DNA of 63,986 nt, the filler included, from Planctomycetota bacterium (GTDB lineage Bacteria; Planctomycetota; Planctomycetia; JALXBF01), in NCBI GenBank assembly GCA_026991575.1. It is 7 parts of 7 records of this genome, joined end to end, with 100 filler letters (N's around TTAATTAATTAA, not from the genome) between each part and the next. Parts side by side here need not be neighbours in the genome. Positions count along the whole stretch, not along the records: positions 35,683 to 50,748 come from JALXBF010000127.1; 6 more parts are not named here. One strand, written 5' to 3'. Each line of letters opens with the position of its first letter. The first letter of the stretch is position 1. The position numbers and the translations under genes are program-made. Shown here piece by piece: positions 1 to 63,986 of the stretch. The notes beneath the pieces are model-generated. The model worked only from the letters and a program-made list of their open reading frames with translations, had not been told where the DNA came from and did no database searches.

Positions 1-19
1 CGGGAGGGAGAAGCCGACG

Positions 20-3000
20 ATGACCGCGACACGCAGGGGCGGTACTCTGATCGACCGGATCGTCGCGACGTTCCTGAAAGGCAACTTTACCGTCCTCTTC
101 ATTCTCATCACCCTTGCCCTGGGTGCTGCTGCGCTGCTGATCACGCCGCGCGAAGAGGAGCCGCAGATCGTCGTGCCCATGGCTGACATCTTCGTGCAGA
201 TGCCCGGAGCCAGTGCGCGCGAGGTCGAGCAGCAGGTCGCCACCCGGCTGGAGCGATTGCTGTACCAGATCGACGGGGTCGAGTACGTCTACTCAATGTC
301 CCGGCCCGGCATGGCGATCGTCACGGTGCGGTTCTACGTGGGCGAAGATCGCGAAGACTCCCTCGTGAAGCTCTACAACAAGATCTCCATGCACACCGAC
401 ATCGTCCCTCCGGGCGTGGTCGGCTGGGTGGTCAAACCGGTGGAAATCGATGACGTACCCATCGTGATGGTCACGCTCTGGAGCGATCGCTATGATGACC
501 ATGCTTTAAGACGCATCGCGGAAGAGGTCGAGATCCGCCTGCAGCGCGTCTGGAATACGGCTCGCACGGAGGTGGTCGGCGGGCGGCCCCGCCAGATTAG
601 CGTCTGGCTTGACCCGGACCGCATGGCCGCTCACCGTGTCTCACCGCTTCAGATCGCCGACGTCCTCAAAGCGGCCAACGTCAACGTGCTGGCCGGCAGC
701 TTCCAATCGGCAGATCAGGAGGTTCTGGTCGAGGCCGGGCCGTTCGTACGCTCGGCGCGCGAGCTAGAACAGCTTGTCGTCGGAGTCCACGGCGGCCGGC
801 CTGTATACCTGCGCGACGTGGCCGACGTGGAGGACGGTCCAGCAGAGCCGGAAACATACACGCGCATCGGCTTCGGCCCCGGCTATGAGCCGAAAGACGG
901 CATCGAACCGGACCGGTCCCGAGACTACCCGGCCGTCACCATTGCCATTGCAAAACGCAAGGGCAGCAACGCCGTCTGGGTAGCACGCGACATTGAACGC
1001 GAGCTCGAACGGCTCAAGGGAACCGTTATCCCTGACGGCGTGTACGTGAACATCACGCGTGACTACGGCGAGACCGCCAACGAGAAGGTGAACGAGTTGG
1101 TGCGTGAGCTGGCCACGGCGATCGTCATCGTGGTGGCCATGATCGCGTTCACACTCGGCTGGCGCGAGGCGCTGGTGGTCGCGGCCGCGGTCCCGTTGAC
1201 CTTCTCGCTTACACTATTCATCAACTACCTGGCCGGCTACACGATCAACCGCGTGACCCTCTTTGCGCTCATCCTTTCGCTGGGCCTGATCGTCGACGAC
1301 CCGATCGTCGACGTAGAAAACATCTACCGCCACTTCCGGATGCGCAAGGAGAAGCCCAAGAGGGCCGTGCTGACCGCCGTCCGGGAGGTGCGCCCCCCGA
1401 TTATCTTGGCCACCCTGGCCGTGATCTTCTCATTCCTGCCCATGTTCTTCATCACCGGCATGATGGGACCGTACATGCGACCCATGTCGCTAAACGTGCC
1501 CGTGGCCATGCTGATGTCCATGGTCGTTGCCTTCACCGTGACACCCTGGCTTAGCTACGTGGTGCTCCGCGGTGTGTACGGCAAGAAAGAAAAGCCGTAC
1601 GTGTTGCATGAAACGCTCACGTACCGGATCTACTCACGCATCATGCGGCCGCTGGTCCGACACGGCATCCTTTCCTACCTGGTCCTCTTCGTCACGATCG
1701 GCCTCTTCGTGCTGTCGATCCTGCTGGTCGTCTTCCGGCTGGTCCCGCTGAAGATGTTGCCGTTCGACAACAAGAACGAGCTTCAGATCGTGGTGGACAT
1801 GCCTGAGGGGACCACGCTGGAACGCACCCAGGCGGTGCTCGACGACCTGGCCTCGTACCTGCGCACGGTGAAGGAAGTCACCGAGGTGCTCACCTTCGCC
1901 GGCACGGCTTCGCCTATGGACTTCAATGGCATGGTGCGGCACTACTACCTACGCCGTGGCCCGAACGTGGGCGACATCCGGATCAATCTGGTAGAGAAAC
2001 ACCATCGAGTCCTTCAGAGCCACGAAGTGCACCTGTGGATCCGCAACGAGGTCACGAGGATTGCGGCCAAGCACGGTGCGAACGTCAAGATCGTGGAGGT
2101 GCCACCCGGTCCCCCGGTGCTCAGTACCATCGTGGCCGAAGTGTACGGGCAGCCGGGTATGAGCTACGATGAGCTGATCCGCGGCGCCAAGCTTGTGCGG
2201 CGAATCATGGAGGAGATCCCCGGCGTTGAGGACGTGGACGATACGGTCGAGGAGCCTCAACGCCGCTACGTGTTCCACATCGACCGCGAAAAGGCATCGA
2301 CACATGGCGTCAGTCCGCAGGCCATCGCCCAGACGCTGCGTATGGCGCTGGCCGGGGGAACACCGGGCGAAGAATGGCTGCTGACCGCCGGTGCCGGTGT
2401 CCTGCACAGTGACCGGGAACGAAACCCGGTTCGCATTCTGCTACGCCTGCCACGCGAGGAGCGATCCGGCCTGGCCGAGCTGGAACGACTCTATGTGCCC
2501 ACGATGCGCGGCGACCTGATTCAGCTCGCTGAACTCGGTCGGTTCGAGGCCACCACGCTGCAGCGAACGATATACCACAAGAATCTGCGCCGCGTGGTGT
2601 ACGTGATGGCCGAGGCAGTTGGTATCGCGCCACCCGAGGCAATCCTCCAGCTCTACCGCCGTACCCGCGAAGAGGTGCCGGACGACTACGAGGTCGTCTG
2701 GCGCGGCGAAGGCGAATGGAAGATCACTGTCGATGTGTTCCGCGACCTTGGCATCGCCTTCGGAGCCGCCGTGCTGGCAATCTACGCGCTGCTCGTGTAC
2801 CAGACCTCCAGCTACGCAATGCCGCTACTGATGCTGCTGGCCATTCCGTTGACTATCATCGGCATCATGCCCGGCTTCTGGCTGCTGAACCTCGCCTGGA
2901 ATGTCCCTATTGGCGGCTATGACAACCCGGTCTTTTTCACGGCCACGGCCATGATCGGTATGATCGCACTGGCCGGGATTGCCACCCGGAACGCGATTCT

Positions 3001-3325
3001 GCTCATCGAGTTCGTCCATGCCGAGCTCAGCCGCGGCTCAGACCTAGAAGAGGCCATTGTCTGTAGCGGCGCGGTGCGGTTCCGGCCGATCTTCCTGACC
3101 GCTGGCACGGCCATGCTCGGCGCCTGGCCCATCACCCTCGACCCGGTCTTCTCCGGCCTGGCCTGGGCGCTGATCTTCGGACTGGGCGTCTCCACTGCCT
3201 TCACTCTCGTCATCGTGCCCATCGTCTACTGCCTCGTGTACGCGTCACACCCGACGCACGGACTGCCGATCCTGGGCGAAGAGGACGAGGAAGATCAGGA
3301 CCACCAGACGGGAACGTCACCGTAG
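20..3325 (+). CDS. RND efflux transporter permease (AcrB/CusA family)
   Basis: 1101 aa with duplicated TM/periplasmic layout; motifs PREEEPQI, GLIVDDPIVDVENIYRH, RFRPIFLT; GGGAG upstream. Confidence 0.95.
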   Translation: MTATRRGGTLIDRIVATFLKGNFTVLFILITLALGAAALLITPREEEPQIVVPMADIFVQMPGASAREVEQQVATRLERLLYQIDGVEYVYSMSRPGMAIVTVRFYVGEDREDSLVKLYNKISMHTDIVPPGVVGWVVKPVEIDDVPIVMVTLWSDRYDDHALRRIAEEVEIRLQRVWNTARTEVVGGRPRQISVWLDPDRMAAHRVSPLQIADVLKAANVNVLAGSFQSADQEVLVEAGPFVRSARELEQLVVGVHGGRPVYLRDVADVEDGPAEPETYTRIGFGPGYEPKDGIEPDRSRDYPAVTIAIAKRKGSNAVWVARDIERELERLKGTVIPDGVYVNITRDYGETANEKVNELVRELATAIVIVVAMIAFTLGWREALVVAAAVPLTFSLTLFINYLAGYTINRVTLFALILSLGLIVDDPIVDVENIYRHFRMRKEKPKRAVLTAVREVRPPIILATLAVIFSFLPMFFITGMMGPYMRPMSLNVPVAMLMSMVVAFTVTPWLSYVVLRGVYGKKEKPYVLHETLTYRIYSRIMRPLVRHGILSYLVLFVTIGLFVLSILLVVFRLVPLKMLPFDNKNELQIVVDMPEGTTLERTQAVLDDLASYLRTVKEVTEVLTFAGTASPMDFNGMVRHYYLRRGPNVGDIRINLVEKHHRVLQSHEVHLWIRNEVTRIAAKHGANVKIVEVPPGPPVLSTIVAEVYGQPGMSYDELIRGAKLVRRIMEEIPGVEDVDDTVEEPQRRYVFHIDREKASTHGVSPQAIAQTLRMALAGGTPGEEWLLTAGAGVLHSDRERNPVRILLRLPREERSGLAELERLYVPTMRGDLIQLAELGRFEATTLQRTIYHKNLRRVVYVMAEAVGIAPPEAILQLYRRTREEVPDDYEVVWRGEGEWKITVDVFRDLGIAFGAAVLAIYALLVYQTSSYAMPLLMLLAIPLTIIGIMPGFWLLNLAWNVPIGGYDNPVFFTATAMIGMIALAGIATRNAILLIEFVHAELSRGSDLEEAIVCSGAVRFRPIFLTAGTAMLGAWPITLDPVFSGLAWALIFGLGVSTAFTLVIVPIVYCLVYASHPTHGLPILGEEDEEDQDHQTGTSP

Positions 3326-3587
3326 CAGGCAGTTGGGCACACGCGCAAGCCGGCGGCGAAGTCCTACTTATTAGCTTTGCCCGGACGTAGCAGCAGCGCG
3401 GGGCGCCCCGAGAGCAGCTCGGGCACAAGTCGACGAACTGTGTCCTGCCGGGATGGGCCGTACCAACCCGGCCCCGCGGCCTCAACAATTGAGCCGCGTC
3501 CCTGCTGGCACGCAGGCTCACGTTGCATTCCAGACATTAGCGCAGGAAGGCGCGTTCCGGCCGAAGCCGACGATTGCGGACCGCCCC

Positions 3588-4982
3588 TCAGCGACTGCCT
3601 TCCTCGATTTCCTGATAGACCTTCATCATGATTCGGCGGTAGGGCTGGGGGTTCGGGAAACGAGGGGGGACATTCTTGCTGTTCCAGGCTTCATAGAGGG
3701 ACCGAAGTCGTGCTACCACCTCTGGTTTATCCCCGGCCAGGTCCTGGCTTTCGCCGATATCGGCCGCCAGGTCGTAGAGCTCGACCGGGCGGTCCGCGCT
3801 GGGCTTAAGCAGCTTCCACCTGCCGGCGCGCACAGCCCACTGCCTGCCCCCGGCGGTCCGCCAGAAGAGCGCCTCATGGGGATCGCCCTCTTTTTCGCCG
3901 CGGAAGTAAGGCACCAGGTTTACGCCCTCCAGACCGGCTCGCTGTTGCCGGTTCAGACCGGCCAGCTCCGCGGCCGTCGCGGCGATGTCCAGACAGCTAA
4001 CCGGCCGCTCGTATGTCCTGCCCTCCGGCAGCGTTCCGGGCCAGCTGACCAGGAAGGGCACGCGAATGCCCCCTTCGTAGAGCATGCCTTTCCGCCCCCG
4101 TAGCGGTCGATTTGAGCTGCCGCTTGTACGCGGAATACCGCCGTTGTCGCTCAGGAAGAAGACGACCGTGCGCCGGCGCAGCCCGGTGCGCTCCAGTGCA
4201 TCCAGAATCCGCCCAACCCCGGCGTCCAAACCGACCACCATCGCGGCATAGACGCGCCGCTTCCGATCGTCGATCCCCTGCGTCTGCTTCAAGTACTTTT
4301 CCGGAGCCTGCAGCGGCGTATGAGGAGCGTTGTACGCGACGTACAGGAAAAACGGCTCGTCACGATGCCTCTCAATGAACCGCACGGCTGCATCGGTCAG
4401 GGCGTCTGTCAGGTAGCCATCGAACACAACCGGTCTGCCGTTCTCCTCCAGGGGCAGGAAGTAGCCACCCAGAAGCGGCTGACGCAGGTCCACGCGGAAG
4501 TAGTCGTGCCCGCCGCCAAGAAAGCCGTAGAAGTAATCGAATCCTCGGCGGGTCGGATGAAATGGCGCCGCGGCACCCAGGTGCCACTTACCAATCACCG
4601 CCGACCGATAGCCTGCTTGCTTCAGCCGGTCTGCGATCGTTGGCTCTTCGCGATGTAGCCCAAGGAACGGGTTCAGCGGGTCGTAGGCGGGGTTGTTCTC
4701 GTTGCCGAACCGTTGCTGGTATCGGCCCGTGATCAGCCCCGCCCGCGTAGGACTGCAGTACGGATGGGTCACATAGCCGTCCGTACACCGGACCCCCGTG
4801 TGGGCGAGCCGATCGATGTTCGGCGTGGCGATATCGGTGCATCCGTGTACGCTGATGTCGGCATAGCCCAGGTCGTCAGCGAGGATCACGACGATATTGG
4901 GGAGATCGGCTGCTGTGACACTCGTGCCCCACACTGCAACCGCAAGCAATGCGGTTACCGCAGCGTATCGACAGCATCTCAT
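3588..4982 (-). CDS. Secreted sulfatase (formylglycine type)
   Basis: PNIVVILADDLG, CSPTRAGLITG (CxPxR), GKWHLG, SDNG; signal peptide from ATG at 4982. Confidence 0.93.
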   Translation of the reverse strand: MRCCRYAAVTALLAVAVWGTSVTAADLPNIVVILADDLGYADISVHGCTDIATPNIDRLAHTGVRCTDGYVTHPYCSPTRAGLITGRYQQRFGNENNPAYDPLNPFLGLHREEPTIADRLKQAGYRSAVIGKWHLGAAAPFHPTRRGFDYFYGFLGGGHDYFRVDLRQPLLGGYFLPLEENGRPVVFDGYLTDALTDAAVRFIERHRDEPFFLYVAYNAPHTPLQAPEKYLKQTQGIDDRKRRVYAAMVVGLDAGVGRILDALERTGLRRRTVVFFLSDNGGIPRTSGSSNRPLRGRKGMLYEGGIRVPFLVSWPGTLPEGRTYERPVSCLDIAATAAELAGLNRQQRAGLEGVNLVPYFRGEKEGDPHEALFWRTAGGRQWAVRAGRWKLLKPSADRPVELYDLAADIGESQDLAGDKPEVVARLRSLYEAWNSKNVPPRFPNPQPYRRIMMKVYQEIEEGSR

Positions 4983-5133
4983 GGTGCCTAACTCCGTGCG
5001 CGTGTGCTTCTCAAAGGTCGCTTGCGCCTTGTCTGCAGCCCCCGCCGCCGATCGGCACCACCCGAGCGTCGCGGTCCCGATTCCAGGGCCACCGGGCTCT
5101 CTGCGGCCGAAACCCGCGCAGGGACGCGTCGGG

Positions 5134-5607
5134 CTAACTTGGCTCGACTTCCGCCCACAGCGCGATCTGTACTGGCGCATTCAGCGGCATGTCATGCACG
5201 CCCAGGGCGACGCGCGTATGTTTGCCACGTTCGCCAAAGATAGCCGTCAGTAGCTCCGACGCTGCGTTCAGTACGACCGGGTGGTCATGGAAGCCGGGGG
5301 CCGCATGCACATAGCCGTCCAGGCGGAAGATCTGCTTGATGCGGTCCAGTTCACCGACGGCGGCACGCAGCTGGGCAACGGCGTTCAGGACGCAGCAGCG
5401 GGCCGCTTCCTGAGCCGTTTCCATGTCGACCTCGTTGCCGACCCGACCGGTGGCGATGAGCTTGCCATCGCGGAACGGAAGCTGGCCGGATGTGACCACG
5501 AACGGGCCGAACCGAAGCACGGGGACGTAGCTGCCCACCGCTGCCGGCGCAGGCGGTAGGCTGATGCCCAGTTCACGCAACCGTTGCTCCACGGTTCCGG
5601 ATGCCAT
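5134..5607 (-). CDS. RidA/YjgF family protein
   Basis: GSYVP, SGQLP, NAASELL, GKHTRVALG; GGAGG RBS. Confidence 0.9.
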   Translation of the reverse strand: MASGTVEQRLRELGISLPPAPAAVGSYVPVLRFGPFVVTSGQLPFRDGKLIATGRVGNEVDMETAQEAARCCVLNAVAQLRAAVGELDRIKQIFRLDGYVHAAPGFHDHPVVLNAASELLTAIFGERGKHTRVALGVHDMPLNAPVQIALWAEVEPS

Positions 5608-5839
5608 AGGCTAACCTCCAGGCGTTGCTAGGAGAGTCCGCCCTCCCTCCTCCGAATGCGATTCAGTTTAGCACCGGCTGACGGCCGCTGACATGCCTGT
5701 GCGCGGACGTGGCGGCAGGAAGCCGGTTTCTGACGGAGCAGCCTTCCCTCCGGGCCGCTTTGCTAAAGTGTTCTCGGCAGCGGGCAGATGCGTTGGAAGG
5801 TATCGGCGATCGGGAGTAGTGCTTAAGCGGGCGCCTGCA

Positions 5840-7432
5840 ATGAAGCGATTCCCTCACGTGTTCGCTCATCTTGCCGTGCTGGTGCTGGGCATGCCGGGTG
5901 CGGTAGCGGGGGGCGAGTCGGCGACGATTGTGCTGCGCGGGGGCATGGTCTACGACGGTACAGGTCAGCCCGGCCGCTCGGTCGACGTGGTCTTGCGGGG
6001 AAACAAGATCGTCCAGGTTGGCAAGGTCGGTCGGCAGGTTGCCGGAGCACGCGTGATCGATGTCACCGGCCTGGTCGTTTGCCCCGGTTTCATCGATCTG
6101 CACAACCACAGCGACGAGAACATCCTCAAGCCGGAGTCGCGTGTGGCGCTCAACTATCTGACGCAAGGCGTCACGACGATCGTCACCGGGAACTGCGGCT
6201 TTGGGCCGGTCGATGTTGCGGGCTACTACAGGCGGCTTGCCAGGCAGGGGGCCGGAGTGAACGTTGCCCATCTGGTGCCTCACGGGGCGTTGCGCGAGCA
6301 GGTGATGGGCAACGTGAATCGGGCTGCAAATGAACGTGAGCTTGATCGGATGAAGCGGCTGCTGCGCAAGGGACTCCGCGCGGGCGCCTGGGGCATGAGC
6401 ACCGGGCTGATCTACACGCCCGGCTGCTACGCGAACACGGAGGAATTGATCGAGCTGGCGCGGGTGGTTGCGGAGGTCGATGGCCTCTATGCCAGCCATA
6501 TCCGTGGCGAAGATGCCCAGCATCTCTGGGACGCGCTGGAGGAGGCGCTGCGCATAGGGCGGGAGGCGGGCGTTCGCGTGCACATCTCGCACTTCAAGGC
6601 CTCCGGTCCCGACGCATGGGGTTCGCTGCCGGCAGCCTGCAAACTGCTGGAACGCGCCCGTGCAGCCGGACTGAGCGTGACGGCCGACCAGTATCCGTAT
6701 ACGGCATCGAGCACATCCGTGGCTGCGATGACGATCCCGCAGGAGGCACGCGAAGGGGGCCGCAAACGAATGCTTGCTCGCTTGACCGATGCCCACGAAG
6801 GGCCGCGTTGGCGAAAGCGTATTGCAGAGGGGCTTGCGAAGCGCGGGGGCCCAGAGACGATCATGATCGCCGCCCTAAAGCAACGGCCTGAATGGGTCGG
6901 TAGGACATTGGCAGAGATAGCGCAAGCCACGAGGATGGATCCGGTGGACGTCATCATTGAGATTGAAAAGCTGGGCGGTGCCAGCGCCGTTGCGTTCACG
7001 ATGCACGAAGACGATGTGCGGTACGCGATGATGAAACCTTACGTCGCGACCGCTTCGGACGGGGCTGCCCGTGTGCCGGACGAAACGCTACCCCATCCCC
7101 GCTCATACGGCTGTTTTCCCCGCAAGATCGGCCGATACGCGCTGGAGCACAAGGTCCTGCCACTCGAACAAGCGATCCGCTCCTGCACCGGCCTACCGGC
7201 CGATATCCTCGGCCTGCCGCGTCGTGGCTATCTGAAGCCGGGCTACGTGGCAGACGTCCTGGTGTTCGATCCCGAGACGTTTCGTGACCACGCCACCTTT
7301 CGCGAGCCGCACCGGTACTCAACCGGGGTGGTGTACCTGTTTGTAAACGGGGAGCTCGTCCTCGATTACGGCCGCTTCACCGGTCGGCTGGCGGGCAAGC
7401 CGCTCCGCAAGACGGCATCCGAGCTGCGCTAG
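5840..7432 (+). CDS. N-acyl-D-amino-acid deacylase (amidohydrolase family)
   Basis: PGFIDLHNHSD, QGVTTIVTGNCG, SHIR, HISHFK, HPRSYG; signal peptide from ATG 5840. Confidence 0.9.
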   Translation: MKRFPHVFAHLAVLVLGMPGAVAGGESATIVLRGGMVYDGTGQPGRSVDVVLRGNKIVQVGKVGRQVAGARVIDVTGLVVCPGFIDLHNHSDENILKPESRVALNYLTQGVTTIVTGNCGFGPVDVAGYYRRLARQGAGVNVAHLVPHGALREQVMGNVNRAANERELDRMKRLLRKGLRAGAWGMSTGLIYTPGCYANTEELIELARVVAEVDGLYASHIRGEDAQHLWDALEEALRIGREAGVRVHISHFKASGPDAWGSLPAACKLLERARAAGLSVTADQYPYTASSTSVAAMTIPQEAREGGRKRMLARLTDAHEGPRWRKRIAEGLAKRGGPETIMIAALKQRPEWVGRTLAEIAQATRMDPVDVIIEIEKLGGASAVAFTMHEDDVRYAMMKPYVATASDGAARVPDETLPHPRSYGCFPRKIGRYALEHKVLPLEQAIRSCTGLPADILGLPRRGYLKPGYVADVLVFDPETFRDHATFREPHRYSTGVVYLFVNGELVLDYGRFTGRLAGKPLRKTASELR

Positions 7433-7499
7433 CCGCTGTTTCGCTAGCTGCGCAGCCATACCGGACAGCAATACGACCTCTCTCGCGCGGCGCCCGGGC

Positions 7500-8810
7500 T
7501 CAGTCGCTCTTGCGTACCCAGTCCGGAACGGTGCCGTCCCCGGTAGGTTCGCCCTGCAGCACCCAGCTCAGATTGAAGCGGGCAAACTGCATCGCCGTGT
7601 AGCGGCCTTCCGGCCCCCCTTCGAAGAGCAGAAAGATCGTGCCTTCGCCCGCAGTGCCGTGGCGGCCGACGCCCAAGCTCGAGTAGGCAGCCGGTCCTTC
7701 GTATAACAACCGCTTGATCGGCCAGCTTCGGCCGCCGTCGAAGCTCGCCCATACCGTCAGGCGAGCCCGCTCGCCGCCGGCGGTGTCCGCGTTGGTGTAC
7801 AGCAGGATGTCGCGGCCGCGGACCGGCAGCCGTACCAGGCCACCTTTCATGCCATAGCCACGGTTGTAACCACCACCGTCCACCAACACCTGACTGATCC
7901 GGTACTCCTCCCACGTGTGCCCACCGTCGTAGCTCCATGCCTCACGCCGGTGCCAGCTGTCCGGTCCCAGTTTCCGGGCGCGGCGCCGGTCGTAAAAGCC
8001 TCGGTGGCTACGCGTGTTGTAGTAAATCGTGCCGTCGTGCAATTCCACCAGGGCGGCTTCTTCCGTGTAGCCCTCTGGGAACAGCTCGCTGACCTTCCAG
8101 GTTCGCCCGCGGTCGTCGCTGTAAAACGCACAGCTGTAGATGGCATCCACGGGCTTGCGATCGGAAGGATGCTCGGGTGCATGTGGTCGGAACGTGCCGC
8201 TGACGATCAGCCGGCCCGCGAACTTGCCTCGCAGCAGCGTGATGCCCGCCTCACTGGCGTTCGCATGCAAGTAGTAGGTGCCGGCAACGGCCCGATCCCG
8301 AACCCCCCGTCGCTTCAATCCGACTTCTTCCAGCCAGCGCATCAGCCCATTCGGGCGGATGCGGACGGGTTGCTCGCGCCAGCTACGACCGCCGTCGCTG
8401 CTGCGGAAAAGCCGATCTCGACCGTCCCAGAGCCGCAGGACGAGCAGGTCGCCGGTCTGCTCATCGACGATGATGTTGCTGTCCGAATGTCGGATTGGCA
8501 CCTTGATCGGCTCGCTCCAGCTCCGGCCGCCATCCTCGCTGCGGCGCAGCAAGCCAACGTAGTTCCGCACGATTAAGACCGTGCCGTCCGTGGTCACAGC
8601 CAGATATGGCTCGCGCACCTGACCGTCGCCGCGGAAAACCTCTTGGATCTCAAGGAAAGGCTTGCCCAAAAAGGGGGCAAGCGGCCCATCAGGCTCCGGT
8701 AGGCCCTCGCCGGCCGAGGCCGACGCGGCCAGCGTGCCCGGCAACCGCACAATCGAAGTCGCGGCAAGAAGAAGCACGGCTGCAGTAGCAAGTTGCGTGG
8801 CGCGACGCAT
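7500..8810 (-). CDS. Sialidase-like BNR/Asp-box beta-propeller protein, secreted
   Basis: Five Asp-boxes (SEDGGRSW, SSDGGRSW, SDDRGRTW, SYDGGHTW, SFDGGRSW), AYSSL, LLFEGG. Confidence 0.85.
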   Translation of the reverse strand: MRRATQLATAAVLLLAATSIVRLPGTLAASASAGEGLPEPDGPLAPFLGKPFLEIQEVFRGDGQVREPYLAVTTDGTVLIVRNYVGLLRRSEDGGRSWSEPIKVPIRHSDSNIIVDEQTGDLLVLRLWDGRDRLFRSSDGGRSWREQPVRIRPNGLMRWLEEVGLKRRGVRDRAVAGTYYLHANASEAGITLLRGKFAGRLIVSGTFRPHAPEHPSDRKPVDAIYSCAFYSDDRGRTWKVSELFPEGYTEEAALVELHDGTIYYNTRSHRGFYDRRRARKLGPDSWHRREAWSYDGGHTWEEYRISQVLVDGGGYNRGYGMKGGLVRLPVRGRDILLYTNADTAGGERARLTVWASFDGGRSWPIKRLLYEGPAAYSSLGVGRHGTAGEGTIFLLFEGGPEGRYTAMQFARFNLSWVLQGEPTGDGTVPDWVRKSD

Positions 8811-8941
8811 TGGACTACCTCGGCAACACGACCATCATCCTGCAAAGGGGACGACGACACGCGCAGAGTATAGCGGCGCGGGGAGCGGAAGAGGCACCAG
8901 GGAGCCGGCATGGTGTGATGGACTGGTGCCGGCCAGGACGA

Positions 8942-9484
8942 TCAGCGTCGGAAACGGCGTGCCAGTTCTTCCGGCAGGCGCTCGCGGTTCGCGACCGTTA
9001 CACGGATCAGCTCAACCAGCGGACTGCGGCGAAGTTCTGCCGGGAGCCCGCCCGCACGCTCCGCCACCGTGCCGAGTACAGCGATGCCGCTATGGAGCAC
9101 TTCCCGTACCAGCGTCACGAACTCCGGTAGCAGGCACTCCATCTTGCCGACCTCATCGAGTACGATCAGCTCGGCAACGCGCCATTCTGCGGCGAACTCC
9201 GCAGCGAGCAGTTCGGAAAAGGCATCGGTGCACACCAGATAGCGGCCGACCCGCGGACCGGCGCCCGGCTTGGCCTCGGCCAACGGCCGGCACAACCCGC
9301 TCCGGAGCCCGATTGCTTCAAATCCAACGCGCTCTCCGCCGCGCCGCCGCTCGCGGGTGTAGAACCCGACCAGCGCCATCGGCCGGAGAGCTTCAACCGT
9401 GCGGAGCACGACAGTAGTCTTGCCCACGCCCGGTCGACCGGTCAGGAAGATGCGGGTTGGCTTGCCCTGGCCAGATGCCACCAC
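8942..9484 (-). CDS. Nucleoside-triphosphatase (NTPase_1/THEP1 family)
   Basis: GRPGVGKT Walker A, GFYTRE, VGRY, LDEVGKMEC. Confidence 0.88.
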   Translation of the reverse strand: MVASGQGKPTRIFLTGRPGVGKTTVVLRTVEALRPMALVGFYTRERRRGGERVGFEAIGLRSGLCRPLAEAKPGAGPRVGRYLVCTDAFSELLAAEFAAEWRVAELIVLDEVGKMECLLPEFVTLVREVLHSGIAVLGTVAERAGGLPAELRRSPLVELIRVTVANRERLPEELARRFRR

Positions 9485-9579
9485 ACGTACCTCGTGCTAC
9501 CTCTGCTGGGATGCCAATCTTACGCGGGCACGATGCCATCGTCGCCGACGCGGCCTTAGCTGGACGGCGACGGCCACGG

Positions 9580-9608
9580 TTGAAGTTCGACTAGTGCGTT
9601 AGTACAAT
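9580..9608 (+). promoter_or_regulatory. Putative sigma70 promoter for the DUF1559 gene
   Basis: TTGAAG-17 nt-TACAAT about 145 nt upstream of the start. Confidence 0.5.
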
Positions 9609-9751
9609 GGCGCCGTACCCCTGGGGGGTTCTTTTCATGCTGGTACTCACTCGCGTCATTCTTGCTTCCCGGGGTTTGGGGGTCACGTCGTAGGGCGCCG
9701 CTGGATGGTTGAGCAGATTATTGCGTCGTGGTCATGCGGAGGAGGTTTCAG

Positions 9752-10834
9752 ATGCCCGTGCAGCGATTTCGTGCTGCGTTCACGTTGATCGAGTTGCTCG
9801 TGGTGATTGCGATCATCGCCGTCCTGATCGCCCTGTTGCTGCCTGCCGTTCAGATGGCGCGCGAGGCGGCCCGACGCGCTCAGTGTCAGAACAATCTCCG
9901 CCAGATTGGCATTGCCTTGCACAACTACCACAGCGTCCACGGCTACTTCCCGCCGGAAGGGATGCGGGTCTACCGAGGCTGGCAGCGGCGGTTCGGGCCG
10001 GGCGGAGAGCAGTGGTGGAGCATGAAGGTGTTCCTGCTGCCATACCTGGACCGAGCCGACGTCTACAACGCAGCCAACCTGGACCTGCGCTCGTACGGGG
10101 AACCCAGGGGGAACTGGGCGAACGATCCGAATGCAACCTTGCGGAAGACGCGGATCGAGACCTTCCTTTGCCCGTCAGATCCTCACTTTGACCATAGCAA
10201 CCCATACGGCACGGCCCAGAACTACGCTGCCAACCAGGGAACTGAGCGGTACTTCAACAACTGGCGCACCAACGGCATTGTCTACCAGCCCGGGTGGGAC
10301 TGGGCGTTCAACAAACCGATCGGGCTGCGGGACATTGTCGACGGCGCTGCGTTCACGGCGGCCTTTGCCGAGTGGATCCGAGGGGGGATGCAGGGACGGA
10401 TGACGGCCGATCGAGGTGACGATCTGGCGGTCATCTGGCACGGCCCGTACTGGTGGCAGGGGGGGCCGGGCCGGCATGCGGGTCGAGAGGGGGATATGTG
10501 GCTGGAGCGGATGTGCGAGCAGTCGACGCGCTACTTCTGGGATTTCAAAGGGGAAGCCTGGTATATCGGGCAGGTAGGACGCGGCGCTGGTATCGGCTTC
10601 TCGAAGCGCCCGAATCGCAAGAGCTGTTCCACACCGGACACCTCCAGCCCGGTCTTGACCTGGGGCAGTGCGGGTGAGTTCCTGATTGCCCCGAGCAGCC
10701 TGCATCGTGGCGGTGTGAACGTGCTCTTTTGCGACGGCCGCGTGCGGTTCGTCAGCCAGGACGTGGACCAGCAGGTCTGGTTCGCGATGGGCACCCGCGA
10801 TGGCCGCGAACCGGTCGACGAGACTGCCTTCTAG
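9752..10834 (+). CDS. DUF1559 prepilin-type N-terminal cleavage/methylation protein
   Basis: AFTLIELLVVIAIIAVLIALLLPAVQMAREAARRAQCQNNLRQIGIALHNY, FLCPSD, C-terminal H-x9-DG (HRGGVNVLFCDG); GGAGGAGG RBS. Confidence 0.95.
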   Translation: MPVQRFRAAFTLIELLVVIAIIAVLIALLLPAVQMAREAARRAQCQNNLRQIGIALHNYHSVHGYFPPEGMRVYRGWQRRFGPGGEQWWSMKVFLLPYLDRADVYNAANLDLRSYGEPRGNWANDPNATLRKTRIETFLCPSDPHFDHSNPYGTAQNYAANQGTERYFNNWRTNGIVYQPGWDWAFNKPIGLRDIVDGAAFTAAFAEWIRGGMQGRMTADRGDDLAVIWHGPYWWQGGPGRHAGREGDMWLERMCEQSTRYFWDFKGEAWYIGQVGRGAGIGFSKRPNRKSCSTPDTSSPVLTWGSAGEFLIAPSSLHRGGVNVLFCDGRVRFVSQDVDQQVWFAMGTRDGREPVDETAF

Positions 10835-11400
10835 TGGCGCCGTGCGGTCTACGCCTCGGGCGTTTCGAAACATTGCCGTTCTGCTGTGAGCGGCGGGTGT
10901 GGCGCCAGGAGGGCTACCAGACACCATCCAGGCGCGTCCCGGCGCAGAGGGCCGTTGGCAACTAGGCGAACACGCAACCGGACCGGTTCGCGCGCGGGGC
11001 AACAGGGCCACGGGTCGGCTGGACACTGCGGGTGCAGAGGGCAAGAGGCTTCTCGTAGATTGTGCCGAGCTGATGCCGATTCTGCGTGCGCAGCCTGCGT
11101 GGACAGGCGGCCGGGCGGGCTATTAGCCCCACAACTGCACGCCAATCCGATAATGCCCGCACGCTCCCGTTCGTCTTCTCGCGACTCGCACCACCGCGTC
11201 GGCGGCGTCACAGGGCAAAGCATTGGCCTGCGCCACCGCCTAGCCCCCCGGCCCCCAAGCCACGCTACGGCGGGCTACGTCGGACCCAAGCTGGGGTTGA
11301 CGGCCGGCGAACAGTGTGGTGCCGTGGAACCTGAAGCTGGTCTGAACTGGCGCAATCCGCAGCTGTGGAAGTCGCCTGCAGGCATGAGCGCAAGGAGGCG

Positions 11401-13152
11401 ATGGTGATACGGAAGCGGCCAGCGGCCCATCTGCTCGCCCTGCTGTTGCTCTGCAGCATCACGGCTGCCGCGTACCTGCCTGCAGCGCGCGCCGGCTGGC
11501 TGCTCTGGGATGACGCCTCCTACGTTTATCGCAATCAGCTCGTCACCTCCAGTAACTGGTCCGAGCAGCTCCGGCTGTCGTTCGGGTCTATCCAGTGTTC
11601 GAACTACCATCCCCTGACCATGCTCTCGCACGCGCTGCTGTGGCGCGTAGCCGGTGATCAGCCGCTGTGGCACCACGCCGCGAATATCCTGCTCCATCTG
11701 TTGAACGGCGTCCTTGTCTATGCCTTGCTCAACGCGCTACGCGTGCCTGCATTTCTTGCGGTCGGGCTCACAGGCCTGTTCTTGCTTCATCCTGCGGGCG
11801 TGCCGGTGGTGGCCTGGGTTTCGGAGCGCAAGGAGCTCATGGCCACGTTCTTTTACCTGGCCGCCATGCACGCCTGGGTGCGGGGCAGCCATGCCAGCCG
11901 GAACCGGTGGCTGGTGCGAGCGACCGTTCTGGTTTGCGGTCTGGCCGCGTTGCTATCCAAGCCAACGGCCGTTACCCTGCCTGTCCTGCTCCTGTTGGCA
12001 GCGGTCCTCGTTCGTGGCCGACCGGTACTCGGCGATTGGTGGGTTCTGATCGCGTTGAGCGTGGCTGCTGCCGCGCTGGCCGGTGTTACGCTCGTGGCAC
12101 AGAGCCGATCGGCAATCCAGGGCCTGGCATGGGCCGAGCGGCTGCCTCTGGCCTGCCACACGTTCGCCTGGTACGCCGGCCACTGGCTTGTGCCGATCGG
12201 GCTCAGCCCCCACCATCCACGCTATGCTCACTGGTTGAGCTGGGACGCGCATGCCGCAATCGGCGCGGTGCTTGTCGCCGCTGCGGTCGCGGTCGCTGCG
12301 TGGGCGAGGCGCCGCGCGCCAGTTCTGGCTCTCGGGCTGGCCTGGTTCCTCATCTGCTGGCTGCCGATTGCCGGCATCGTGCCTGTGGGTAAGGCAGCCG
12401 TGGCCGACCGTTACCTCTATCTGCCGCAAATCGGCCTGTTGATGGCGGTGGGGACTGCTGTTCATGCGGGGCTGAGTTGGGCGTGCCGGCAGCTGCGGCG
12501 CGGCCGAGGGGCGGTGCTCATCCACAGCGTTGCTGCCGGTGCGATGGCTCTGGTGGTCGGCGTTGCGGTGGTCGCCACACGCAAGTACACGGAAGCGTGG
12601 CAGGACGATGAGAGCCTGTGGCGCTGGGTACTTCGACAGTACCCCGACTCGGGGCTTGCCTGGGTTAATCTCGGGGCGTACTACGCTCAACGGCGCGATG
12701 ACGCGGCGAGGGCCCGGGATTGTTTCCGGCGGGCGCGCCAGACGATGGTGGACGGGCAGCAGAAGCTGGCGGCCCTGAACCTGCTTCTGCTTCAGCTGGC
12801 GCGCCGTCCGGATGACCCCGGGCTGCTGATGGCGCTGGAGCAGCTGCTGGAGCAACCGCCGGATGCTGACAATCGGCTCGTCGTGCGGGCAATCCGCGAC
12901 GCTCGCGCGGCGGCGGCACGCGCGGCGTTGCGACGAGGCATGGCACGCGCGGCCCTGCGGCACTGCAGCCGAGGACTGCGCTTCTGCCCGGACGACCCTG
13001 AGCTCATGTACCTGCGCGGACTCTGCTACGCAGCGCTAGGACGCGACGAGTTGGCCGAGCGCGCGTGGCGTGAAGTGATTCGCAATAGCCGAACCCCCGA
13101 ACCATTGCGGCAGTTGGCCGAGGCTCGGCGATCGGAGTTACTACGCCGCTGA
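11401..13152 (+). CDS. TMTC-like membrane glycosyltransferase (GT-C) with C-terminal TPR
   Basis: WDD in first loop, YHPL, NILLH, SERK, ADRYLYLP, many TM helices, TPR-like helical tail; AAGGAGG RBS. Confidence 0.75.
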   Translation: MVIRKRPAAHLLALLLLCSITAAAYLPAARAGWLLWDDASYVYRNQLVTSSNWSEQLRLSFGSIQCSNYHPLTMLSHALLWRVAGDQPLWHHAANILLHLLNGVLVYALLNALRVPAFLAVGLTGLFLLHPAGVPVVAWVSERKELMATFFYLAAMHAWVRGSHASRNRWLVRATVLVCGLAALLSKPTAVTLPVLLLLAAVLVRGRPVLGDWWVLIALSVAAAALAGVTLVAQSRSAIQGLAWAERLPLACHTFAWYAGHWLVPIGLSPHHPRYAHWLSWDAHAAIGAVLVAAAVAVAAWARRRAPVLALGLAWFLICWLPIAGIVPVGKAAVADRYLYLPQIGLLMAVGTAVHAGLSWACRQLRRGRGAVLIHSVAAGAMALVVGVAVVATRKYTEAWQDDESLWRWVLRQYPDSGLAWVNLGAYYAQRRDDAARARDCFRRARQTMVDGQQKLAALNLLLLQLARRPDDPGLLMALEQLLEQPPDADNRLVVRAIRDARAAAARAALRRGMARAALRHCSRGLRFCPDDPELMYLRGLCYAALGRDELAERAWREVIRNSRTPEPLRQLAEARRSELLRR

Positions 13153-13202
13153 TCGCATCCGCTAGTGCGCGCGCCGGCGTTCTGTGGCGCTGGCCGTGAC
13201 GG

Positions 13203-14156
13203 TCATGAGTCTTGCCCACGCGCCGTCGGGAAATCCTCGTGGAACCGCTTCAGCAGCGCGTCAATATTCGCGTCAAGGAAGTAGATCTTGCCGCGCACGT
13301 TCTTGGTCTGTCCCGGCGCAAGACCGCCGACGCGGAAATCGCTGTGCAAGCACGCGATCACTCCCTGAAAGATCTCCTGACAGGGAACAAACGCGATGGC
13401 CATCAGCTTGGACCCGTCCGCCGAGAAACAGCCTACGATCGGGTTCGATGCGACCAGCGGACTGAGGGGGCGAGGGTTCACGTTGTCTGGATCGACGTGC
13501 TTGAGCCGGTACACCTGGCCTGGCGTGTACAGAGCATCGGTTGCCCACGGCTTGGTGGGCATCCGAGCAATCTTGCCGTCGATAAACAGAAACGACTTGC
13601 GGATATACGCCGGATGCAATGCCAGCCGGTCGTCGGTTGTCGTGCCAGTGAACTTCGCCACACGCACGCAGGGCTGAGCCCACCAAACCTGCGAAGCAGT
13701 CTTCGTCGGGTTGTGCAGTGTAATGCGGAAGTCGACTTCGTCGGTGCCCGCTGTGATCACATGACGGACTACGACGCCGTCGACCAGCCGGTCGACAATC
13801 TCGATCCGATGAGGATCGGTCCCGTCATCAACCCGCTTTGAAATGTGTTTGATAACCGTGTCGCCCCAGCGGCGGTGGGTTGAGCCGGGCCGACAGTAGG
13901 CCTCGATGTACCAGACGTCGACGGATGCAGGCAGCTGCCTGCCGGATATGGTCAGCAACCGGTTCTGCCAGTCGATGCGGAGCCGACCGGCCCGCTGTTG
14001 GTGGGCTGAGCGGTCACCATGCCGCGGGCCGCTGAACGGCATCGCACCGGCGAGAACCACAAGCACGGCGATCGGTGCAACCACCGATCGCATCACCTTC
14101 GGGCGTGTTGCTCTCTCTGGCCACCACGACCTCAGCGAGGCGAGCATGCGATTCAT
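13203..14156 (-). CDS. Hypothetical secreted protein
   Basis: 317 aa, GGAGG RBS, hydrophobic N-terminal segment, ordinary globular composition. Confidence 0.7.
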   Translation of the reverse strand: MNRMLASLRSWWPERATRPKVMRSVVAPIAVLVVLAGAMPFSGPRHGDRSAHQQRAGRLRIDWQNRLLTISGRQLPASVDVWYIEAYCRPGSTHRRWGDTVIKHISKRVDDGTDPHRIEIVDRLVDGVVVRHVITAGTDEVDFRITLHNPTKTASQVWWAQPCVRVAKFTGTTTDDRLALHPAYIRKSFLFIDGKIARMPTKPWATDALYTPGQVYRLKHVDPDNVNPRPLSPLVASNPIVGCFSADGSKLMAIAFVPCQEIFQGVIACLHSDFRVGGLAPGQTKNVRGKIYFLDANIDALLKRFHEDFPTARGQDS

Positions 14157-15228
14157 TGGGGCACCTCCCAGCTGTGTTCGGCGTGCCTAACCGATCATAC
14201 CGCCTCCCTCGGCCCCAATCTGGGCTTGTGAGCCATCGGTGCCATCGGTCGTCCCAACCGGAAGTCACCGCTTTTCCCACCTGGATCAGGCCCGGAACCG
14301 TACCCGTGATCGTGTCAGCCACACCATCGGCCGATCACGGAGGGATCGGCCGATGGCTGTTTTCGCCCAATGGAGAAGATCGGAAATGGCGGCGTCGCGC
14401 GAAGCGGCCGGTGGAGGAAGGTAGCCCTGGTCAGGTGTGCGGGGTCCGGCCCGCAGTGGCTAAGGGGCAAGCGGACGGCGGTGCAGGGGGGGGTATGCGC
14501 GTGACACCTTTCAAGCGGACAGCATACGAAACGTTGACGAGCGTACATACAGGGGGTTGCGGGCCAGGCGATGGCGACGGCGTTTCGAGTGAGCCGCCGG
14601 ACCATGTGCGGTCCTGTTGGTCGCACTATGCCGTACCTCCCCCTTGCGGCATGTGCTATGGCGACACCGATGCTGACCCAGAGCCCGAGTGCGAGGCCCC
14701 CGACGACGCATGGTTGGATCGTTTGGTTACCGGAAGCGTACAAAGCCACGCAACTGGAGCTGCAGCGGGTATGGGGTCGGGCCGGGGTGCAGGTGCCGCA
14801 GTCCGACGCGCAGTAGCAGCCAGCGCTGTAGCGGGAAAGGCTCCACGACCGCCAGCTGGAACGCTGCCGTGGGCTGTGTCCCGGCCGGGCAGGCATCGGC
14901 CGGTACGCTGTCGAGGCTGACGTCGTCGCGTATCGCCGAGCGGCTTCGACCCGGTTGCTATGCCGCCGGCGTGATGATGCTTTCCGGCAGGGGGCAGCCG
15001 GTGCAAGTACTTCTGTCTGCTCCAGCGGTGTCGACGCTTCGGTCGGACGGGGTATCTGTACCAGCCCAACCGGCGCGCTGTCGATCGGCTCCGGGTCGTC
15101 GCCGATTGCTATGGACAACTGCCGCGGGGGCGGTATGCTGGCGGCCACACGGTGGGCTACTGGCTCGGGGGCGCGTTTCGGCGAAGTCTCCGGTGGCAAG
15201 AGCAAGACAAGGACGAGGAGCGCACGCA

Positions 15229-15519
15229 ATGGGACGGACACTACTGGCCGCCACGGTAGCGCTTACCGGCATTGGACTCATCGGCTGTACCGCCGCTGCA
15301 CCACCCTACTACGGCGTCCCCTACGGCTCGTACCCGCCACCCCAGACGCGCATCCAGGGCGCGCAGGCCATCCCCCAGCCCCCGCCCACCCACGGCCAAC
15401 AGATGCAGTTCGGGCCGGCCAATTCCCAGCCTGCCGAGTACCACTACGGCCCCAGCAGCTCGCAGGGGGTGGCTCCCGCCGGTGCAATCCAGGGTACCCA
15501 GCCGACACCGGCCCAGGGC
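15229..15519 (+). CDS. Pro/Gln-rich lipoprotein, 3' truncated by contig end
   Basis: GAGGAG RBS, MGRTLLAATVALTGIGLIGC lipobox. Confidence 0.65.
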
Positions 15520-15619
15520 NNNNNNNNNNNNNNNNNNNNNNNNNNNNNNNNNNNNNNNNNNNNTTAATTAATTAANNNNNNNNNNNNNNNNNNNNNNNNN
15601 NNNNNNNNNNNNNNNNNNN
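15520..15619. other. Artificial contig linker
   Basis: N run with central TTAATTAATTAA (stops in six frames). Confidence 0.98.
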
Positions 15620-17125
15620 TGGGATGCGGCCGGTCAGATTGTGGCGTACAGCGGTCCGGAAGGGACGCGCACGTATGCGTACGACCCGCAGGGTCAGCTG
15701 ACGGACGTGTGGGATGGCCAAGGGAACCTGATCGAGTACTACCGCTACACGCCCAATGGCAATCGAACGGAGTCGCACCTGCACGGGACCGGCTATGTAA
15801 CCGGAGCGGACAACCGGTTGCTGTCGGACGGAACCAACGACTACGAGTACGACAACGAAGGCAACCTGATTCGCAAGACGAACACGGTGACCGGCAAGGT
15901 GACGGAGTACACGTGGGACTACCGCAACCGGCTGACGGCGGTGGTGCACAAGGATGGCCAGAGCAATGTGCTGTGGAGTGAGACGTACGTCTACGACGCG
16001 TTCAATCGCCGGATTGCGTTCTACGAGGACCCCGACGGCCCGACCGGCCCAGAGCCGGAGCGGTTCACGTTTGTGCTGCATGACCTGGCCCAGCGTCCAA
16101 CGGCCGAGCAGGTTGCCCAGGGCGGGTTGGCCCCGTATGTGGATGGCATCTACGAGAGCGCGATCTTCGCGGCCAACCCGATTGCCGACTTCACGGACCC
16201 GGACACTTCGGACGGCATCACTCCGCAGCCCACCGAGCGCAGCCTCTACGCCCCCGCCGTCGACTCCCTCCTCGCCCGCGAGGACGCCCCCGGCGAGATC
16301 ACCTTCGACCTCACCGACTACCGCGGCAGCGTACGCGGGTGGGTCGATCCGGACGGTACGATGCTCGAGACCATAGCCTACGAGAGCTTTGGCCTACCCG
16401 TAGGGGGCTGGTCGAGTACGTCCCGCTCTGGCTACACGGGAAGGCCCCACACGCTCCGCTTTGGCGCATGGGCCATGCGGGCCCGCTTCTACCACCCTGC
16501 ATCGGGTCGTTTCACAAGCCTTGATCCCCTGGGATTTGTTGCCGTAGCTGCACGGCTTTATGGTTACGTCTCGAATCGTCCGACGTCCCTTTCCGACAAC
16601 GTCGGGCTGCGCGCACATCGGCCCCAGCTAGCCGAGTGGATCCGTGCCCTGCGCCTGCGAGACTATCTCTACTACCTCCTCAACCCTTCCGCAATGGACA
16701 GGGATCTGCGGTACGCCTCCTACGCGGCGTGGGGAACGGCCGGCCTGTGCACCGCCACCGCAGGCCTCTACGGGCCAGCTTACTGCGGTGCAACGCAGCT
16801 GGGCACCACCCCGCTTTGCCTCCTGCCGCTTCAGCTGGGAGCGGAATGGTATGTTCGCTCCGGCGCCATCCTGCTGCACGCCCATGTTGCGGAGACAGCG
16901 TTTTCCAAAGCTGCAAACCGAAGGCCCTATGCGCTCTTCCAAACCGTCTACCGCTGGATTGTGATCGGCACACCCCCTATGCCTGACACGCGACATGTCG
17001 ACGGTCTCAAGTACCTCGTTCGCGGCACCTTCTCTAGAAGCGACGGCATCTACAAGTTAGTCATCCGGGTGCGACCGGATTACGTGGAAGTAATACATTT
17101 CTCATTTGACAGCAGGAGGTACTGA
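15620..17125 (+). CDS. Rhs protein 3' part: YD repeats, core and C-terminal toxin-like domain (5' truncated)
   Basis: YxYD repeats; core GYTGR...RARFYHPASGRFTSLDPLG...YGYVSNRPTSLSDNVGL; about 171-aa extension follows. Confidence 0.92.
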   Translation, partial: WDAAGQIVAYSGPEGTRTYAYDPQGQLTDVWDGQGNLIEYYRYTPNGNRTESHLHGTGYVTGADNRLLSDGTNDYEYDNEGNLIRKTNTVTGKVTEYTWDYRNRLTAVVHKDGQSNVLWSETYVYDAFNRRIAFYEDPDGPTGPEPERFTFVLHDLAQRPTAEQVAQGGLAPYVDGIYESAIFAANPIADFTDPDTSDGITPQPTERSLYAPAVDSLLAREDAPGEITFDLTDYRGSVRGWVDPDGTMLETIAYESFGLPVGGWSSTSRSGYTGRPHTLRFGAWAMRARFYHPASGRFTSLDPLGFVAVAARLYGYVSNRPTSLSDNVGLRAHRPQLAEWIRALRLRDYLYYLLNPSAMDRDLRYASYAAWGTAGLCTATAGLYGPAYCGATQLGTTPLCLLPLQLGAEWYVRSGAILLHAHVAETAFSKAANRRPYALFQTVYRWIVIGTPPMPDTRHVDGLKYLVRGTFSRSDGIYKLVIRVRPDYVEVIHFSFDSRRY

Positions 17126-17129
17126 TGGG

Positions 17130-17663
17130 ATGTCAGAACATTCGCTTGTGCCTCGTTATGAAGTTCGTCAAGAGAACATATTGGATGCATTGGTTTACCA
17201 TGATGGGTATGCCTTCTATTTTTCCAGCCCAGCCCTCCACGATCCTTCTTCGCAGGGAGTGGCACGGATTGGCTATGGCGATGCCTCCGTACAGGTACAT
17301 TTACCGACAGGGCGCGTGGGCGGAGTCGAGGGGTTCATTCCTACCGATACTTGGCGTGCACAACCTGTTCAGCTTCCGGCCGCTCGACGCGCGGCGATTT
17401 ACGTAGTGAATGTGGAGGCGCTGCCACTTACACCAGGGGTAACCTGGTGCCTGAAGCAACGGTACCTTAGTGGAGTCTCCATCGACCCGGAGACTGGCTG
17501 GTGCCACATCGGCATGCAACCGGACGAGACCTCGGTCGTCATCGAGGTGGCTCGCGGGGTTCGGTTTGTCCTTCGTATCGACGCCATCATAGGCGCGTAC
17601 GTGCGCCCGGCGAATATCGAGGAAGTATGGCCTTCTGGGATATCCAGTCAGACGCGCATCTGA
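17130..17663 (+). CDS. Putative Rhs immunity protein
   Basis: Starts 4 nt after the Rhs stop, AGGAGG RBS inside the toxin 3' end; paralog at 19007. Confidence 0.72.
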   Translation: MSEHSLVPRYEVRQENILDALVYHDGYAFYFSSPALHDPSSQGVARIGYGDASVQVHLPTGRVGGVEGFIPTDTWRAQPVQLPAARRAAIYVVNVEALPLTPGVTWCLKQRYLSGVSIDPETGWCHIGMQPDETSVVIEVARGVRFVLRIDAIIGAYVRPANIEEVWPSGISSQTRI

Positions 17664-17959
17664 GCGGCTACACGGACACCGGTCGCCCTCCAGCAATCGG
17701 TTCGGTGGCCCTTACTGTCGTGGTGAGCGTAGCGTCTGAAGAAGCCGATGACGCTGAACGACTTGTCACAGGCTGTAGGCCCTAGGGGATGTCGTGGCTC
17801 GGACGCTACGGATTCGGTGGGTGGCACACCTGTCAACGCTAACAGGCCAGCGCCGCCACTGATCCAATCCGCGCCGCGAGCTGGTGACCGGACCGGTGCT
17901 GGCATTATCTGGAACCCTGCGTGGGACAAACCACGTTCGCCCGATCAAGGCGTGGTCCC

Positions 17960-18785
17960 GTAGTACGAGAAGGTCTTTACACGATCGGTTGGACCCGCTG
18001 GACGTCAGTTCTGTGGCATGGAGGTTCGGCGCGGTGCCTCAAGCAAGCCGTTTTAACGCCTTGACCGGAGCCTCCACGAAGTGGTTTCCGGACTTGTCTC
18101 CACCTCGTGGTGACGCCAGTGGTCCGTTGGTGCCCATTCACGGGAGGGCGTGCCGAGGGACGCAGCGTGGGCGACCTTGGAGAGCAGTGCTGCAGGTGAC
18201 GACGCCATGGGACACGCAGGAGAGCCTGGTGTTGCCCAGATCGGCTATCCACCCAGACACGAACGGCATGCCGCGGTTCCGCATCCGACGAATCTCCGTG
18301 AACTAAGACGCGCCCTGGTGACGGGCGACGCTGCTGCGTGCAGCGCCCCACTTGGAGGGCTCGATCGTGGCGAAAGGAGGCAACTACGTGCTGGCGTTGA
18401 AGCCAAAGTGGGGCGACGTCTTACCAGCCGGTGCACGAGCATTCTCTGGCCGCGGCCCGCACTGGGAGGATGTTCGAACTTCCGAGCTGTCAGCAGGACG
18501 AGCGTGGGCGTAGCCGTCGGGAGGCTCCCCGCACGACGGGGCCGGCGGCTCAGCTGGAGACTCTCCCGATGCCTGGCTGCAATGGCATCAGGACGATCGT
18601 CCCGGTGGCGCCTGAGACCACTCACAAGTCGTCTGGGCGGAGGAAAAAGCGGTTACGGTGCTACACCTCCCGCACTAAGCTGGGTGCCGACCTACGTGCG
18701 AAGGCCACCCGGAAGCGCTGGCGGATCGAGAACGAGCCCCGGCGGCCGTTGGATGCTTGGCTTGAGGAGGACCAGATGCGTATTC
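17960..18785 (+). mobile_element. Decayed ISAs1-family (H-repeat) transposase remnant
   Basis: Frameshifted pieces resembling ISAs1 motifs: VPIHGRACRG, LVTGDAAAC, IVAKGGNYVLALK, RCYTS, RWRIEN...LDAWLEEDQMRI; ends approximate. Confidence 0.78.
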
Positions 18786-19006
18786 CACATTTTGCCGCAC
18801 TATGGGGTATACCATTGGTACATCGACTACGACTACTCTTGTCTTTGCATCGAGATACCGTTAATGCTGAGGGACGCATTGATTTGGACGTTGCGCGACT
18901 TGCCTCTAACCCAAGCGATCTGCGTGGTCGGCTCTGTGCATCCTTTCTGCCCACGCGTTGAGCTGCGTCAGCGCTAGCTAGGCGTCATGCTAGGAGTGAC
19001 CAGCTG

Positions 19007-19507
19007 ATGGAAGTTCCGGTTCTCGAAATCCGTGATGTCCCCATACCGCGGGGTCGCGTTGTTCTCGAGGAGCGCCTATATTTCGAGTTCCGGCACTGGC
19101 TCGACGTGCCAATCGTTCCGTTTCCGAGCGCCACGCTGCAGTATGGAGACGCATACTTACCTGTTTTTCTCAGAACCGGTCGATTGGGCCCCCCTGTCGT
19201 CTTCATCACATCGAGCAGATGGCACGTCGATCGGCTGACAATTGGCAGGATACAGCGGGGCGGGGTCTATGTCCGTAACTTTCACGATCTCGGGCTGAGG
19301 GCTGATGCATGCTTTACCGTCGACGTCGATGGATTCACATGTCACTTTGTTGACCCAGAACAGGCCGTTCTCTATACCGGCTTGCGCCCCGATCCAAGAG
19401 ACTCTTGGGTCGAAATCGCTGAAGACGTAGCCCTGGTTCTGCGAGGCAGTACCTTGAGAGGAATCCTTCTACGATCCCGCGACATTCGTGAACTGGTGGA
19501 CTGCTAA
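19007..19507 (+). CDS. Second putative immunity protein, paralog of 17130-17663
   Basis: Colinear similarity: YGDA...TGRxG, YVxN, DPE...GxxPD, ExAxxVxxVLR; AGGAG upstream. Confidence 0.72.
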   Translation: MEVPVLEIRDVPIPRGRVVLEERLYFEFRHWLDVPIVPFPSATLQYGDAYLPVFLRTGRLGPPVVFITSSRWHVDRLTIGRIQRGGVYVRNFHDLGLRADACFTVDVDGFTCHFVDPEQAVLYTGLRPDPRDSWVEIAEDVALVLRGSTLRGILLRSRDIRELVDC

Positions 19508-19658
19508 GCAAAGAAGCGTCCGGTCCTCCAGGATGGACGGACCCTAGCATCGGGACGACCCAACCTCCACCCATGCCACCGTCCTCAGTAGCCCCGTACA
19601 GTACTAGTGCTGACCGCGGTGTCTGGACGAAACACGGCGAGCACATAGAGTTCCCCGC

Positions 19659-20368
19659 GTGGGAAGGGTTACTCTCACCGCGCCGATGGGCTTTGTCACG
19701 AGCTACGCCTACGACGCCGAGCAGCGGCTCCTGTCGGTCACCGACCCGCTGGGCCGCACCACCAGCTACGAACGCGACGCACGCGGCCGGGTCATCGCCA
19801 TCACCGATCCAACCGGCGCCAAGACCACCTTCAGCTGGGATGCCGCCGATCGGCTCGTCCGGCGCACCGACCCGCTGGCAGGCCTGGAGACCAGCCAGAC
19901 TGACTATCAGTACGACAACCTCGATCGGCTCATCGAGCTGGTCGACGCGGAAGGCAGTCGCTGGAAGTGGGAGTATGACTTCGTGGGTAACCGGGTCGCG
20001 GCGATCGATCCGCTGGGGAACCGCTACGAGTGGGACTACGATGCACGCAACCGAGTGATCGCCACCCGAGATCCGCTGGGCAATCAGACCACGATCGCCT
20101 ACACCCTCACCGGCATGGTCGCCGCGGTCACTGACCCCCTGGGCCGCACGACGCGGTACCGCTACAACGCCCGCGACTGGCGGACGGCCATCATCCTGCC
20201 CGATGGCGACAGCGACCCGAACAACAACCCGGAGATCACTCTTGGCTATGATGAGGAAGGCAATCTCATCTCGCTGACCGATGCCGATGGGAACACGACC
20301 CAGTGGCGGTTGGATGCCGTGGATCGGGTCATCGAAGAGATCAACGCGCTGGGGCTGAGCCGCTTCTT
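19659..20368 (+). CDS. Rhs/YD-repeat protein fragment (no N-terminal domain, 3' truncated)
   Basis: Repeated TDPLGRTTxYxYD units; start uncertain. Confidence 0.85.
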
Positions 20369-20468
20369 NNNNNNNNNNNNNNNNNNNNNNNNNNNNNNNN
20401 NNNNNNNNNNNNTTAATTAATTAANNNNNNNNNNNNNNNNNNNNNNNNNNNNNNNNNNNNNNNNNNNN
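20369..20468. other. Artificial contig linker
   Basis: N run with TTAATTAATTAA. Confidence 0.98.
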
Positions 20469-20615
20469 GGACAGGGGGCGGGCGTGCTGCGGCGGTTCAC
20501 GGCTGAAAAACTGGGAAAAATGAAGCGTTTTGTGAATCTGGGACGATAGAAGGGAATAGAAAGCCAGCTCACCCGGCGACGCGCAACGACGAGCAAGTCA
20601 GTTGGAGAGCGACCG

Positions 20616-21842
20616 GTGAAGAAACGCTGTTCGTTTCGGTGGCATGGGCCGCGGACGACACAGGAGGCAATCAAGGCGGCTGGCAAACAGCAACGCATTC
20701 GAAGTTACCGATACCATCGACCCCAGCACCATCGGCCCGGGTGGCGACGGGCACAGGAAACCGGCACGCTGTGCCCGGAGCCTGGTTCGGCAGGCGCGAG
20801 GCCTGAGGAATTGGTGCTTGACCTTGCCGGCCTGGCACACGACCTCCGCGCACCGCTGGCAGCCATCGAGCAGGTCGTGCAGCTGATCGTCGACGAGCAT
20901 CTAGGACGGCTCAGCCCAAAGCAGCACGAGGCGCTGCGCAGTGTGCTGCGCCGCTGCATCGATCTGGAGAACCTCATCGGAAACGTGCTCGATCTGGCCC
21001 GCTCCGAGACTGGCCGCCTGCAAGCAGCCTTCGCACCGGTATCGCTTGCCGAAGTCGTCGCTGCCAGCAGAGACCGGCTGCAGTTCCTGGCCGAGTACCA
21101 TCAGGTACACGTCGACATCGACGGCGTCGACCGGTTGCCCGAAGTCTTTGCCGACCGGGATATGCTGGAACGACTGGTCACGAACCTGCTGAGCAACGCG
21201 CTGAAGGTTAGCCCCAAGGGGGCCAGCGTGCAGGTCCGCGGCGAACTTGCCTCGCTGACCCGCGTTCGACTCGAGGTCCAGGACCAGGGACCCGGCATGG
21301 ATCCGGCCGAGGTGCGCGAGGTGTTGCGGCCATTTGTGCGTGGCACCGCACCGGCTCGTGGTAGCGGTGCCGGTCTGGGGCTGGCCATCGTGCGCCGCTT
21401 GGTCCGGGCGCAGAAGGCGAACTTGACCATCCGTACGTGTCCCGGCAAGGGCACCGCCGTGGGGATCATCTTGCTGCGGTTTGCACCGGATCTGGTCATC
21501 CGGCAGTTCGTGCCGCGCGACCAGGCCTGCGTCGCAGCCCGCTGCGCGCTGCCGGACCAGCGCAGGCTGACACTTGCCCAGCAAGCTCTGGCGCAAGAGC
21601 TCCGCGGCCGTGCTGTGGTCGTGCCCGATCCAGCTTGCCTGACACTCACCATCGTCGCCACCGACAGCGCTGCCAGAACGGATATCGCCAACGCCGTGCA
21701 GCGTGTAGCCGCCCTGTCCGGTCAGCCGATACAAATCCAGTGGCTCGGACGCGACCACTTGCTGCGCAGGGCCGTGCAGGCCGAACCGTCTGCCGGCCAC
21801 GCACTTCCGGCACGGGAAGCCAGCCTGTCACGAGCAAGCTAG
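20616..21842 (+). CDS. Histidine kinase (HisKA + HATPase_c), start uncertain
   Basis: LAHDLRAPL H-box, NLLSNALK N-box, DQGPG, GAGLGLAIV. Confidence 0.88.
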   Translation: MKKRCSFRWHGPRTTQEAIKAAGKQQRIRSYRYHRPQHHRPGWRRAQETGTLCPEPGSAGARPEELVLDLAGLAHDLRAPLAAIEQVVQLIVDEHLGRLSPKQHEALRSVLRRCIDLENLIGNVLDLARSETGRLQAAFAPVSLAEVVAASRDRLQFLAEYHQVHVDIDGVDRLPEVFADRDMLERLVTNLLSNALKVSPKGASVQVRGELASLTRVRLEVQDQGPGMDPAEVREVLRPFVRGTAPARGSGAGLGLAIVRRLVRAQKANLTIRTCPGKGTAVGIILLRFAPDLVIRQFVPRDQACVAARCALPDQRRLTLAQQALAQELRGRAVVVPDPACLTLTIVATDSAARTDIANAVQRVAALSGQPIQIQWLGRDHLLRRAVQAEPSAGHALPAREASLSRAS

Positions 21843-21893
21843 CGCCTTGCTCGCTCGACGCCGTACGCTAGTGCCTGCCGGAGGTGGAACACG

Positions 21894-22718
21894 GTGCTTC
21901 AGGCCACCCGTTCGGTCCGTTGCCTTGCCCTGGTCTTTGCCGTCGCGGCGCTGAGCGGTTGTCAGACCGGTTCACTGTTCGGGCCCCGGTACGCGACCGA
22001 TTCGGTAGCAAGCAGCTCGGCGCGACTCAACTTCCTGCGGCGGCTGCGCCCCAAGCAGCCAGCACCGACTCTCGATCGCTCCACCCGCCGTTCGGGCCAG
22101 GCAGCCAGCCTGCCTCAGCAGTACCGCCTGCGGGCCGAAGTGGCCTGGCGGCCCGAGACGCTCAGGCTGCCGGAAGCCCCCCGTCTCCGCTCAGGCAGCC
22201 TGTTGGCTCTGGAGACAGAGGTTGCCCGCTGGATCGCCGACGAGAAATTACTCTTCTACCCCCCAGCTCCAGCCCGACCTTGGCAGTACATCGTTCTTCA
22301 CCATAGTGCTTCAGAGAGTGATTCTCTGGAGACGATCGACCGATTCCACCGCGAAGTGCGCGGCTGGGACGGCTGCGGCTACCACTTCGTCATCGGCAAC
22401 GGAACCTACAGTGGCGACGGCGAAATCGAAGTCAGTCGCCGTTGGCTCGAACAAAAACACGGCGCCCACACGAAAGTCGCGGGCCACCCGGAGTACAACC
22501 GCTACGGCATTGGGATCTGCCTGGTGGGCAATTTCGAACAGCATCCACCGACGCCGAAACAAACTCAGGCGGCCCGGGCGCTGGTAGCCTACCTGATGGC
22601 GCGCTACAACATCCCCCCGTCACGCGTCAGCCTGCACCGTGTGCTGGCCGGTGGCCGTACGGCCTGTCCCGGCAGCCAGTTTCCAACACACGCATTACTG
22701 CCGAACTACTGGCAGTGA
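21894..22718 (+). CDS. N-acetylmuramoyl-L-alanine amidase (Amidase_2/PGRP) lipoprotein
   Basis: LSGC lipobox, [35 protein letters not shown]. Confidence 0.88.
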
Positions 22719-25127
22719 GAATTCCACGACCTGCTCGGCGGGGGCCAGACATCGGTCCTGCGAGCACGCCTGGTACCGCACGCGGCAGCGCACGTGCAAC
22801 TTCTCAACCCCTGCGGCCAGGTCCGACGGTATCGGCAGCGCCAGGCCAAGCCGAACCTCCCCCCTCAGCACCCCCACCGTCTCGCCCGCCTGCATCAGCG
22901 TTCCGTTTGCCTCCGGATACTTGACGACGATCTTCGCCACGGCCGGGTCGGTCTCCACGACGACGCTCAGTGGGATGGCGTACGACGAGCCGGGATCATG
23001 CGCATAGATGTGCCAGCCGTCGGCCACGCGGAGCCGCAGCGCCACGTCGGCCGTCTGACCGGGCCGAACCGGCTGAGCATCCTGCTGCACAGCCACCTCG
23101 ACAACCGGTTGCTGCTGCGGCCCCCGATGCGGCTCGTGCCGGTCCAGGTACTCCGGCGGCAAGCCGCGGTCACGGTATTCAGCGATCGCAAGTAGCGCCG
23201 TAGGCAACGCGGCAGGCATCCGCTGCAGAAGGGGCGCCATGGTGCGGAGCGCGCCGGCAGCGATCCGAGCGTAACTCAGTTCGCCGGTGATTACCGCCAG
23301 CCTCACCAGGGACCGCGCCGCCAGCGACGTTGCACCGGGAACCGGTCCGTCGAACGCAATCTGTGGCCGAACTGGCAAGTGGACGTCGTGGTCCTCGGCG
23401 ACGTACCAGAAACTCTTGCGCTCTTCGTCCCAGAACCGCGCGATCATCTGATCGGCTAGCAGCCGCGCTTCTTTGAGCCATGAGCTGTCACCGCGCAACT
23501 GCGACAGTCGCAGCAGCGCCCAGACAAGCGCCGCATAGTCCTCAAGCGTTGCGGCCGGGCCCGGTGAACCGTGCAGGGAGCTGCGGTGGAGCTGGCGGCG
23601 GTCGCGCCAGAGCTCATCCAGTACCGCCCGCGCCGCCTGCGCAGCAAGCGCTCCGTATTCGGCCTCCCCGAGTGCGTCGGCTACGTCGGCTAGGCCCGCG
23701 ATCACGTATCCGTTCCAGGCCGCGATGATCTTCTCATCACGAAACGGTCGCACACGGCGCTCACGCACGGCCAGCAACTTGGCACGCAGCGCGTCCCAGC
23801 GGCGCATGGCCTCGTCCGGCGCAACACCCAGCGCCGTGGCCGCCTGCTGTGGTTCCAGCCGGCGGCACAACACGATGCGACCTTCCAGACGCGGTGCCTT
23901 CCGCAGGCCGAAGACCCGTTCGGCCAACGCGTATTCGTCTTTGTCAAGAGCGGCCCGCAGCTCTTCGTCCGTCCACAGATAGTAAAGCCCTTCCTTCCCT
24001 TCACTGTCGGCATCGAGCGCCGCGTAGAAAGCCCCCCCGGGCGAACGGAGCTCGCGCGTCAAGAACCGGACAGTCTCCGCCACGACTCGTCGGTACAACT
24101 CAGGCTGCTTACCGATCCTGGCCGCGCCGGCATACACGGACAGCAGCTGCCCGTTGTCGTAGAGCATCTTCTCAAAATGAGGCACCTCCCAGCGGCGGTC
24201 CGTGCTGTAGCGGTGAAACCCACCCCCCAACTGGTCATAGATGCCACCGGTAGCCATCTTGTCCAGCGTCAGCAAGAGCATCTTGCGGGCCTGGTCGTCG
24301 ACGTCGGCCTCCCGCAAGAGGAACACCAGACGAGGCGATTCGGGGAACTTCGGGATGCGGTCATTGTGTTCCGAATACCCGAAGCCGCCGTAAACGGGGT
24401 CAAAGCGTTCGGCGAGGGCCGCCACGGCTGCCCGCACCAGAGAGCGATCCAGCTTGACCAGCACCGGTGCCCGCCGCAGCTGCAGCTGCTGCTTGACCGC
24501 GTCCATTACCTGGGTCGCCGTCCGCTGCAGCTCGGCCCGGTGACTTTGCCAGGCCTCCGCGATGCGTAGCAGCACCGTCTTGAATCCCGGCAGGCCATGG
24601 CGATCTTCGGGCGGGAAGTAGGTTCCGCCAAAGAAGGGCTTGCCGTCCGGCGTCAGGAACACCGATAGCGGCCAGCCGGCATGGCCCTGCATCAGCTGCA
24701 CGGCGGTGATGTAGACCTCGTCGATGTCCGGCCGTTCTTCCCGGTCGACCTTGATGCTGATGAAGTGCTCGTTGAGGATCCGCGCGATCTCCTCGTTCTC
24801 GAAGCTCTCCTCCTCCATCACATGGCACCAGTGACAGGAACTGTAGCCGATCGACAGGAAGATCGGCTTCTGCTCGCGCCGCGCCCGCTCAAACGCCTCC
24901 TCACCCCACGGATACCAGTCCACCGGATTGTCCGCGTGCATCCTCAAGTAGGGACTGGTGGCGTTGGCTAGCCTATTGGGCCGGCGGACCTGGTCCTGGG
25001 CGGCCTTTCCCGAACCGCCCGACGCTCCGCATCCGAAAAGCATCAGCACGACAATCACTCCGGTGGCACGGCGGCAGAGCATGGCAAGCTGCATGGAATC
25101 GTATTCGGAGAAGGCCACGGCGGTCAC
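22695..25127 (-). CDS. YyaL/SSP411 (DUF255) thioredoxin-domain protein with C-terminal DsbD-N-like domain
   Basis: [32 protein letters not shown]; tail WHIYA...[12 protein letters not shown]; lipobox LFGC, so the true start is probably further downstream. Confidence 0.9.
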
Positions 25128-26797
25128 TGCGGAACCTTCGGCCGAGCGTGTGGGCTGGACCAGTCGGGCAACTCACCGCTGTCGGCCAACTCGCTGCCGA
25201 CCAGGTACCACAGAACCAGGTCCTGGACGGCGCCGCCGAGGTTCCACGAGTCGGAGTACTCATCACTCGGTCGATGATAGTGCTTCCGTTCCCACTGCTC
25301 CATCACCCTACGCCCCCAGTCCGGCGGCTGGCCGATGAAGTCCGTGCCCGTATCAAGCGACACGGCGGGGATACCTTGCAGGGCGAAGCTGAAGTGGTCG
25401 GAGCGGAAGTAAAAACCGCGGTCTGGGAACTGATCGGGCCGTACCGTACGGCCCTGCCAGTGCGCGACCCGCAGGATCCAGCGGTCCAGTGAGCTCCGTC
25501 CCAAGCCGATGACGGTCACGTCGCGGGTCCGCCCCCAAATGTTCATGCCGTCCAGGTTCAGGCAGGCCACCGGGCGTGTGATGCTGGCGGGCAGATGAGT
25601 CGCCAGGTAACGCGAGCCGAGCAAGCCCTGTTCTTCGGCAGCAACGGCTGCGAACACGATCGACCGGCGCGGCCCGGGCCGCTGAGCGGCAAACGCTCGC
25701 GCCAGGGCCAGCAGGCCGGCCGTGCCACTGGCGTTGTCCAGCGCGCCGTTGTAGATGCCATCCCTGCCGGCGGCAACCTCGGCAGGGTCGACTCCGAGGT
25801 GATCAAAGTGCGCCGTGTAGATGATCGCTTCCTCCGGCCGATCACTGCCCGGCAGCAGGCCGACGACGTTAGCCGTGTCGACGGGCCGCAGGGTGACGCG
25901 GAACGTAGCGCGGAGCTGGATGCCGAGGTCAATCGGCCGAAAATCGCGCCGCCTGGCCCGAGCAAACAGCTCCTCCAGCGTGTAGCCACCAAGGGCGACT
26001 AACTGGGCGCTGGCTCGCTTGCTCAGCCACATCTCCACCTGAGGGTGCGCGTCCCTGCTTCCGCGCAACTGGAACTGCTCCCCGCTCCAGGAGCTCTCCA
26101 CCACATCCCATGGATAGCCCGCTGAAGGTGTCGTGTGGATGATGATCGCCGCAGCGGCCCCGTGCCGCGCCGCCTCGGCGTACTTGTAATCCCAGCGGCC
26201 GTAGTACGTACGCGCTTCGCCCTCGAACAGTTCCGGGTCATCGGCAGGATCATTGTTGACGATCAGGACGATCTTGCCGCGAACGTCCACGTCCTTGTAG
26301 TCATCCCAGTTGTACTCGGGTGCCACGATGCCGTAGCCCACGAACACGACCCGCGCAGGGCCAAGCTCAATCTGTTCCCGCTGTACGCCTGCCACGGCCA
26401 CATAGTCCCGGAGGTATCGGACCGAGAGCGTCCTCCCATCGCTGCTTCGAAAGACGATCTGCTCCGGGCACCGGGTGGTCATGCCCAGCAACGCCACCGG
26501 CTGCAACCATCCCCCGCTACCGAAAGCGGGCTTGAGGCCGAGTTTTTGGAATTCGGTAGCCAGGTAGAGCTGAGCAAGCCGGTCACCGCGCGTACCCGGG
26601 GCGCGTCCTTCGAGCAGATCGTCGGCCAGAAAGCGGATGCACCCGCGCAGGTACTCCTCGGTTAACGCCTCTGCGGCTTTCAAACGGTGGGCCGCGGGCC
26701 GGTAGTCCTCCTGACCACGTGTCGCTGCAAGCGGCGCAAGTGCCAGCCAGAGAAACCAGACGCTAGCAACCATGACCGGCGTGGCATGAGGCTTCAT
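25124..26797 (-). CDS. M28 family peptidase with PA domain
   Basis: [46 protein letters not shown]. Confidence 0.92.
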
Positions 26798-27632
26798 GGC
26801 AGTCTCGTCCGGCCGCGTAGGACGGTGGTTGCATCCACGATGGAGCGGACAACCAAGCGATCGTTCGTGCTGTTTATGCTACGCCGCTGCCGCATGCTCC
26901 GGTACACTGCGAGATGCAGGTCCGCTCTTGGGGGCCGGATCCGGAAACGGGTTGCTCTGCGGTGACGCGGAGGCTGGTGGCCAGGCTGCTTTCGCGGTGG
27001 GTCGGGCCGTTCGAATCGTGCCTGCGGGGCTCCGGTGAGTGACCGGCCAACGGGTTTAGCCCCCGGGACGCAACGTTGATCGAGTAGCACCAGCGTAGCC
27101 GCCCCCCGTCTTTTCTGTTCTCCTGAGCCGCGGCCGTTTCCGCGCCGTCGGCTGCACACCCAGCGATCGGCTCTCAAGCCATCCGGTCCGCGCTCGTGCC
27201 ACCGACGTCAGATCGCGTGGTCGCAGAGCACTCGAAGAACGAACCTTGGGCCGCGTGCTTTGATAGTGGCCGGCAAGCCGCGCTTGCCGTGAGCCGGGCA
27301 TGCACGTGGCGAAACGGTGCTCCGGTGCCAATCGTAGGCACTCAGGCTTGCAGGAGGGGGGGAAAGCCGCGCCGGGGGTGCGATGTGTACGAGCCGTTGC
27401 ACAAGGCTACGTATACCGTGCCGACGGACCCACCCGGCGGGGCCAACATGCCGGAGGTCGCCAGAAACGGGCATTGTCGCGGGCCGGTTCCAGAGGCACG
27501 CTACAACGGCTGAGTTCGGCTCTGACGCAGCTGGGTCGGCGTGTGCGCAGAGAACCCGCCCCGCGGACCGGTTTGCAACAAGGCACCGCGGGGCGGGAGG
27601 GGGCGTGGGGCGTGATGCGGGGGCCGAAGCAA

Positions 27633-28841
27633 CTAGCTCACGATCTCCACCGGATCGAACCGGCCCATCAGTACCGGTTCGGACGGGATGCCAAGCCAGC
27701 GTTCGAGCACAGCGGCGTACACGGAGCGGAAGTCGGTGTGGAACTTCAGATCGCCGTCCACGAGGTCGTCCAGCGGCGGATGCGGTCCGATGAGTCCGCT
27801 GCGCACCCTGCCGCCGAAGAGAAACATTGGGGCTGCCGTGCCGTGGTCCGTGCCCTCGGACGCGTTCTCGCCCACGCGGCGACCGAATTCCGAGAATGTC
27901 ATGATCAGGATGCGGTCCAGATGGCCTTGCTGCTGCATGTCGCGGCAGAAGGCGGTAACTGCCTCGGAGAGCCGAGACAGCAGCAGCTGGTGCCGGGGTG
28001 CCTGCCCGGAGTGGGTGTCGAAGCCGTCGATGGACGTGTAGAAGATCCGCGTATCAAACCCCCCTGCGATCACCTGCGCGATCATGCGAAGCTTCCTTCC
28101 CAGCGGCGTGTCCGGGTACGCCACCGCCGGCTTGTACGTGGCCGTGATCCGCTCAAACTGCGCTGCGGTCTGGTAGCTGTCCAGGATTGACCGCTGCAGG
28201 AACTGGAGCGTCGGGTCGGGTCTGGGCACAGCGGCTACCGTGGTGCTGACGCGGCGCAGTTCCTCTTCCATCTCCAGCCGGAACTGATCGAGCGATGCGA
28301 CCAGCGGCACGGTACGACGTCCGGCCAGCGCCAGCGGCAGCTCCGCGCCCCCGAAGCAGATCGCCGGGTTGCCGCGGTAGTCCCGCACCGGGGGCTGCTC
28401 CAGCGCGCGGCCCAGCCAGCCAGTCTCAGGCAGCCGCTCTGCCACGCTGGCCGTGTGCCAGATATCCATGGACCGGAAGTGGGACCGGCTCGGGTTCGGA
28501 TAGCCTACGCCCTGGACGATGCCTACGAGGCCGTCTTCGAGCAGTTCGCGCACCCCTTTCATCGCGGGATGCAGACCGTGGTAGTCGTCGATCTTGAGCA
28601 CCTGGTCCTTGCCGATGCGGAGCGCAACGCGGTACTTCGCGTACAGCTCGTCGCCGTAAGGTACCACGGTATTGAGTCCGTCGTTGCCGCCGGTGAGCTG
28701 AATGACCACCAGGATCCGGTCGTTTGCCGGCTTGCCCGACCGCCAGGCCGCAGCGGCAGAATTGCGCAGAAACAGTGGCACGGTGCTGCCCATCGCCAGC
28801 AGGGCGCTGTGCTTGAGGAAGTCGCGTCTTGTCCGCAGCAT
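27633..28841 (-). CDS. DUF1501 protein (Tat-exported)
   Basis: TRRDFLK, GGNDGLNTVVP, SHFRS, GFDTH, SEFGRR, GTDHG. Confidence 0.92.
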   Translation of the reverse strand: MLRTRRDFLKHSALLAMGSTVPLFLRNSAAAAWRSGKPANDRILVVIQLTGGNDGLNTVVPYGDELYAKYRVALRIGKDQVLKIDDYHGLHPAMKGVRELLEDGLVGIVQGVGYPNPSRSHFRSMDIWHTASVAERLPETGWLGRALEQPPVRDYRGNPAICFGGAELPLALAGRRTVPLVASLDQFRLEMEEELRRVSTTVAAVPRPDPTLQFLQRSILDSYQTAAQFERITATYKPAVAYPDTPLGRKLRMIAQVIAGGFDTRIFYTSIDGFDTHSGQAPRHQLLLSRLSEAVTAFCRDMQQQGHLDRILIMTFSEFGRRVGENASEGTDHGTAAPMFLFGGRVRSGLIGPHPPLDDLVDGDLKFHTDFRSVYAAVLERWLGIPSEPVLMGRFDPVEIVS

Positions 28842-28880
28842 GCTGCTCCTCCTCCGGACAAAGTCCGCCGGCGTGGCGGA

Positions 28881-30353
28881 TCAGACCAGTTGGTACTCTG
28901 GCTGGGTGGCGAGGGCCACGACCAGGCCACGGGCGGCCCGATCCAGCGCCTCGCCGTCCTCACGCGATGGCACCGCCCGACGGTACTCTTCGCTCAGCGC
29001 TGCCATCGCTTTGCGGGGCAGGCGGCCGTCGAGCATGAGCGTCACGTAGAAGCGTAGGATTGCCTCCCGATCACCGAAGCCATATCGTCTTGCCAGCGCC
29101 ACCGGATCGAAGCTTCCCTCGAACGGACCACCGGAGCGCCGTACCAGGTTTCGGATGAAGCGGGCTCGGATGATCAGCGTCTGGGCGTTAATCCAGGCCG
29201 GGCCGTCATCCCAACCGGCCACGCTGGGTGGATGCAGGAGCTGCTGGCCGAGCTGGGCAAGGATTGTGGCCAGGTGGCGTGGCCGTGAGCTTGCCGGTTC
29301 CAGGCGGCGCACGGTTCCGACGACGTAGTCGACCGGAGAGGCAACCTTGCGCCGGTAGGCCAGCGGCGAGAAGAAGACACGTGACCGGACCATGCGATCG
29401 ACCAGCGCGTGGGTGTCGAAGCCGCTGTTGCGGAACGAGTCATACAGCGGCTCAAGAAGGCCGTCGGGGATCGGGTCCAGCTCGTTGATGAACCAGCGAT
29501 AGAGCTTCTGCACCAAGAAACGGCTTGCCGCCGGCTGCTGGAGGACGATCCGGATCACGTCGTCTCCGTCCCAGTTGCCCGTCTGGTTCAGGATCGTCTT
29601 CTGACCATAGTCGTGTTCGGCGGCGGCGAAGAAGAACCGGCCGCGGCGTACGAACCAGCCGGTAAACGCTCGGGCAGCTTCCTTGATGTCCTTCTCCGTG
29701 TAATTGCCGATGCCCAGCGTGAACAGCTCCATCAGTTCGCGGGCATAGTTTTCATTGGGAGCGACGCGTCGATTGGCGTTGCCGTCAAGCCAGACCAACA
29801 TGGCCGGATCCCGCGACACGGCGCGCAGGAGCGATTCGAACTCATGTGGCCTGCCCCCCTCAATGACCGGCTCGCCCCGCTCATAGCGGCGGAAAAGCCG
29901 GATCTGACCGACCATGTACCGGAGATTCTGAACCTTGTCCTGCGAGGTCGCGAAATGGTCGTGCCAGAAAAGAGTCATGCGTTCCACGAGTGGCCGGCCG
30001 CCGTGGAGCATGCGCAGGATCCAGACCGCCTGCACGCCGATATCGCTGTTGACTTGCAAGAAGGTCCGTTCCAGGTTGTCGAAGAGTTCATCGGGCCAGC
30101 GGGGTTGTTGGAAACCGTGCCAGAGTTCGTCGATCAACCTCTGCGGTCCCAGCCGCACGCCACGCTGCAGCTCGCTCCAGCTTCCCCCGAAACCGGCGCG
30201 GCGCAGCGCGTGTGCGGCCCAGGTGCGCGTCCATGGCGTACCGCCGCTAGGCTCGTACGGCTGCCAGGCTCGTTCCGGGTCAGATAAGAGCGTACGCACA
30301 TGCGGATGGTCAAAGATCGGAGCGTTGGGCTGGCCTGTTTCGTGCACAAGCAT
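28881..30353 (-). CDS. DUF1800 family protein
   Basis: RRAGFG, LFWHDHFATS, PNENYARELMELFTLG, PPSVAGW, PEYQL; directly upstream of DUF1501. Confidence 0.92.
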   Translation of the reverse strand: MLVHETGQPNAPIFDHPHVRTLLSDPERAWQPYEPSGGTPWTRTWAAHALRRAGFGGSWSELQRGVRLGPQRLIDELWHGFQQPRWPDELFDNLERTFLQVNSDIGVQAVWILRMLHGGRPLVERMTLFWHDHFATSQDKVQNLRYMVGQIRLFRRYERGEPVIEGGRPHEFESLLRAVSRDPAMLVWLDGNANRRVAPNENYARELMELFTLGIGNYTEKDIKEAARAFTGWFVRRGRFFFAAAEHDYGQKTILNQTGNWDGDDVIRIVLQQPAASRFLVQKLYRWFINELDPIPDGLLEPLYDSFRNSGFDTHALVDRMVRSRVFFSPLAYRRKVASPVDYVVGTVRRLEPASSRPRHLATILAQLGQQLLHPPSVAGWDDGPAWINAQTLIIRARFIRNLVRRSGGPFEGSFDPVALARRYGFGDREAILRFYVTLMLDGRLPRKAMAALSEEYRRAVPSREDGEALDRAARGLVVALATQPEYQLV

Positions 30354-30414
30354 GACCGTTGATCCCCGGCATGTCGGGTGCGAGGAGGTGAGGGCGGACC
30401 ACTCCCACGCGGCA

Positions 30415-32241
30415 TCACTTGCGGTTGATGTCGATCCGCAGGTACATGGTGTCAGCCGTAGCTCCCCAGAGGAAGCGGGCATCGGCGAAGAGCCGTATCG
30501 CTTTGATTAGCAGTTCGACCCGTGCGCGTGCTTCCGCCGGATCGATGCCCTCCTCGACTACCTGCTGATGAGCTAGCGCGTCGATATTCTGCTCCAGCAG
30601 ACGCGCGATCGGATCGGCGTATAACTCCAGCACCACGTTGTGCGGCGTCGTGGCAGTGGCGGATGGATCGTCCTTGAGCAGGTCGATAATCTGCTGGACG
30701 ACGCCTTCGCTTGAGCCGATCACGGCGTAGTCGTCGCAGAGGGCGAACGTGGGTGCGAAGTTGTACAGGAACGATTCCAGCTCCTGGGCGCTACCGTCGA
30801 CCGGCTTGCGGAAACGGGCAACGGTCAGCGTCACGCCGCGATGCTCGGTGGTACTGACCAGCAGCCTCGGCTGGTTGTTCTGCGCCAGGCCCAGGTTTGC
30901 CAGGCCGATGAGCGTCTGGTAGGCGATCAGCAGGTCCTCACCGAACGTCTCCGGGTCCTTGATCCGCTGCACGTAGGCGAACGCCGGCAGTTTGATCGCC
31001 GGCTGCCGTTCACCCGCCGCGTACTGTTGCTCGACGACCACGATCCGGATCCGTGGATCCAGCTGCCCGAGTACCTCGGAGGCGAAGTCCCGGTTTGGGA
31101 ACAGCAGCCGGCCGAGTTCGTTCTCGAGCTCGATGAAACCGGTCAACCCTTGGCGTTTGACCAGCCGGTCCTTCACGTCCCAGAACCCTTTCAGGTCGCG
31201 GTACACGCTGAAGCTCAACAGCGTGCCCTTGGGCCGCAGCGGCACGGCCGCTTCCTTGCCGCGTTCCACCGCATACGCCCACTGCCAGTGCTCAGGCCAC
31301 TCGGGTGACTTGCGCGGCAGTTCAACAATCAACGACAGCCCGTTGCTGCGCTGCCAGAGTGAGGCGGTGAAGTAGTCGGCTTCCGTAAGAACCTTCGGCA
31401 GTCCCCCAAACAGGAACGGCACACCGCCGTCGTCGAACTTCTCGGCACGGAACGCTTGGTAAAGCTCGCGCAGCCCGTCCACGTTGCGAAGCGGAGCGGT
31501 GCGGGCAAACAGCCAGCCGACCTGCTTGCTACCGGGAGCCGGGGCTTCATCGGTGCGTGCCAGCGCGTTGGCCGCCTGCTGGCGCGCCGCCCGGAACAGC
31601 GGATCGCGCGCAAGCGATCCCTCGGGCGACTGGCCGGCGTAGCGACGCACGAGCTCACGAAGGAGCTCAGCATTGTTGGCCAGGACCAGATCGCCCCGGT
31701 GAACAAAGTACGCAAAGGCCTTGCCGGCTACCCAGACGGTGATGCCGCTTTCCGTCACACGGCGAACCCTGCCGTTTTCGGACGCGAGTTCGCGGATCAA
31801 TTCGCCGACTTGTTCGGCAGTCTTCGGCTTGTCGCTGCGGAGAACGACAGCAACGGCCGGGTCCGTACCCTCGTTTGCGCGGATAGCCAGGAACACGCCG
31901 CCGCTAGTGCTTCGCCTGAGTGCCTCCTTCCAACTCATGCCCAGCCGGGTTTCCACATAGGCCAGCGCGGCGCGGAGTTGGGCGTACTCCCGAGAGCGAA
32001 GGAAACGGCGCAGCTGCGGGGTTTGGCTCAGCAGATCCTGGACCCCGCCGCTGAGCCAGTAGTCGGCCAACTCGACCGGCTGATGCAGTTCGGCGTAGAT
32101 GACCGTATCACCGGGCAAGAACGCCGCGACCTGGTCGTCTGCAGCCGCCGCCGGCGCGGCTGCAGCAACCGGCACCAGCAACGCCAAGAGTAGAACGGGA
32201 GATGGTATGGCAGGCAAGCCTCTGCGCAGCATCATGACCAT
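30415..32241 (-). CDS. Secreted hypothetical protein (DUF3352-like)
   Basis: GGAGG RBS, signal peptide, FLPGDT start of mature part; co-oriented with DUF1800/DUF1501. Confidence 0.7.
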   Translation of the reverse strand: MVMMLRRGLPAIPSPVLLLALLVPVAAAAPAAAADDQVAAFLPGDTVIYAELHQPVELADYWLSGGVQDLLSQTPQLRRFLRSREYAQLRAALAYVETRLGMSWKEALRRSTSGGVFLAIRANEGTDPAVAVVLRSDKPKTAEQVGELIRELASENGRVRRVTESGITVWVAGKAFAYFVHRGDLVLANNAELLRELVRRYAGQSPEGSLARDPLFRAARQQAANALARTDEAPAPGSKQVGWLFARTAPLRNVDGLRELYQAFRAEKFDDGGVPFLFGGLPKVLTEADYFTASLWQRSNGLSLIVELPRKSPEWPEHWQWAYAVERGKEAAVPLRPKGTLLSFSVYRDLKGFWDVKDRLVKRQGLTGFIELENELGRLLFPNRDFASEVLGQLDPRIRIVVVEQQYAAGERQPAIKLPAFAYVQRIKDPETFGEDLLIAYQTLIGLANLGLAQNNQPRLLVSTTEHRGVTLTVARFRKPVDGSAQELESFLYNFAPTFALCDDYAVIGSSEGVVQQIIDLLKDDPSATATTPHNVVLELYADPIARLLEQNIDALAHQQVVEEGIDPAEARARVELLIKAIRLFADARFLWGATADTMYLRIDINRK

Positions 32242-32429
32242 TGCCTCCGGGTTGATCGCGGGACGGGCTGCTCTGCGCCTAACGATACCCAATGGCCAGT
32301 ACAAGGTTTCGTGATCCCCGAAACTTCCGGCCCCGGCTGCCCACGGAGCAAGCGGGATGGCATGGGCACGGTGATACACTTTAGTCCATGACTTCAACCC
32401 TGAGGTCGTGATCTGGAGGAGGCGAACCG

Positions 32430-33350
32430 ATGGCTTTGCCCGAAGTGAAGCCGGGACAGACCCGGATCGGCTGGATCGGCACCGGGGTTATGGGCAACAG
32501 CATGTGCGGCCACTTGCTGGCGGCCGGTTACCCGTGCACCGTCTACAACCGGACCCGCGAGAAAGCGGCCAACCTGATGGAACGTGGCGCTCGCTGGGCA
32601 GATTCACCCAGGGCGGTTGCTGAGCAGTCGGACGTTGTCTTTACGATCGTCGGGTATCCGAAGGACGTGCGTGAGGTCTACCTGGGGGAGCAAGGCATTC
32701 TGGCTGGCGCACGTCCTGGAACGGTCATCGTGGACATGACAACAAGTGAGCCGGCGCTGGCAGTGGAGATCTACGAAGCGGCCAAGGCCAAGGGAGTGCA
32801 TGCGGTCGACGCGCCTGTGTCCGGAGGCGATGTCGGAGCGCGCGAAGCCCGGCTGTCGATCATGATTGGCGGCGACGAAGAGGTGGTCCGGGCGATCTGG
32901 CCACTGTTTGAATGCATGGGTAAGACGATCGTGTACCAGGGACCGGCCGGTTCCGGCCAACACACCAAGATGGTCAACCAGATCCTGGTTGCCGGCACGA
33001 TGATCAGCGTGTGCGAGGCGTTGCTTTACGGGTACAAGGCCGGCTTGGACCTGAACACTGTGCTGAAGTCGGTGAGCAGCGGTGCCGCCGGGAGCTGGAC
33101 ATTGTCCAACCTCGCGCCCCGCATGCTCGCGGGCAACTACGAGCCGGGTTTCTTCGTGGAGCACTTTGTCAAGGACATGGAGATTGCCTTGAACGAGTGC
33201 CGCCGCATGAACCTGGCGCTTCCCGGCCTGGCACTAGTACACCAGCTTTACGTGGCGCTGAAGGCGCAAGGCCGGGGTCGCAACGGCACGCAGGCCCTGA
33301 TCCTGGCCCTGGCCGAACTGTCCCGCGTCGACTGGAAGCCTCAGACTTAG
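32430..33350 (+). CDS. NAD(P)-dependent beta-hydroxyacid dehydrogenase (3-hydroxyisobutyrate DH family)
   Basis: [35 protein letters not shown]. Confidence 0.93.
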
Positions 33351-33597
33351 CCCCCTCATATAGCCTCTGCTTTCCTCAGGTCCGGCCGCCGCGCCCGCGG
33401 TGGTCCCTCGGAAACCGGGCGAGGTTGTCCTGTGTCCTGCCCGGTTTTCCCCGCCACCTCGCGGGAGATGTGCCGGTCTAGGTCCCGGGCAAACCGTCCA
33501 GGACTGCCGGTCGGATAATGTAGTGCACACGAGCTGAGGATGCTTTCGGCCGATGGCCTCTCCCGGTCCGTGCCGAACCTGTTAGCGGAGCAAGCCC

Positions 33598-35582
33598 ATG
33601 CGTGCTTCTGCCGAGCTGCGCTTGACGTCCCTCTTTCCCGTCCTCGCTACCCTGCTGCCGTTGGCCCCGGCCGCCGCTCAAAGTGACTATCCGATCCGGC
33701 CGGTGCCGTTCACGGCGGTCAAGCTCGAGGGGGGATTCTGGGGGCCCCGCATCGAGACCAACCGCCGCGTGACTGTTTGGCACGTGTTCCGCATGTGTGA
33801 GGAGACCGGTCGTATCGACAACTTCGCCGTGGCCGGCGGCCTGAAGCAGGGTGGCTTTCGAGGGATCTACTTCAACGACTCGGACGTGTTCAAAGCGATC
33901 GAGGGGGCGGCCTACTGCCTAGCCGCTCATCCGGACCCGGAGCTAGAGGCGTACGTGGACGCGGTTATCGACAAGATTGCCGCGGCTCAGGAGCCCGACG
34001 GCTACCTGTACACTGCCCGCACGATCAACGACCCGAACTACAACTATCCGGGCAAGGAAGCGCGCTGGAGCCACCTTGCTCACGGCCACGAGCTGTACAA
34101 CGTGGGCCATTTGTACGAAGCGGCCGTGGCCTATTGGCAGGCTACCGGCAAGCGAAAACTGCTTGATGTCGCGCTGAAAAACGCCGACTTGATCTGTCGC
34201 ACCTTCGGGCCTGGTCCGGGACAGATTATCGGCGTGCCCGGGCATGAAGAGATCGAGATCGGACTGGTCAAACTCTACCGCGCGACTGGCGACCCGAAGT
34301 ACCTGCGGCAGGCCAAGTTCTTCATTGACATGCGCGGCCGCTCTGACCTGCGCAAGACCTTCGGCGCCTACTGCCAGGACCACCTCCCGGTACTGGAGCA
34401 ACGCGAGGCGGTCGGCCATGCCGTTCGGGCCGGGTATCTGTACGCGGCCGTGGCCGATATTGCAGCGCTGACGGGGGACCGACGGTACCGGGAGACGGTC
34501 GAGGCGATCTGGCAGGACATCGTTGGCCGCAAGATGTACCTGACCGGTGGGGTTGGATCGCGGCGTTCGGGCGAGGCGTTTGGCGAGCCGTATGAGCTGC
34601 CGAACGAGCAGGCGTACAACGAGACGTGCGCGGCGATCGCCCAGGCACTCTTTAACCACCGAATGTTCCTTCTCACGGGGGACGCCCGCTACGTGGACGT
34701 GCTTGAGCGGGTGATTTACAACGGCTTCCTTTCGGGCGTCGCGCTCAGCGGCGACCGCTACTTCTACCCGAATCCCCTGGCATGCAACGGCCGAACGCGA
34801 TTCAACCAGGGGGTGCTGGGCAGAAGCCGCTGGTTTGCCTGTGCCTGCTGTCCAGTGAACATTGTCCGTTTCGTGCCATCGCTTCCCGGCTACGTCTACG
34901 CCGTGCGCGGCGACACCGTGTACGTCAACCTGTACGATCGGGGCCAGGCCCGCATCGAGACGGACGCCGGCATTGTTCGACTCAAGCAGCGGACCGCTTA
35001 CCCGTGGGACGGCAAGGTGGCCATCGACGTCTCGGTTGCCAGGCCCACGACATTCGAACTGCGGCTGCGCATCCCCGGTTGGCTCCGCGGCCGTCCGTTG
35101 CCCAGCGACCTGTACCGCTATGTCGACGGCCGTCGCCTTGGGTACGACGTCCACGTCAACGGCAAGCGAGTGCCGGTTCGTGAGGAGAAAGGCTATGTGT
35201 GCCTGCGGCGCACGTGGCGCTCGGGCGACCGGGTGCAGATCGTTTTCCAGATGGAGCCGCGCAAGGTTCAGGCGCACCCGAAGGTGACGGCCAATGTCGG
35301 GAGGGTTGCGCTGGAGCGGGGCCCGATCGTTTACTGTGCCGAGGCTGTGGACAACGATGGTTCGGTTTACGATCTCATGCTTCCGCCCGACGCGCCGCTA
35401 AAGTGGCAGTTCCGGCCCGAGCTGCTGGGCGGCGTGGGCGTGATCCAGGCACCCGCCAAGCGGGCTCGGCGAACCGAAGCAGGCAGGATCGCGTTTGACT
35501 CCGCCACGTTGACGGCCATCCCTTACTACGCCTGGGCTCACCGCGACGTGGGTGAGATGCTCGTCTGGCTGGCGTGCACGCC
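33598..35582 (+). CDS. GH127 beta-L-arabinofuranosidase-like protein (3' truncated)
   Basis: DSDVFK, HELY, GHEEIE, GHAVRA, YNETCA, CACCP, IPYYAW. Confidence 0.92.
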
Positions 35583-35682
35583 NNNNNNNNNNNNNNNNNN
35601 NNNNNNNNNNNNNNNNNNNNNNNNNNTTAATTAATTAANNNNNNNNNNNNNNNNNNNNNNNNNNNNNNNNNNNNNNNNNNNN
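35583..35682. other. Artificial contig linker
   Basis: N run with TTAATTAATTAA. Confidence 0.98.
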
Positions 35683-36819
35683 GGTCGCTACGTGTGCCCG
35701 TGGGCTCGGAGCAATCAGCCCGGCTATTACGATGGCGGCAACAAGTTCGACCTCACTCGTTGGGATCCTGCCTACTTCCGGCGGCTTCGCGACTTTATGA
35801 CCGCTGCCCAACGATATGGCATCGTCGTGGAGTTCAACCTGTTCTGTCCGTTCTACGACGAGGAGCTGTGGCGGGCCTCACCGCTGAACGCGCGCAACAA
35901 CGTCAACGCGATCGGTCGCTGCCCACGTCAAGAGGTCTACACGCTTCAGCACGAGGATCTGACGGAAGTCCAGAAGGAGGTAACCCGCAAGCTGGTGCGT
36001 GCGCTGAATGAGTTCGACAATCTCTATTTTGAGGTCTGCAACGAGCCGTACGCCGGCACGGTCACCGACGAGTGGCAGGCCGAGATCGTGCGGACGATCG
36101 TAGGCGAGGAGGAAAAGCTACCGAACCGACATCTGATCTCATTGAACGTCGCCAACGGTAGAAAACGCGTGCTGCTGCCTCCAAGAGACGTTTCCATCTT
36201 CAACTTCCACTACTGCGTGCCGCCGGACACCGTGGGCATGAACTACCAGCTCGATCGGGCCATCGGCGAGAACGAAACCGGATTCCGAGGCAAGCACGAC
36301 CTGCTCTACCGGACCGAAGGCTGGGCCTTCATCCTCTCGGGTGGAGCTCTCTACAACAACCTCGACTACTCGTTTGTCGCAGGCCATGAGGACGGTAGCT
36401 TCCAGGAATACGCTTCACCAGGAGGTGGCAGCGTTGAGCTGCGTCGCCAGCTCGGCATTCTGAAACGTTTCATCGAGTCGTTCGATTTTGTCCGGATGCG
36501 ACCGCTGCCGGAGGCGATTGTGTCCGTGCGTCCGAGGCTGGTGAGCTATCTGCTGGCCGAACCGCCGCACCATTACGCGGGTTATCTTCACGTGCCCTTG
36601 CCATTTCGCCCAAAAAGGATCGAACACCATCAGCGGCACAATATCCGGGCGCGCCTCAGCGTCGCGTTGCCTCCAGGTCGGTACCGGGTGCGTTGGCTTG
36701 ATGTACTGACGGGTCGCTTCTCGGCCGACGCGGTCGTGACCGCTCAGCCGGCCGGCACGCCTTTGACCAGCCCGCACTTCGACAACGATATCGCGTTCCG
36801 GATTGATCGGCTGAGTTGA
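35683..36819 (+). CDS. Clan GH-A (GH5-like) glycoside hydrolase, 5' truncated
   Basis: FDLTRWDPAYFRRL, EVCNEP acid/base motif, NFHY, ENETG. Confidence 0.7.
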   Translation, partial: GRYVCPWARSNQPGYYDGGNKFDLTRWDPAYFRRLRDFMTAAQRYGIVVEFNLFCPFYDEELWRASPLNARNNVNAIGRCPRQEVYTLQHEDLTEVQKEVTRKLVRALNEFDNLYFEVCNEPYAGTVTDEWQAEIVRTIVGEEEKLPNRHLISLNVANGRKRVLLPPRDVSIFNFHYCVPPDTVGMNYQLDRAIGENETGFRGKHDLLYRTEGWAFILSGGALYNNLDYSFVAGHEDGSFQEYASPGGGSVELRRQLGILKRFIESFDFVRMRPLPEAIVSVRPRLVSYLLAEPPHHYAGYLHVPLPFRPKRIEHHQRHNIRARLSVALPPGRYRVRWLDVLTGRFSADAVVTAQPAGTPLTSPHFDNDIAFRIDRLS

Positions 36820-36948
36820 ACTTGGTCTTGAGCTGTCCGTCTGCCAGCCGCCGGAAGCACCCGAGCAGGGAGTCACCTGGCCACGGCCGATCCCCGCTGC
36901 ATCGGCAGCGGTGCCCTTAGTTAGCCCGTCATGGCAGACCGGAACCAT

Positions 36949-36976
36949 GAAAAGCCCGGCCGATTCCGGCCGGGCT
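36949..36976 (-). terminator. Intrinsic terminator after tRNA-Ser
   Basis: Minus strand GCCCGGCCG-GAAT-CGGCCGGGC followed by TTTT. Confidence 0.75.
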
Positions 36977-36990
36977 GTCCACGGGGTCAA

Positions 36991-37081
<91 letters not shown>

Positions 37082-37343
37082 GCTCGTGCCGGCCTGCCCC
37101 TCCGGGGGCAGGACCTGACCGTGCATGGAATTCTTGCTTTCAGCAGTGACATCGGCAAGCGGGCTGCTGCGGTTGCAGTTGGGGAGCAATGCGCACGTTG
37201 CTCCGTCTGTTAGAACCCGTAGAGCCTTGAGGGGTTCGCTGTGCAATCGCAGCTGAGGCGCAACCTACCGTATCGCAGAACATTGCGCAGCACTGCCACT
37301 GCCAGGACCAACGGCTCGCCGGGCAGTGGCAAGCGTCGTGGTG

Positions 37344-39107
37344 CTACTCCTTGATGATGTCACGCACGGTAGCCCCGGATGGAATCATTGGCAGGACGTG
37401 CTCCTGGTAAGGGATCAGCACGTCCAGCAGGTACGGCCCCGGATAGGCAAGCATCTCTTCCAGGGCCGGCCTCAGCTCGCTGCGGGCCGAGATCTGCCGG
37501 CCTTTGATGCCAAAGCCGGCGGCGATCTCGACAAAGTTCGGGTAGGGCTCCGTCTCAGATCCCCCTTTGCCGATTGCCTCAGGCCGGTCAATCGGCCCCA
37601 GGTACGTGTGCGCTCGACGGCCCTCGAAAAACCGGTCCTCCCATTGCACGACCATCCCCAGGTGCTGGTTGTTCAGGATCATCATCTTGACCGGCAGCTT
37701 CTCGCAGTAAACTGTGGCCAGCTCCTGGATGTTCATCAAAAACGAGCCGTCACCGTCGATGTCGATGACCGTACAGTCAGGATGGGCGACCTGCGCCCCA
37801 ATGGCCGCCGGCAAACCAAACCCCATGGCACCCAGCCCGGAGGAACTGAGCCACGTTCGCGGCTTCATGAAGCGGTAGTGCTGTGCGACCCACATCTGGT
37901 GCTGACCGACCCCGACGGAGACGATCGTCTTCTCGCCACGGGTGAGTTCCCACAGCTCGCGGACCGCCACCTGAGGCATGATGCAATCCTGGCGGTCGGG
38001 GACCTTCAGCGGCTCGGTTTCGCGCCAGCGGTCGATCTGCCGGAGCCAGTCGCGGTAGTCGCCCGGCTGTACGATCTTGTTCAGCTCCTGAAGTACGTAC
38101 TTGATGTCGCTGACCACGCCGATGTGAGCTGGCTTGTTCTTGTGGATCTCGCTGGGATCGATGTCCACGTGAACGATAACAGCGTTCTTGGCAAACTCGC
38201 TCAGCTTCCCGGTGACTCGATCGTCGAAGCGAACCCCGAACGCCAGAATCAGGTCCGCTTCGTTGATGGCATAATTCGCATACACGGAACCGTGCATCCC
38301 GAGCATCCCCAGGCAGAGGTAGTGGTCCCCGGGCACCGCGCCAAGACCCGTTAGCGTCAAGGCCACGGGGATGCCGGTCTTCTCCATGAACTCGGTCAGA
38401 TCAGGCGAGGCGCCCGATGCGATGATGCCGCCGCCGGCGTAAACGATCGGCCGACGCGCTCGCCGGATCGCCTCGGCGATACGGCGGATGTCTCGCGAAG
38501 ATGCTTCCCGGTACGGGTTGTAGCCCGGAAGGTTCATGGGTGGATCCCAATCGGGTACCACCGCGCTGAGCTGCACGTCCTTGGGCACGTCGATGAGCAC
38601 CGGACCGGGCCGCCCGGTGGTTGCGACGTAGAACGCTTCTTTTAGCACCCGCGTCAAATCCTGGACGCGCGTCACCAGGTAGTGGTGCTTCGTAATGGCC
38701 CGGCACACCTCGACTGTCGGGGTTTCCTGAAAGGCGTCTGTGCCGATCACGCTGGTGGGCACCTGCCCTGTGATCGCGATCAACGGCACCGAGTCCATCT
38801 TCGCGTCAGCCAGGCCGGTGACCAGATTTGTCGCGCCGGGGCCGCTCGTTGAGATGACCACGCCCGGTTTGCCCGTGCTGCGAGCGTAGCCCTCGGCCGC
38901 AAAGGCACCCCCCTGCTCGTGCCGGGGTAATACCGTGCGGATCCGGTCGGCGTGCCGTACCAGCGCCTGATGGATCGGCATGCTGGCCCCACCCGGGTAG
39001 GCAAACACCGTGTCCACGCCGTGACGGATCAGACACCGCACCAGTATTTCGGCACCCTGCAGGGGCGTTTCCTGCGAGGTGCGACTCTCCGTGGTAACCT
39101 CACTCAT
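37344..39107 (-). CDS. ilvB: Acetolactate synthase large subunit
   Basis: [42 protein letters not shown]. Confidence 0.95.
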
Positions 39108-39468
39108 CGTCGCACGTCCACCTCAAGTAGCCGGCCAGGCTGTCAGCGGGGTGGCCCCAGTTAGATTATTGCTGATTGCCAGACTTGGGCAATTCGAACG
39201 GCGATCTGGCAGGCTCTCGGCCCTCACCGAGCCCGCCGCCTGGCGCGGGCCGAGCCGGCAACCGCAATCACGGCCCGGCCGCCGCTACAACGCCTCTGCG
39301 GCTCTCAGCCCGAGCCAGCTCCCCTGCCGGCGGGCTGGCCCGATACGAGGCACCCCGCGTCGCTCAGGTACCGCTACAATTCGGGGTACGATTCCAGCGT
39401 CCGGTGCACTGCGGCTCGTATCAACGGTGTGACGCGCAGGGAAGCCAGCAGCGAACCAAGTGACTGCG

Positions 39469-41982
39469 ATGTACCGCAAGAGCCTCCCACGAACGATCCT
39501 CACCATACTGCTATTGATCGGTTTGCCGGCAGCGGCCGCGGCTCAGATTCCAGGCCTGGACTTTGGCAGCGGCGATGGCAAGCCGATCGAGTTTTCGGTC
39601 ACCGGTCCGGATAGCCCGGTTGGGCCCGGGGACACGATCGAGGTGAAGATAAGGGCTCGTCTTCAGCCTGAATGGCATGTCTACGCCACAAGCATGCCTG
39701 ATGTGGCCACCGGCCCGCGGCCCACACGGATCCGTGTCACAGCTCCGAAAGGCGCAGAACTCCTCGAGGTTCGCCCGGACCGCGACCCCGTAGTCAAGTT
39801 CGAGGAGGTGTTCCAGCTTCAGACGGAGTACTTCGAGGAGGAAGTTACGTGGACACTGGTGATCCGGATGCCGGAGGAACTACCGTCAGGGTCGGAGCTT
39901 GCAGGCGAGATCCGCTACCAGCTCTGCACGCAAACCCAGTGCTTACCTCCCTCGACCTTCCGCTTCGCCGTGCCGCTCACCGTCACCGGCGGGTCAGCCC
40001 CCGGTGCCGCAGGCGCCCCGGCCACGACCGCAGAACCGCCAGCAGGAGACGCTGGCGGAGAAGAGCAGCGTGATTCTCAGGAGCAGCAGCGCGACAGTAG
40101 CGCTGTCTCCGGCGAGATTCGGTCGTTATCGTCTGCTTTGCTGTTCGGCTTCATCGCGGGCCTGATCCTCAACGTCATGCCCTGCGTGCTGCCGGTGCTG
40201 AGTCTGAAGATCTACGGCTTCGTCCAGCAAAGCGGTCAGGATCCCTGGCGTACCCGCTGGCTCGGTCTGACGTTCGCCGCCGGCGTCATCTTCGTCTTTC
40301 TGATCCTGGCCGGTCTTGCGTGGGCCTTGTCGCTGGGCTGGGGCCAGCAGTTCCAGTCGCGGGCATTTGTCGTGGCGATGGTAGGGCTGCTGGTAGCGTT
40401 CGCGATGGGTCTGTTCGACGTGTACACCATCCGGCTGCCGGGATTCGTGGCACGGGCTGAGGGCGAGCTAGCTCACGAGGAAACGTATCTTGCCAGCTTC
40501 ATGAAAGGGATGCTCGCCACTGTGCTGGCCACCCCATGCAGTGGACCGTTTCTGGGCGGAGTCCTGACGTTTGCCGTCGCTCAACCACCGCCTGTTATCT
40601 TCGCCGTGTTCGCAGCCATCGGCATCGGCATGGCTTCCCCTTATGTCCTGCTGGCTTGGTTCCCCGGATGGGCCAGGTTCTTGCCCAAGCCCGGGGAGTG
40701 GATGAACGTGCTCAAGGAGGCCATGGGCTTTCTGCTGCTCGGTGCCGCGCTGTGGCTGCTATGGACCCGCCGCCACGATGGTGAGTTCGTGTTGTGGACC
40801 ACTGCTTTCGGACTCTGGGTTGGCTTTGCCTGCTGGCTGTACGGCCGGCTGGCCAGCCCGCTGGCAGGTGTGCTGCGCCGCCGTCTGGCACCGGCCTTCG
40901 CCCTGGGCACGCTCGCGTTGGGTTGGTGGGTCTGCGTCTCACTGACCGGCGTTCTCAATCCTCGCCACACGGCACAGGCTTCCGAACACACGGGTGCGGC
41001 TCAGCAATCCGGTGGGATTGCCGGCGTTCCGCTAGAACAGATCAAAGACGCGATCAACAAAGGTCAGTGGCTCGAGTACCGTCGCGAGCTCCTGGACGGA
41101 CTGCTGCGCCAGGGCTACAGCGTCATTGTGGACTGGACTGCCGACTGGTGACTGACCTGCAAGACGCTGGAACGGTCTGTTCTGGCTCACCCGTCGGTCG
41201 ATCAGGCGTTGCGCGACAAGAGGATGGTCCGCCTCCGAGCGGACATGACCGAGACCAATCCCGATGCCGAAGACCTGTTACAGGAACTGGGCAACACGGC
41301 CAAGTCCATCCCCTTCGTCGCATTATTCTCGCACAAAGCACCGGATTCGCCGATCACGCTGCGCGACTTCTTCACCGTCAAGACGCTGCTTATGCAGCTG
41401 GACCAGATAGCCCCCTCCCAGCCGCCCGATCACCTGGACCAACAGGGCAGCCGAAAGGGTTTCGTGGAGACCTCGGTTCAGCCAACAGACTCGGCAGCCA
41501 CCGCCGCCGACGGCTCCGAGCAGCCGGCCGCTTCGAAGCAGGCTCGCCCCGAGAAGGTCGCAGCGGCCAAGCGATCGTCTGCGTCCGGAGAGGATTTGGA
41601 GTGGAGACCGTTTGACTTGGCGGAGATCCGAAAGCTTCGACAGCAGGGAATGAACCTGATTGTGGACTGGACGGCGGACTGGTGAACGGAGTGCAAGGAG
41701 CTGGAACGGTCCGTTCTGGCGCAGAAAGAGGTGATCGCAAAGCTGAAGGAAGGTGGTTTCGTCGCATTCCGTGCGGACGTGACCAACGTCTCCGACACGA
41801 ATCATCCCACGTACCGCTTCATGCGTGAGTTGGGCAACACGACGATGTCGCTGCCCTTTGTGGCCATCATCCCGGGCAACGCACCGAATCGTCCCGTGCT
41901 CATCACACGTGTGGTCGAGAAGGACCGGTTCTTGGCGCTCCTGGACGAGCTCATCAGCTCCGCCGACAGCACCGAGCATTAG
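39469..41982 (+). CDS. dsbD: DsbD/ScsB-family disulfide reductase with two thioredoxin domains, predicted selenoprotein (UGA at 41149 and 41683), 837 aa
   Basis: Alpha domain YQLCTQTQCLPP; TM domain NVMPCVLP and ATPCSGP; DWTADW*LTCK and DWTADW*TECK; ORFs 39460, 41209 and 41731 share one frame; final stop TAG. Confidence 0.87.
41166..41186 (+). promoter_or_regulatory. Putative bacterial SECIS element 1
   Basis: GCTGGAAC-GGTCT-GTTCTGGC hairpin beginning 14 nt after TGA; loop starts GG. Confidence 0.72.
41700..41720 (+). promoter_or_regulatory. Putative bacterial SECIS element 2
   Basis: GCTGGAAC-GGTCC-GTTCTGGC hairpin beginning 14 nt after the second TGA. Confidence 0.72.
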
Positions 41983-42406
41983 CGCCCGCCACTTGCCCGG
42001 ATTCCCGCTCTGCGGCGACAGCTTCTCGGGCAGAGGACTCCCCCCCTTCGCTCACCGCGGTACCGGGCCCGAATCCGCCGCCAGAAACACTGAAGACATC
42101 GGACCTGTCGGGCGTGCCCCGCCCAACGCACGCGTGACGAATGGTCAGTGTGGTGACGGAACCATGGCCGGGCGTTGGTTCGGGGTCGGCATTTGGGAAG
42201 TCCAGGCGTCCACGGGCGTGGCGGGCAGTAGCGAGCGTTCGGGTTGGTGGGATTGTGCAGCGAGCTGGCCGGCAGCTCGTTCCGCGTTGCCAGGGGCTAC
42301 GGTTGAGTAGCCCGAACGCCTCGCTGGACAACAGGCGGTTGTGGGCCCGCAACTTGATGATCTCTGCGGGCACACACACCGAGCCACCCACCAAAGAGAC
42401 TCCGTG

Positions 42407-44395
42407 ATGAGTAGTCTCCGGTCTTCGCGCGACTCCAGTTGGTTGCCTTCTGCCATCCTCATTGTCGTAGGCGTGGCGGCTGTCACCTGCTTGGCGTTCG
42501 CCCTGGCCGCGTGGGCGATCGGTCGGGCTCAGACGCGTGAGTTTCAGCGCCAGGGACAGGCACGGTTGGAGCTTGTTAGCGCCTTTGCACGGGCCTGCCG
42601 TCAATACTGCGCCGACTACCTGCGGCCGGCTCTGGAGCAAGAGCAGACGAACTTCATCATCGAGGGCATGTCATCAACCTACATGACCGAACGGATCCTT
42701 CGTTACCTGTCGCGTGACTTCCCGGGACTGATCTACCGCCAAGCCTCCCCCAATCCGTTGAACCCGGACCATCGCCCGACCGCGTTCGAGCAGCGGTTAC
42801 TGGACCGGTTCCGCGACAATCGCAAACTCGACAAGTTAGAGGGCATTGTCAGGACGGCGCGCGGAGAGGTTTACTATGTCGCTCGCCCGATCGTCGCCGA
42901 GAAGCGCTGTCTGAAGTGCCACGGCGACCCACAGAACGCCCCGTACGCGATCCGGGAGCGATACGGAACCGAGAGCGGCTTCGGCTGGAAGCCAGGCGAA
43001 GTCGTGGGCTTGCTGATGGTGTCCGTTCCCGTAGCGGATATTCTTGCCAGTCAGGCAAGGGTGCGCAGCGTCCTCCACACGACCGCTATCGGCATCAGCC
43101 TGCTCTTGAGCGTAGCGCTGGGGCTTATGCTGCTGCTCTTGATGCGCTGGAACTGGAAGTTGCGGCACGCTACACAGCGGGCTGAGGCGGCCAGTGCTGC
43201 GAAGTCGGCGTTCCTGGCCACCATGAGCCATGAGATCCGCACGCCGCTGACCGCGATCCTGGGGTACGCCGATGAGCTGGCCTTGCTTGAGCGAGACGGC
43301 CTGCTGCCGTCCCAAGCCAGGGAACCGCTCGATGCCATCCGGACCAGCGGTCGCCATCTGCTGAGTCTCATCAACGACATTCTGGACCTTGCGCGAGTGG
43401 AAGCAGGCCGACTCATGCGGCACATCACGGACGTCCGCCTGCCAGAACTGCTGCACGACGTCTGCTCGATCATGCGGGTGCGGGCCGCCGAAAAAGGGCT
43501 CAAGCTGTCGGTGCGCACCCGCGGCAAGGTCCCGGCGGTCGTGCGTGCTGACCCGGCCCAGCTACGCCAGATTCTCGTCAACTTGGTGGGCAATGCGGTG
43601 AAGTTCACGGAGGAGGGCGAAGTATCGATCGAGCTTGCCGCTGAGCCAAAGAGCCCGTCCCGCACGGTGTTGAAGATCGCCGTGCGCGACACGGGCATTG
43701 GGATCGCGCCCGACAAACTGGACCAGCTCTTCGAGCCGTTCGTTCAGGTAGCCGACAGCGCGGTGACCCGGGCGCAAGGCACGGGCCTAGGGCTGGCGGT
43801 GACGAAGCGCCTGGTTGAGTTGGCAGGCGGGTGGATCGCCGTCGAGAGCGAGCTGGGTGTGGGCACGACGTTCCACGTCACTCTACCGGTGCACCACAGC
43901 ACTGACGTGGAGTGGCTCGACGAGGCAGCGTTTGCGCGGGCATCGTCGGTCTCCGACCAGCCCGCCAATACCGACGTCCGCCTGGACGGTTGCCACGTGC
44001 TGCTGTGCGAGGACAACCCGATGAACGCCCGACTGGTGCGGCGAATTCTGGAACGCGTCGGCGTGCGCTGCGAGCATGTGACCAACGGTCAGGAGGCGGT
44101 GGAGTATTTCCGGACACGGCCCAAGCACGAATGGCCTGATGTGGTCCTGATGGATCTGCAAATGCCGGTCATGGACGGCATGACCGCCGTCAAGCACTTG
44201 CGGGCGATGGGCGTTTCGGTGCCGATCCTGGCGCTCAGCGCCAACGTCATGAAGGACGATCGCGATCGTTGTCTGAAGATCGGGTTCAACGACTACCTCT
44301 GTAAGCCGATTAATCGGGCGCGGCTGTTGGAAAGGATTCGGAACTTTGCGCGCCGAAGCTGCCGGGACGGGGCAGTGAGCGGCTCGGTCCGTTGA
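42407..44395 (+). CDS. Hybrid sensor kinase with periplasmic heme-c (DUF3365/Tll0287-like) domain
   Basis: Two TMs, PLNP, CLKCHG, FGWKPG, MSHEIRTPL, NAVKFT, receiver DVVLMDLQMPVMDG. Confidence 0.92.
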   Translation: MSSLRSSRDSSWLPSAILIVVGVAAVTCLAFALAAWAIGRAQTREFQRQGQARLELVSAFARACRQYCADYLRPALEQEQTNFIIEGMSSTYMTERILRYLSRDFPGLIYRQASPNPLNPDHRPTAFEQRLLDRFRDNRKLDKLEGIVRTARGEVYYVARPIVAEKRCLKCHGDPQNAPYAIRERYGTESGFGWKPGEVVGLLMVSVPVADILASQARVRSVLHTTAIGISLLLSVALGLMLLLLMRWNWKLRHATQRAEAASAAKSAFLATMSHEIRTPLTAILGYADELALLERDGLLPSQAREPLDAIRTSGRHLLSLINDILDLARVEAGRLMRHITDVRLPELLHDVCSIMRVRAAEKGLKLSVRTRGKVPAVVRADPAQLRQILVNLVGNAVKFTEEGEVSIELAAEPKSPSRTVLKIAVRDTGIGIAPDKLDQLFEPFVQVADSAVTRAQGTGLGLAVTKRLVELAGGWIAVESELGVGTTFHVTLPVHHSTDVEWLDEAAFARASSVSDQPANTDVRLDGCHVLLCEDNPMNARLVRRILERVGVRCEHVTNGQEAVEYFRTRPKHEWPDVVLMDLQMPVMDGMTAVKHLRAMGVSVPILALSANVMKDDRDRCLKIGFNDYLCKPINRARLLERIRNFARRSCRDGAVSGSVR

Positions 44396-44425
44396 GGCTG
44401 CTGTGGCGCGCGTCTCGGCACCGGG

Positions 44426-44851
44426 TTAGGGCAGGAACCGTGCAGCTCCTTCGCCCGCTGATCGCAAGCACCGCTCGCTGGTGCCGAACCACCGGTACCG
44501 GCGTTGGGCAATCCAGCGGTACAGCAGGTCACGCAGCTCGGATGGGAGCGCTTGCAGCACGGCGGCCGCGCGCCACGGCCACGGCAGGTAACGGCAGACT
44601 CGCAGGACGGCATCGGAAGCGGTGTACAGCTTCCCGCCGGGATCCAGCAGCACGACCGTGTGCGGATCGCCCGGTAGCGGCAGCCCGCGGGTTCGTAGTG
44701 AGCGGGCGGTCGGGCCCGCCAATGGCGCAAAGCGAAGAACACCGCGACGATCGAGCCTGAGCAGGAGCTGAACCGAGCGGCTGCACAGCAGGCACTCGGC
44801 GTCAAAGAACAGGATCGGGTGACCCATCCCAGAGTGCCCGGCACCACTCAT
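44426..44851 (-). CDS. DCC1-like (DUF393) thiol-disulfide oxidoreductase
   Basis: FDAECLLC, RFAPL, SDAV, YRWIAQRRYRWFG. Confidence 0.9.
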   Translation of the reverse strand: MSGAGHSGMGHPILFFDAECLLCSRSVQLLLRLDRRGVLRFAPLAGPTARSLRTRGLPLPGDPHTVVLLDPGGKLYTASDAVLRVCRYLPWPWRAAAVLQALPSELRDLLYRWIAQRRYRWFGTSERCLRSAGEGAARFLP

Positions 44852-44927
44852 GGCTCTGCCTCTGCTCTGCCCACCGACAATCCCGTTCAACCGCAGCCCG
44901 TTGCTAAGGCACGCCAGGGCAAACAGC

Positions 44928-44957
44928 TTGACATCCCCCTGCTGCCCCTCCTAGAAT
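44928..44957 (+). promoter_or_regulatory. sigma70 promoter of the riboswitch leader
   Basis: TTGACA-18 nt-TAGAAT just upstream of the aptamer. Confidence 0.7.
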
Positions 44958-44980
44958 CGGCCGTACGTTGCACTGACGGC

Positions 44981-45094
44981 CATCTTATCCAGAGTGGCTG
45001 AGGGACGGGCCCTGTGAAGCCACAGCAACCGGTCCGGTGCCCCACCGGACACGGTGCTAATTCCCGGCCCGATGCGTTCGGGCAAGATAAGATG
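44981..45094 (+). ncRNA. SAM-I riboswitch (S-box)
   Basis: P1 CATCTTATC/GATAAGATG; ATCCAGAG..GAGGGA..GGCCC..TGAAGCC..GCAACC..GGTGCTAATTCC..AAGATAAG consensus. Confidence 0.95.
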
Positions 45095-45315
45095 GGCGTG
45101 ATCGCCTTCTCTTATCTTCGCCAGCCGGGGCCCGCCGAGAGTGTGGGTTTCGGTGGCACGCCAGCCAGTGCACCTCTGGATCCACGGCTCGTCACACCGG
45201 CCTGAGCGGATTGCTCAGCCACCCGGTGCCGGTATGGCTGTGTCGCCGACTGCGGAACGGTCACGGTTTGAGCCCGCCCGCGGGTTCAACAAAAGCATGC
45301 GATGGGGGTAGCTCG

Positions 45316-46596
45316 ATGGCAGAAAGCTTTGTCCGTGGGCTGAAGTGCCGGCTGTGCGGAACAAAGTACCCCAAGGAACCCAACAACTTCTGCCCTGAAG
45401 ACTTCGGACCGCTAGAGGTCGACTACGATTACGACGCGATCGCGGCAGCAATCAGCAAAGAGGTACTTGCCCGGCGGCCCGCCACCATGTGGCGGTACCG
45501 CGAGCTGCTCCCTATCGACGGAGACCCGACGGTAGGCGTTCAGGTCGGCGGCACCCCGCTGGTCGCCGCTCCGCGGCTCGCCCGCGCCCTCGGGCTGGAG
45601 CGGGTCTACATCAAGAACGACGCGGTCAACTTCCCGACGCTGTCGTTCAAAGACCGGGTCGTCTCAGTGGCACTGTCGAAAGCAAAGGAGTTTGGCTTCG
45701 ATGTTGTTGGCTGTGCATCGACCGGGAACCTGGCCAACAGCGTGGCAGCCAATGCGGCGTCTGCAGGTCTGACCGCCTACATCTTCATCCCAGCCAACCT
45801 GGAGCTAGCCAAGATTGTCGGCACCCAGGTCTACGGTGCCCACGTCGTCGCCATCGATGGCACTTACGATCAAGTAAATCGCCTCTGCACGCAGGTGGCG
45901 TTCCACTACGGTTGGGGCTTTGTCAACATCAACTTGCGGGCCTACTACGCGGAAGGCTCCAAGAGCTTGGCCTACGAAGTTGCCGAAGCGTTGGGTTGGC
46001 AACTGCCCGACCATGTGGTCGTACCGATGGCGGGCGGCAGCCTGATCTGCAAGGTGGCGAAAGCGTTCCGGGAACTGCAGCAACTGGGGTTTGTGCCGGC
46101 CAAGTCCGTGAAGATCCACGGCGCGCAGCCGGCCGGCTGCTGCCCGATTGTCCGTGCCGTGAAAGAGGGCACCGACGAGATCCGCCCGGTGCGCAAGCCG
46201 AACACGATAGCCAAGAGCCTGGCGATTGGTGACCCGGCCGACGGCTACTTCGCACAGGGTGTGATCCGTGAAAGCGGTGGCTGGGCCGAAGATCCCACGG
46301 ATGCCGAAATCGTAGCGGCGATGAAATTGCTGGCCGAAACCGAGGGGATCTTCACGGAGACCGCCGGCGGCGTCACGCTGGCCGCAACCCAGCGGCTAGT
46401 CGCCTCCGGCCGGATCCGGCCCGACGAAACAGTTGTGGTCTGCATCACGGGCAACGGCCTAAAGACTCAGGACGCTCTGATGGGAGTGCTCGAGGCGCCT
46501 CAGGTTATCCGGCCGTCGCTGGATGAGTTCAAGAAACTGATCGCCAGCGAAGGTCATGCCAGCCCACAGGCGGCTGAGGCAGTCGGTAGCCGCTAG
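45316..46596 (+). CDS. Threonine synthase-like PLP enzyme (possible sulfhydrylase)
   Basis: N-terminal CxxC/CPEDF, PTLSFKDR, ASTGNLA, EGSKS, ETAGG, TGNGLK. Confidence 0.88.
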   Translation: MAESFVRGLKCRLCGTKYPKEPNNFCPEDFGPLEVDYDYDAIAAAISKEVLARRPATMWRYRELLPIDGDPTVGVQVGGTPLVAAPRLARALGLERVYIKNDAVNFPTLSFKDRVVSVALSKAKEFGFDVVGCASTGNLANSVAANAASAGLTAYIFIPANLELAKIVGTQVYGAHVVAIDGTYDQVNRLCTQVAFHYGWGFVNINLRAYYAEGSKSLAYEVAEALGWQLPDHVVVPMAGGSLICKVAKAFRELQQLGFVPAKSVKIHGAQPAGCCPIVRAVKEGTDEIRPVRKPNTIAKSLAIGDPADGYFAQGVIRESGGWAEDPTDAEIVAAMKLLAETEGIFTETAGGVTLAATQRLVASGRIRPDETVVVCITGNGLKTQDALMGVLEAPQVIRPSLDEFKKLIASEGHASPQAAEAVGSR

Positions 46597-46649
46597 CAAG
46601 CATGCGACGGGCTCGCGGGTAAGGCACAGACGACCAGGCGGAGGACGCG

Positions 46650-46928
46650 ATGGCCATCCGGGTGCATATTCCAACCCCCCTGCGGCAGTATACCGAGGGC
46701 CAGGAAACCGTCGAGGTCCAGGGAACGACCGTGGCCGAGGTGCTCCGGGCTCTAGGAGAACAATACCCAGGGATCACCGAGCGGCTGTTCGACGGTGAGA
46801 AGATCCGCCGCTTTGTGAACGTGTACGTCAACGACGAGGACATCCGCTACTTGCAGAACCTGGACACGCCGGTCAAGGACGGAGACGAGGTGAGCATCAT
46901 TCCGGCCGTGGCTGGCGGCAGTCGGTAG
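46650..46928 (+). CDS. MoaD/ThiS/CysO-like ubiquitin-fold sulfur carrier
   Basis: IPTPLR, FVNVYVNDEDIR, IIPAVAGG followed by SR. Confidence 0.93.
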   Translation: MAIRVHIPTPLRQYTEGQETVEVQGTTVAEVLRALGEQYPGITERLFDGEKIRRFVNVYVNDEDIRYLQNLDTPVKDGDEVSIIPAVAGGSR

Positions 46929-46939
46929 TGAGAACGGCC

Positions 46940-47995
46940 ATGACAGAACAGGTGGCTGGGGCACAGAACGAACTGGAGCGCTATAGCCGGCAGATGATGT
47001 TCCCCGGCATCGGGGAGGAGGGGCAGCGACGCATCCGACAAGGTCGCGTCACCCTCTGCGGCTGTGGCGCGCTCGGTACTGTCATCGCCAATGTGCTCGT
47101 CCGCGCCGGTGTCGGTTTCTTGCGCATCATCGACCGGGACTTCATCGAATGGAACAACCTGCAACGTCAGGTGCTGTTCGATGAGGACGACGTGCGTGAG
47201 TCGCTGCCGAAGGCAGAAGCGGCTGCGCGGAAACTGCGCCGCATCAACTCAGAAGTGGACATCGAGCCGATCGTTGCCGACGTGGACCACACGAACATCG
47301 TGCAGTTCGTTCAGGATGCGGACGTCATCCTGGACGGCACCGACAACTTCGAGACCCGTTACCTGATCAACGACGCTGCCGTCAAACTGGGTAAGCCCTG
47401 GATCTACGGCGGTTGCATCGGCAGTCACGGCCAGACGATGACGATCGTCCCTGGCGAGACCCCATGTCTGCGCTGCGTCATCGAGTCCGCCCCCCCGCCC
47501 GGCATGGCCCCCACCTGCGAAACGGCGGGCATCCTTGGCTCAACCGTCAACATCATCGCCTCGCTCCAAGCAGTCGAAGCGCTGAAGCTGCTCGCCGGCC
47601 GCAAGGACGCGATCAACCGCAGTCTGATCTACATCGACGTGTGGGACAATGTGTACCGCACGTTCAAGATCGCTTCGCTTCGCGACAAGGTGGACTGTCC
47701 AACGTGCAAACGCGGTGAGTTTCCCTGGCTGGAGGGCAAACTCGGCTCGCACACCACCACCCTCTGCGGCCGGAACGCCGTCCAGGTGGTACACCGGCGG
47801 GCTGAACGTCTGTCGTTTGAGGAGCTGGCCGCGAAACTGACCGGGGTCAGTAACGTGCGGTACAACCGTTTCATGCTGCGCTTCGAAGTAGATGGCTACG
47901 AGTTCACCGTCTTCCCCGACGGGCGGGCCATCATTAAGGGCACGAACGACATCGCCAAGGCACGCACGCTCTACGCGCAGTACATCGGGACCTGA
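46940..47995 (+). CDS. ThiF/MoeB family adenylyltransferase
   Basis: RYSRQ, GCGALG, NLQRQ, DGTDNF, CLRC, CPTC, FPDGR tail. Confidence 0.93.
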   Translation: MTEQVAGAQNELERYSRQMMFPGIGEEGQRRIRQGRVTLCGCGALGTVIANVLVRAGVGFLRIIDRDFIEWNNLQRQVLFDEDDVRESLPKAEAAARKLRRINSEVDIEPIVADVDHTNIVQFVQDADVILDGTDNFETRYLINDAAVKLGKPWIYGGCIGSHGQTMTIVPGETPCLRCVIESAPPPGMAPTCETAGILGSTVNIIASLQAVEALKLLAGRKDAINRSLIYIDVWDNVYRTFKIASLRDKVDCPTCKRGEFPWLEGKLGSHTTTLCGRNAVQVVHRRAERLSFEELAAKLTGVSNVRYNRFMLRFEVDGYEFTVFPDGRAIIKGTNDIAKARTLYAQYIGT

Positions 47996-47999
47996 ACCG

Positions 48000-49154
48000 A
48001 TGATCTACCTGGACAACGCGGCCACCAGCTTCCCTAAGCCCGAGTCCGTCTATCGGGCAATGGACGAGTACGCCCGCACCAGTCTGGGCAACCCGGGCCG
48101 CTCCGGACACAAACTTGCCGTCGGCTCGGAACGCGTGCTCGATGAAGTCCGTCACCTGCTGAACCAGCTCTTCCACGGCGAGGCACCGGAACGGTTCATC
48201 CTGACATTCAACTGCACCGACAGCCTCAACATGGCGATCAAAGGGACCGTCTCCGAAGGGGACCACGTCATCACGACGGTCCTGGAACACAACAGCGTTT
48301 CGCGCCCGCTCGTTGCGCTGCAGCGTGCTGGCCGCATTGAACTGACTCAGGTCCCCTGCACCGCCGAGGGTGTGATCGACCCGGACGCAATCCGCCAGGC
48401 AATCCGGCCCAACACCAAACTGATCGCCCTCACCCATGCTTCCAACGTACTCGGAACCGTGCAGCCCATCGCCGAAGTCGGCCGCATCGCACGTGAGCAC
48501 GATCTGCTGTTTCTGGTCGACGCAGCCCAAACAGCCGGCGTCGTACCCATCGATGTGCAGGCCATGTGCATCGACCTGTTGGCCTTTCCGGGCCACAAGA
48601 GCTTGCTGGGGCCAACCGGCACCGGTGGGCTCTACGTCGGTCCCCGTGCCCGGTTGCGGCCGTGGCGTGAGGGGGGCACGGGTGGCGACAGCTCCAGCCC
48701 GACGCAGCCTACTGAATTGCCCTACTACCTCGAAGGCGGCACCCCTAACGTGCTCGGAGCCGTTGGCCTCCGTGAGGGCATTCGCTTCGTGCTCGAACGC
48801 GGCCCAGATACTATCCGGAACCACGAGTTGGATCTGATCCAGCAGGTCGTGGCCTGGGCAGAACAGGACGCAAACTTCCGCATCGTCGGCTCGTTCGACC
48901 GCACGCGACACGTCGGAACGATCAGCCTGGCATGCGACGTGCTTCCGGCCGCCGAGATCGGCCAAATCCTGGACGAAGCATTCGATATCTGCATCCGCCC
49001 CGGCCTGCACTGCGCCCCCTACGCCCACCGCGCCTTCGACACGTTTCCGGACGGTACGGTACGGATCAGCCCAGGACCGTTCAACACAGCCGAGGACATC
49101 GAACAGCTCTGCCAGGCGTTGAGTCAAATCGCCCGCGAGGCCGTGCAACTGTGA
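48000..49154 (+). CDS. Cysteine desulfurase family protein (class V PLP)
   Basis: YLDNAATS, EHNS, DAAQ, GHKSL, RPGLHCAP. Confidence 0.92.
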   Translation: MIYLDNAATSFPKPESVYRAMDEYARTSLGNPGRSGHKLAVGSERVLDEVRHLLNQLFHGEAPERFILTFNCTDSLNMAIKGTVSEGDHVITTVLEHNSVSRPLVALQRAGRIELTQVPCTAEGVIDPDAIRQAIRPNTKLIALTHASNVLGTVQPIAEVGRIAREHDLLFLVDAAQTAGVVPIDVQAMCIDLLAFPGHKSLLGPTGTGGLYVGPRARLRPWREGGTGGDSSSPTQPTELPYYLEGGTPNVLGAVGLREGIRFVLERGPDTIRNHELDLIQQVVAWAEQDANFRIVGSFDRTRHVGTISLACDVLPAAEIGQILDEAFDICIRPGLHCAPYAHRAFDTFPDGTVRISPGPFNTAEDIEQLCQALSQIAREAVQL

Positions 49155-50499
49155 ACAGACAGGGCAGCTTTCCCGATCGTCTCGACCGGCCAATTCCCCG
49201 TGACCGAGACGGTGCACGGGGGCGCATTGGTGCGTCGCGAGGGAAGGCCGTTCGCGGTCTGCTGCGGGAGAAGCATCCAGGAATACTCGCGGCCATGCTT
49301 CAGATACACCAGCGGGCCTAAGGTTCGTTGCAGCTCTTTCACGCGGTCGGCCGACGCTTGGCTTGCCGTGTGTGCCGCTGGGCCGGGGCGAGCCGCGCAT
49401 CACGTCAGCAAACATCCTCGCGAATCCTGAGGTCCACGCACCCGGCAGGGCGCTAGAGCCCGCGGGCGGCGACTTTTCGGTACGCCGCCCGTATCGTCAC
49501 GTAAACGAGGCAGCGGCCGAGAAAACCTCCCTTCTTGGCGCTGCCGCGGAGCGCGCCGCCCGCTCCCCTCCAGCGAAGCCCATTTGCAACGGGCGGCGCA
49601 GCCGGCCCAGACTGCCGGGCAGACGGAAGTCGGTCCAATCGAGGCGGTCGCACATACCGCACCCGCGAAAAAGCCCTGACACAGCCCGCGCGACTGGGGC
49701 TGGCGTTGTTCAACCGCTACTCTGACGCGAACGCCTCGGCGCGGGTCTGGCTCGCCTACGTTTGGGCGACAGTCTGGCGCGCGTTGGCGGGTTGGTTTCG
49801 GGTACGTTCGGAGGCGGTTTCGCCAGGGTCGGAGGACCGTTCACCTCGCCAGCCACCGTGCAGTCGCAGGAGGAGGGCTCTACGCCCCCCTCCTGCGAGT
49901 TCGCCGTGGCTGGCGGGTTGGACAGTTCTCGGACGCATGCGGACCAAACCCGCGCCCGGGCGGCTTGGCGGGCACCGCGAGCCGTGAGGCGAGATCGGTA
50001 TCGCAGCGACAGCTGCGGAGAGGGTCGCGGGCGGTGTGGTTTCGGCCAGGGGCAAGACCTGCGCGTGTGGCGGCCGGCGGATGGTTCGGCCCTGCACACC
50101 ACGGCGCTCGACGACGAGTGGCCCGGATGCTGCGTCCGGAATTGCCGAATCAACCCGGCAGCCTGCTTCAACCGGCTGGTGGGGGGGCTTTATGCTCCCC
50201 CGCCCGCAACGTTGATCGATAGCGCGGGCAGATCTCCAAGAGGTCCTTTCCCTTTCGGGCCGCGGGCGGGTCGATCCCGCCCGCGGCCCGGCTGGCGGAA
50301 TTTCCCGAGGCCGGCGGCGCGGGCGAACGCAATTCGCTGCGGTCCCAGCAAAAACGCGATCCCGCTGTGCGGCGGGTCTTGGGAATGGGAGGGAAAGGAA
50401 ACAAAACGGCGCACCGGGCGCTATCCACCAACCAACAGAGATAAGGCTAGCAAGCCCCGGCCGAAGAGCAGAGACGCACCGCGCGCCAGAAAAAAGTGC

Positions 50500-50567
50500 T
50501 TGACACGGCGGTCCGGGGTGGTTATGATCGCAGCGGATTTGACAACTGTCCCGATTATGAGGATTCT
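50500..50567 (+). promoter_or_regulatory. Tandem sigma70-like promoters
   Basis: TTGACA(50500)-17-TATGAT with upstream A-tract; TTGACA(50539)-17-GATTCT. Confidence 0.6.
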
Positions 50568-50662
50568 CCCACATCGAGCAGGTTTGCAGGAGGATCCCCA
50601 TGGGGCGGCGGGCAAATCCAGCAAACGAGGCGCGACTACAACACGAGGGCCATAGGCCAGAC

Positions 50663-50680
50663 GAGAGAGAGAGAGAGAGA
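50663..50680 (+). repeat. (GA)9 dinucleotide repeat
   Basis: Direct reading. Confidence 0.9.
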
Positions 50681-50748
50681 ACTGGCCCCGTGAGCACGTC
50701 CGGCTGTGCTGGTGGCGTCTAACCACGCCGGGCAGCGCAGACGGGAAA

Positions 50749-50848
50749 NNNNNNNNNNNNNNNNNNNNNNNNNNNNNNNNNNNNNNNNNNNNTTAATTAA
50801 TTAANNNNNNNNNNNNNNNNNNNNNNNNNNNNNNNNNNNNNNNNNNNN
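50749..50848. other. Artificial contig linker
   Basis: N run with TTAATTAATTAA. Confidence 0.98.
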
Positions 50849-50905
50849 GATGTAGTTCCGCCCAGCCAGCGCGGGACTCTGCACGCGCCGCGTCGTGGTC
50901 GACAT
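50849..50905 (-). CDS. 5' end of a truncated gene (possibly an aldehyde dehydrogenase)
   Basis: GAGGAGG RBS then MSTTTRRVQSPALAGRNYI. Confidence 0.45.
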
Positions 50906-51029
50906 GTTCTGTCCTCCTCGTTGTTCCCGACCGGTCAACGTAACGGTCCGCAACGCGCTACCAAGCCTAGCGCACGGCCAACGCGAATGCAATGGGGGAA
51001 CCGCTGAAAGCAGCGCCGTGCAGGCAGGA

Positions 51030-51959
51030 TCACTGCCGAAAGCGCAAGGAACCCACGATGTCACGGACCGAAGTGGCACCGAGCTCCGCAACGGCACCCG
51101 GAAGCTGGTCAACCAGTCGCACGGCGCAGGCGGGATCATAGAACGTCGCCGTGCCGATCTGCACGGCCGTCGCCCCGGCAACGAGGAACTCCATCACGTC
51201 GTCTATCGACTGGATGCCACCGATGCCGATGACCGGGCACGATACGGCGCGGCAGAGCTGCCAGACACAGCGAAGCGCAATCGGCTTGATGGCCGGACCG
51301 CTCAGTCCCCCGAGGCCTGCCCCGAGACGGGGCCTTCGGCGCCGCCAGTCGACGGCCATGCCGAGCACGGTATTGATGGCCGAGATGGCCGTTGCCCCGC
51401 CCTGCTCCGCCGCCTGACCGATCGCGGCGATGTCGGTGACGTTAGGCGTTAGCTTTGCGATGAGTGGTAAGCCAGTGGCTGCACGGCACCGCCGTAACAC
51501 CCCCTCGGTCAGCTCCGGCCGTACCGCAAAGTCGATGCCACCGGCAACGTTCGGACAACTGAGGTTCAGCTCGATGGCCGCGACAACGTCGGCCACCCGG
51601 TCGATCCGCTCACAGAGGCGGGCGAATTCCTCCGGGGCCTTCCCCGCAACGTTGACGATCAGGGGAACACCCAGCGTGCTCAGGCGCGGCAGGTGATGGT
51701 CCAGGAAGTGGTCGATGCCGTCGTTGTCGAGCCCAATGGAGTTCAACAGGCCACAGGCAGTCTCCACCGTACGGGGCGGTGGATTGCCCGCACGCGGCTG
51801 CAGCGTCACGGTCTTCGGAATCACCCCCCCTAGCCGCTGAACGGGCACGGCTGCAGCCAGTTCGTACACGTAGCCACACGTGCCCGAGGCGAGCAGAATC
51901 GGGTTTTGCAACCGAAGCGGTCCGACTCGAACGGTCAGATCGACGCGGCTGGCAGTCAT
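51030..51959 (-). CDS. pyrD: Dihydroorotate dehydrogenase family 1B catalytic subunit
   Basis: ASGT, GNPPPR, NSIGL, NLSCPNV, KLTPNVTD, GGLSG. Confidence 0.94.
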   Translation of the reverse strand: MTASRVDLTVRVGPLRLQNPILLASGTCGYVYELAAAVPVQRLGGVIPKTVTLQPRAGNPPPRTVETACGLLNSIGLDNDGIDHFLDHHLPRLSTLGVPLIVNVAGKAPEEFARLCERIDRVADVVAAIELNLSCPNVAGGIDFAVRPELTEGVLRRCRAATGLPLIAKLTPNVTDIAAIGQAAEQGGATAISAINTVLGMAVDWRRRRPRLGAGLGGLSGPAIKPIALRCVWQLCRAVSCPVIGIGGIQSIDDVMEFLVAGATAVQIGTATFYDPACAVRLVDQLPGAVAELGATSVRDIVGSLRFRQ

Positions 51960-52064
51960 GCGGTCGGCGCCTTATGCGGCTGCGCAGGCGGAACGGTTGC
52001 TTCCGGCCCCGAAGCAGACATCAACCTGCAGCTGCCGCGCGCCCCTTCAGCTGCCGCCCGGCCG

Positions 52065-52286
52065 CTACAAACCAGTGCCGCCGTGCGTGCGGTACGGCGT
52101 CGTGTGAGCCGGCTGATCCAGCAACCAGATCCGCTCCCACTCATCGGCGATCATGCGCAGGTTCTCCGAAGTATAGAGCAGCTGGTTCGTCCGGCGGATC
52201 GGGTCGGCTGAGTAGATGGGCAACACGCATCCGGTGGCACCCGAAAAGAGCGACGCGGCGGCAAGAAGCAATAACAGCCTGCGCAT
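52065..52286 (-). CDS. Small lipoprotein, 73 aa
   Basis: GGAGAAGG upstream, ATGC lipobox, YSADPIRR...SENLR..DEWERIW..DQPAH.TPYRTHGG. Confidence 0.75.
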   Translation of the reverse strand: MRRLLLLLAAASLFSGATGCVLPIYSADPIRRTNQLLYTSENLRMIADEWERIWLLDQPAHTTPYRTHGGTGL

Positions 52287-52630
52287 CCTTCTCCCCCGTC
52301 CGAATCGGTGGTTCACTCTGGCATATGCTCCCGGCCACAACCCGAGCAGCCGACACTGGCCGACGCTGACTGGCCGCAGACAGTGCCGTCCCCGGTTGCT
52401 CCGGCTACCGCTAGGATCGGCAGCGCCAGGGGATCCGCTTTAGCAGGACTCGACCTGTCCGTATACTTAGAAGCTCTGCCCGAGCAGGACTCTCGTAGCC
52501 AAGGGGCAGTGGTACAATTACCCCCACGGCGAGTTGACGTTACTCCAACGACTCCATAAAGTTACGAGAGAGTCTGGGAGTCACGAAAACCCGCAACCCC
52601 GTTGTGTAGCAACTGTCGAGGAGAGAAGCG

Positions 52631-52966
52631 GTGACCAAGAAAGACATCGCCGCACGGATCGCTTCGGAACTGAAGCTGTCGCCGAGTGTGGCCAAGAAGG
52701 CGGTCCAGCTGACCTTCGACTCGATCATCGAGACGCTCGCCACCGAAGGGCGAATCGAATTGCGCAACTTCGGAATCTTCCAGGTAGCGCGCCGGGCAGC
52801 GCGGATCGCTCGCAACCCCCGCACCGGCGAGCGCGTCTCCGTGCCTGAGCGCTATGTCGTGACGTTCAAGGCCGGCAAGGAAATGGAGGAGCGGGTTCAG
52901 CACGTTGACCCCGAGCGCGCCCGCATCCGCGTGGGCCGGCAGTCGCAAACGGCCACCAGCCGCTAA
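52631..52966 (+). CDS. HU/IHF family DNA-binding protein
   Basis: [28 protein letters not shown]. Confidence 0.93.
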
Positions 52967-53374
52967 CCAGGCCGGAATATCCCAGGGCCCATCGCGCACC
53001 AGGCCCGTGCCGCGGAGGCACCGGCGGCCGTCGACGCGCCGGTCCGTGGCAGCAGAGCCCGCCATCTTCGGCCAGTTACCGCAGTTTCGCTCTGCGGCCG
53101 TGGTGTGCCTGGTCGGCACGCGGGCAGCGGCGATCTGGGGTGCAGCTGGTCGGCAACCGCCAGGATGCACCACCAGCCGTGCAGGATCGAGCGCTTGAGG
53201 CGGGTGGAGTATGCGCCGCCGGCGCAAGGGGCTTCCTCGCTAGCACGGCTGCGTGTGATCGCGTGTGCTGCCGTGCTGACGTCGACTGCCTTCGTAGCTA
53301 CCTGCCCCGGTTCACCGGCTGCTGCCCCTGTGGTTCCGCGTAAGATAGGGCAAAGGATGAGAGGCGTGCTGACC

Positions 53375-54097
53375 ATGACCGCTGGCTCCAGAGCGCGGCC
53401 GCAGACCACAACGATCACGGTACGCTGCCTGCTCTTTGCCGGTCTGAGGGAGGCGGCAGCGGGCAGGACCGATGTCGAACTGCGCCTGCCTGCTGGTAGC
53501 AGAATTGGATCGCTTCGCCAGGCACTCGCCCAACAACTGGGCTCGGCCGCTGCCCTGTTGGCCGCCTGCCGCTTTGCGGTGGATGGTGAATACGTTGGCG
53601 ACGACCGGCCACTGCGTGACGGCCAAGAAGTAGCTGTGATCCCTCCGGTCAGCGGCGGGCAGCACAGTGACGATCCCGTCCACGTTGCCTTGGTTCAGGA
53701 GCCAATCGACCCGACCGCCTGTCAGCAATACGTCGCGACCACCCGGGCCGGCGCGATTGTGAGCTTCCTGGGCACGGTCCGCGAAATCACCGGAGAACGG
53801 CGCACGGTGTACTTGTCCTACGAGGCGTACGACACCATGGCGGCACGTAAGTTGCGGGAGATCGCCGAGGAGGCCAGAGAACGGTTCTCGTTGGAACGGA
53901 TCGCCGTCGTGCACCGCGTGGGCAGGATGGATCCAGGGGAGGTAAGCGTGGCCATCGCAGTGAGCGCTGCTCACCGTGCCCAAGCGTTCGATGGCTGCCG
54001 CTTCGTGATCGAAGCGATCAAGAAAGATGTGCCCATTTGGAAGAAGGAGGTGTGGGCTGACGGCACGGAAGAATGGGTCCATCCCGGGATGGCTTAG
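53375..54097 (+). CDS. Molybdopterin synthase MoaD-MoaE fusion
   Basis: LLFAGLRE...IPPVSGG then GAIVSFLGTVR, YEAY, HRVG, VPIWKKE. Confidence 0.9.
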   Translation: MTAGSRARPQTTTITVRCLLFAGLREAAAGRTDVELRLPAGSRIGSLRQALAQQLGSAAALLAACRFAVDGEYVGDDRPLRDGQEVAVIPPVSGGQHSDDPVHVALVQEPIDPTACQQYVATTRAGAIVSFLGTVREITGERRTVYLSYEAYDTMAARKLREIAEEARERFSLERIAVVHRVGRMDPGEVSVAIAVSAAHRAQAFDGCRFVIEAIKKDVPIWKKEVWADGTEEWVHPGMA

Positions 54098-54132
54098 TCG
54101 CGGCAGTCTCCAACCCTCAAACGGGAGGCGCC

Positions 54133-55131
54133 ATGGCCGACGGGCAACTGGTCGACGGCTACGGCCGGGTCCACACGAAGCTGCGTGTCAGCGTCACCGA
54201 CCGCTGCAACATCCGGTGCTTTTACTGCATGCCGGAGGACAACCCAGAGTACGCACCCCGTGACGACATCCTGCGCTTCGAGGAAATCGTCCGAGTCGTT
54301 CGCCTGTTACTGCCGCTGGGGATCCGTAAGGTACGGCTGACGGGCGGTGAGCCGCTGGTGCGGCGCCACCTGGACCGGCTCGTTGAGCAGCTAGCGGCCC
54401 TGGAAGGCCTCGCCGGCCTCGCCCTCACGACAAACGGCCTGTTGCTGGCGCGCCAAGCCGAACCACTGTACCGTGCGGGACTACGCCATATTAACGTGCA
54501 TCTGGACACACTCAACCCGGAGAGATTCCGCTTCATCACGCGGTGCGACGCTCTCGACGACGTGCTTGCCGGCATCGACCGCTGTCTAGAACTCGGCTAC
54601 GAATCGGTGAAGATCAACGCCGTGGCAGTGCGGGGACTGACCGAGGAGGACATCGTCCCACTTGCCCATTTCGCACGCCGCCTGGGTGTGACCGTCCGAT
54701 TCATCGAGTTCATGCCGCTTGATGCCCGCAACAGCTGGGAACGAGACCGGGTGTTGTTTGCAGCGGAGATCCTCGAACGGCTTAGCGAAGCGATCATGCC
54801 GCTGGTGCCGGCCCCAGACGCCGATCCGACGGCACCGGCCCAGGAGTTCGTGTTCGAAGATGGTGTCGGCCGTATCGGGTTGATCGCCTCGGTCAGCCGT
54901 CCCTTCTGCGCCAGTTGCAACCGACTGCGACTGACGGCCGATGGCAAGTTGCGCTACTGCCTGTTCGCGATCGAGGAATTCGACCTGAAGCGTCTGCTCC
55001 GATCCGGGGCGGACGATGCCGAAATCCAGGAGTTTGTCCGCCGGGCCGTTGCGCGGAAGTGGGAAGGCCACGAGATCAACACGGCACGGTTCATCAAGCC
55101 GCCTCGGCCAATGTACTCCATCGGGGGCTAG
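54133..55131 (+). CDS. moaA: GTP 3',8-cyclase
   Basis: LRVSVTDRCNIRCFYCM, FCASCNRLRLT, C-terminal SIGG. Confidence 0.96.
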   Translation: MADGQLVDGYGRVHTKLRVSVTDRCNIRCFYCMPEDNPEYAPRDDILRFEEIVRVVRLLLPLGIRKVRLTGGEPLVRRHLDRLVEQLAALEGLAGLALTTNGLLLARQAEPLYRAGLRHINVHLDTLNPERFRFITRCDALDDVLAGIDRCLELGYESVKINAVAVRGLTEEDIVPLAHFARRLGVTVRFIEFMPLDARNSWERDRVLFAAEILERLSEAIMPLVPAPDADPTAPAQEFVFEDGVGRIGLIASVSRPFCASCNRLRLTADGKLRYCLFAIEEFDLKRLLRSGADDAEIQEFVRRAVARKWEGHEINTARFIKPPRPMYSIGG

Positions 55132-55152
55132 TGCTACTGGATCCGACCGCCG

Positions 55153-55432
55153 ATGGCTCATTCCGAGAAACCTTGGTACAGTCAGGGCCTCAGATTCGCC
55201 TGCACGCGTTGCGGCGCCTGCTGCACTGGCGTACCCGGGCATGTGTGGATCAGCGAGCAGGAAGTGCGTGAGCTGGCCCGCTTCCTCGGCGTATCGGTCA
55301 CCGAGGCGAAGCGGCGATTCACGAAGCGGATGGGCGACGACGGCCGCGTGCTTCGCGAGCAGGCCAATGGCGATTGCATCTTCTTTGACCGCAAGACGCG
55401 GGAGTGCACGGTGTATGACGTGCGCCCCGCTC
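55153..55432 (+). CDS. YkgJ-family CxxCxxCC protein (3' truncated)
   Basis: FACTRCGACC, DCIF, CTVYDVRP. Confidence 0.88.
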
Positions 55433-55532
55433 NNNNNNNNNNNNNNNNNNNNNNNNNNNNNNNNNNNNNNNNNNNNTTAATTAATTAANNNNNNNNNNNN
55501 NNNNNNNNNNNNNNNNNNNNNNNNNNNNNNNN
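55433..55532. other. Artificial contig linker
   Basis: N run with TTAATTAATTAA. Confidence 0.98.
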
Positions 55533-56807
55533 GCACATCTGGCGAACCTTGAGGAAGCACGCACCACGCTGAACCTCACGGTCGACACGCTTCGCGACGT
55601 GGCCGACCTGCTGCGCAACGTGCGTGAGACGATCCTGGAAGCAAACCAGGCAACGCTGGACCGATCGCAATACGAGACGTTGGCCGACCGCGTTGACAGC
55701 CTGCTGAACCGTCTGCTGGACCTGGCGAACACCAAGGTCCGGGGCCGCTACCTCTTTGCCGGTACAGCCTTGGACCAGCAACCCTTTGTCGTCACCCAAA
55801 GCGATCTGGCTGGCCGACCGCTGGAGGTGGCTTACCGGGGCAGCAGCGTGGGATTGGAGTTCGTTGTCGGCCTGGGCCGTACGGTCTCGGCCATGCCGCC
55901 GGGAGCAGCAGTCTTCATGGCGCGCGAGAGCGGCCGGTCCGCGTACTTGGGCCAGACGGGGGCTCGGCCCGGACAGGGCACGGACAATGCCACCGGCCGG
56001 ACGGTGCTGCAGGTCCTGCACACGGCTACCTCCTACGCCCCGGGATCCGGGGTAGCTCCTGGTGCAAGCTCTGCAACGGGTGACACGATCCTGGGCCCCG
56101 CAGGGGCGAACGTCCTAACGATCGTGGATACCAGTGGCACGGGCACGTCCGGCACGGTTTCGCTCAACGGTGGCCCGGAGATCTCCTGGACCAACACCGA
56201 CACGGACCTCCGGGTTGAAGGCCCGAACGGTGAAGTCGTGTACGTGGACATGAGTGCGATCACGCCCGGCTTCAGCGGTGATGTGGACATCACCGCCGAC
56301 GGCGCACTGACGATCGACGGGGGCACCACGACCGTGCCGATTACATTCAGTGCCAACCAGACCGTCACCGATGGCAACACCGGAGAGGTTATCTTCGTGG
56401 ACACGACGCAGGTGCGTCGAACAGGCACGGAGTTGATCGACCACCAGGGCCGCTACGACGTGTTCCAGCTGCTGAGCACCCTAGCCCAGGACCTGCGTGC
56501 CGCAGCCGATCGCACGCCGGGCGACAACGGCGTGTTGTTTGCACGCCACCTTGAGGAACTTGATCGCCTGTACAACCGCGTGCTGGAGGTGGTTGGTGAG
56601 CAGAGCTCACTGCTGGAGCTGTTGGACGGGGCTCGCAACCGGGCGGAGGCCACAAAGATCGAATTGGAACGGCTTCGTCAGGAAGCGGTCGCGGCGGACA
56701 TTTCCGAAGTCGTCCTGAACTTGAAAGCCGAGGAGGCATCGCTGCAGCTGACGCTGGGCGCGACCGCTCGTCTGCTGAACATCAGCTTGCTCAACTTCCT
56801 GCAGTAA
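55533..56807 (+). CDS. flgL: Flagellar hook-associated protein 3 (5' truncated)
   Basis: LANTKVRGRYLFAG, PF, C-terminal ISLLNFL. Confidence 0.88.
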   Translation, partial: AHLANLEEARTTLNLTVDTLRDVADLLRNVRETILEANQATLDRSQYETLADRVDSLLNRLLDLANTKVRGRYLFAGTALDQQPFVVTQSDLAGRPLEVAYRGSSVGLEFVVGLGRTVSAMPPGAAVFMARESGRSAYLGQTGARPGQGTDNATGRTVLQVLHTATSYAPGSGVAPGASSATGDTILGPAGANVLTIVDTSGTGTSGTVSLNGGPEISWTNTDTDLRVEGPNGEVVYVDMSAITPGFSGDVDITADGALTIDGGTTTVPITFSANQTVTDGNTGEVIFVDTTQVRRTGTELIDHQGRYDVFQLLSTLAQDLRAAADRTPGDNGVLFARHLEELDRLYNRVLEVVGEQSSLLELLDGARNRAEATKIELERLRQEAVAADISEVVLNLKAEEASLQLTLGATARLLNISLLNFLQ

Positions 56808-57156
56808 GCTGCCGACGCGCGCCGCTCTGGCAGACACTCTGTCGCACACCCGGGCCGTGCTACATCCCTCGCCTCGTCCAGTGAACAAGCGGCCGGTACG
56901 CGGGGGGCACGTCATTTTCGGCCGCGCAGACCGCGGGCGTGTGGTTTGTCTCTCATGTTCCGGGCGCCGATGGCCAGACGGGGCGTCGCCGCACGATGTC
57001 TGGATCGTTCGCCGGCCTGGGGGAGAGCAGAAGACAGCTGGGCGGCGCGGATGGTATTGGACCAACCTTTGACGGGTCCGACGCTGCCTTCGCGCCGCCT
57101 GGCCGCGCACGGCTGGCGCTGCGGCATGGCAAGCTGAGTACGTGGCTTGAACTCGG

Positions 57157-57573
57157 TCAGGCGGACAGTTCCAGCTGTGTGATATCCGTTGCGGGCGGAA
57201 TCTGGCCGTTGCGCTCGAGCTGAATCGCCTCCGGTGCGATCTGTGCCCATGCGTCGCGCAGGGTGCGCAACACGCGTTCGGCGCCTTGTAGCTGCAGGTC
57301 GTTTTCCTGTGTCAGCGCATCGAGCACGAACAGGTAGAGCTTGCGGAGGTTCTTGGTCAGCTCGCTGCCGTCAACCGCGAGACCGGCCATGAGTTCGACG
57401 ACGATTCGTTCCGCGCGCAGCAGCAACCGCTCGGCTTCGAGCCGTTTACCGTCGGCGAGAAGCTGGCGGGCTTGGGCGATGCGATCGATTGCTCCGTCGT
57501 AGAGGGCCAGGAGCATTTCGATCCGAGTCCAGTTGCGTAGCTGGTTCTCCTTGTACTTTCGGTAGGACGGCAT
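57157..57573 (-). CDS. fliS: Flagellar chaperone
   Basis: LLALYDGAI, NLRKLY, LRDAW; downstream of fliD. Confidence 0.88.
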   Translation of the reverse strand: MPSYRKYKENQLRNWTRIEMLLALYDGAIDRIAQARQLLADGKRLEAERLLLRAERIVVELMAGLAVDGSELTKNLRKLYLFVLDALTQENDLQLQGAERVLRTLRDAWAQIAPEAIQLERNGQIPPATDITQLELSA

Positions 57574-57599
57574 CGGCAATCTCCACAGTTGCGTGACGC

Positions 57600-59903
57600 T
57601 TAGCCGAGCGATACGGCTTGCAGCTGGGCTGCTAGCATCGCGGTGAGGTTTTGCAGGTCGGACAAGGTGGTTTCCAGCAGTGCGAACTTGCGCACGAGCG
57701 CGTCACGTTCCAGGTCGCGACGCTCCTCCTGGCGGCGAATGGCATCGTCGATTGCGTCGATCTCGTCCGTGAATCGCTGGTTGAGCCGCTTGAGGCGGCC
57801 GTCTACCGGATCGAGCAGTTCGCCCAGCACCTTGGCTAGCTCGTTCGCAATGCCGCTGGTTACGTGAATGGTCCCGTCGATGCCGGGTTGAACCTGGGAA
57901 GGTGTCAACGTAACCCGGAGCTGCAGGTCGGCAGTGTACTCGTTGTCACCCAGTCCGGTCAGGATCTGGCCGCGGCCGACCGCCGGTTCGGTCTGGCCGT
58001 TGACGATGAACGAGCCGGCCACGTCGCGGCCCCTGTCGGTTTCGCTGCCGCTGAAACCGAGCGACGCAAGGGCGGTACCCCCCAGCACAGTCACCTCCGA
58101 TTCATACCCGTAGCTTGTTGAGGTGATGACCAGTTGGTTGCCGCTGACGGTTACCTCAACGGACGCAGGTGAGATGTTCTCATCGGAGTTGATGAGGTCC
58201 TCCAGGACCAACGCAATCTGTTCCAGCGTGTAGGTGCCATCGGGGATCGTCAGCACGGCGGAGTCCCGTTTGTCAACGCGGATCTGGAACGTGTTGTTCG
58301 TGGCGTTGATGGTGATTGTGCCTGTGACGGCGTTCGTGGCGGTAATGCTGGCCCGTTCAGCTGCCTGGATGATGTCCACCTGATACGGCGTGCTGGACGC
58401 TTTCGTGTAGATGCTACCGGTGACGAAGCGGATGCCCGGGTTACTGGACTCACCGTAGATGGCGAACAACCGCTTCACGTCCTCCGGTGTGACGTTGTCG
58501 AGCTGTCCGAGCAGGGCATCGCGCAGTTTGCCTGCGTCCAGCGATAGCTTGCCGTTGTCCTCCAGACGGAGCCCGACAGCGCTGAGCGTGCGAACGCCGG
58601 TGAGCAGCCCCTGGACCGGCTGAACCACGGCCGTCCGGATGGCTTCTTGAATCTGGACCGCACTGAACTCACCCAATAGCGGGCCTTCCTCACCGGTTTC
58701 CGGATCGTAGTAGAGCTGCTCATCGATGAAGTCCATGGTCTCGTTGAATGCGTCGACAAACGCCTGGACGGCATCCACTGCCGCGTCCACATCCCGCGAG
58801 ACGGTTACCGTAATCGGCTTTGCCGGATCGGCCTTCTGCACGTCGAGCGTCACGCCGGGAATCAACTGGTCGAACGTGTTCGTGCTGCTTTCGGCGACCA
58901 GCGCGCCGGCACCGGAACCGAGGGCGATCCTGGCATTCTGGGCTTGCTGTAGCTCCGTGACGTAGACGTCGATGGTGAAAGTGTCACCGGCTACAAGCGT
59001 ACCGGCCGAGAACTTCACTTGCACCCCCTCGGCAACGTTCAGGAACGTATCCACATCTGAAGGGTTCACGGTGAGGGTGCCGGAGTTCGTGCCGGACCCG
59101 TCGCTGTAGCTGATGACAATCGTGTCGGTCCCGACGGTACCGCCAGTCTGGACCGTGAAGGTATACGTGTCGTTGTCGTTGCCAGTGTAGTTGCCGGCGC
59201 CCCGGTTGGACGTCACGGTGGACGTTCCCGCAAAACCCGGATCGGTTACCGCGTCGCCGATGTACGTGCCGGAGAAGACCGGTTTAATCGCCGTACCGGT
59301 GTCTGCTGCCAGTGCGTTGGTGATCTTGATCTGGTTCGCCGCGCCAGGTTCGTCTGCCGTCAGCAGCAACCGGTATGGAGCGCTGTACTCTGGCGAGCCA
59401 TCATGAATTACCGTGGCGGTGACGCCGATGCCGGCAGAGTTGATCGCGTCGGCCAGCCCCTGGAGTGTGTCATTGGTCGAGTCGATGGTGATCGTGGTGG
59501 CTGCACCATTGCCTACCTGAATCGTCAGCGTACCCTGGGTGATCTTAGCGGTCGGCGAACTGAAGCCCTGGGTTGCTATCTGGTGGGCCTGGGCCAGTTG
59601 CAGGATGGTCAGCGTGTAGGTTCCCGGTGTGGCCGTGCGGCTGGCGGCCGCGGTTAGGGCATCCTCGTCGCTGACGGTTGCCGTCTTTTGGTCGAAGACG
59701 CTCTTGATGGACGAAGCCAGCGGCACGAGCGCCCCTTGAAGCGTCAGCAGGTTGGCCTCGATCGACTTGAACGCTTCCTGCTGGTCCAGTGCTTCCTGCT
59801 TCTGGCGGACGAGTAGGTCGATCTTAACCTGATAGCTCTGCAGCAGGGCGTCGATAATCGTCGTGGTGTCCAGACCGCTGACTAACCCGTCGATAGCGAC
59901 CAT
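57600..59903 (-). CDS. fliD: Flagellar filament cap protein
   Basis: GLVSGLDT, QLAQAH, AQNA, NTFDQLIPGVTL, FVDAFN, C-terminal coiled coil. Confidence 0.93.
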   Translation of the reverse strand: MVAIDGLVSGLDTTTIIDALLQSYQVKIDLLVRQKQEALDQQEAFKSIEANLLTLQGALVPLASSIKSVFDQKTATVSDEDALTAAASRTATPGTYTLTILQLAQAHQIATQGFSSPTAKITQGTLTIQVGNGAATTITIDSTNDTLQGLADAINSAGIGVTATVIHDGSPEYSAPYRLLLTADEPGAANQIKITNALAADTGTAIKPVFSGTYIGDAVTDPGFAGTSTVTSNRGAGNYTGNDNDTYTFTVQTGGTVGTDTIVISYSDGSGTNSGTLTVNPSDVDTFLNVAEGVQVKFSAGTLVAGDTFTIDVYVTELQQAQNARIALGSGAGALVAESSTNTFDQLIPGVTLDVQKADPAKPITVTVSRDVDAAVDAVQAFVDAFNETMDFIDEQLYYDPETGEEGPLLGEFSAVQIQEAIRTAVVQPVQGLLTGVRTLSAVGLRLEDNGKLSLDAGKLRDALLGQLDNVTPEDVKRLFAIYGESSNPGIRFVTGSIYTKASSTPYQVDIIQAAERASITATNAVTGTITINATNNTFQIRVDKRDSAVLTIPDGTYTLEQIALVLEDLINSDENISPASVEVTVSGNQLVITSTSYGYESEVTVLGGTALASLGFSGSETDRGRDVAGSFIVNGQTEPAVGRGQILTGLGDNEYTADLQLRVTLTPSQVQPGIDGTIHVTSGIANELAKVLGELLDPVDGRLKRLNQRFTDEIDAIDDAIRRQEERRDLERDALVRKFALLETTLSDLQNLTAMLAAQLQAVSLG

Positions 59904-59926
59904 GGTGTGCTCCTGGCTGCTGGATC

Positions 59927-59961
59927 AAAAAGCCCGGGGCTGAGCGGGCTCAGCCCCAGGC
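59927..59961 (-). terminator. Intrinsic terminator between flagellin and fliD
   Basis: GCCTGGGGCTGAG-CCCG-CTCAGCCCCGGGC then TTTTT. Confidence 0.75.
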
Positions 59962-60042
59962 GTCGTGTTCTGCTCTTGTCGGTCCGGAGCGACCGCGCTG
60001 GTAGCTTGCGGGTCGCTGCGGTTGTTGGACCGTGCTGGAGCG

Positions 60043-60061
60043 TTATTGAAGAAGCGAGAGG
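60043..60061 (-). CDS. Last codons of a probable flagellin gene
   Basis: LSLLQ-stop, a typical flagellin C-terminus, upstream of fliD-fliS; only five codons visible. Confidence 0.55.
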
Positions 60062-60161
60062 NNNNNNNNNNNNNNNNNNNNNNNNNNNNNNNNNNNNNNN
60101 NNNNNTTAATTAATTAANNNNNNNNNNNNNNNNNNNNNNNNNNNNNNNNNNNNNNNNNNNN
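60062..60161. other. Artificial contig linker
   Basis: N run with TTAATTAATTAA. Confidence 0.98.
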
Positions 60162-60974
60162 CCCCCCATGAACCTTCCGGGGCAAGCACAAGGTCCCCCG
60201 CCCGCCCATCGAAGCAAGCTGGCGGGTCCGTGCGGCAATTCCCCTCGGCGGGGGCCTCGCGTGGGTGTCGTCCCTTTCTCCGTTCCGCAGATGGATTCGC
60301 AACCCCCGCGCGGGTGAGTGCTCAGGGCCACGGGGCCCACCCCCACGACGGTCTTTCGGCATGTCAGCGCCGCACGCTCCCGCAGGGTGAAGCTGCCACC
60401 CCATCCGCATGGCAAACACCGCCCGCGTGCCCGTCCTTCCCCAGCGATGGGAGACTGCTGGCGATCGGTTACGCCGAGCATCGCCCCGCATTGTCACTGT
60501 CGGCCCGCCGAGCGAGACGCCCTCCCTCCGCTCCCCGGGGACGCCGGGACAAGGTCGTGCAACCTCCATCGCCGCCTGCCCGCAAACCATCGTGCACGAG
60601 TCCGGACCGAGTCGCCACCCACGAACCCATCCAGCGACGGCTCCCGGCCCAACCGCTGCAGGAACCGGGACGGGTTCCACCTCCGTGGCGCTGCCTCTTC
60701 CGACTCGATACCCACCAGTTCCCGTAGTGACTCCTTCCGCGGCAACTCCCGCAGGCAGTGCGCAACGCTTTGGTGTCCCAATGTCGCAGTCAGGACCAGG
60801 ATCCGCCACACCACATGCACGGGCAGATCATCCCGGCCACGACCGCGACCTTTCGCCAACGATGCCAGCGACCGCTCGCCGGGAATGACTTCCAGAAGCT
60901 TGCAGCTCGTTCGGATCGTGGAACCGTCTTCCAACGTCCCCCCACGCAAACAGCCGACGCGTCGTCGTTTTCAC
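60162..60974 (-). mobile_element. Decayed transposase pseudogene (DUF772-type, IS5/IS1182-like)
   Basis: AGGAGA RBS, GTG-KTTTRRLFAWG, frameshift, then LEDGSTI...GRGRDDLPV...LRELVGIESE...WNPSRFL..LG, later GWQLH (resembles FGYKLH). Confidence 0.6.
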
Positions 60975-61446
60975 GCCGTTGCGATTCTCCTGATGTCACC
61001 GGCTTTCTCAAGGCGAGGGGGCGCTCCTAAGGTCCCCTGCACAGCAACAGATCCCTGTGCTAACCCATCCTTGGTCGACAATTCGTGCTTTCTCGCCGTG
61101 GATCCGCAAACATGGGCTCAGAACGCCACTGACACAGCCCCTCTGCCGGGAAAGCCTCCTTGGCACCGACGCAATAGACCCGAGCAGCCGAGAACCTGCG
61201 GAGCTCGCAACCGCCTCGCTGCTGTGCGGTGCTGTTCGGTACGCCGAACGGGGCTCTGCCTGCAGCCGCTGACGCCCGCGCCCCACAGTGCACGTGGCCT
61301 GACAACCATCTGCAATCGAGCGAACCACCCCACGGGCAGCCGCGCAGGCGGCCAACCCATACCCAGTGGCAGCGGACACGGTCGCGCCGCTATGCTTGTC
61401 CGCAGAGCAACCACCACCCGCTTCCAGCATCTGCGAGGTATCAGCC

Positions 61447-63986
61447 GTGAATCCTCAGCACGGACCACGGATCTGCCACGCGACCGCGGTGGTTAGCACC
61501 CTCCTTTTTGCGCTCCTGTGCAGCACCACGGTCCGCTCAGCCGACGTGCGTGCAGAACACCCTCGGATCTTCGTCACAGCGGAGCGGCTTGCGGACCTGC
61601 GCGAGCGGGTTAGGCACGATCGCGTGGTGCGCGAGGTCTACGCCGGCATGCTCCGCTTCGCGCACGGGAACTTCATCCATGACAACCTCTGGGTTGCGCC
61701 CGACCAACTGAATGCGGTCCTACTCTGCTACCTCATCGAGGGACGTGAGCAGCGGCTCAAGCAACGCGCGCTGGCGTTCGTCGAGCGGTTCGAGCAGCTC
61801 GAAGGCGACGCCTGGACCAGACCCCGGATGCTCAAAGCTCTCGCGCTGGCGTACGATTGGCTCCACGGCGATCTCGATCGGCACTGGCAGGCGCGCATCG
61901 TGCAGCGGATGCAGAGGCTCGTTGCACGCATGCGCCGCGAGTACCGGCACTCCGACTACAACAATCACGTCTACCTGCAGTACGGTCCGATTCTCTACGC
62001 CGGACTCGCTCTGGCCGGCGACGGCGTCGCGGATCGTTTCGCAGAGGACTGCCTAAAGCTCCCCGAGCGTCTGCTCAAGGATCACTTCATAGTCGCCGTC
62101 AATCAGACCGGCGCCAACGGTACGGGTGGTTGGCCGGAAGGAATGGCATACTGGAGTTTCTTCGCCTACGAGCTGGCGCATCAGCTGGAGGCATGGCATA
62201 CAGCCACAGGCGAAGACCTCTTCCAGCGCTGCCCGGGACTGCGCGGTTCAGCCTACTGGCTCGTCCATGGCACCCGGCCGTTCGATCGGTCCATGGCTCC
62301 GATCGCCGATATTGATGTGCCGAGGCCGTGGGGCAACCAGGAGGCTATGCTCTATCCGCTCCTGGCACGTCGCTACAAGGACGGGCTGGCTGCATGGGTG
62401 CTACAGCAGGTGCGACCATCCAATCCGGCGTTCGCCTGGCCCTGGGTGCTGTGGTACGACCCGACGGTCCGTCCAACCGATCCAGCTACGCTCCCGCCTG
62501 CAGCGCTATTCCCCGGCATTGGTTGGGCCACCATGCGCGGCAACTGGAGCGATACAGCCGCGTGGGCCGTCTTCGTCTGTGGCGACCTCTACTGCGGCCA
62601 TCAGCATGCCGACCAGAACCATTTTGTCATCTACCGCCAGGGGGAGCTGCTTATAGATGCCGGCGGCTACGGGGCCCAGGCAACGGAGTTCCACAACACG
62701 GTGCTAATCGGTACGGGCCAACGGAACTTTCGCAACGACCCGCGTCGCTACGTGGCGGCCACGGAGCCCGGGTCGCCATATGACGCAGGTGAGATCCTCG
62801 CTTTCGAGCAGAACCGCTTCTTCACCTATGTGCTCGGTGACGCATCCAACGCTTACGATGTCCCCGGCGTGCGGTTCCGTAGGCGATTCCTGTTCCTGCG
62901 GCCAGACGTGTTTGTCGTCGACGACTTGATCCGGACTGCCACCAACGCTCAGTGGCTGCTCCACTTCCCCCGCCGGCCGCAGCTCCACGGCCCGTCGCTG
63001 ACGATGGACACCGAGCGTAGTCATGTCGAAGTACTCCGAGTGCTGCCTGAGGGAGGTTCGGGCACAATCGAACCAGAGCGCGGCGGCAGACGCAAGACGA
63101 AGAGCTTTCGCTACAGCTACACAGTTCCCGGGGGCTCTGGGCTTCGTCGTATCATCCACGTCATCCACGCAGGCCTCGGGCCCGCTGGCAAGCACCTTCA
63201 GGTTGCCGCGCGGCAGACAGGCGGCCTAGTCCAGTTGGAAATCCGCAGCCGCCGGCGGCGCTGGCGGCTGGCGCTAGGGACAGAGACCGCGGCACCGGGT
63301 TGGGTGGAGATCGTTACCGACGGAAAGACGACACTGCCGCGGCGGTTGCTACCTGCGGGCGTTCTCCCGCACACCCCCTCAGGAGTAGCAATGATCGAAC
63401 GCTGGGATGAAGCCTACCGACGGCCCGAACCGCCCCCCTGGGATACGGGCAAGCCATCCTCTGAGCTGCAGCGCGTGTTGCGCGAGCATCGCATTCCACC
63501 TGGGAAAGCACTCGTGCTTGGCTGCGGCTCCGGCACGAATGCGATCTATCTGGCTCAGCAAGGCTTCGACGTCACCGCCGTCGACCTGGCGCCGACCGCC
63601 CTGAGGCTTGCCGAGCAAAAGGCCAAGAAGGCGGGCGTATCCGTCCGGTGGGTGCTCGCCGACGTGCTCGATCTCCCCGAGCTCGGCACATTCGACTTCC
63701 TGTTCGATCGCGGCTGTTACCACGGCGTGCGCCGCCAGGGTGCAGAGCGCTACGTGCGCAGCGTCTTGCAGGCGACCCGTCCCGGTAGTCGGATCCTGAT
63801 TCTGGCAGGCAACGCCAACGAACCGCCACCGCATTACGGGCCCCCGCGCGTAAGCGAAGCAGAGATTCGGGAAGATTTCAGCGGTCCGTTCCGATTCGTG
63901 GCACTGCGCGAATTTCGCTTCGATGCGCGTCTGCCCGGTGAGCGCCGTCCGCTGGCGTGGTCGATCCTGCTGGAGCGTACGCCGTC
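61447..63986 (+). CDS. Heparinase II/III-like lyase fused to class I SAM-dependent methyltransferase (runs off window)
   Basis: Manual translation, about 846 codons with no stop; signal peptide, HPRIF, ALAYDW, NNH, WPEGMAYW, HQHADQNHF, HNTV; then PWDTG, LVLGCGSG, FDRGCYH. Confidence 0.87.
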   Translation, partial: MNPQHGPRICHATAVVSTLLFALLCSTTVRSADVRAEHPRIFVTAERLADLRERVRHDRVVREVYAGMLRFAHGNFIHDNLWVAPDQLNAVLLCYLIEGREQRLKQRALAFVERFEQLEGDAWTRPRMLKALALAYDWLHGDLDRHWQARIVQRMQRLVARMRREYRHSDYNNHVYLQYGPILYAGLALAGDGVADRFAEDCLKLPERLLKDHFIVAVNQTGANGTGGWPEGMAYWSFFAYELAHQLEAWHTATGEDLFQRCPGLRGSAYWLVHGTRPFDRSMAPIADIDVPRPWGNQEAMLYPLLARRYKDGLAAWVLQQVRPSNPAFAWPWVLWYDPTVRPTDPATLPPAALFPGIGWATMRGNWSDTAAWAVFVCGDLYCGHQHADQNHFVIYRQGELLIDAGGYGAQATEFHNTVLIGTGQRNFRNDPRRYVAATEPGSPYDAGEILAFEQNRFFTYVLGDASNAYDVPGVRFRRRFLFLRPDVFVVDDLIRTATNAQWLLHFPRRPQLHGPSLTMDTERSHVEVLRVLPEGGSGTIEPERGGRRKTKSFRYSYTVPGGSGLRRIIHVIHAGLGPAGKHLQVAARQTGGLVQLEIRSRRRRWRLALGTETAAPGWVEIVTDGKTTLPRRLLPAGVLPHTPSGVAMIERWDEAYRRPEPPPWDTGKPSSELQRVLREHRIPPGKALVLGCGSGTNAIYLAQQGFDVTAVDLAPTALRLAEQKAKKAGVSVRWVLADVLDLPELGTFDFLFDRGCYHGVRRQGAERYVRSVLQATRPGSRILILAGNANEPPPHYGPPRVSEAEIREDFSGPFRFVALREFRFDARLPGERRPLAWSILLERTP

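Follow-up and report, generated by a model that had tools for sequence, protein, structure and literature searches.

The locus at positions 39469-41982 of the analysed window, a stretch of 63,986 nucleotides from an uncultured Planctomycetota bacterium made of concatenated contigs, raised the question of whether three same-frame ORFs separated by TGA codons should be read as distinct or decayed genes, or as a single gene in which both codons specify selenocysteine (Sec). The locus lies on contig C127 of the genome (G000:C127, window 35683-50748). A first-pass annotation had described an 837-residue DsbD-family frame broken only by two TGA codons and had predicted a double selenoprotein, to be checked by looking for relatives carrying Cys or TGA at the two sites, for the genes of the Sec machinery and for the same TGAs in other sequence data. 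Translation with TGA read as U bore out the frame, returning on the plus strand 837 uninterrupted codons running from an ATG to a TAG stop, whose only in-frame stops are the TGAs at 41149-41151 (U561) and 41683-41685 (U739), occurring in the contexts DWTADW-U-LTCK and DWTADW-U-TECK respectively. Translation with Table 11 divides the same DNA into three ORFs at 39460-41151, 41209-41685 and 41731-41982. With a rough probability of 0.88, we read the locus as one DsbD-type gene in which both UGAs are decoded as Sec through SECIS elements, yielding two UxxC gamma domains that originated by duplication of a Sec-bearing module. The features of the gene are the following.

39469..41982, + strand: whole gene, DsbD-family selenoprotein, 837 codons (translation, domain profiles)
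39469..39546, + strand: signal peptide, about residues 1-26, hydrophobic segment 5-32 (sequence and hydropathy; putative cleavage site)
39625..39963, + strand: alpha domain DsbD_N, residues 53-165, Cys pair C153/C158 (PF11412)
40138..40959, + strand: membrane (beta) domain, residues 224-497, about 8 hydrophobic helices (PF02683, hydropathy, 5vkv)
41065..41403, + strand: gamma domain 1, thioredoxin-like, residues 533-645, U561-L-T-C564, cis-Pro in SIPF (Thioredoxin_7; alignment with E. coli DsbD gamma)
41149..41151, + strand: UGA codon 1, predicted Sec561 (translation; homologue column)
41166..41186, + strand: bSECIS-like hairpin 1, 8-bp stem, GGUCU loop, 22 nt from UGA to loop (local fold)
41419..41568, + strand: linker, rich in Pro/Ala/Ser/Gln, low-complexity, residues 651-700 (sequence; free of hydrophobic segments)
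41599..41979, + strand: gamma domain 2, thioredoxin-like, residues 711-837, U739-T-E-C742, cis-Pro in SLPF (Thioredoxin, Thioredoxin_2; AlphaFold2 model)
41683..41685, + strand: UGA codon 2, predicted Sec739 (translation; homologue column)
41700..41720, + strand: bSECIS-like hairpin 2, stem as in hairpin 1, GGUCC loop, 22 nt from UGA to loop (local fold)

The encoded protein is a DsbD-type disulfide reductase comprising a signal peptide, an alpha domain, an eight-helix beta domain, a first gamma domain, a flexible, roughly 50-residue linker and a second gamma domain. Profile searches assigned residues 53-165 to PF11412 with 41.1 bits (cut-off 25) and the membrane domain to PF02683 with 81 bits (cut-off 27.1), the latter also matching the CcdA structure 5vkv. 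The redox cysteines that the first-pass annotation had described as intact were all found, C153 and C158 of the alpha domain being located in YQLCTQTQCLPP, and C239 and C357 of the membrane domain in MPCVLP and TPCSGP. The thioredoxin fold does continue beyond each TGA, as had been noted: gamma-1 aligned with E. coli DsbD gamma, placing U561 opposite the first Cys of CVAC, while residues 725-788 of gamma-2 matched PF13098 (33.2 bits, cut-off 27) and the AlphaFold2 model of this domain reached a pLDDT of 93.1 and has U at the N-terminal end of helix 1. When the gamma-2 model was compared with the PDB, the best eight matches were all E. coli DsbD gamma, and N. meningitidis DsbD gamma ranked 10 and 12. 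The resolving cysteines C564 and C742 are both present, and the gamma domains retain the family-invariant A, W, U/C, C and cis-Pro. The NCBIfam DsbD model NF001419, whose kind is 'subfamily', scored 210.7 bits, below its cut-off of 330, and the protein is therefore a divergent relative of that subfamily and not a member. No dedicated NCBIfam model for a full-length Sec-gamma DsbD was found. The catalogued UxxC selenoprotein family discussed below is associated with cd02953, presumably the model of the DsbD gamma domain.

Comparison with E. coli DsbD (DipZ; PDB 2fwe-2fwh, 1uc7, 1vrs, 4ip1) indicated that the three types of domain and their order are shared, as are the Cys pairs of alpha and beta, the gamma thioredoxin fold with its xxC site, the Asp at -6 and the Glu at +7 from the active site and the cis-Pro; the disulfide cascade is presumably common to both as well. 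However, the present protein carries Sec in place of the first active-site Cys and has two tandem gamma domains joined by a low-complexity linker, and the identity of E. coli DsbD to gamma-2 is about 21%.

In the public protein collection the gene is present as pieces, one of 560 aa that stops short of U561 and another of 146 aa whose last residues are DWTADW, just as the first-pass annotation had anticipated for gene callers. Annotation of such pieces is what might be cited in favour of a pseudogene or of three separate genes, in which the TGAs would be true stops produced by nonsense mutation and the remainder relics or small independent ORFs. We consider this reading highly improbable. The truncated product would be devoid of a gamma active site, in what is the sole full-length DsbD gene of a genome of 97.8% completeness (one further DsbD_TM match belongs to a 257-aa CcdA-like frame), and the pieces 3' of each TGA have neither a signal peptide nor a hydrophobic segment by hydropathy. 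Both TGAs occurred in a separate assembly of a public run, whose contigs showed 0 differences over 1183 bases around the two codons; this match is not independent, because the run may be the genome's own source sample. The run is labelled as a hydrothermal vent metagenome.

A complete Sec machinery was detected in the genome. The tRNA-Sec exceeded the gathering score of 47 with 73.3 bits and was called by ARAGORN as tRNA-SeC with anticodon tca, and selA (559 bits), selB (383.5 bits) and selD (358.5 bits) were all above their cut-offs, selD itself bearing one in-frame TGA. The three genes and the tRNA form one cluster at C184:25019-29790. TGA is an ordinary stop in this genome, being the commonest stop of long frames (851/1837) and also ending the neighbouring genes. 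Both results speak against the proposal that the two UGAs are read as a residue without selenium, whether Cys carried by tRNA-Sec, Trp inserted by a near-cognate tRNA or the outcome of a lineage-wide reassignment of TGA. Nothing specific to this gene points to such a decoding, for which it can be said that Cys, to judge from the homologues that have it, would function at these positions, and we regard it as barely credible.

The homologues were then compared at the active-site column. Among 20 loci from this genome and its relatives, 16, all from class-level relatives, carry in this column the Cys that opens the CxxC of DFTADW-C-xx-CK; TGA occupies it at 6 sites, distributed over 4 genomes. 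A genome of the same family (G001) has the same gene with both TGAs, 59% identical over residues 38-828, and a third lineage has the matching middle fragment, again ending DWTADW. Relatives G002 and G003 have a DsbD with a single gamma domain. On a wider scale, single-Sec DsbD accounted for 55 of the 80 fully flanked motif matches in species genomes, mostly in Planctomycetota and Verrucomicrobiota. Residues 525-837, used as a query against the protein collection, gave two matches: a single-gamma protein and a fragment of the present gene. No Cys-type gamma-gamma DsbD was among them; since this search was word-based, the absence is weak evidence. The search of relatives also returned a gamma piece from G025 with one TGA, which is a candidate.

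Several look-alikes were examined and set aside. An Abditibacteriales locus (L050) resembling a double-Sec DsbD proved to be a Sec-DsbD ending at a TGA stop and followed by a separate gene for a membrane-anchored Sec-thioredoxin. Two apparent multi-Sec loci (L096 and L106) are single-Sec Trx-TPR proteins, the extra TGAs lying upstream of the gene start in an arginine-rich translation that is not protein-like. In G101 and G125, with one TGA each, the supposed Sec-DsbD is a Cys-type DsbD whose TGA is a true stop before trxA.

The RNA following each UGA was analysed for bacterial SECIS (bSECIS) elements. The published model specifies a loop of 3-9 nt, a stem of 4-16 bp, a G within the first two nucleotides of the loop, a spacing of 16-37 nt and an energy of at most -7.5 kcal/mol (PMC13188914, section 5). 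Both predicted hairpins fall within all these limits, with a 5-nt loop starting with GG, energies of -8.6 to -11.3 kcal/mol and a start 17 nt after the UGA. The 67-nt folds following each UGA did not exceed shuffled sequences in stability (z -0.09 and +0.98), so that only the local hairpin is informative, and an Rfam E-value scan of window positions 39000-42500 assigned the hairpins to no family, its single match being a chance snoRNA (E 8.3). In the gene's own subfamily (9 sequences) 91.7% of the cells were paired, as against 29-49% when the partner was slid; covariation among these 9 related sequences is thin, a single pair having changed on both sides (C-G to U-A). In the sister subfamily (31 sequences) pairing reached 95.9%, both-sided changes occurred in 4 of the 7 pairs and the observed score was attained by 0 of 500 shuffles.

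The folding energy of the 31-nt region after the active-site codon was also compared between the two types of site. The sequences compared are related to one another, and the p-value of the difference is accordingly overstated. The 92 Sec sites gave a mean of -7.96 kcal/mol, with 88 at -5 or lower; for the 15 Cys sites the mean was -3.96 kcal/mol, close to the shuffle mean of -4.11, with 5 at -5 or lower. A SECIS-type hairpin was seen only beside TGA forms, a further argument against insertion of a non-selenium residue. Taken with the Cys/TGA column, the Sec machinery and the conservation of the gene in G001, the hairpins support the original prediction of a double selenoprotein, and at the sequence level it is strongly supported that both UGAs would be decoded as Sec by SelB and tRNA-Sec, each under the direction of its own bSECIS.

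Purifying selection persists 3' of both TGAs. In the comparison with G001, pN and pS were 0.218 and 0.62 downstream of U561 and 0.394 and 0.652 downstream of U739; the synonymous sites are saturated between the two genomes (pS 0.62-0.85). An identical pair of TGAs in a genome at this distance, with selection still acting downstream and with SECIS hairpins in place, is hardly compatible with a pseudogene or three unrelated genes. The first-pass annotation had disfavoured nonsense mutation on the ground that two independent events at the same catalytic codon were very unlikely; its rejection of a pseudogene stands, but the two TGAs are not independent, as they appear to derive from the duplication of one Sec module.

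The two gamma domains are indeed paralogues sharing 40% identity. In the phylogenetic tree each gamma domain grouped with its counterpart from G001, with support of 99/97 for the gamma-1 pair and 99/98 for the gamma-2 pair, and both pairs fell inside an eight-row clade consisting of Sec forms only (89/88). Since the domains are paralogous and each pairs with its sister-genome counterpart within an all-Sec clade, we infer that one Sec codon and its SECIS were duplicated along with the domain. The two-Sec state would have arisen by tandem duplication of a gamma module already bearing both elements, an event that would precede the split between this genome and its family-level relative. One tree grouped the single gamma of G002 with gamma-2 (support 86), a placement without resolution in the second tree, and either copy may be the ancestral one.

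The domains have diverged at different rates, the identity to the orthologue being 69% for gamma-1, 46% for gamma-2 and 26% for the linker. The faster evolution of gamma-2 might suggest that both UGAs can be read as Sec and yet U739 often acts as a stop, the main product being an alpha-beta-gamma1 protein ending at residue 738 and the two-Sec form a minor and possibly selenium-dependent species. Bacterial Sec decoding competes with release factor 2, and termination at U739 would leave a complete single-gamma DsbD of the type found in G002 and G003. On the other hand, gamma-2 retains all the family-invariant residues in a confidently predicted DsbD gamma fold, the selection measured 3' of U739 indicates a constrained product, and the second SECIS hairpin equals the first in quality and has been conserved in G001. 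We therefore judge frequent termination at U739 unlikely, and retain the reading in which both UGAs encode Sec in a full-length protein. Two UGA-Sec events per polypeptide should nonetheless lower the yield, so that the full-length product could be a minor species.

Selenoproteins of a related kind have been catalogued since 2004-2008 under the name 'thiol:disulfide interchange protein' (PMC13188914 Table 1; PMC2398784 Table 2). The family, credited to Kryukov and Gladyshev 2004, is listed with PF13098, a UxxC motif, 1 Sec and the example WP_011366075.1 (PMC13188914 Table 1); as far as the catalogue description allows comparison, it shares with the present gene a UxxC in a thioredoxin-like domain matching PF13098, but has one Sec instead of two. 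The single-Sec DsbD proteins of Planctomycetota and Verrucomicrobiota are closer, with the same TADW-U-xx-CK motif, SECIS hairpin placement and alpha/beta/gamma layout; they differ in having one gamma domain with one Sec and, in many cases, two alpha domains, whereas here a single alpha domain is combined with two Sec-gamma domains. Another two-Sec protein with a DsbD-type membrane domain is TsoB (NF045694), described as a rhodanese/DsbD fusion-like protein (PMC13188914 Table 1), but its rhodanese domain and UxxxxU motif are both missing here, and NF045694 scored 176.6 bits on the membrane domain only, far under its cut-off of 805. The first-pass annotation knew of no characterised two-Sec DsbD. 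The tandem gamma-gamma form with two Sec residues appears to be unlisted in selenoprotein catalogues, but Sec in a DsbD-gamma-like domain is an already known kind. The two-Sec tandem DsbD, in which both TGAs almost certainly encode Sec, is a rare doubled form of that catalogued kind.

Decoding of both UGAs as Sec gives the protein two selenothioredoxin-like UxxC domains on the periplasmic side, Sec standing where the exposed, attacking first Cys would be. According to the E. coli DsbD paradigm, electrons from cytoplasmic thioredoxin would pass to C239/C357, then to a gamma UxxC and from there to C153/C158, which would serve periplasmic clients, for instance in cytochrome c maturation or disulfide isomerisation and repair. 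As gamma-1 is the better conserved domain and adjoins the membrane domain, it may represent the canonical relay, a role proposed from conservation and position only. Gamma-2 might be an extra, faster-evolving tethered Sec domain acting either as a second shuttle to alpha or as a built-in reductase for other targets. A more specific version, possible but rather doubtful, is a branched relay in which gamma-1 serves the protein's own alpha domain while the tethered gamma-2 works as a built-in selenothioredoxin passing electrons directly to other acceptors; in a vent habitat, a single membrane protein would thereby supply two reductive pathways, at rates raised by selenium. A candidate acceptor of gamma-2 is an 810-residue DUF255-type lipoprotein encoded at window 22695-25127, on the neighbouring contig C126; this lipoprotein has a DsbD-alpha-like domain of its own.

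The locus represents a well-supported predicted case of a bacterial membrane protein needing two UGA-Sec decoding events per polypeptide, and it suggests a route by which multi-Sec proteins may originate, the Sec codon and its in-frame SECIS being copied together as one module. It also exposes an annotation gap, since full-length Sec-gamma DsbD proteins are common in Planctomycetota and Verrucomicrobiota yet are recorded as truncated fragments. The practical effect is modest: pipelines should join the three ORFs, and current counts of the PVC selenoproteome are too low. For the DsbD family, a natural alpha-beta-gamma-gamma protein offers a handle on how gamma moves to and fro between the membrane domain and the partners in the periplasm, and the two-Sec form could reveal what Sec adds at the attacking position.

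When TGA was translated as selenocysteine (Sec, U), the interval 39469-41982 (+) returned a single DsbD-type frame of 837 residues closed by a TAG stop, whose only in-frame stops are the TGA codons at 41149-41151 (U561) and 41683-41685 (U739), as the first-pass annotation had described. With translation table 11, the same frame is divided into three ORFs (39460-41151, 41209-41685 and 41731-41982). A Logan contig, assembled independently from a public run labelled as a hydrothermal vent metagenome, showed 0 differences across window 40800-41982 at a word depth of about 40, which rules out an assembler artefact; since this run may be the source of the genome, the match does not represent independent biology. 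The gene lies on contig C127 (15,066 bases, window 35683-50748). As the window consists of several contigs and not of one genome stretch, the gene neighbourhood is not readable across the following joins:

15520-15619, contig join, paired N run
20369-20468, contig join, paired N run
35583-35682, contig join, paired N run
50749-50848, contig join, paired N run
55433-55532, contig join, paired N run
60062-60161, contig join, paired N run

On C127 itself, no functional tie was evident between the gene and its neighbours, among which the third entry resembles a gene set for the transfer of sulfur or selenium:

37344-39107 (-), TPP enzyme of acetolactate-synthase type, divergently transcribed
42341-44395, hybrid histidine kinase
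45211-49154 (+), PLP-dependent enzyme, ThiF/MoeB-like protein and NifS-like cysteine desulfurase, downstream of the histidine kinase

The decoding of the two codons was evaluated in the genome, which is 97.8% complete, and in its relatives. The first-pass annotation had named selA, selB, selD and tRNA-Sec as the genes to look for, and all four were present, each above its cut-off: selA at 559 bits (cut-off 268), selB at 383.5 bits (242), selD at 358.5 bits (125) and tRNA-Sec at 73.3 bits (gathering score 47), the last with anticodon tca by ARAGORN. They are arranged in one cluster:

G000:C184:25019-29790 (G000 being this genome), Sec machinery in the order selD, selB, selA, tRNA-Sec (loci L001, L009, L010 and L012)

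Because selD contains one in-frame TGA, the SelD of this genome is probably itself a selenoprotein. TGA also serves here as an ordinary stop, terminating 851 of the 1837 frames of at least 400 codons as well as the neighbouring genes. Relatives with Cys or TGA at the Sec positions, also named beforehand as worth seeking, were recovered in both forms. The Sec column is occupied by Cys (DFTADW-C-xx-CK) in 16 of 20 loci from this genome and its relatives, while 4 genomes together have TGA there at 6 sites, namely two in the gene, two in its orthologue from the same family (G001) and one each in two genomes of the same order (G002 and G003). Comparison with the G001 orthologue gave a pN of 0.218 past U561 and of 0.394 past U739 despite saturated synonymous sites (pS 0.62-0.85), while the linker between the two gamma domains is free to vary (26% identity).

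Both UGAs are followed by the same hairpin, with an 8-bp stem, 22 nt from UGA to loop and a folding energy of -8.6 to -11.3 kcal/mol, in agreement with all four constraints of the bSECIS model published in section 5 of PMC13188914:

41166-41186, hairpin after the U561 codon, loop GGUCU
41700-41720, hairpin after the U739 codon, loop GGUCC

Within the gene's own subfamily (9 sequences), 91.7% of the cells were paired versus 29-49% when the partner was slid, and one pair showed a C-G to U-A switch. The hairpin of the sister subfamily (31 sequences) lies 2 nt further downstream with 95.9% pairing and both-side changes in 4 of 7 pairs, the observed score being reached by 0 of 500 shuffles. The 31 nt past the codon had a mean energy of -7.96 kcal/mol at 92 distinct Sec sites (-5 or lower in 88), compared with -3.96 at 15 Cys sites (-5 or lower in 5) and -4.11 in shuffles; the Mann-Whitney p value of 5e-8 exaggerates the difference, since the sequences are related. 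The Sec machinery, the Cys counterparts, the hairpins and the purifying pattern against G001 bear out the double selenoprotein proposed by the first-pass annotation, and the gene is predicted from its sequence to encode a true selenoprotein with two Sec residues.

The read-through protein shows the following Pfam domains:

residues 53-165, DsbD_N (41.1 bits)
residues 224-431, DsbD_TM (81 bits)
two stretches, best at residues 542-620, Thioredoxin_7 (E 3.1e-27)
residues 724-788, Thioredoxin and Thioredoxin_2

The alpha pair C153/C158, the membrane cysteines C239 and C357 in Pro-Cys motifs and the resolving C564 and C742 are all retained. The N-terminus is signal-like by hydropathy and hydrophobic helices extend to residue 496 with none beyond, so that both thioredoxin-like domains would share one side of the membrane, presumably the periplasmic one. 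We take cd02953 to be the model of the DsbD gamma domain. Gamma-1 matched the E. coli DsbD gamma structures with E of about 1e-6, U561 being aligned to the first Cys of CVAC. In the structure model of gamma-2, built on a 74-row alignment (pLDDT 93.1, pTM 0.86), the first long helix carries U at its N-terminus; the model's best eight Foldseek matches in the PDB were E. coli DsbD gamma, with N. meningitidis DsbD gamma at ranks 10 and 12. The two domains share 40% identity, and both contain the columns that do not vary in the 74 aligned gamma domains, namely A, W, U/C, C and cis-Pro.

A motif scan for T-A-D-W-TGA-x-x-C-K, with one genome per prokaryotic species, returned at least 119 loci, titled mostly as Planctomycetota (Pirellulaceae, Mariniblastus, Planctomycetaceae) and Verrucomicrobiota (Akkermansiaceae), and in a few cases under other labels. 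Among the matches listed, 90 of 119 have a DsbD-type context; of 80 listed loci that are fully flanked, 55 encode the DsbD membrane and gamma domains in one read-through frame, 7 gamma only, 17 gave no domain match and 1 was spurious. No locus among these at least 119 listed matches carried two motifs, and among 400 further genomes sampled from the phylum no match combined two gamma domains with two TGAs. A search of 5.8 billion proteins with the middle fragment (residues 562-738) gave 3 matches, the gene's own fragment, that of G001 and one from a third lineage (55% identity), all terminating in DWTADW.

In a tree of 25 gamma domains, gamma-1 paired with gamma-1 of G001 (support 99/97) and gamma-2 with its G001 counterpart (99/98), both pairs falling within an 8-row clade of Sec forms only (89/88) whose internal branching order carries no resolved support; a quick 107-row tree agrees. 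On the simplest reading, a gamma module already bearing its Sec codon and SECIS was duplicated in tandem before the split from G001. This makes the earlier argument, that two independent nonsense mutations are very unlikely, the wrong one; the conclusion drawn from it still holds.

Duplication at either DsbD end seems common in Planctomycetota, because many single-Sec DsbD proteins carry two tandem alpha (DsbD_N) domains (loci L034, L037, L046, L052, L054, L060, L062 and others). Locus L050, an Abditibacteriales MAG contig (read-through residues 1-838), encodes a Sec-DsbD (U589) ending at a TGA stop; in the same frame lies a second gene, for a thioredoxin-like protein that has a membrane anchor and a Sec of its own (SAPW-U-PAC). 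The two genes represent an unfused version of the gamma-gamma layout. The motif scan also recovered further genes of thioredoxin fold in which TGA occupies the CxxC position, each with a local hairpin, at L051, L103 and L144 (Fictibacillus/Alteribacillus), L063, L082, L084, L129, L151, L096 and L106; these include small FTADW-U-PGCK thioredoxins (Bacillales), RTADW-U-xxCK..QLVEL proteins and, in Planctomycetota, a Sec thioredoxin-TPR protein. Sec-DsbD on MAG contigs labelled Bacteroidota or Acidobacteriota, namely L035 (labelled Chitinophaga, set against L104 of Planctomycetaceae), L111 (Crocinitomicaceae) and L040 (Vicinamibacteria), is nested among planctomycete or verrucomicrobial forms and could reflect binning error or horizontal transfer.

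Table 1 of a 2026 review (PMC13188914) has 119 prokaryotic selenoprotein families or subfamilies, and a two-Sec DsbD is absent from it. A 'thiol:disulfide interchange protein' Sec family is placed in Geobacter and Syntrophus in PMC1794560, the table entry being repeated in PMC9312934. The matched supplementary rows of PMC4807772 on Planctomycetes selenoproteins, from 12 of its 14 files, contained no DsbD, and PMC1088965 held nothing relevant. No dedicated NCBIfam model was found, and the protein scores below the cut-offs of the DsbD model NF001419 (210.7 versus 330) and the TsoB model (176.6 versus 805). In kind, the gene would fall within the catalogued Sec family; it is also one of the widespread, mis-annotated Sec-DsbD genes. 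Its tandem duplication of the Sec-bearing gamma domain is a rare variant, encountered in three lineages, of which no description was found in the literature on DsbD, disulfide interchange and planctomycete selenoproteins.

Contig C126 (window 22695-25127, minus strand) encodes an 810-residue predicted lipoprotein with a DUF255/YyaL-type thioredoxin domain that contains a CHWC motif. At the C-terminus it has an alpha domain resembling DsbD_N, in which a further Cys pair lies ([12 protein letters not shown]), and the protein might receive electrons from the gamma domain of a DsbD.

In the E. coli DsbD cascade, electrons pass from thioredoxin to the beta Cys pair, then to gamma, to alpha and to periplasmic partners. 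The alpha-gamma mixed-disulfide complex 1vrs was among the structure matches of both gamma domains and, by analogy with the E. coli paradigm, Sec would replace the exposed attacking residue in each. Since gamma-1 adjoins the membrane domain and shows the higher conservation (69% identity to G001, versus 46% for gamma-2), it would act as the canonical relay, with gamma-2 as an extra tethered Sec domain whose electrons might go either to alpha or to other clients. The only further DsbD_TM match in the genome is a 257-residue CcdA-like frame, and as the only full-length DsbD of this genome the gene is probably needed.
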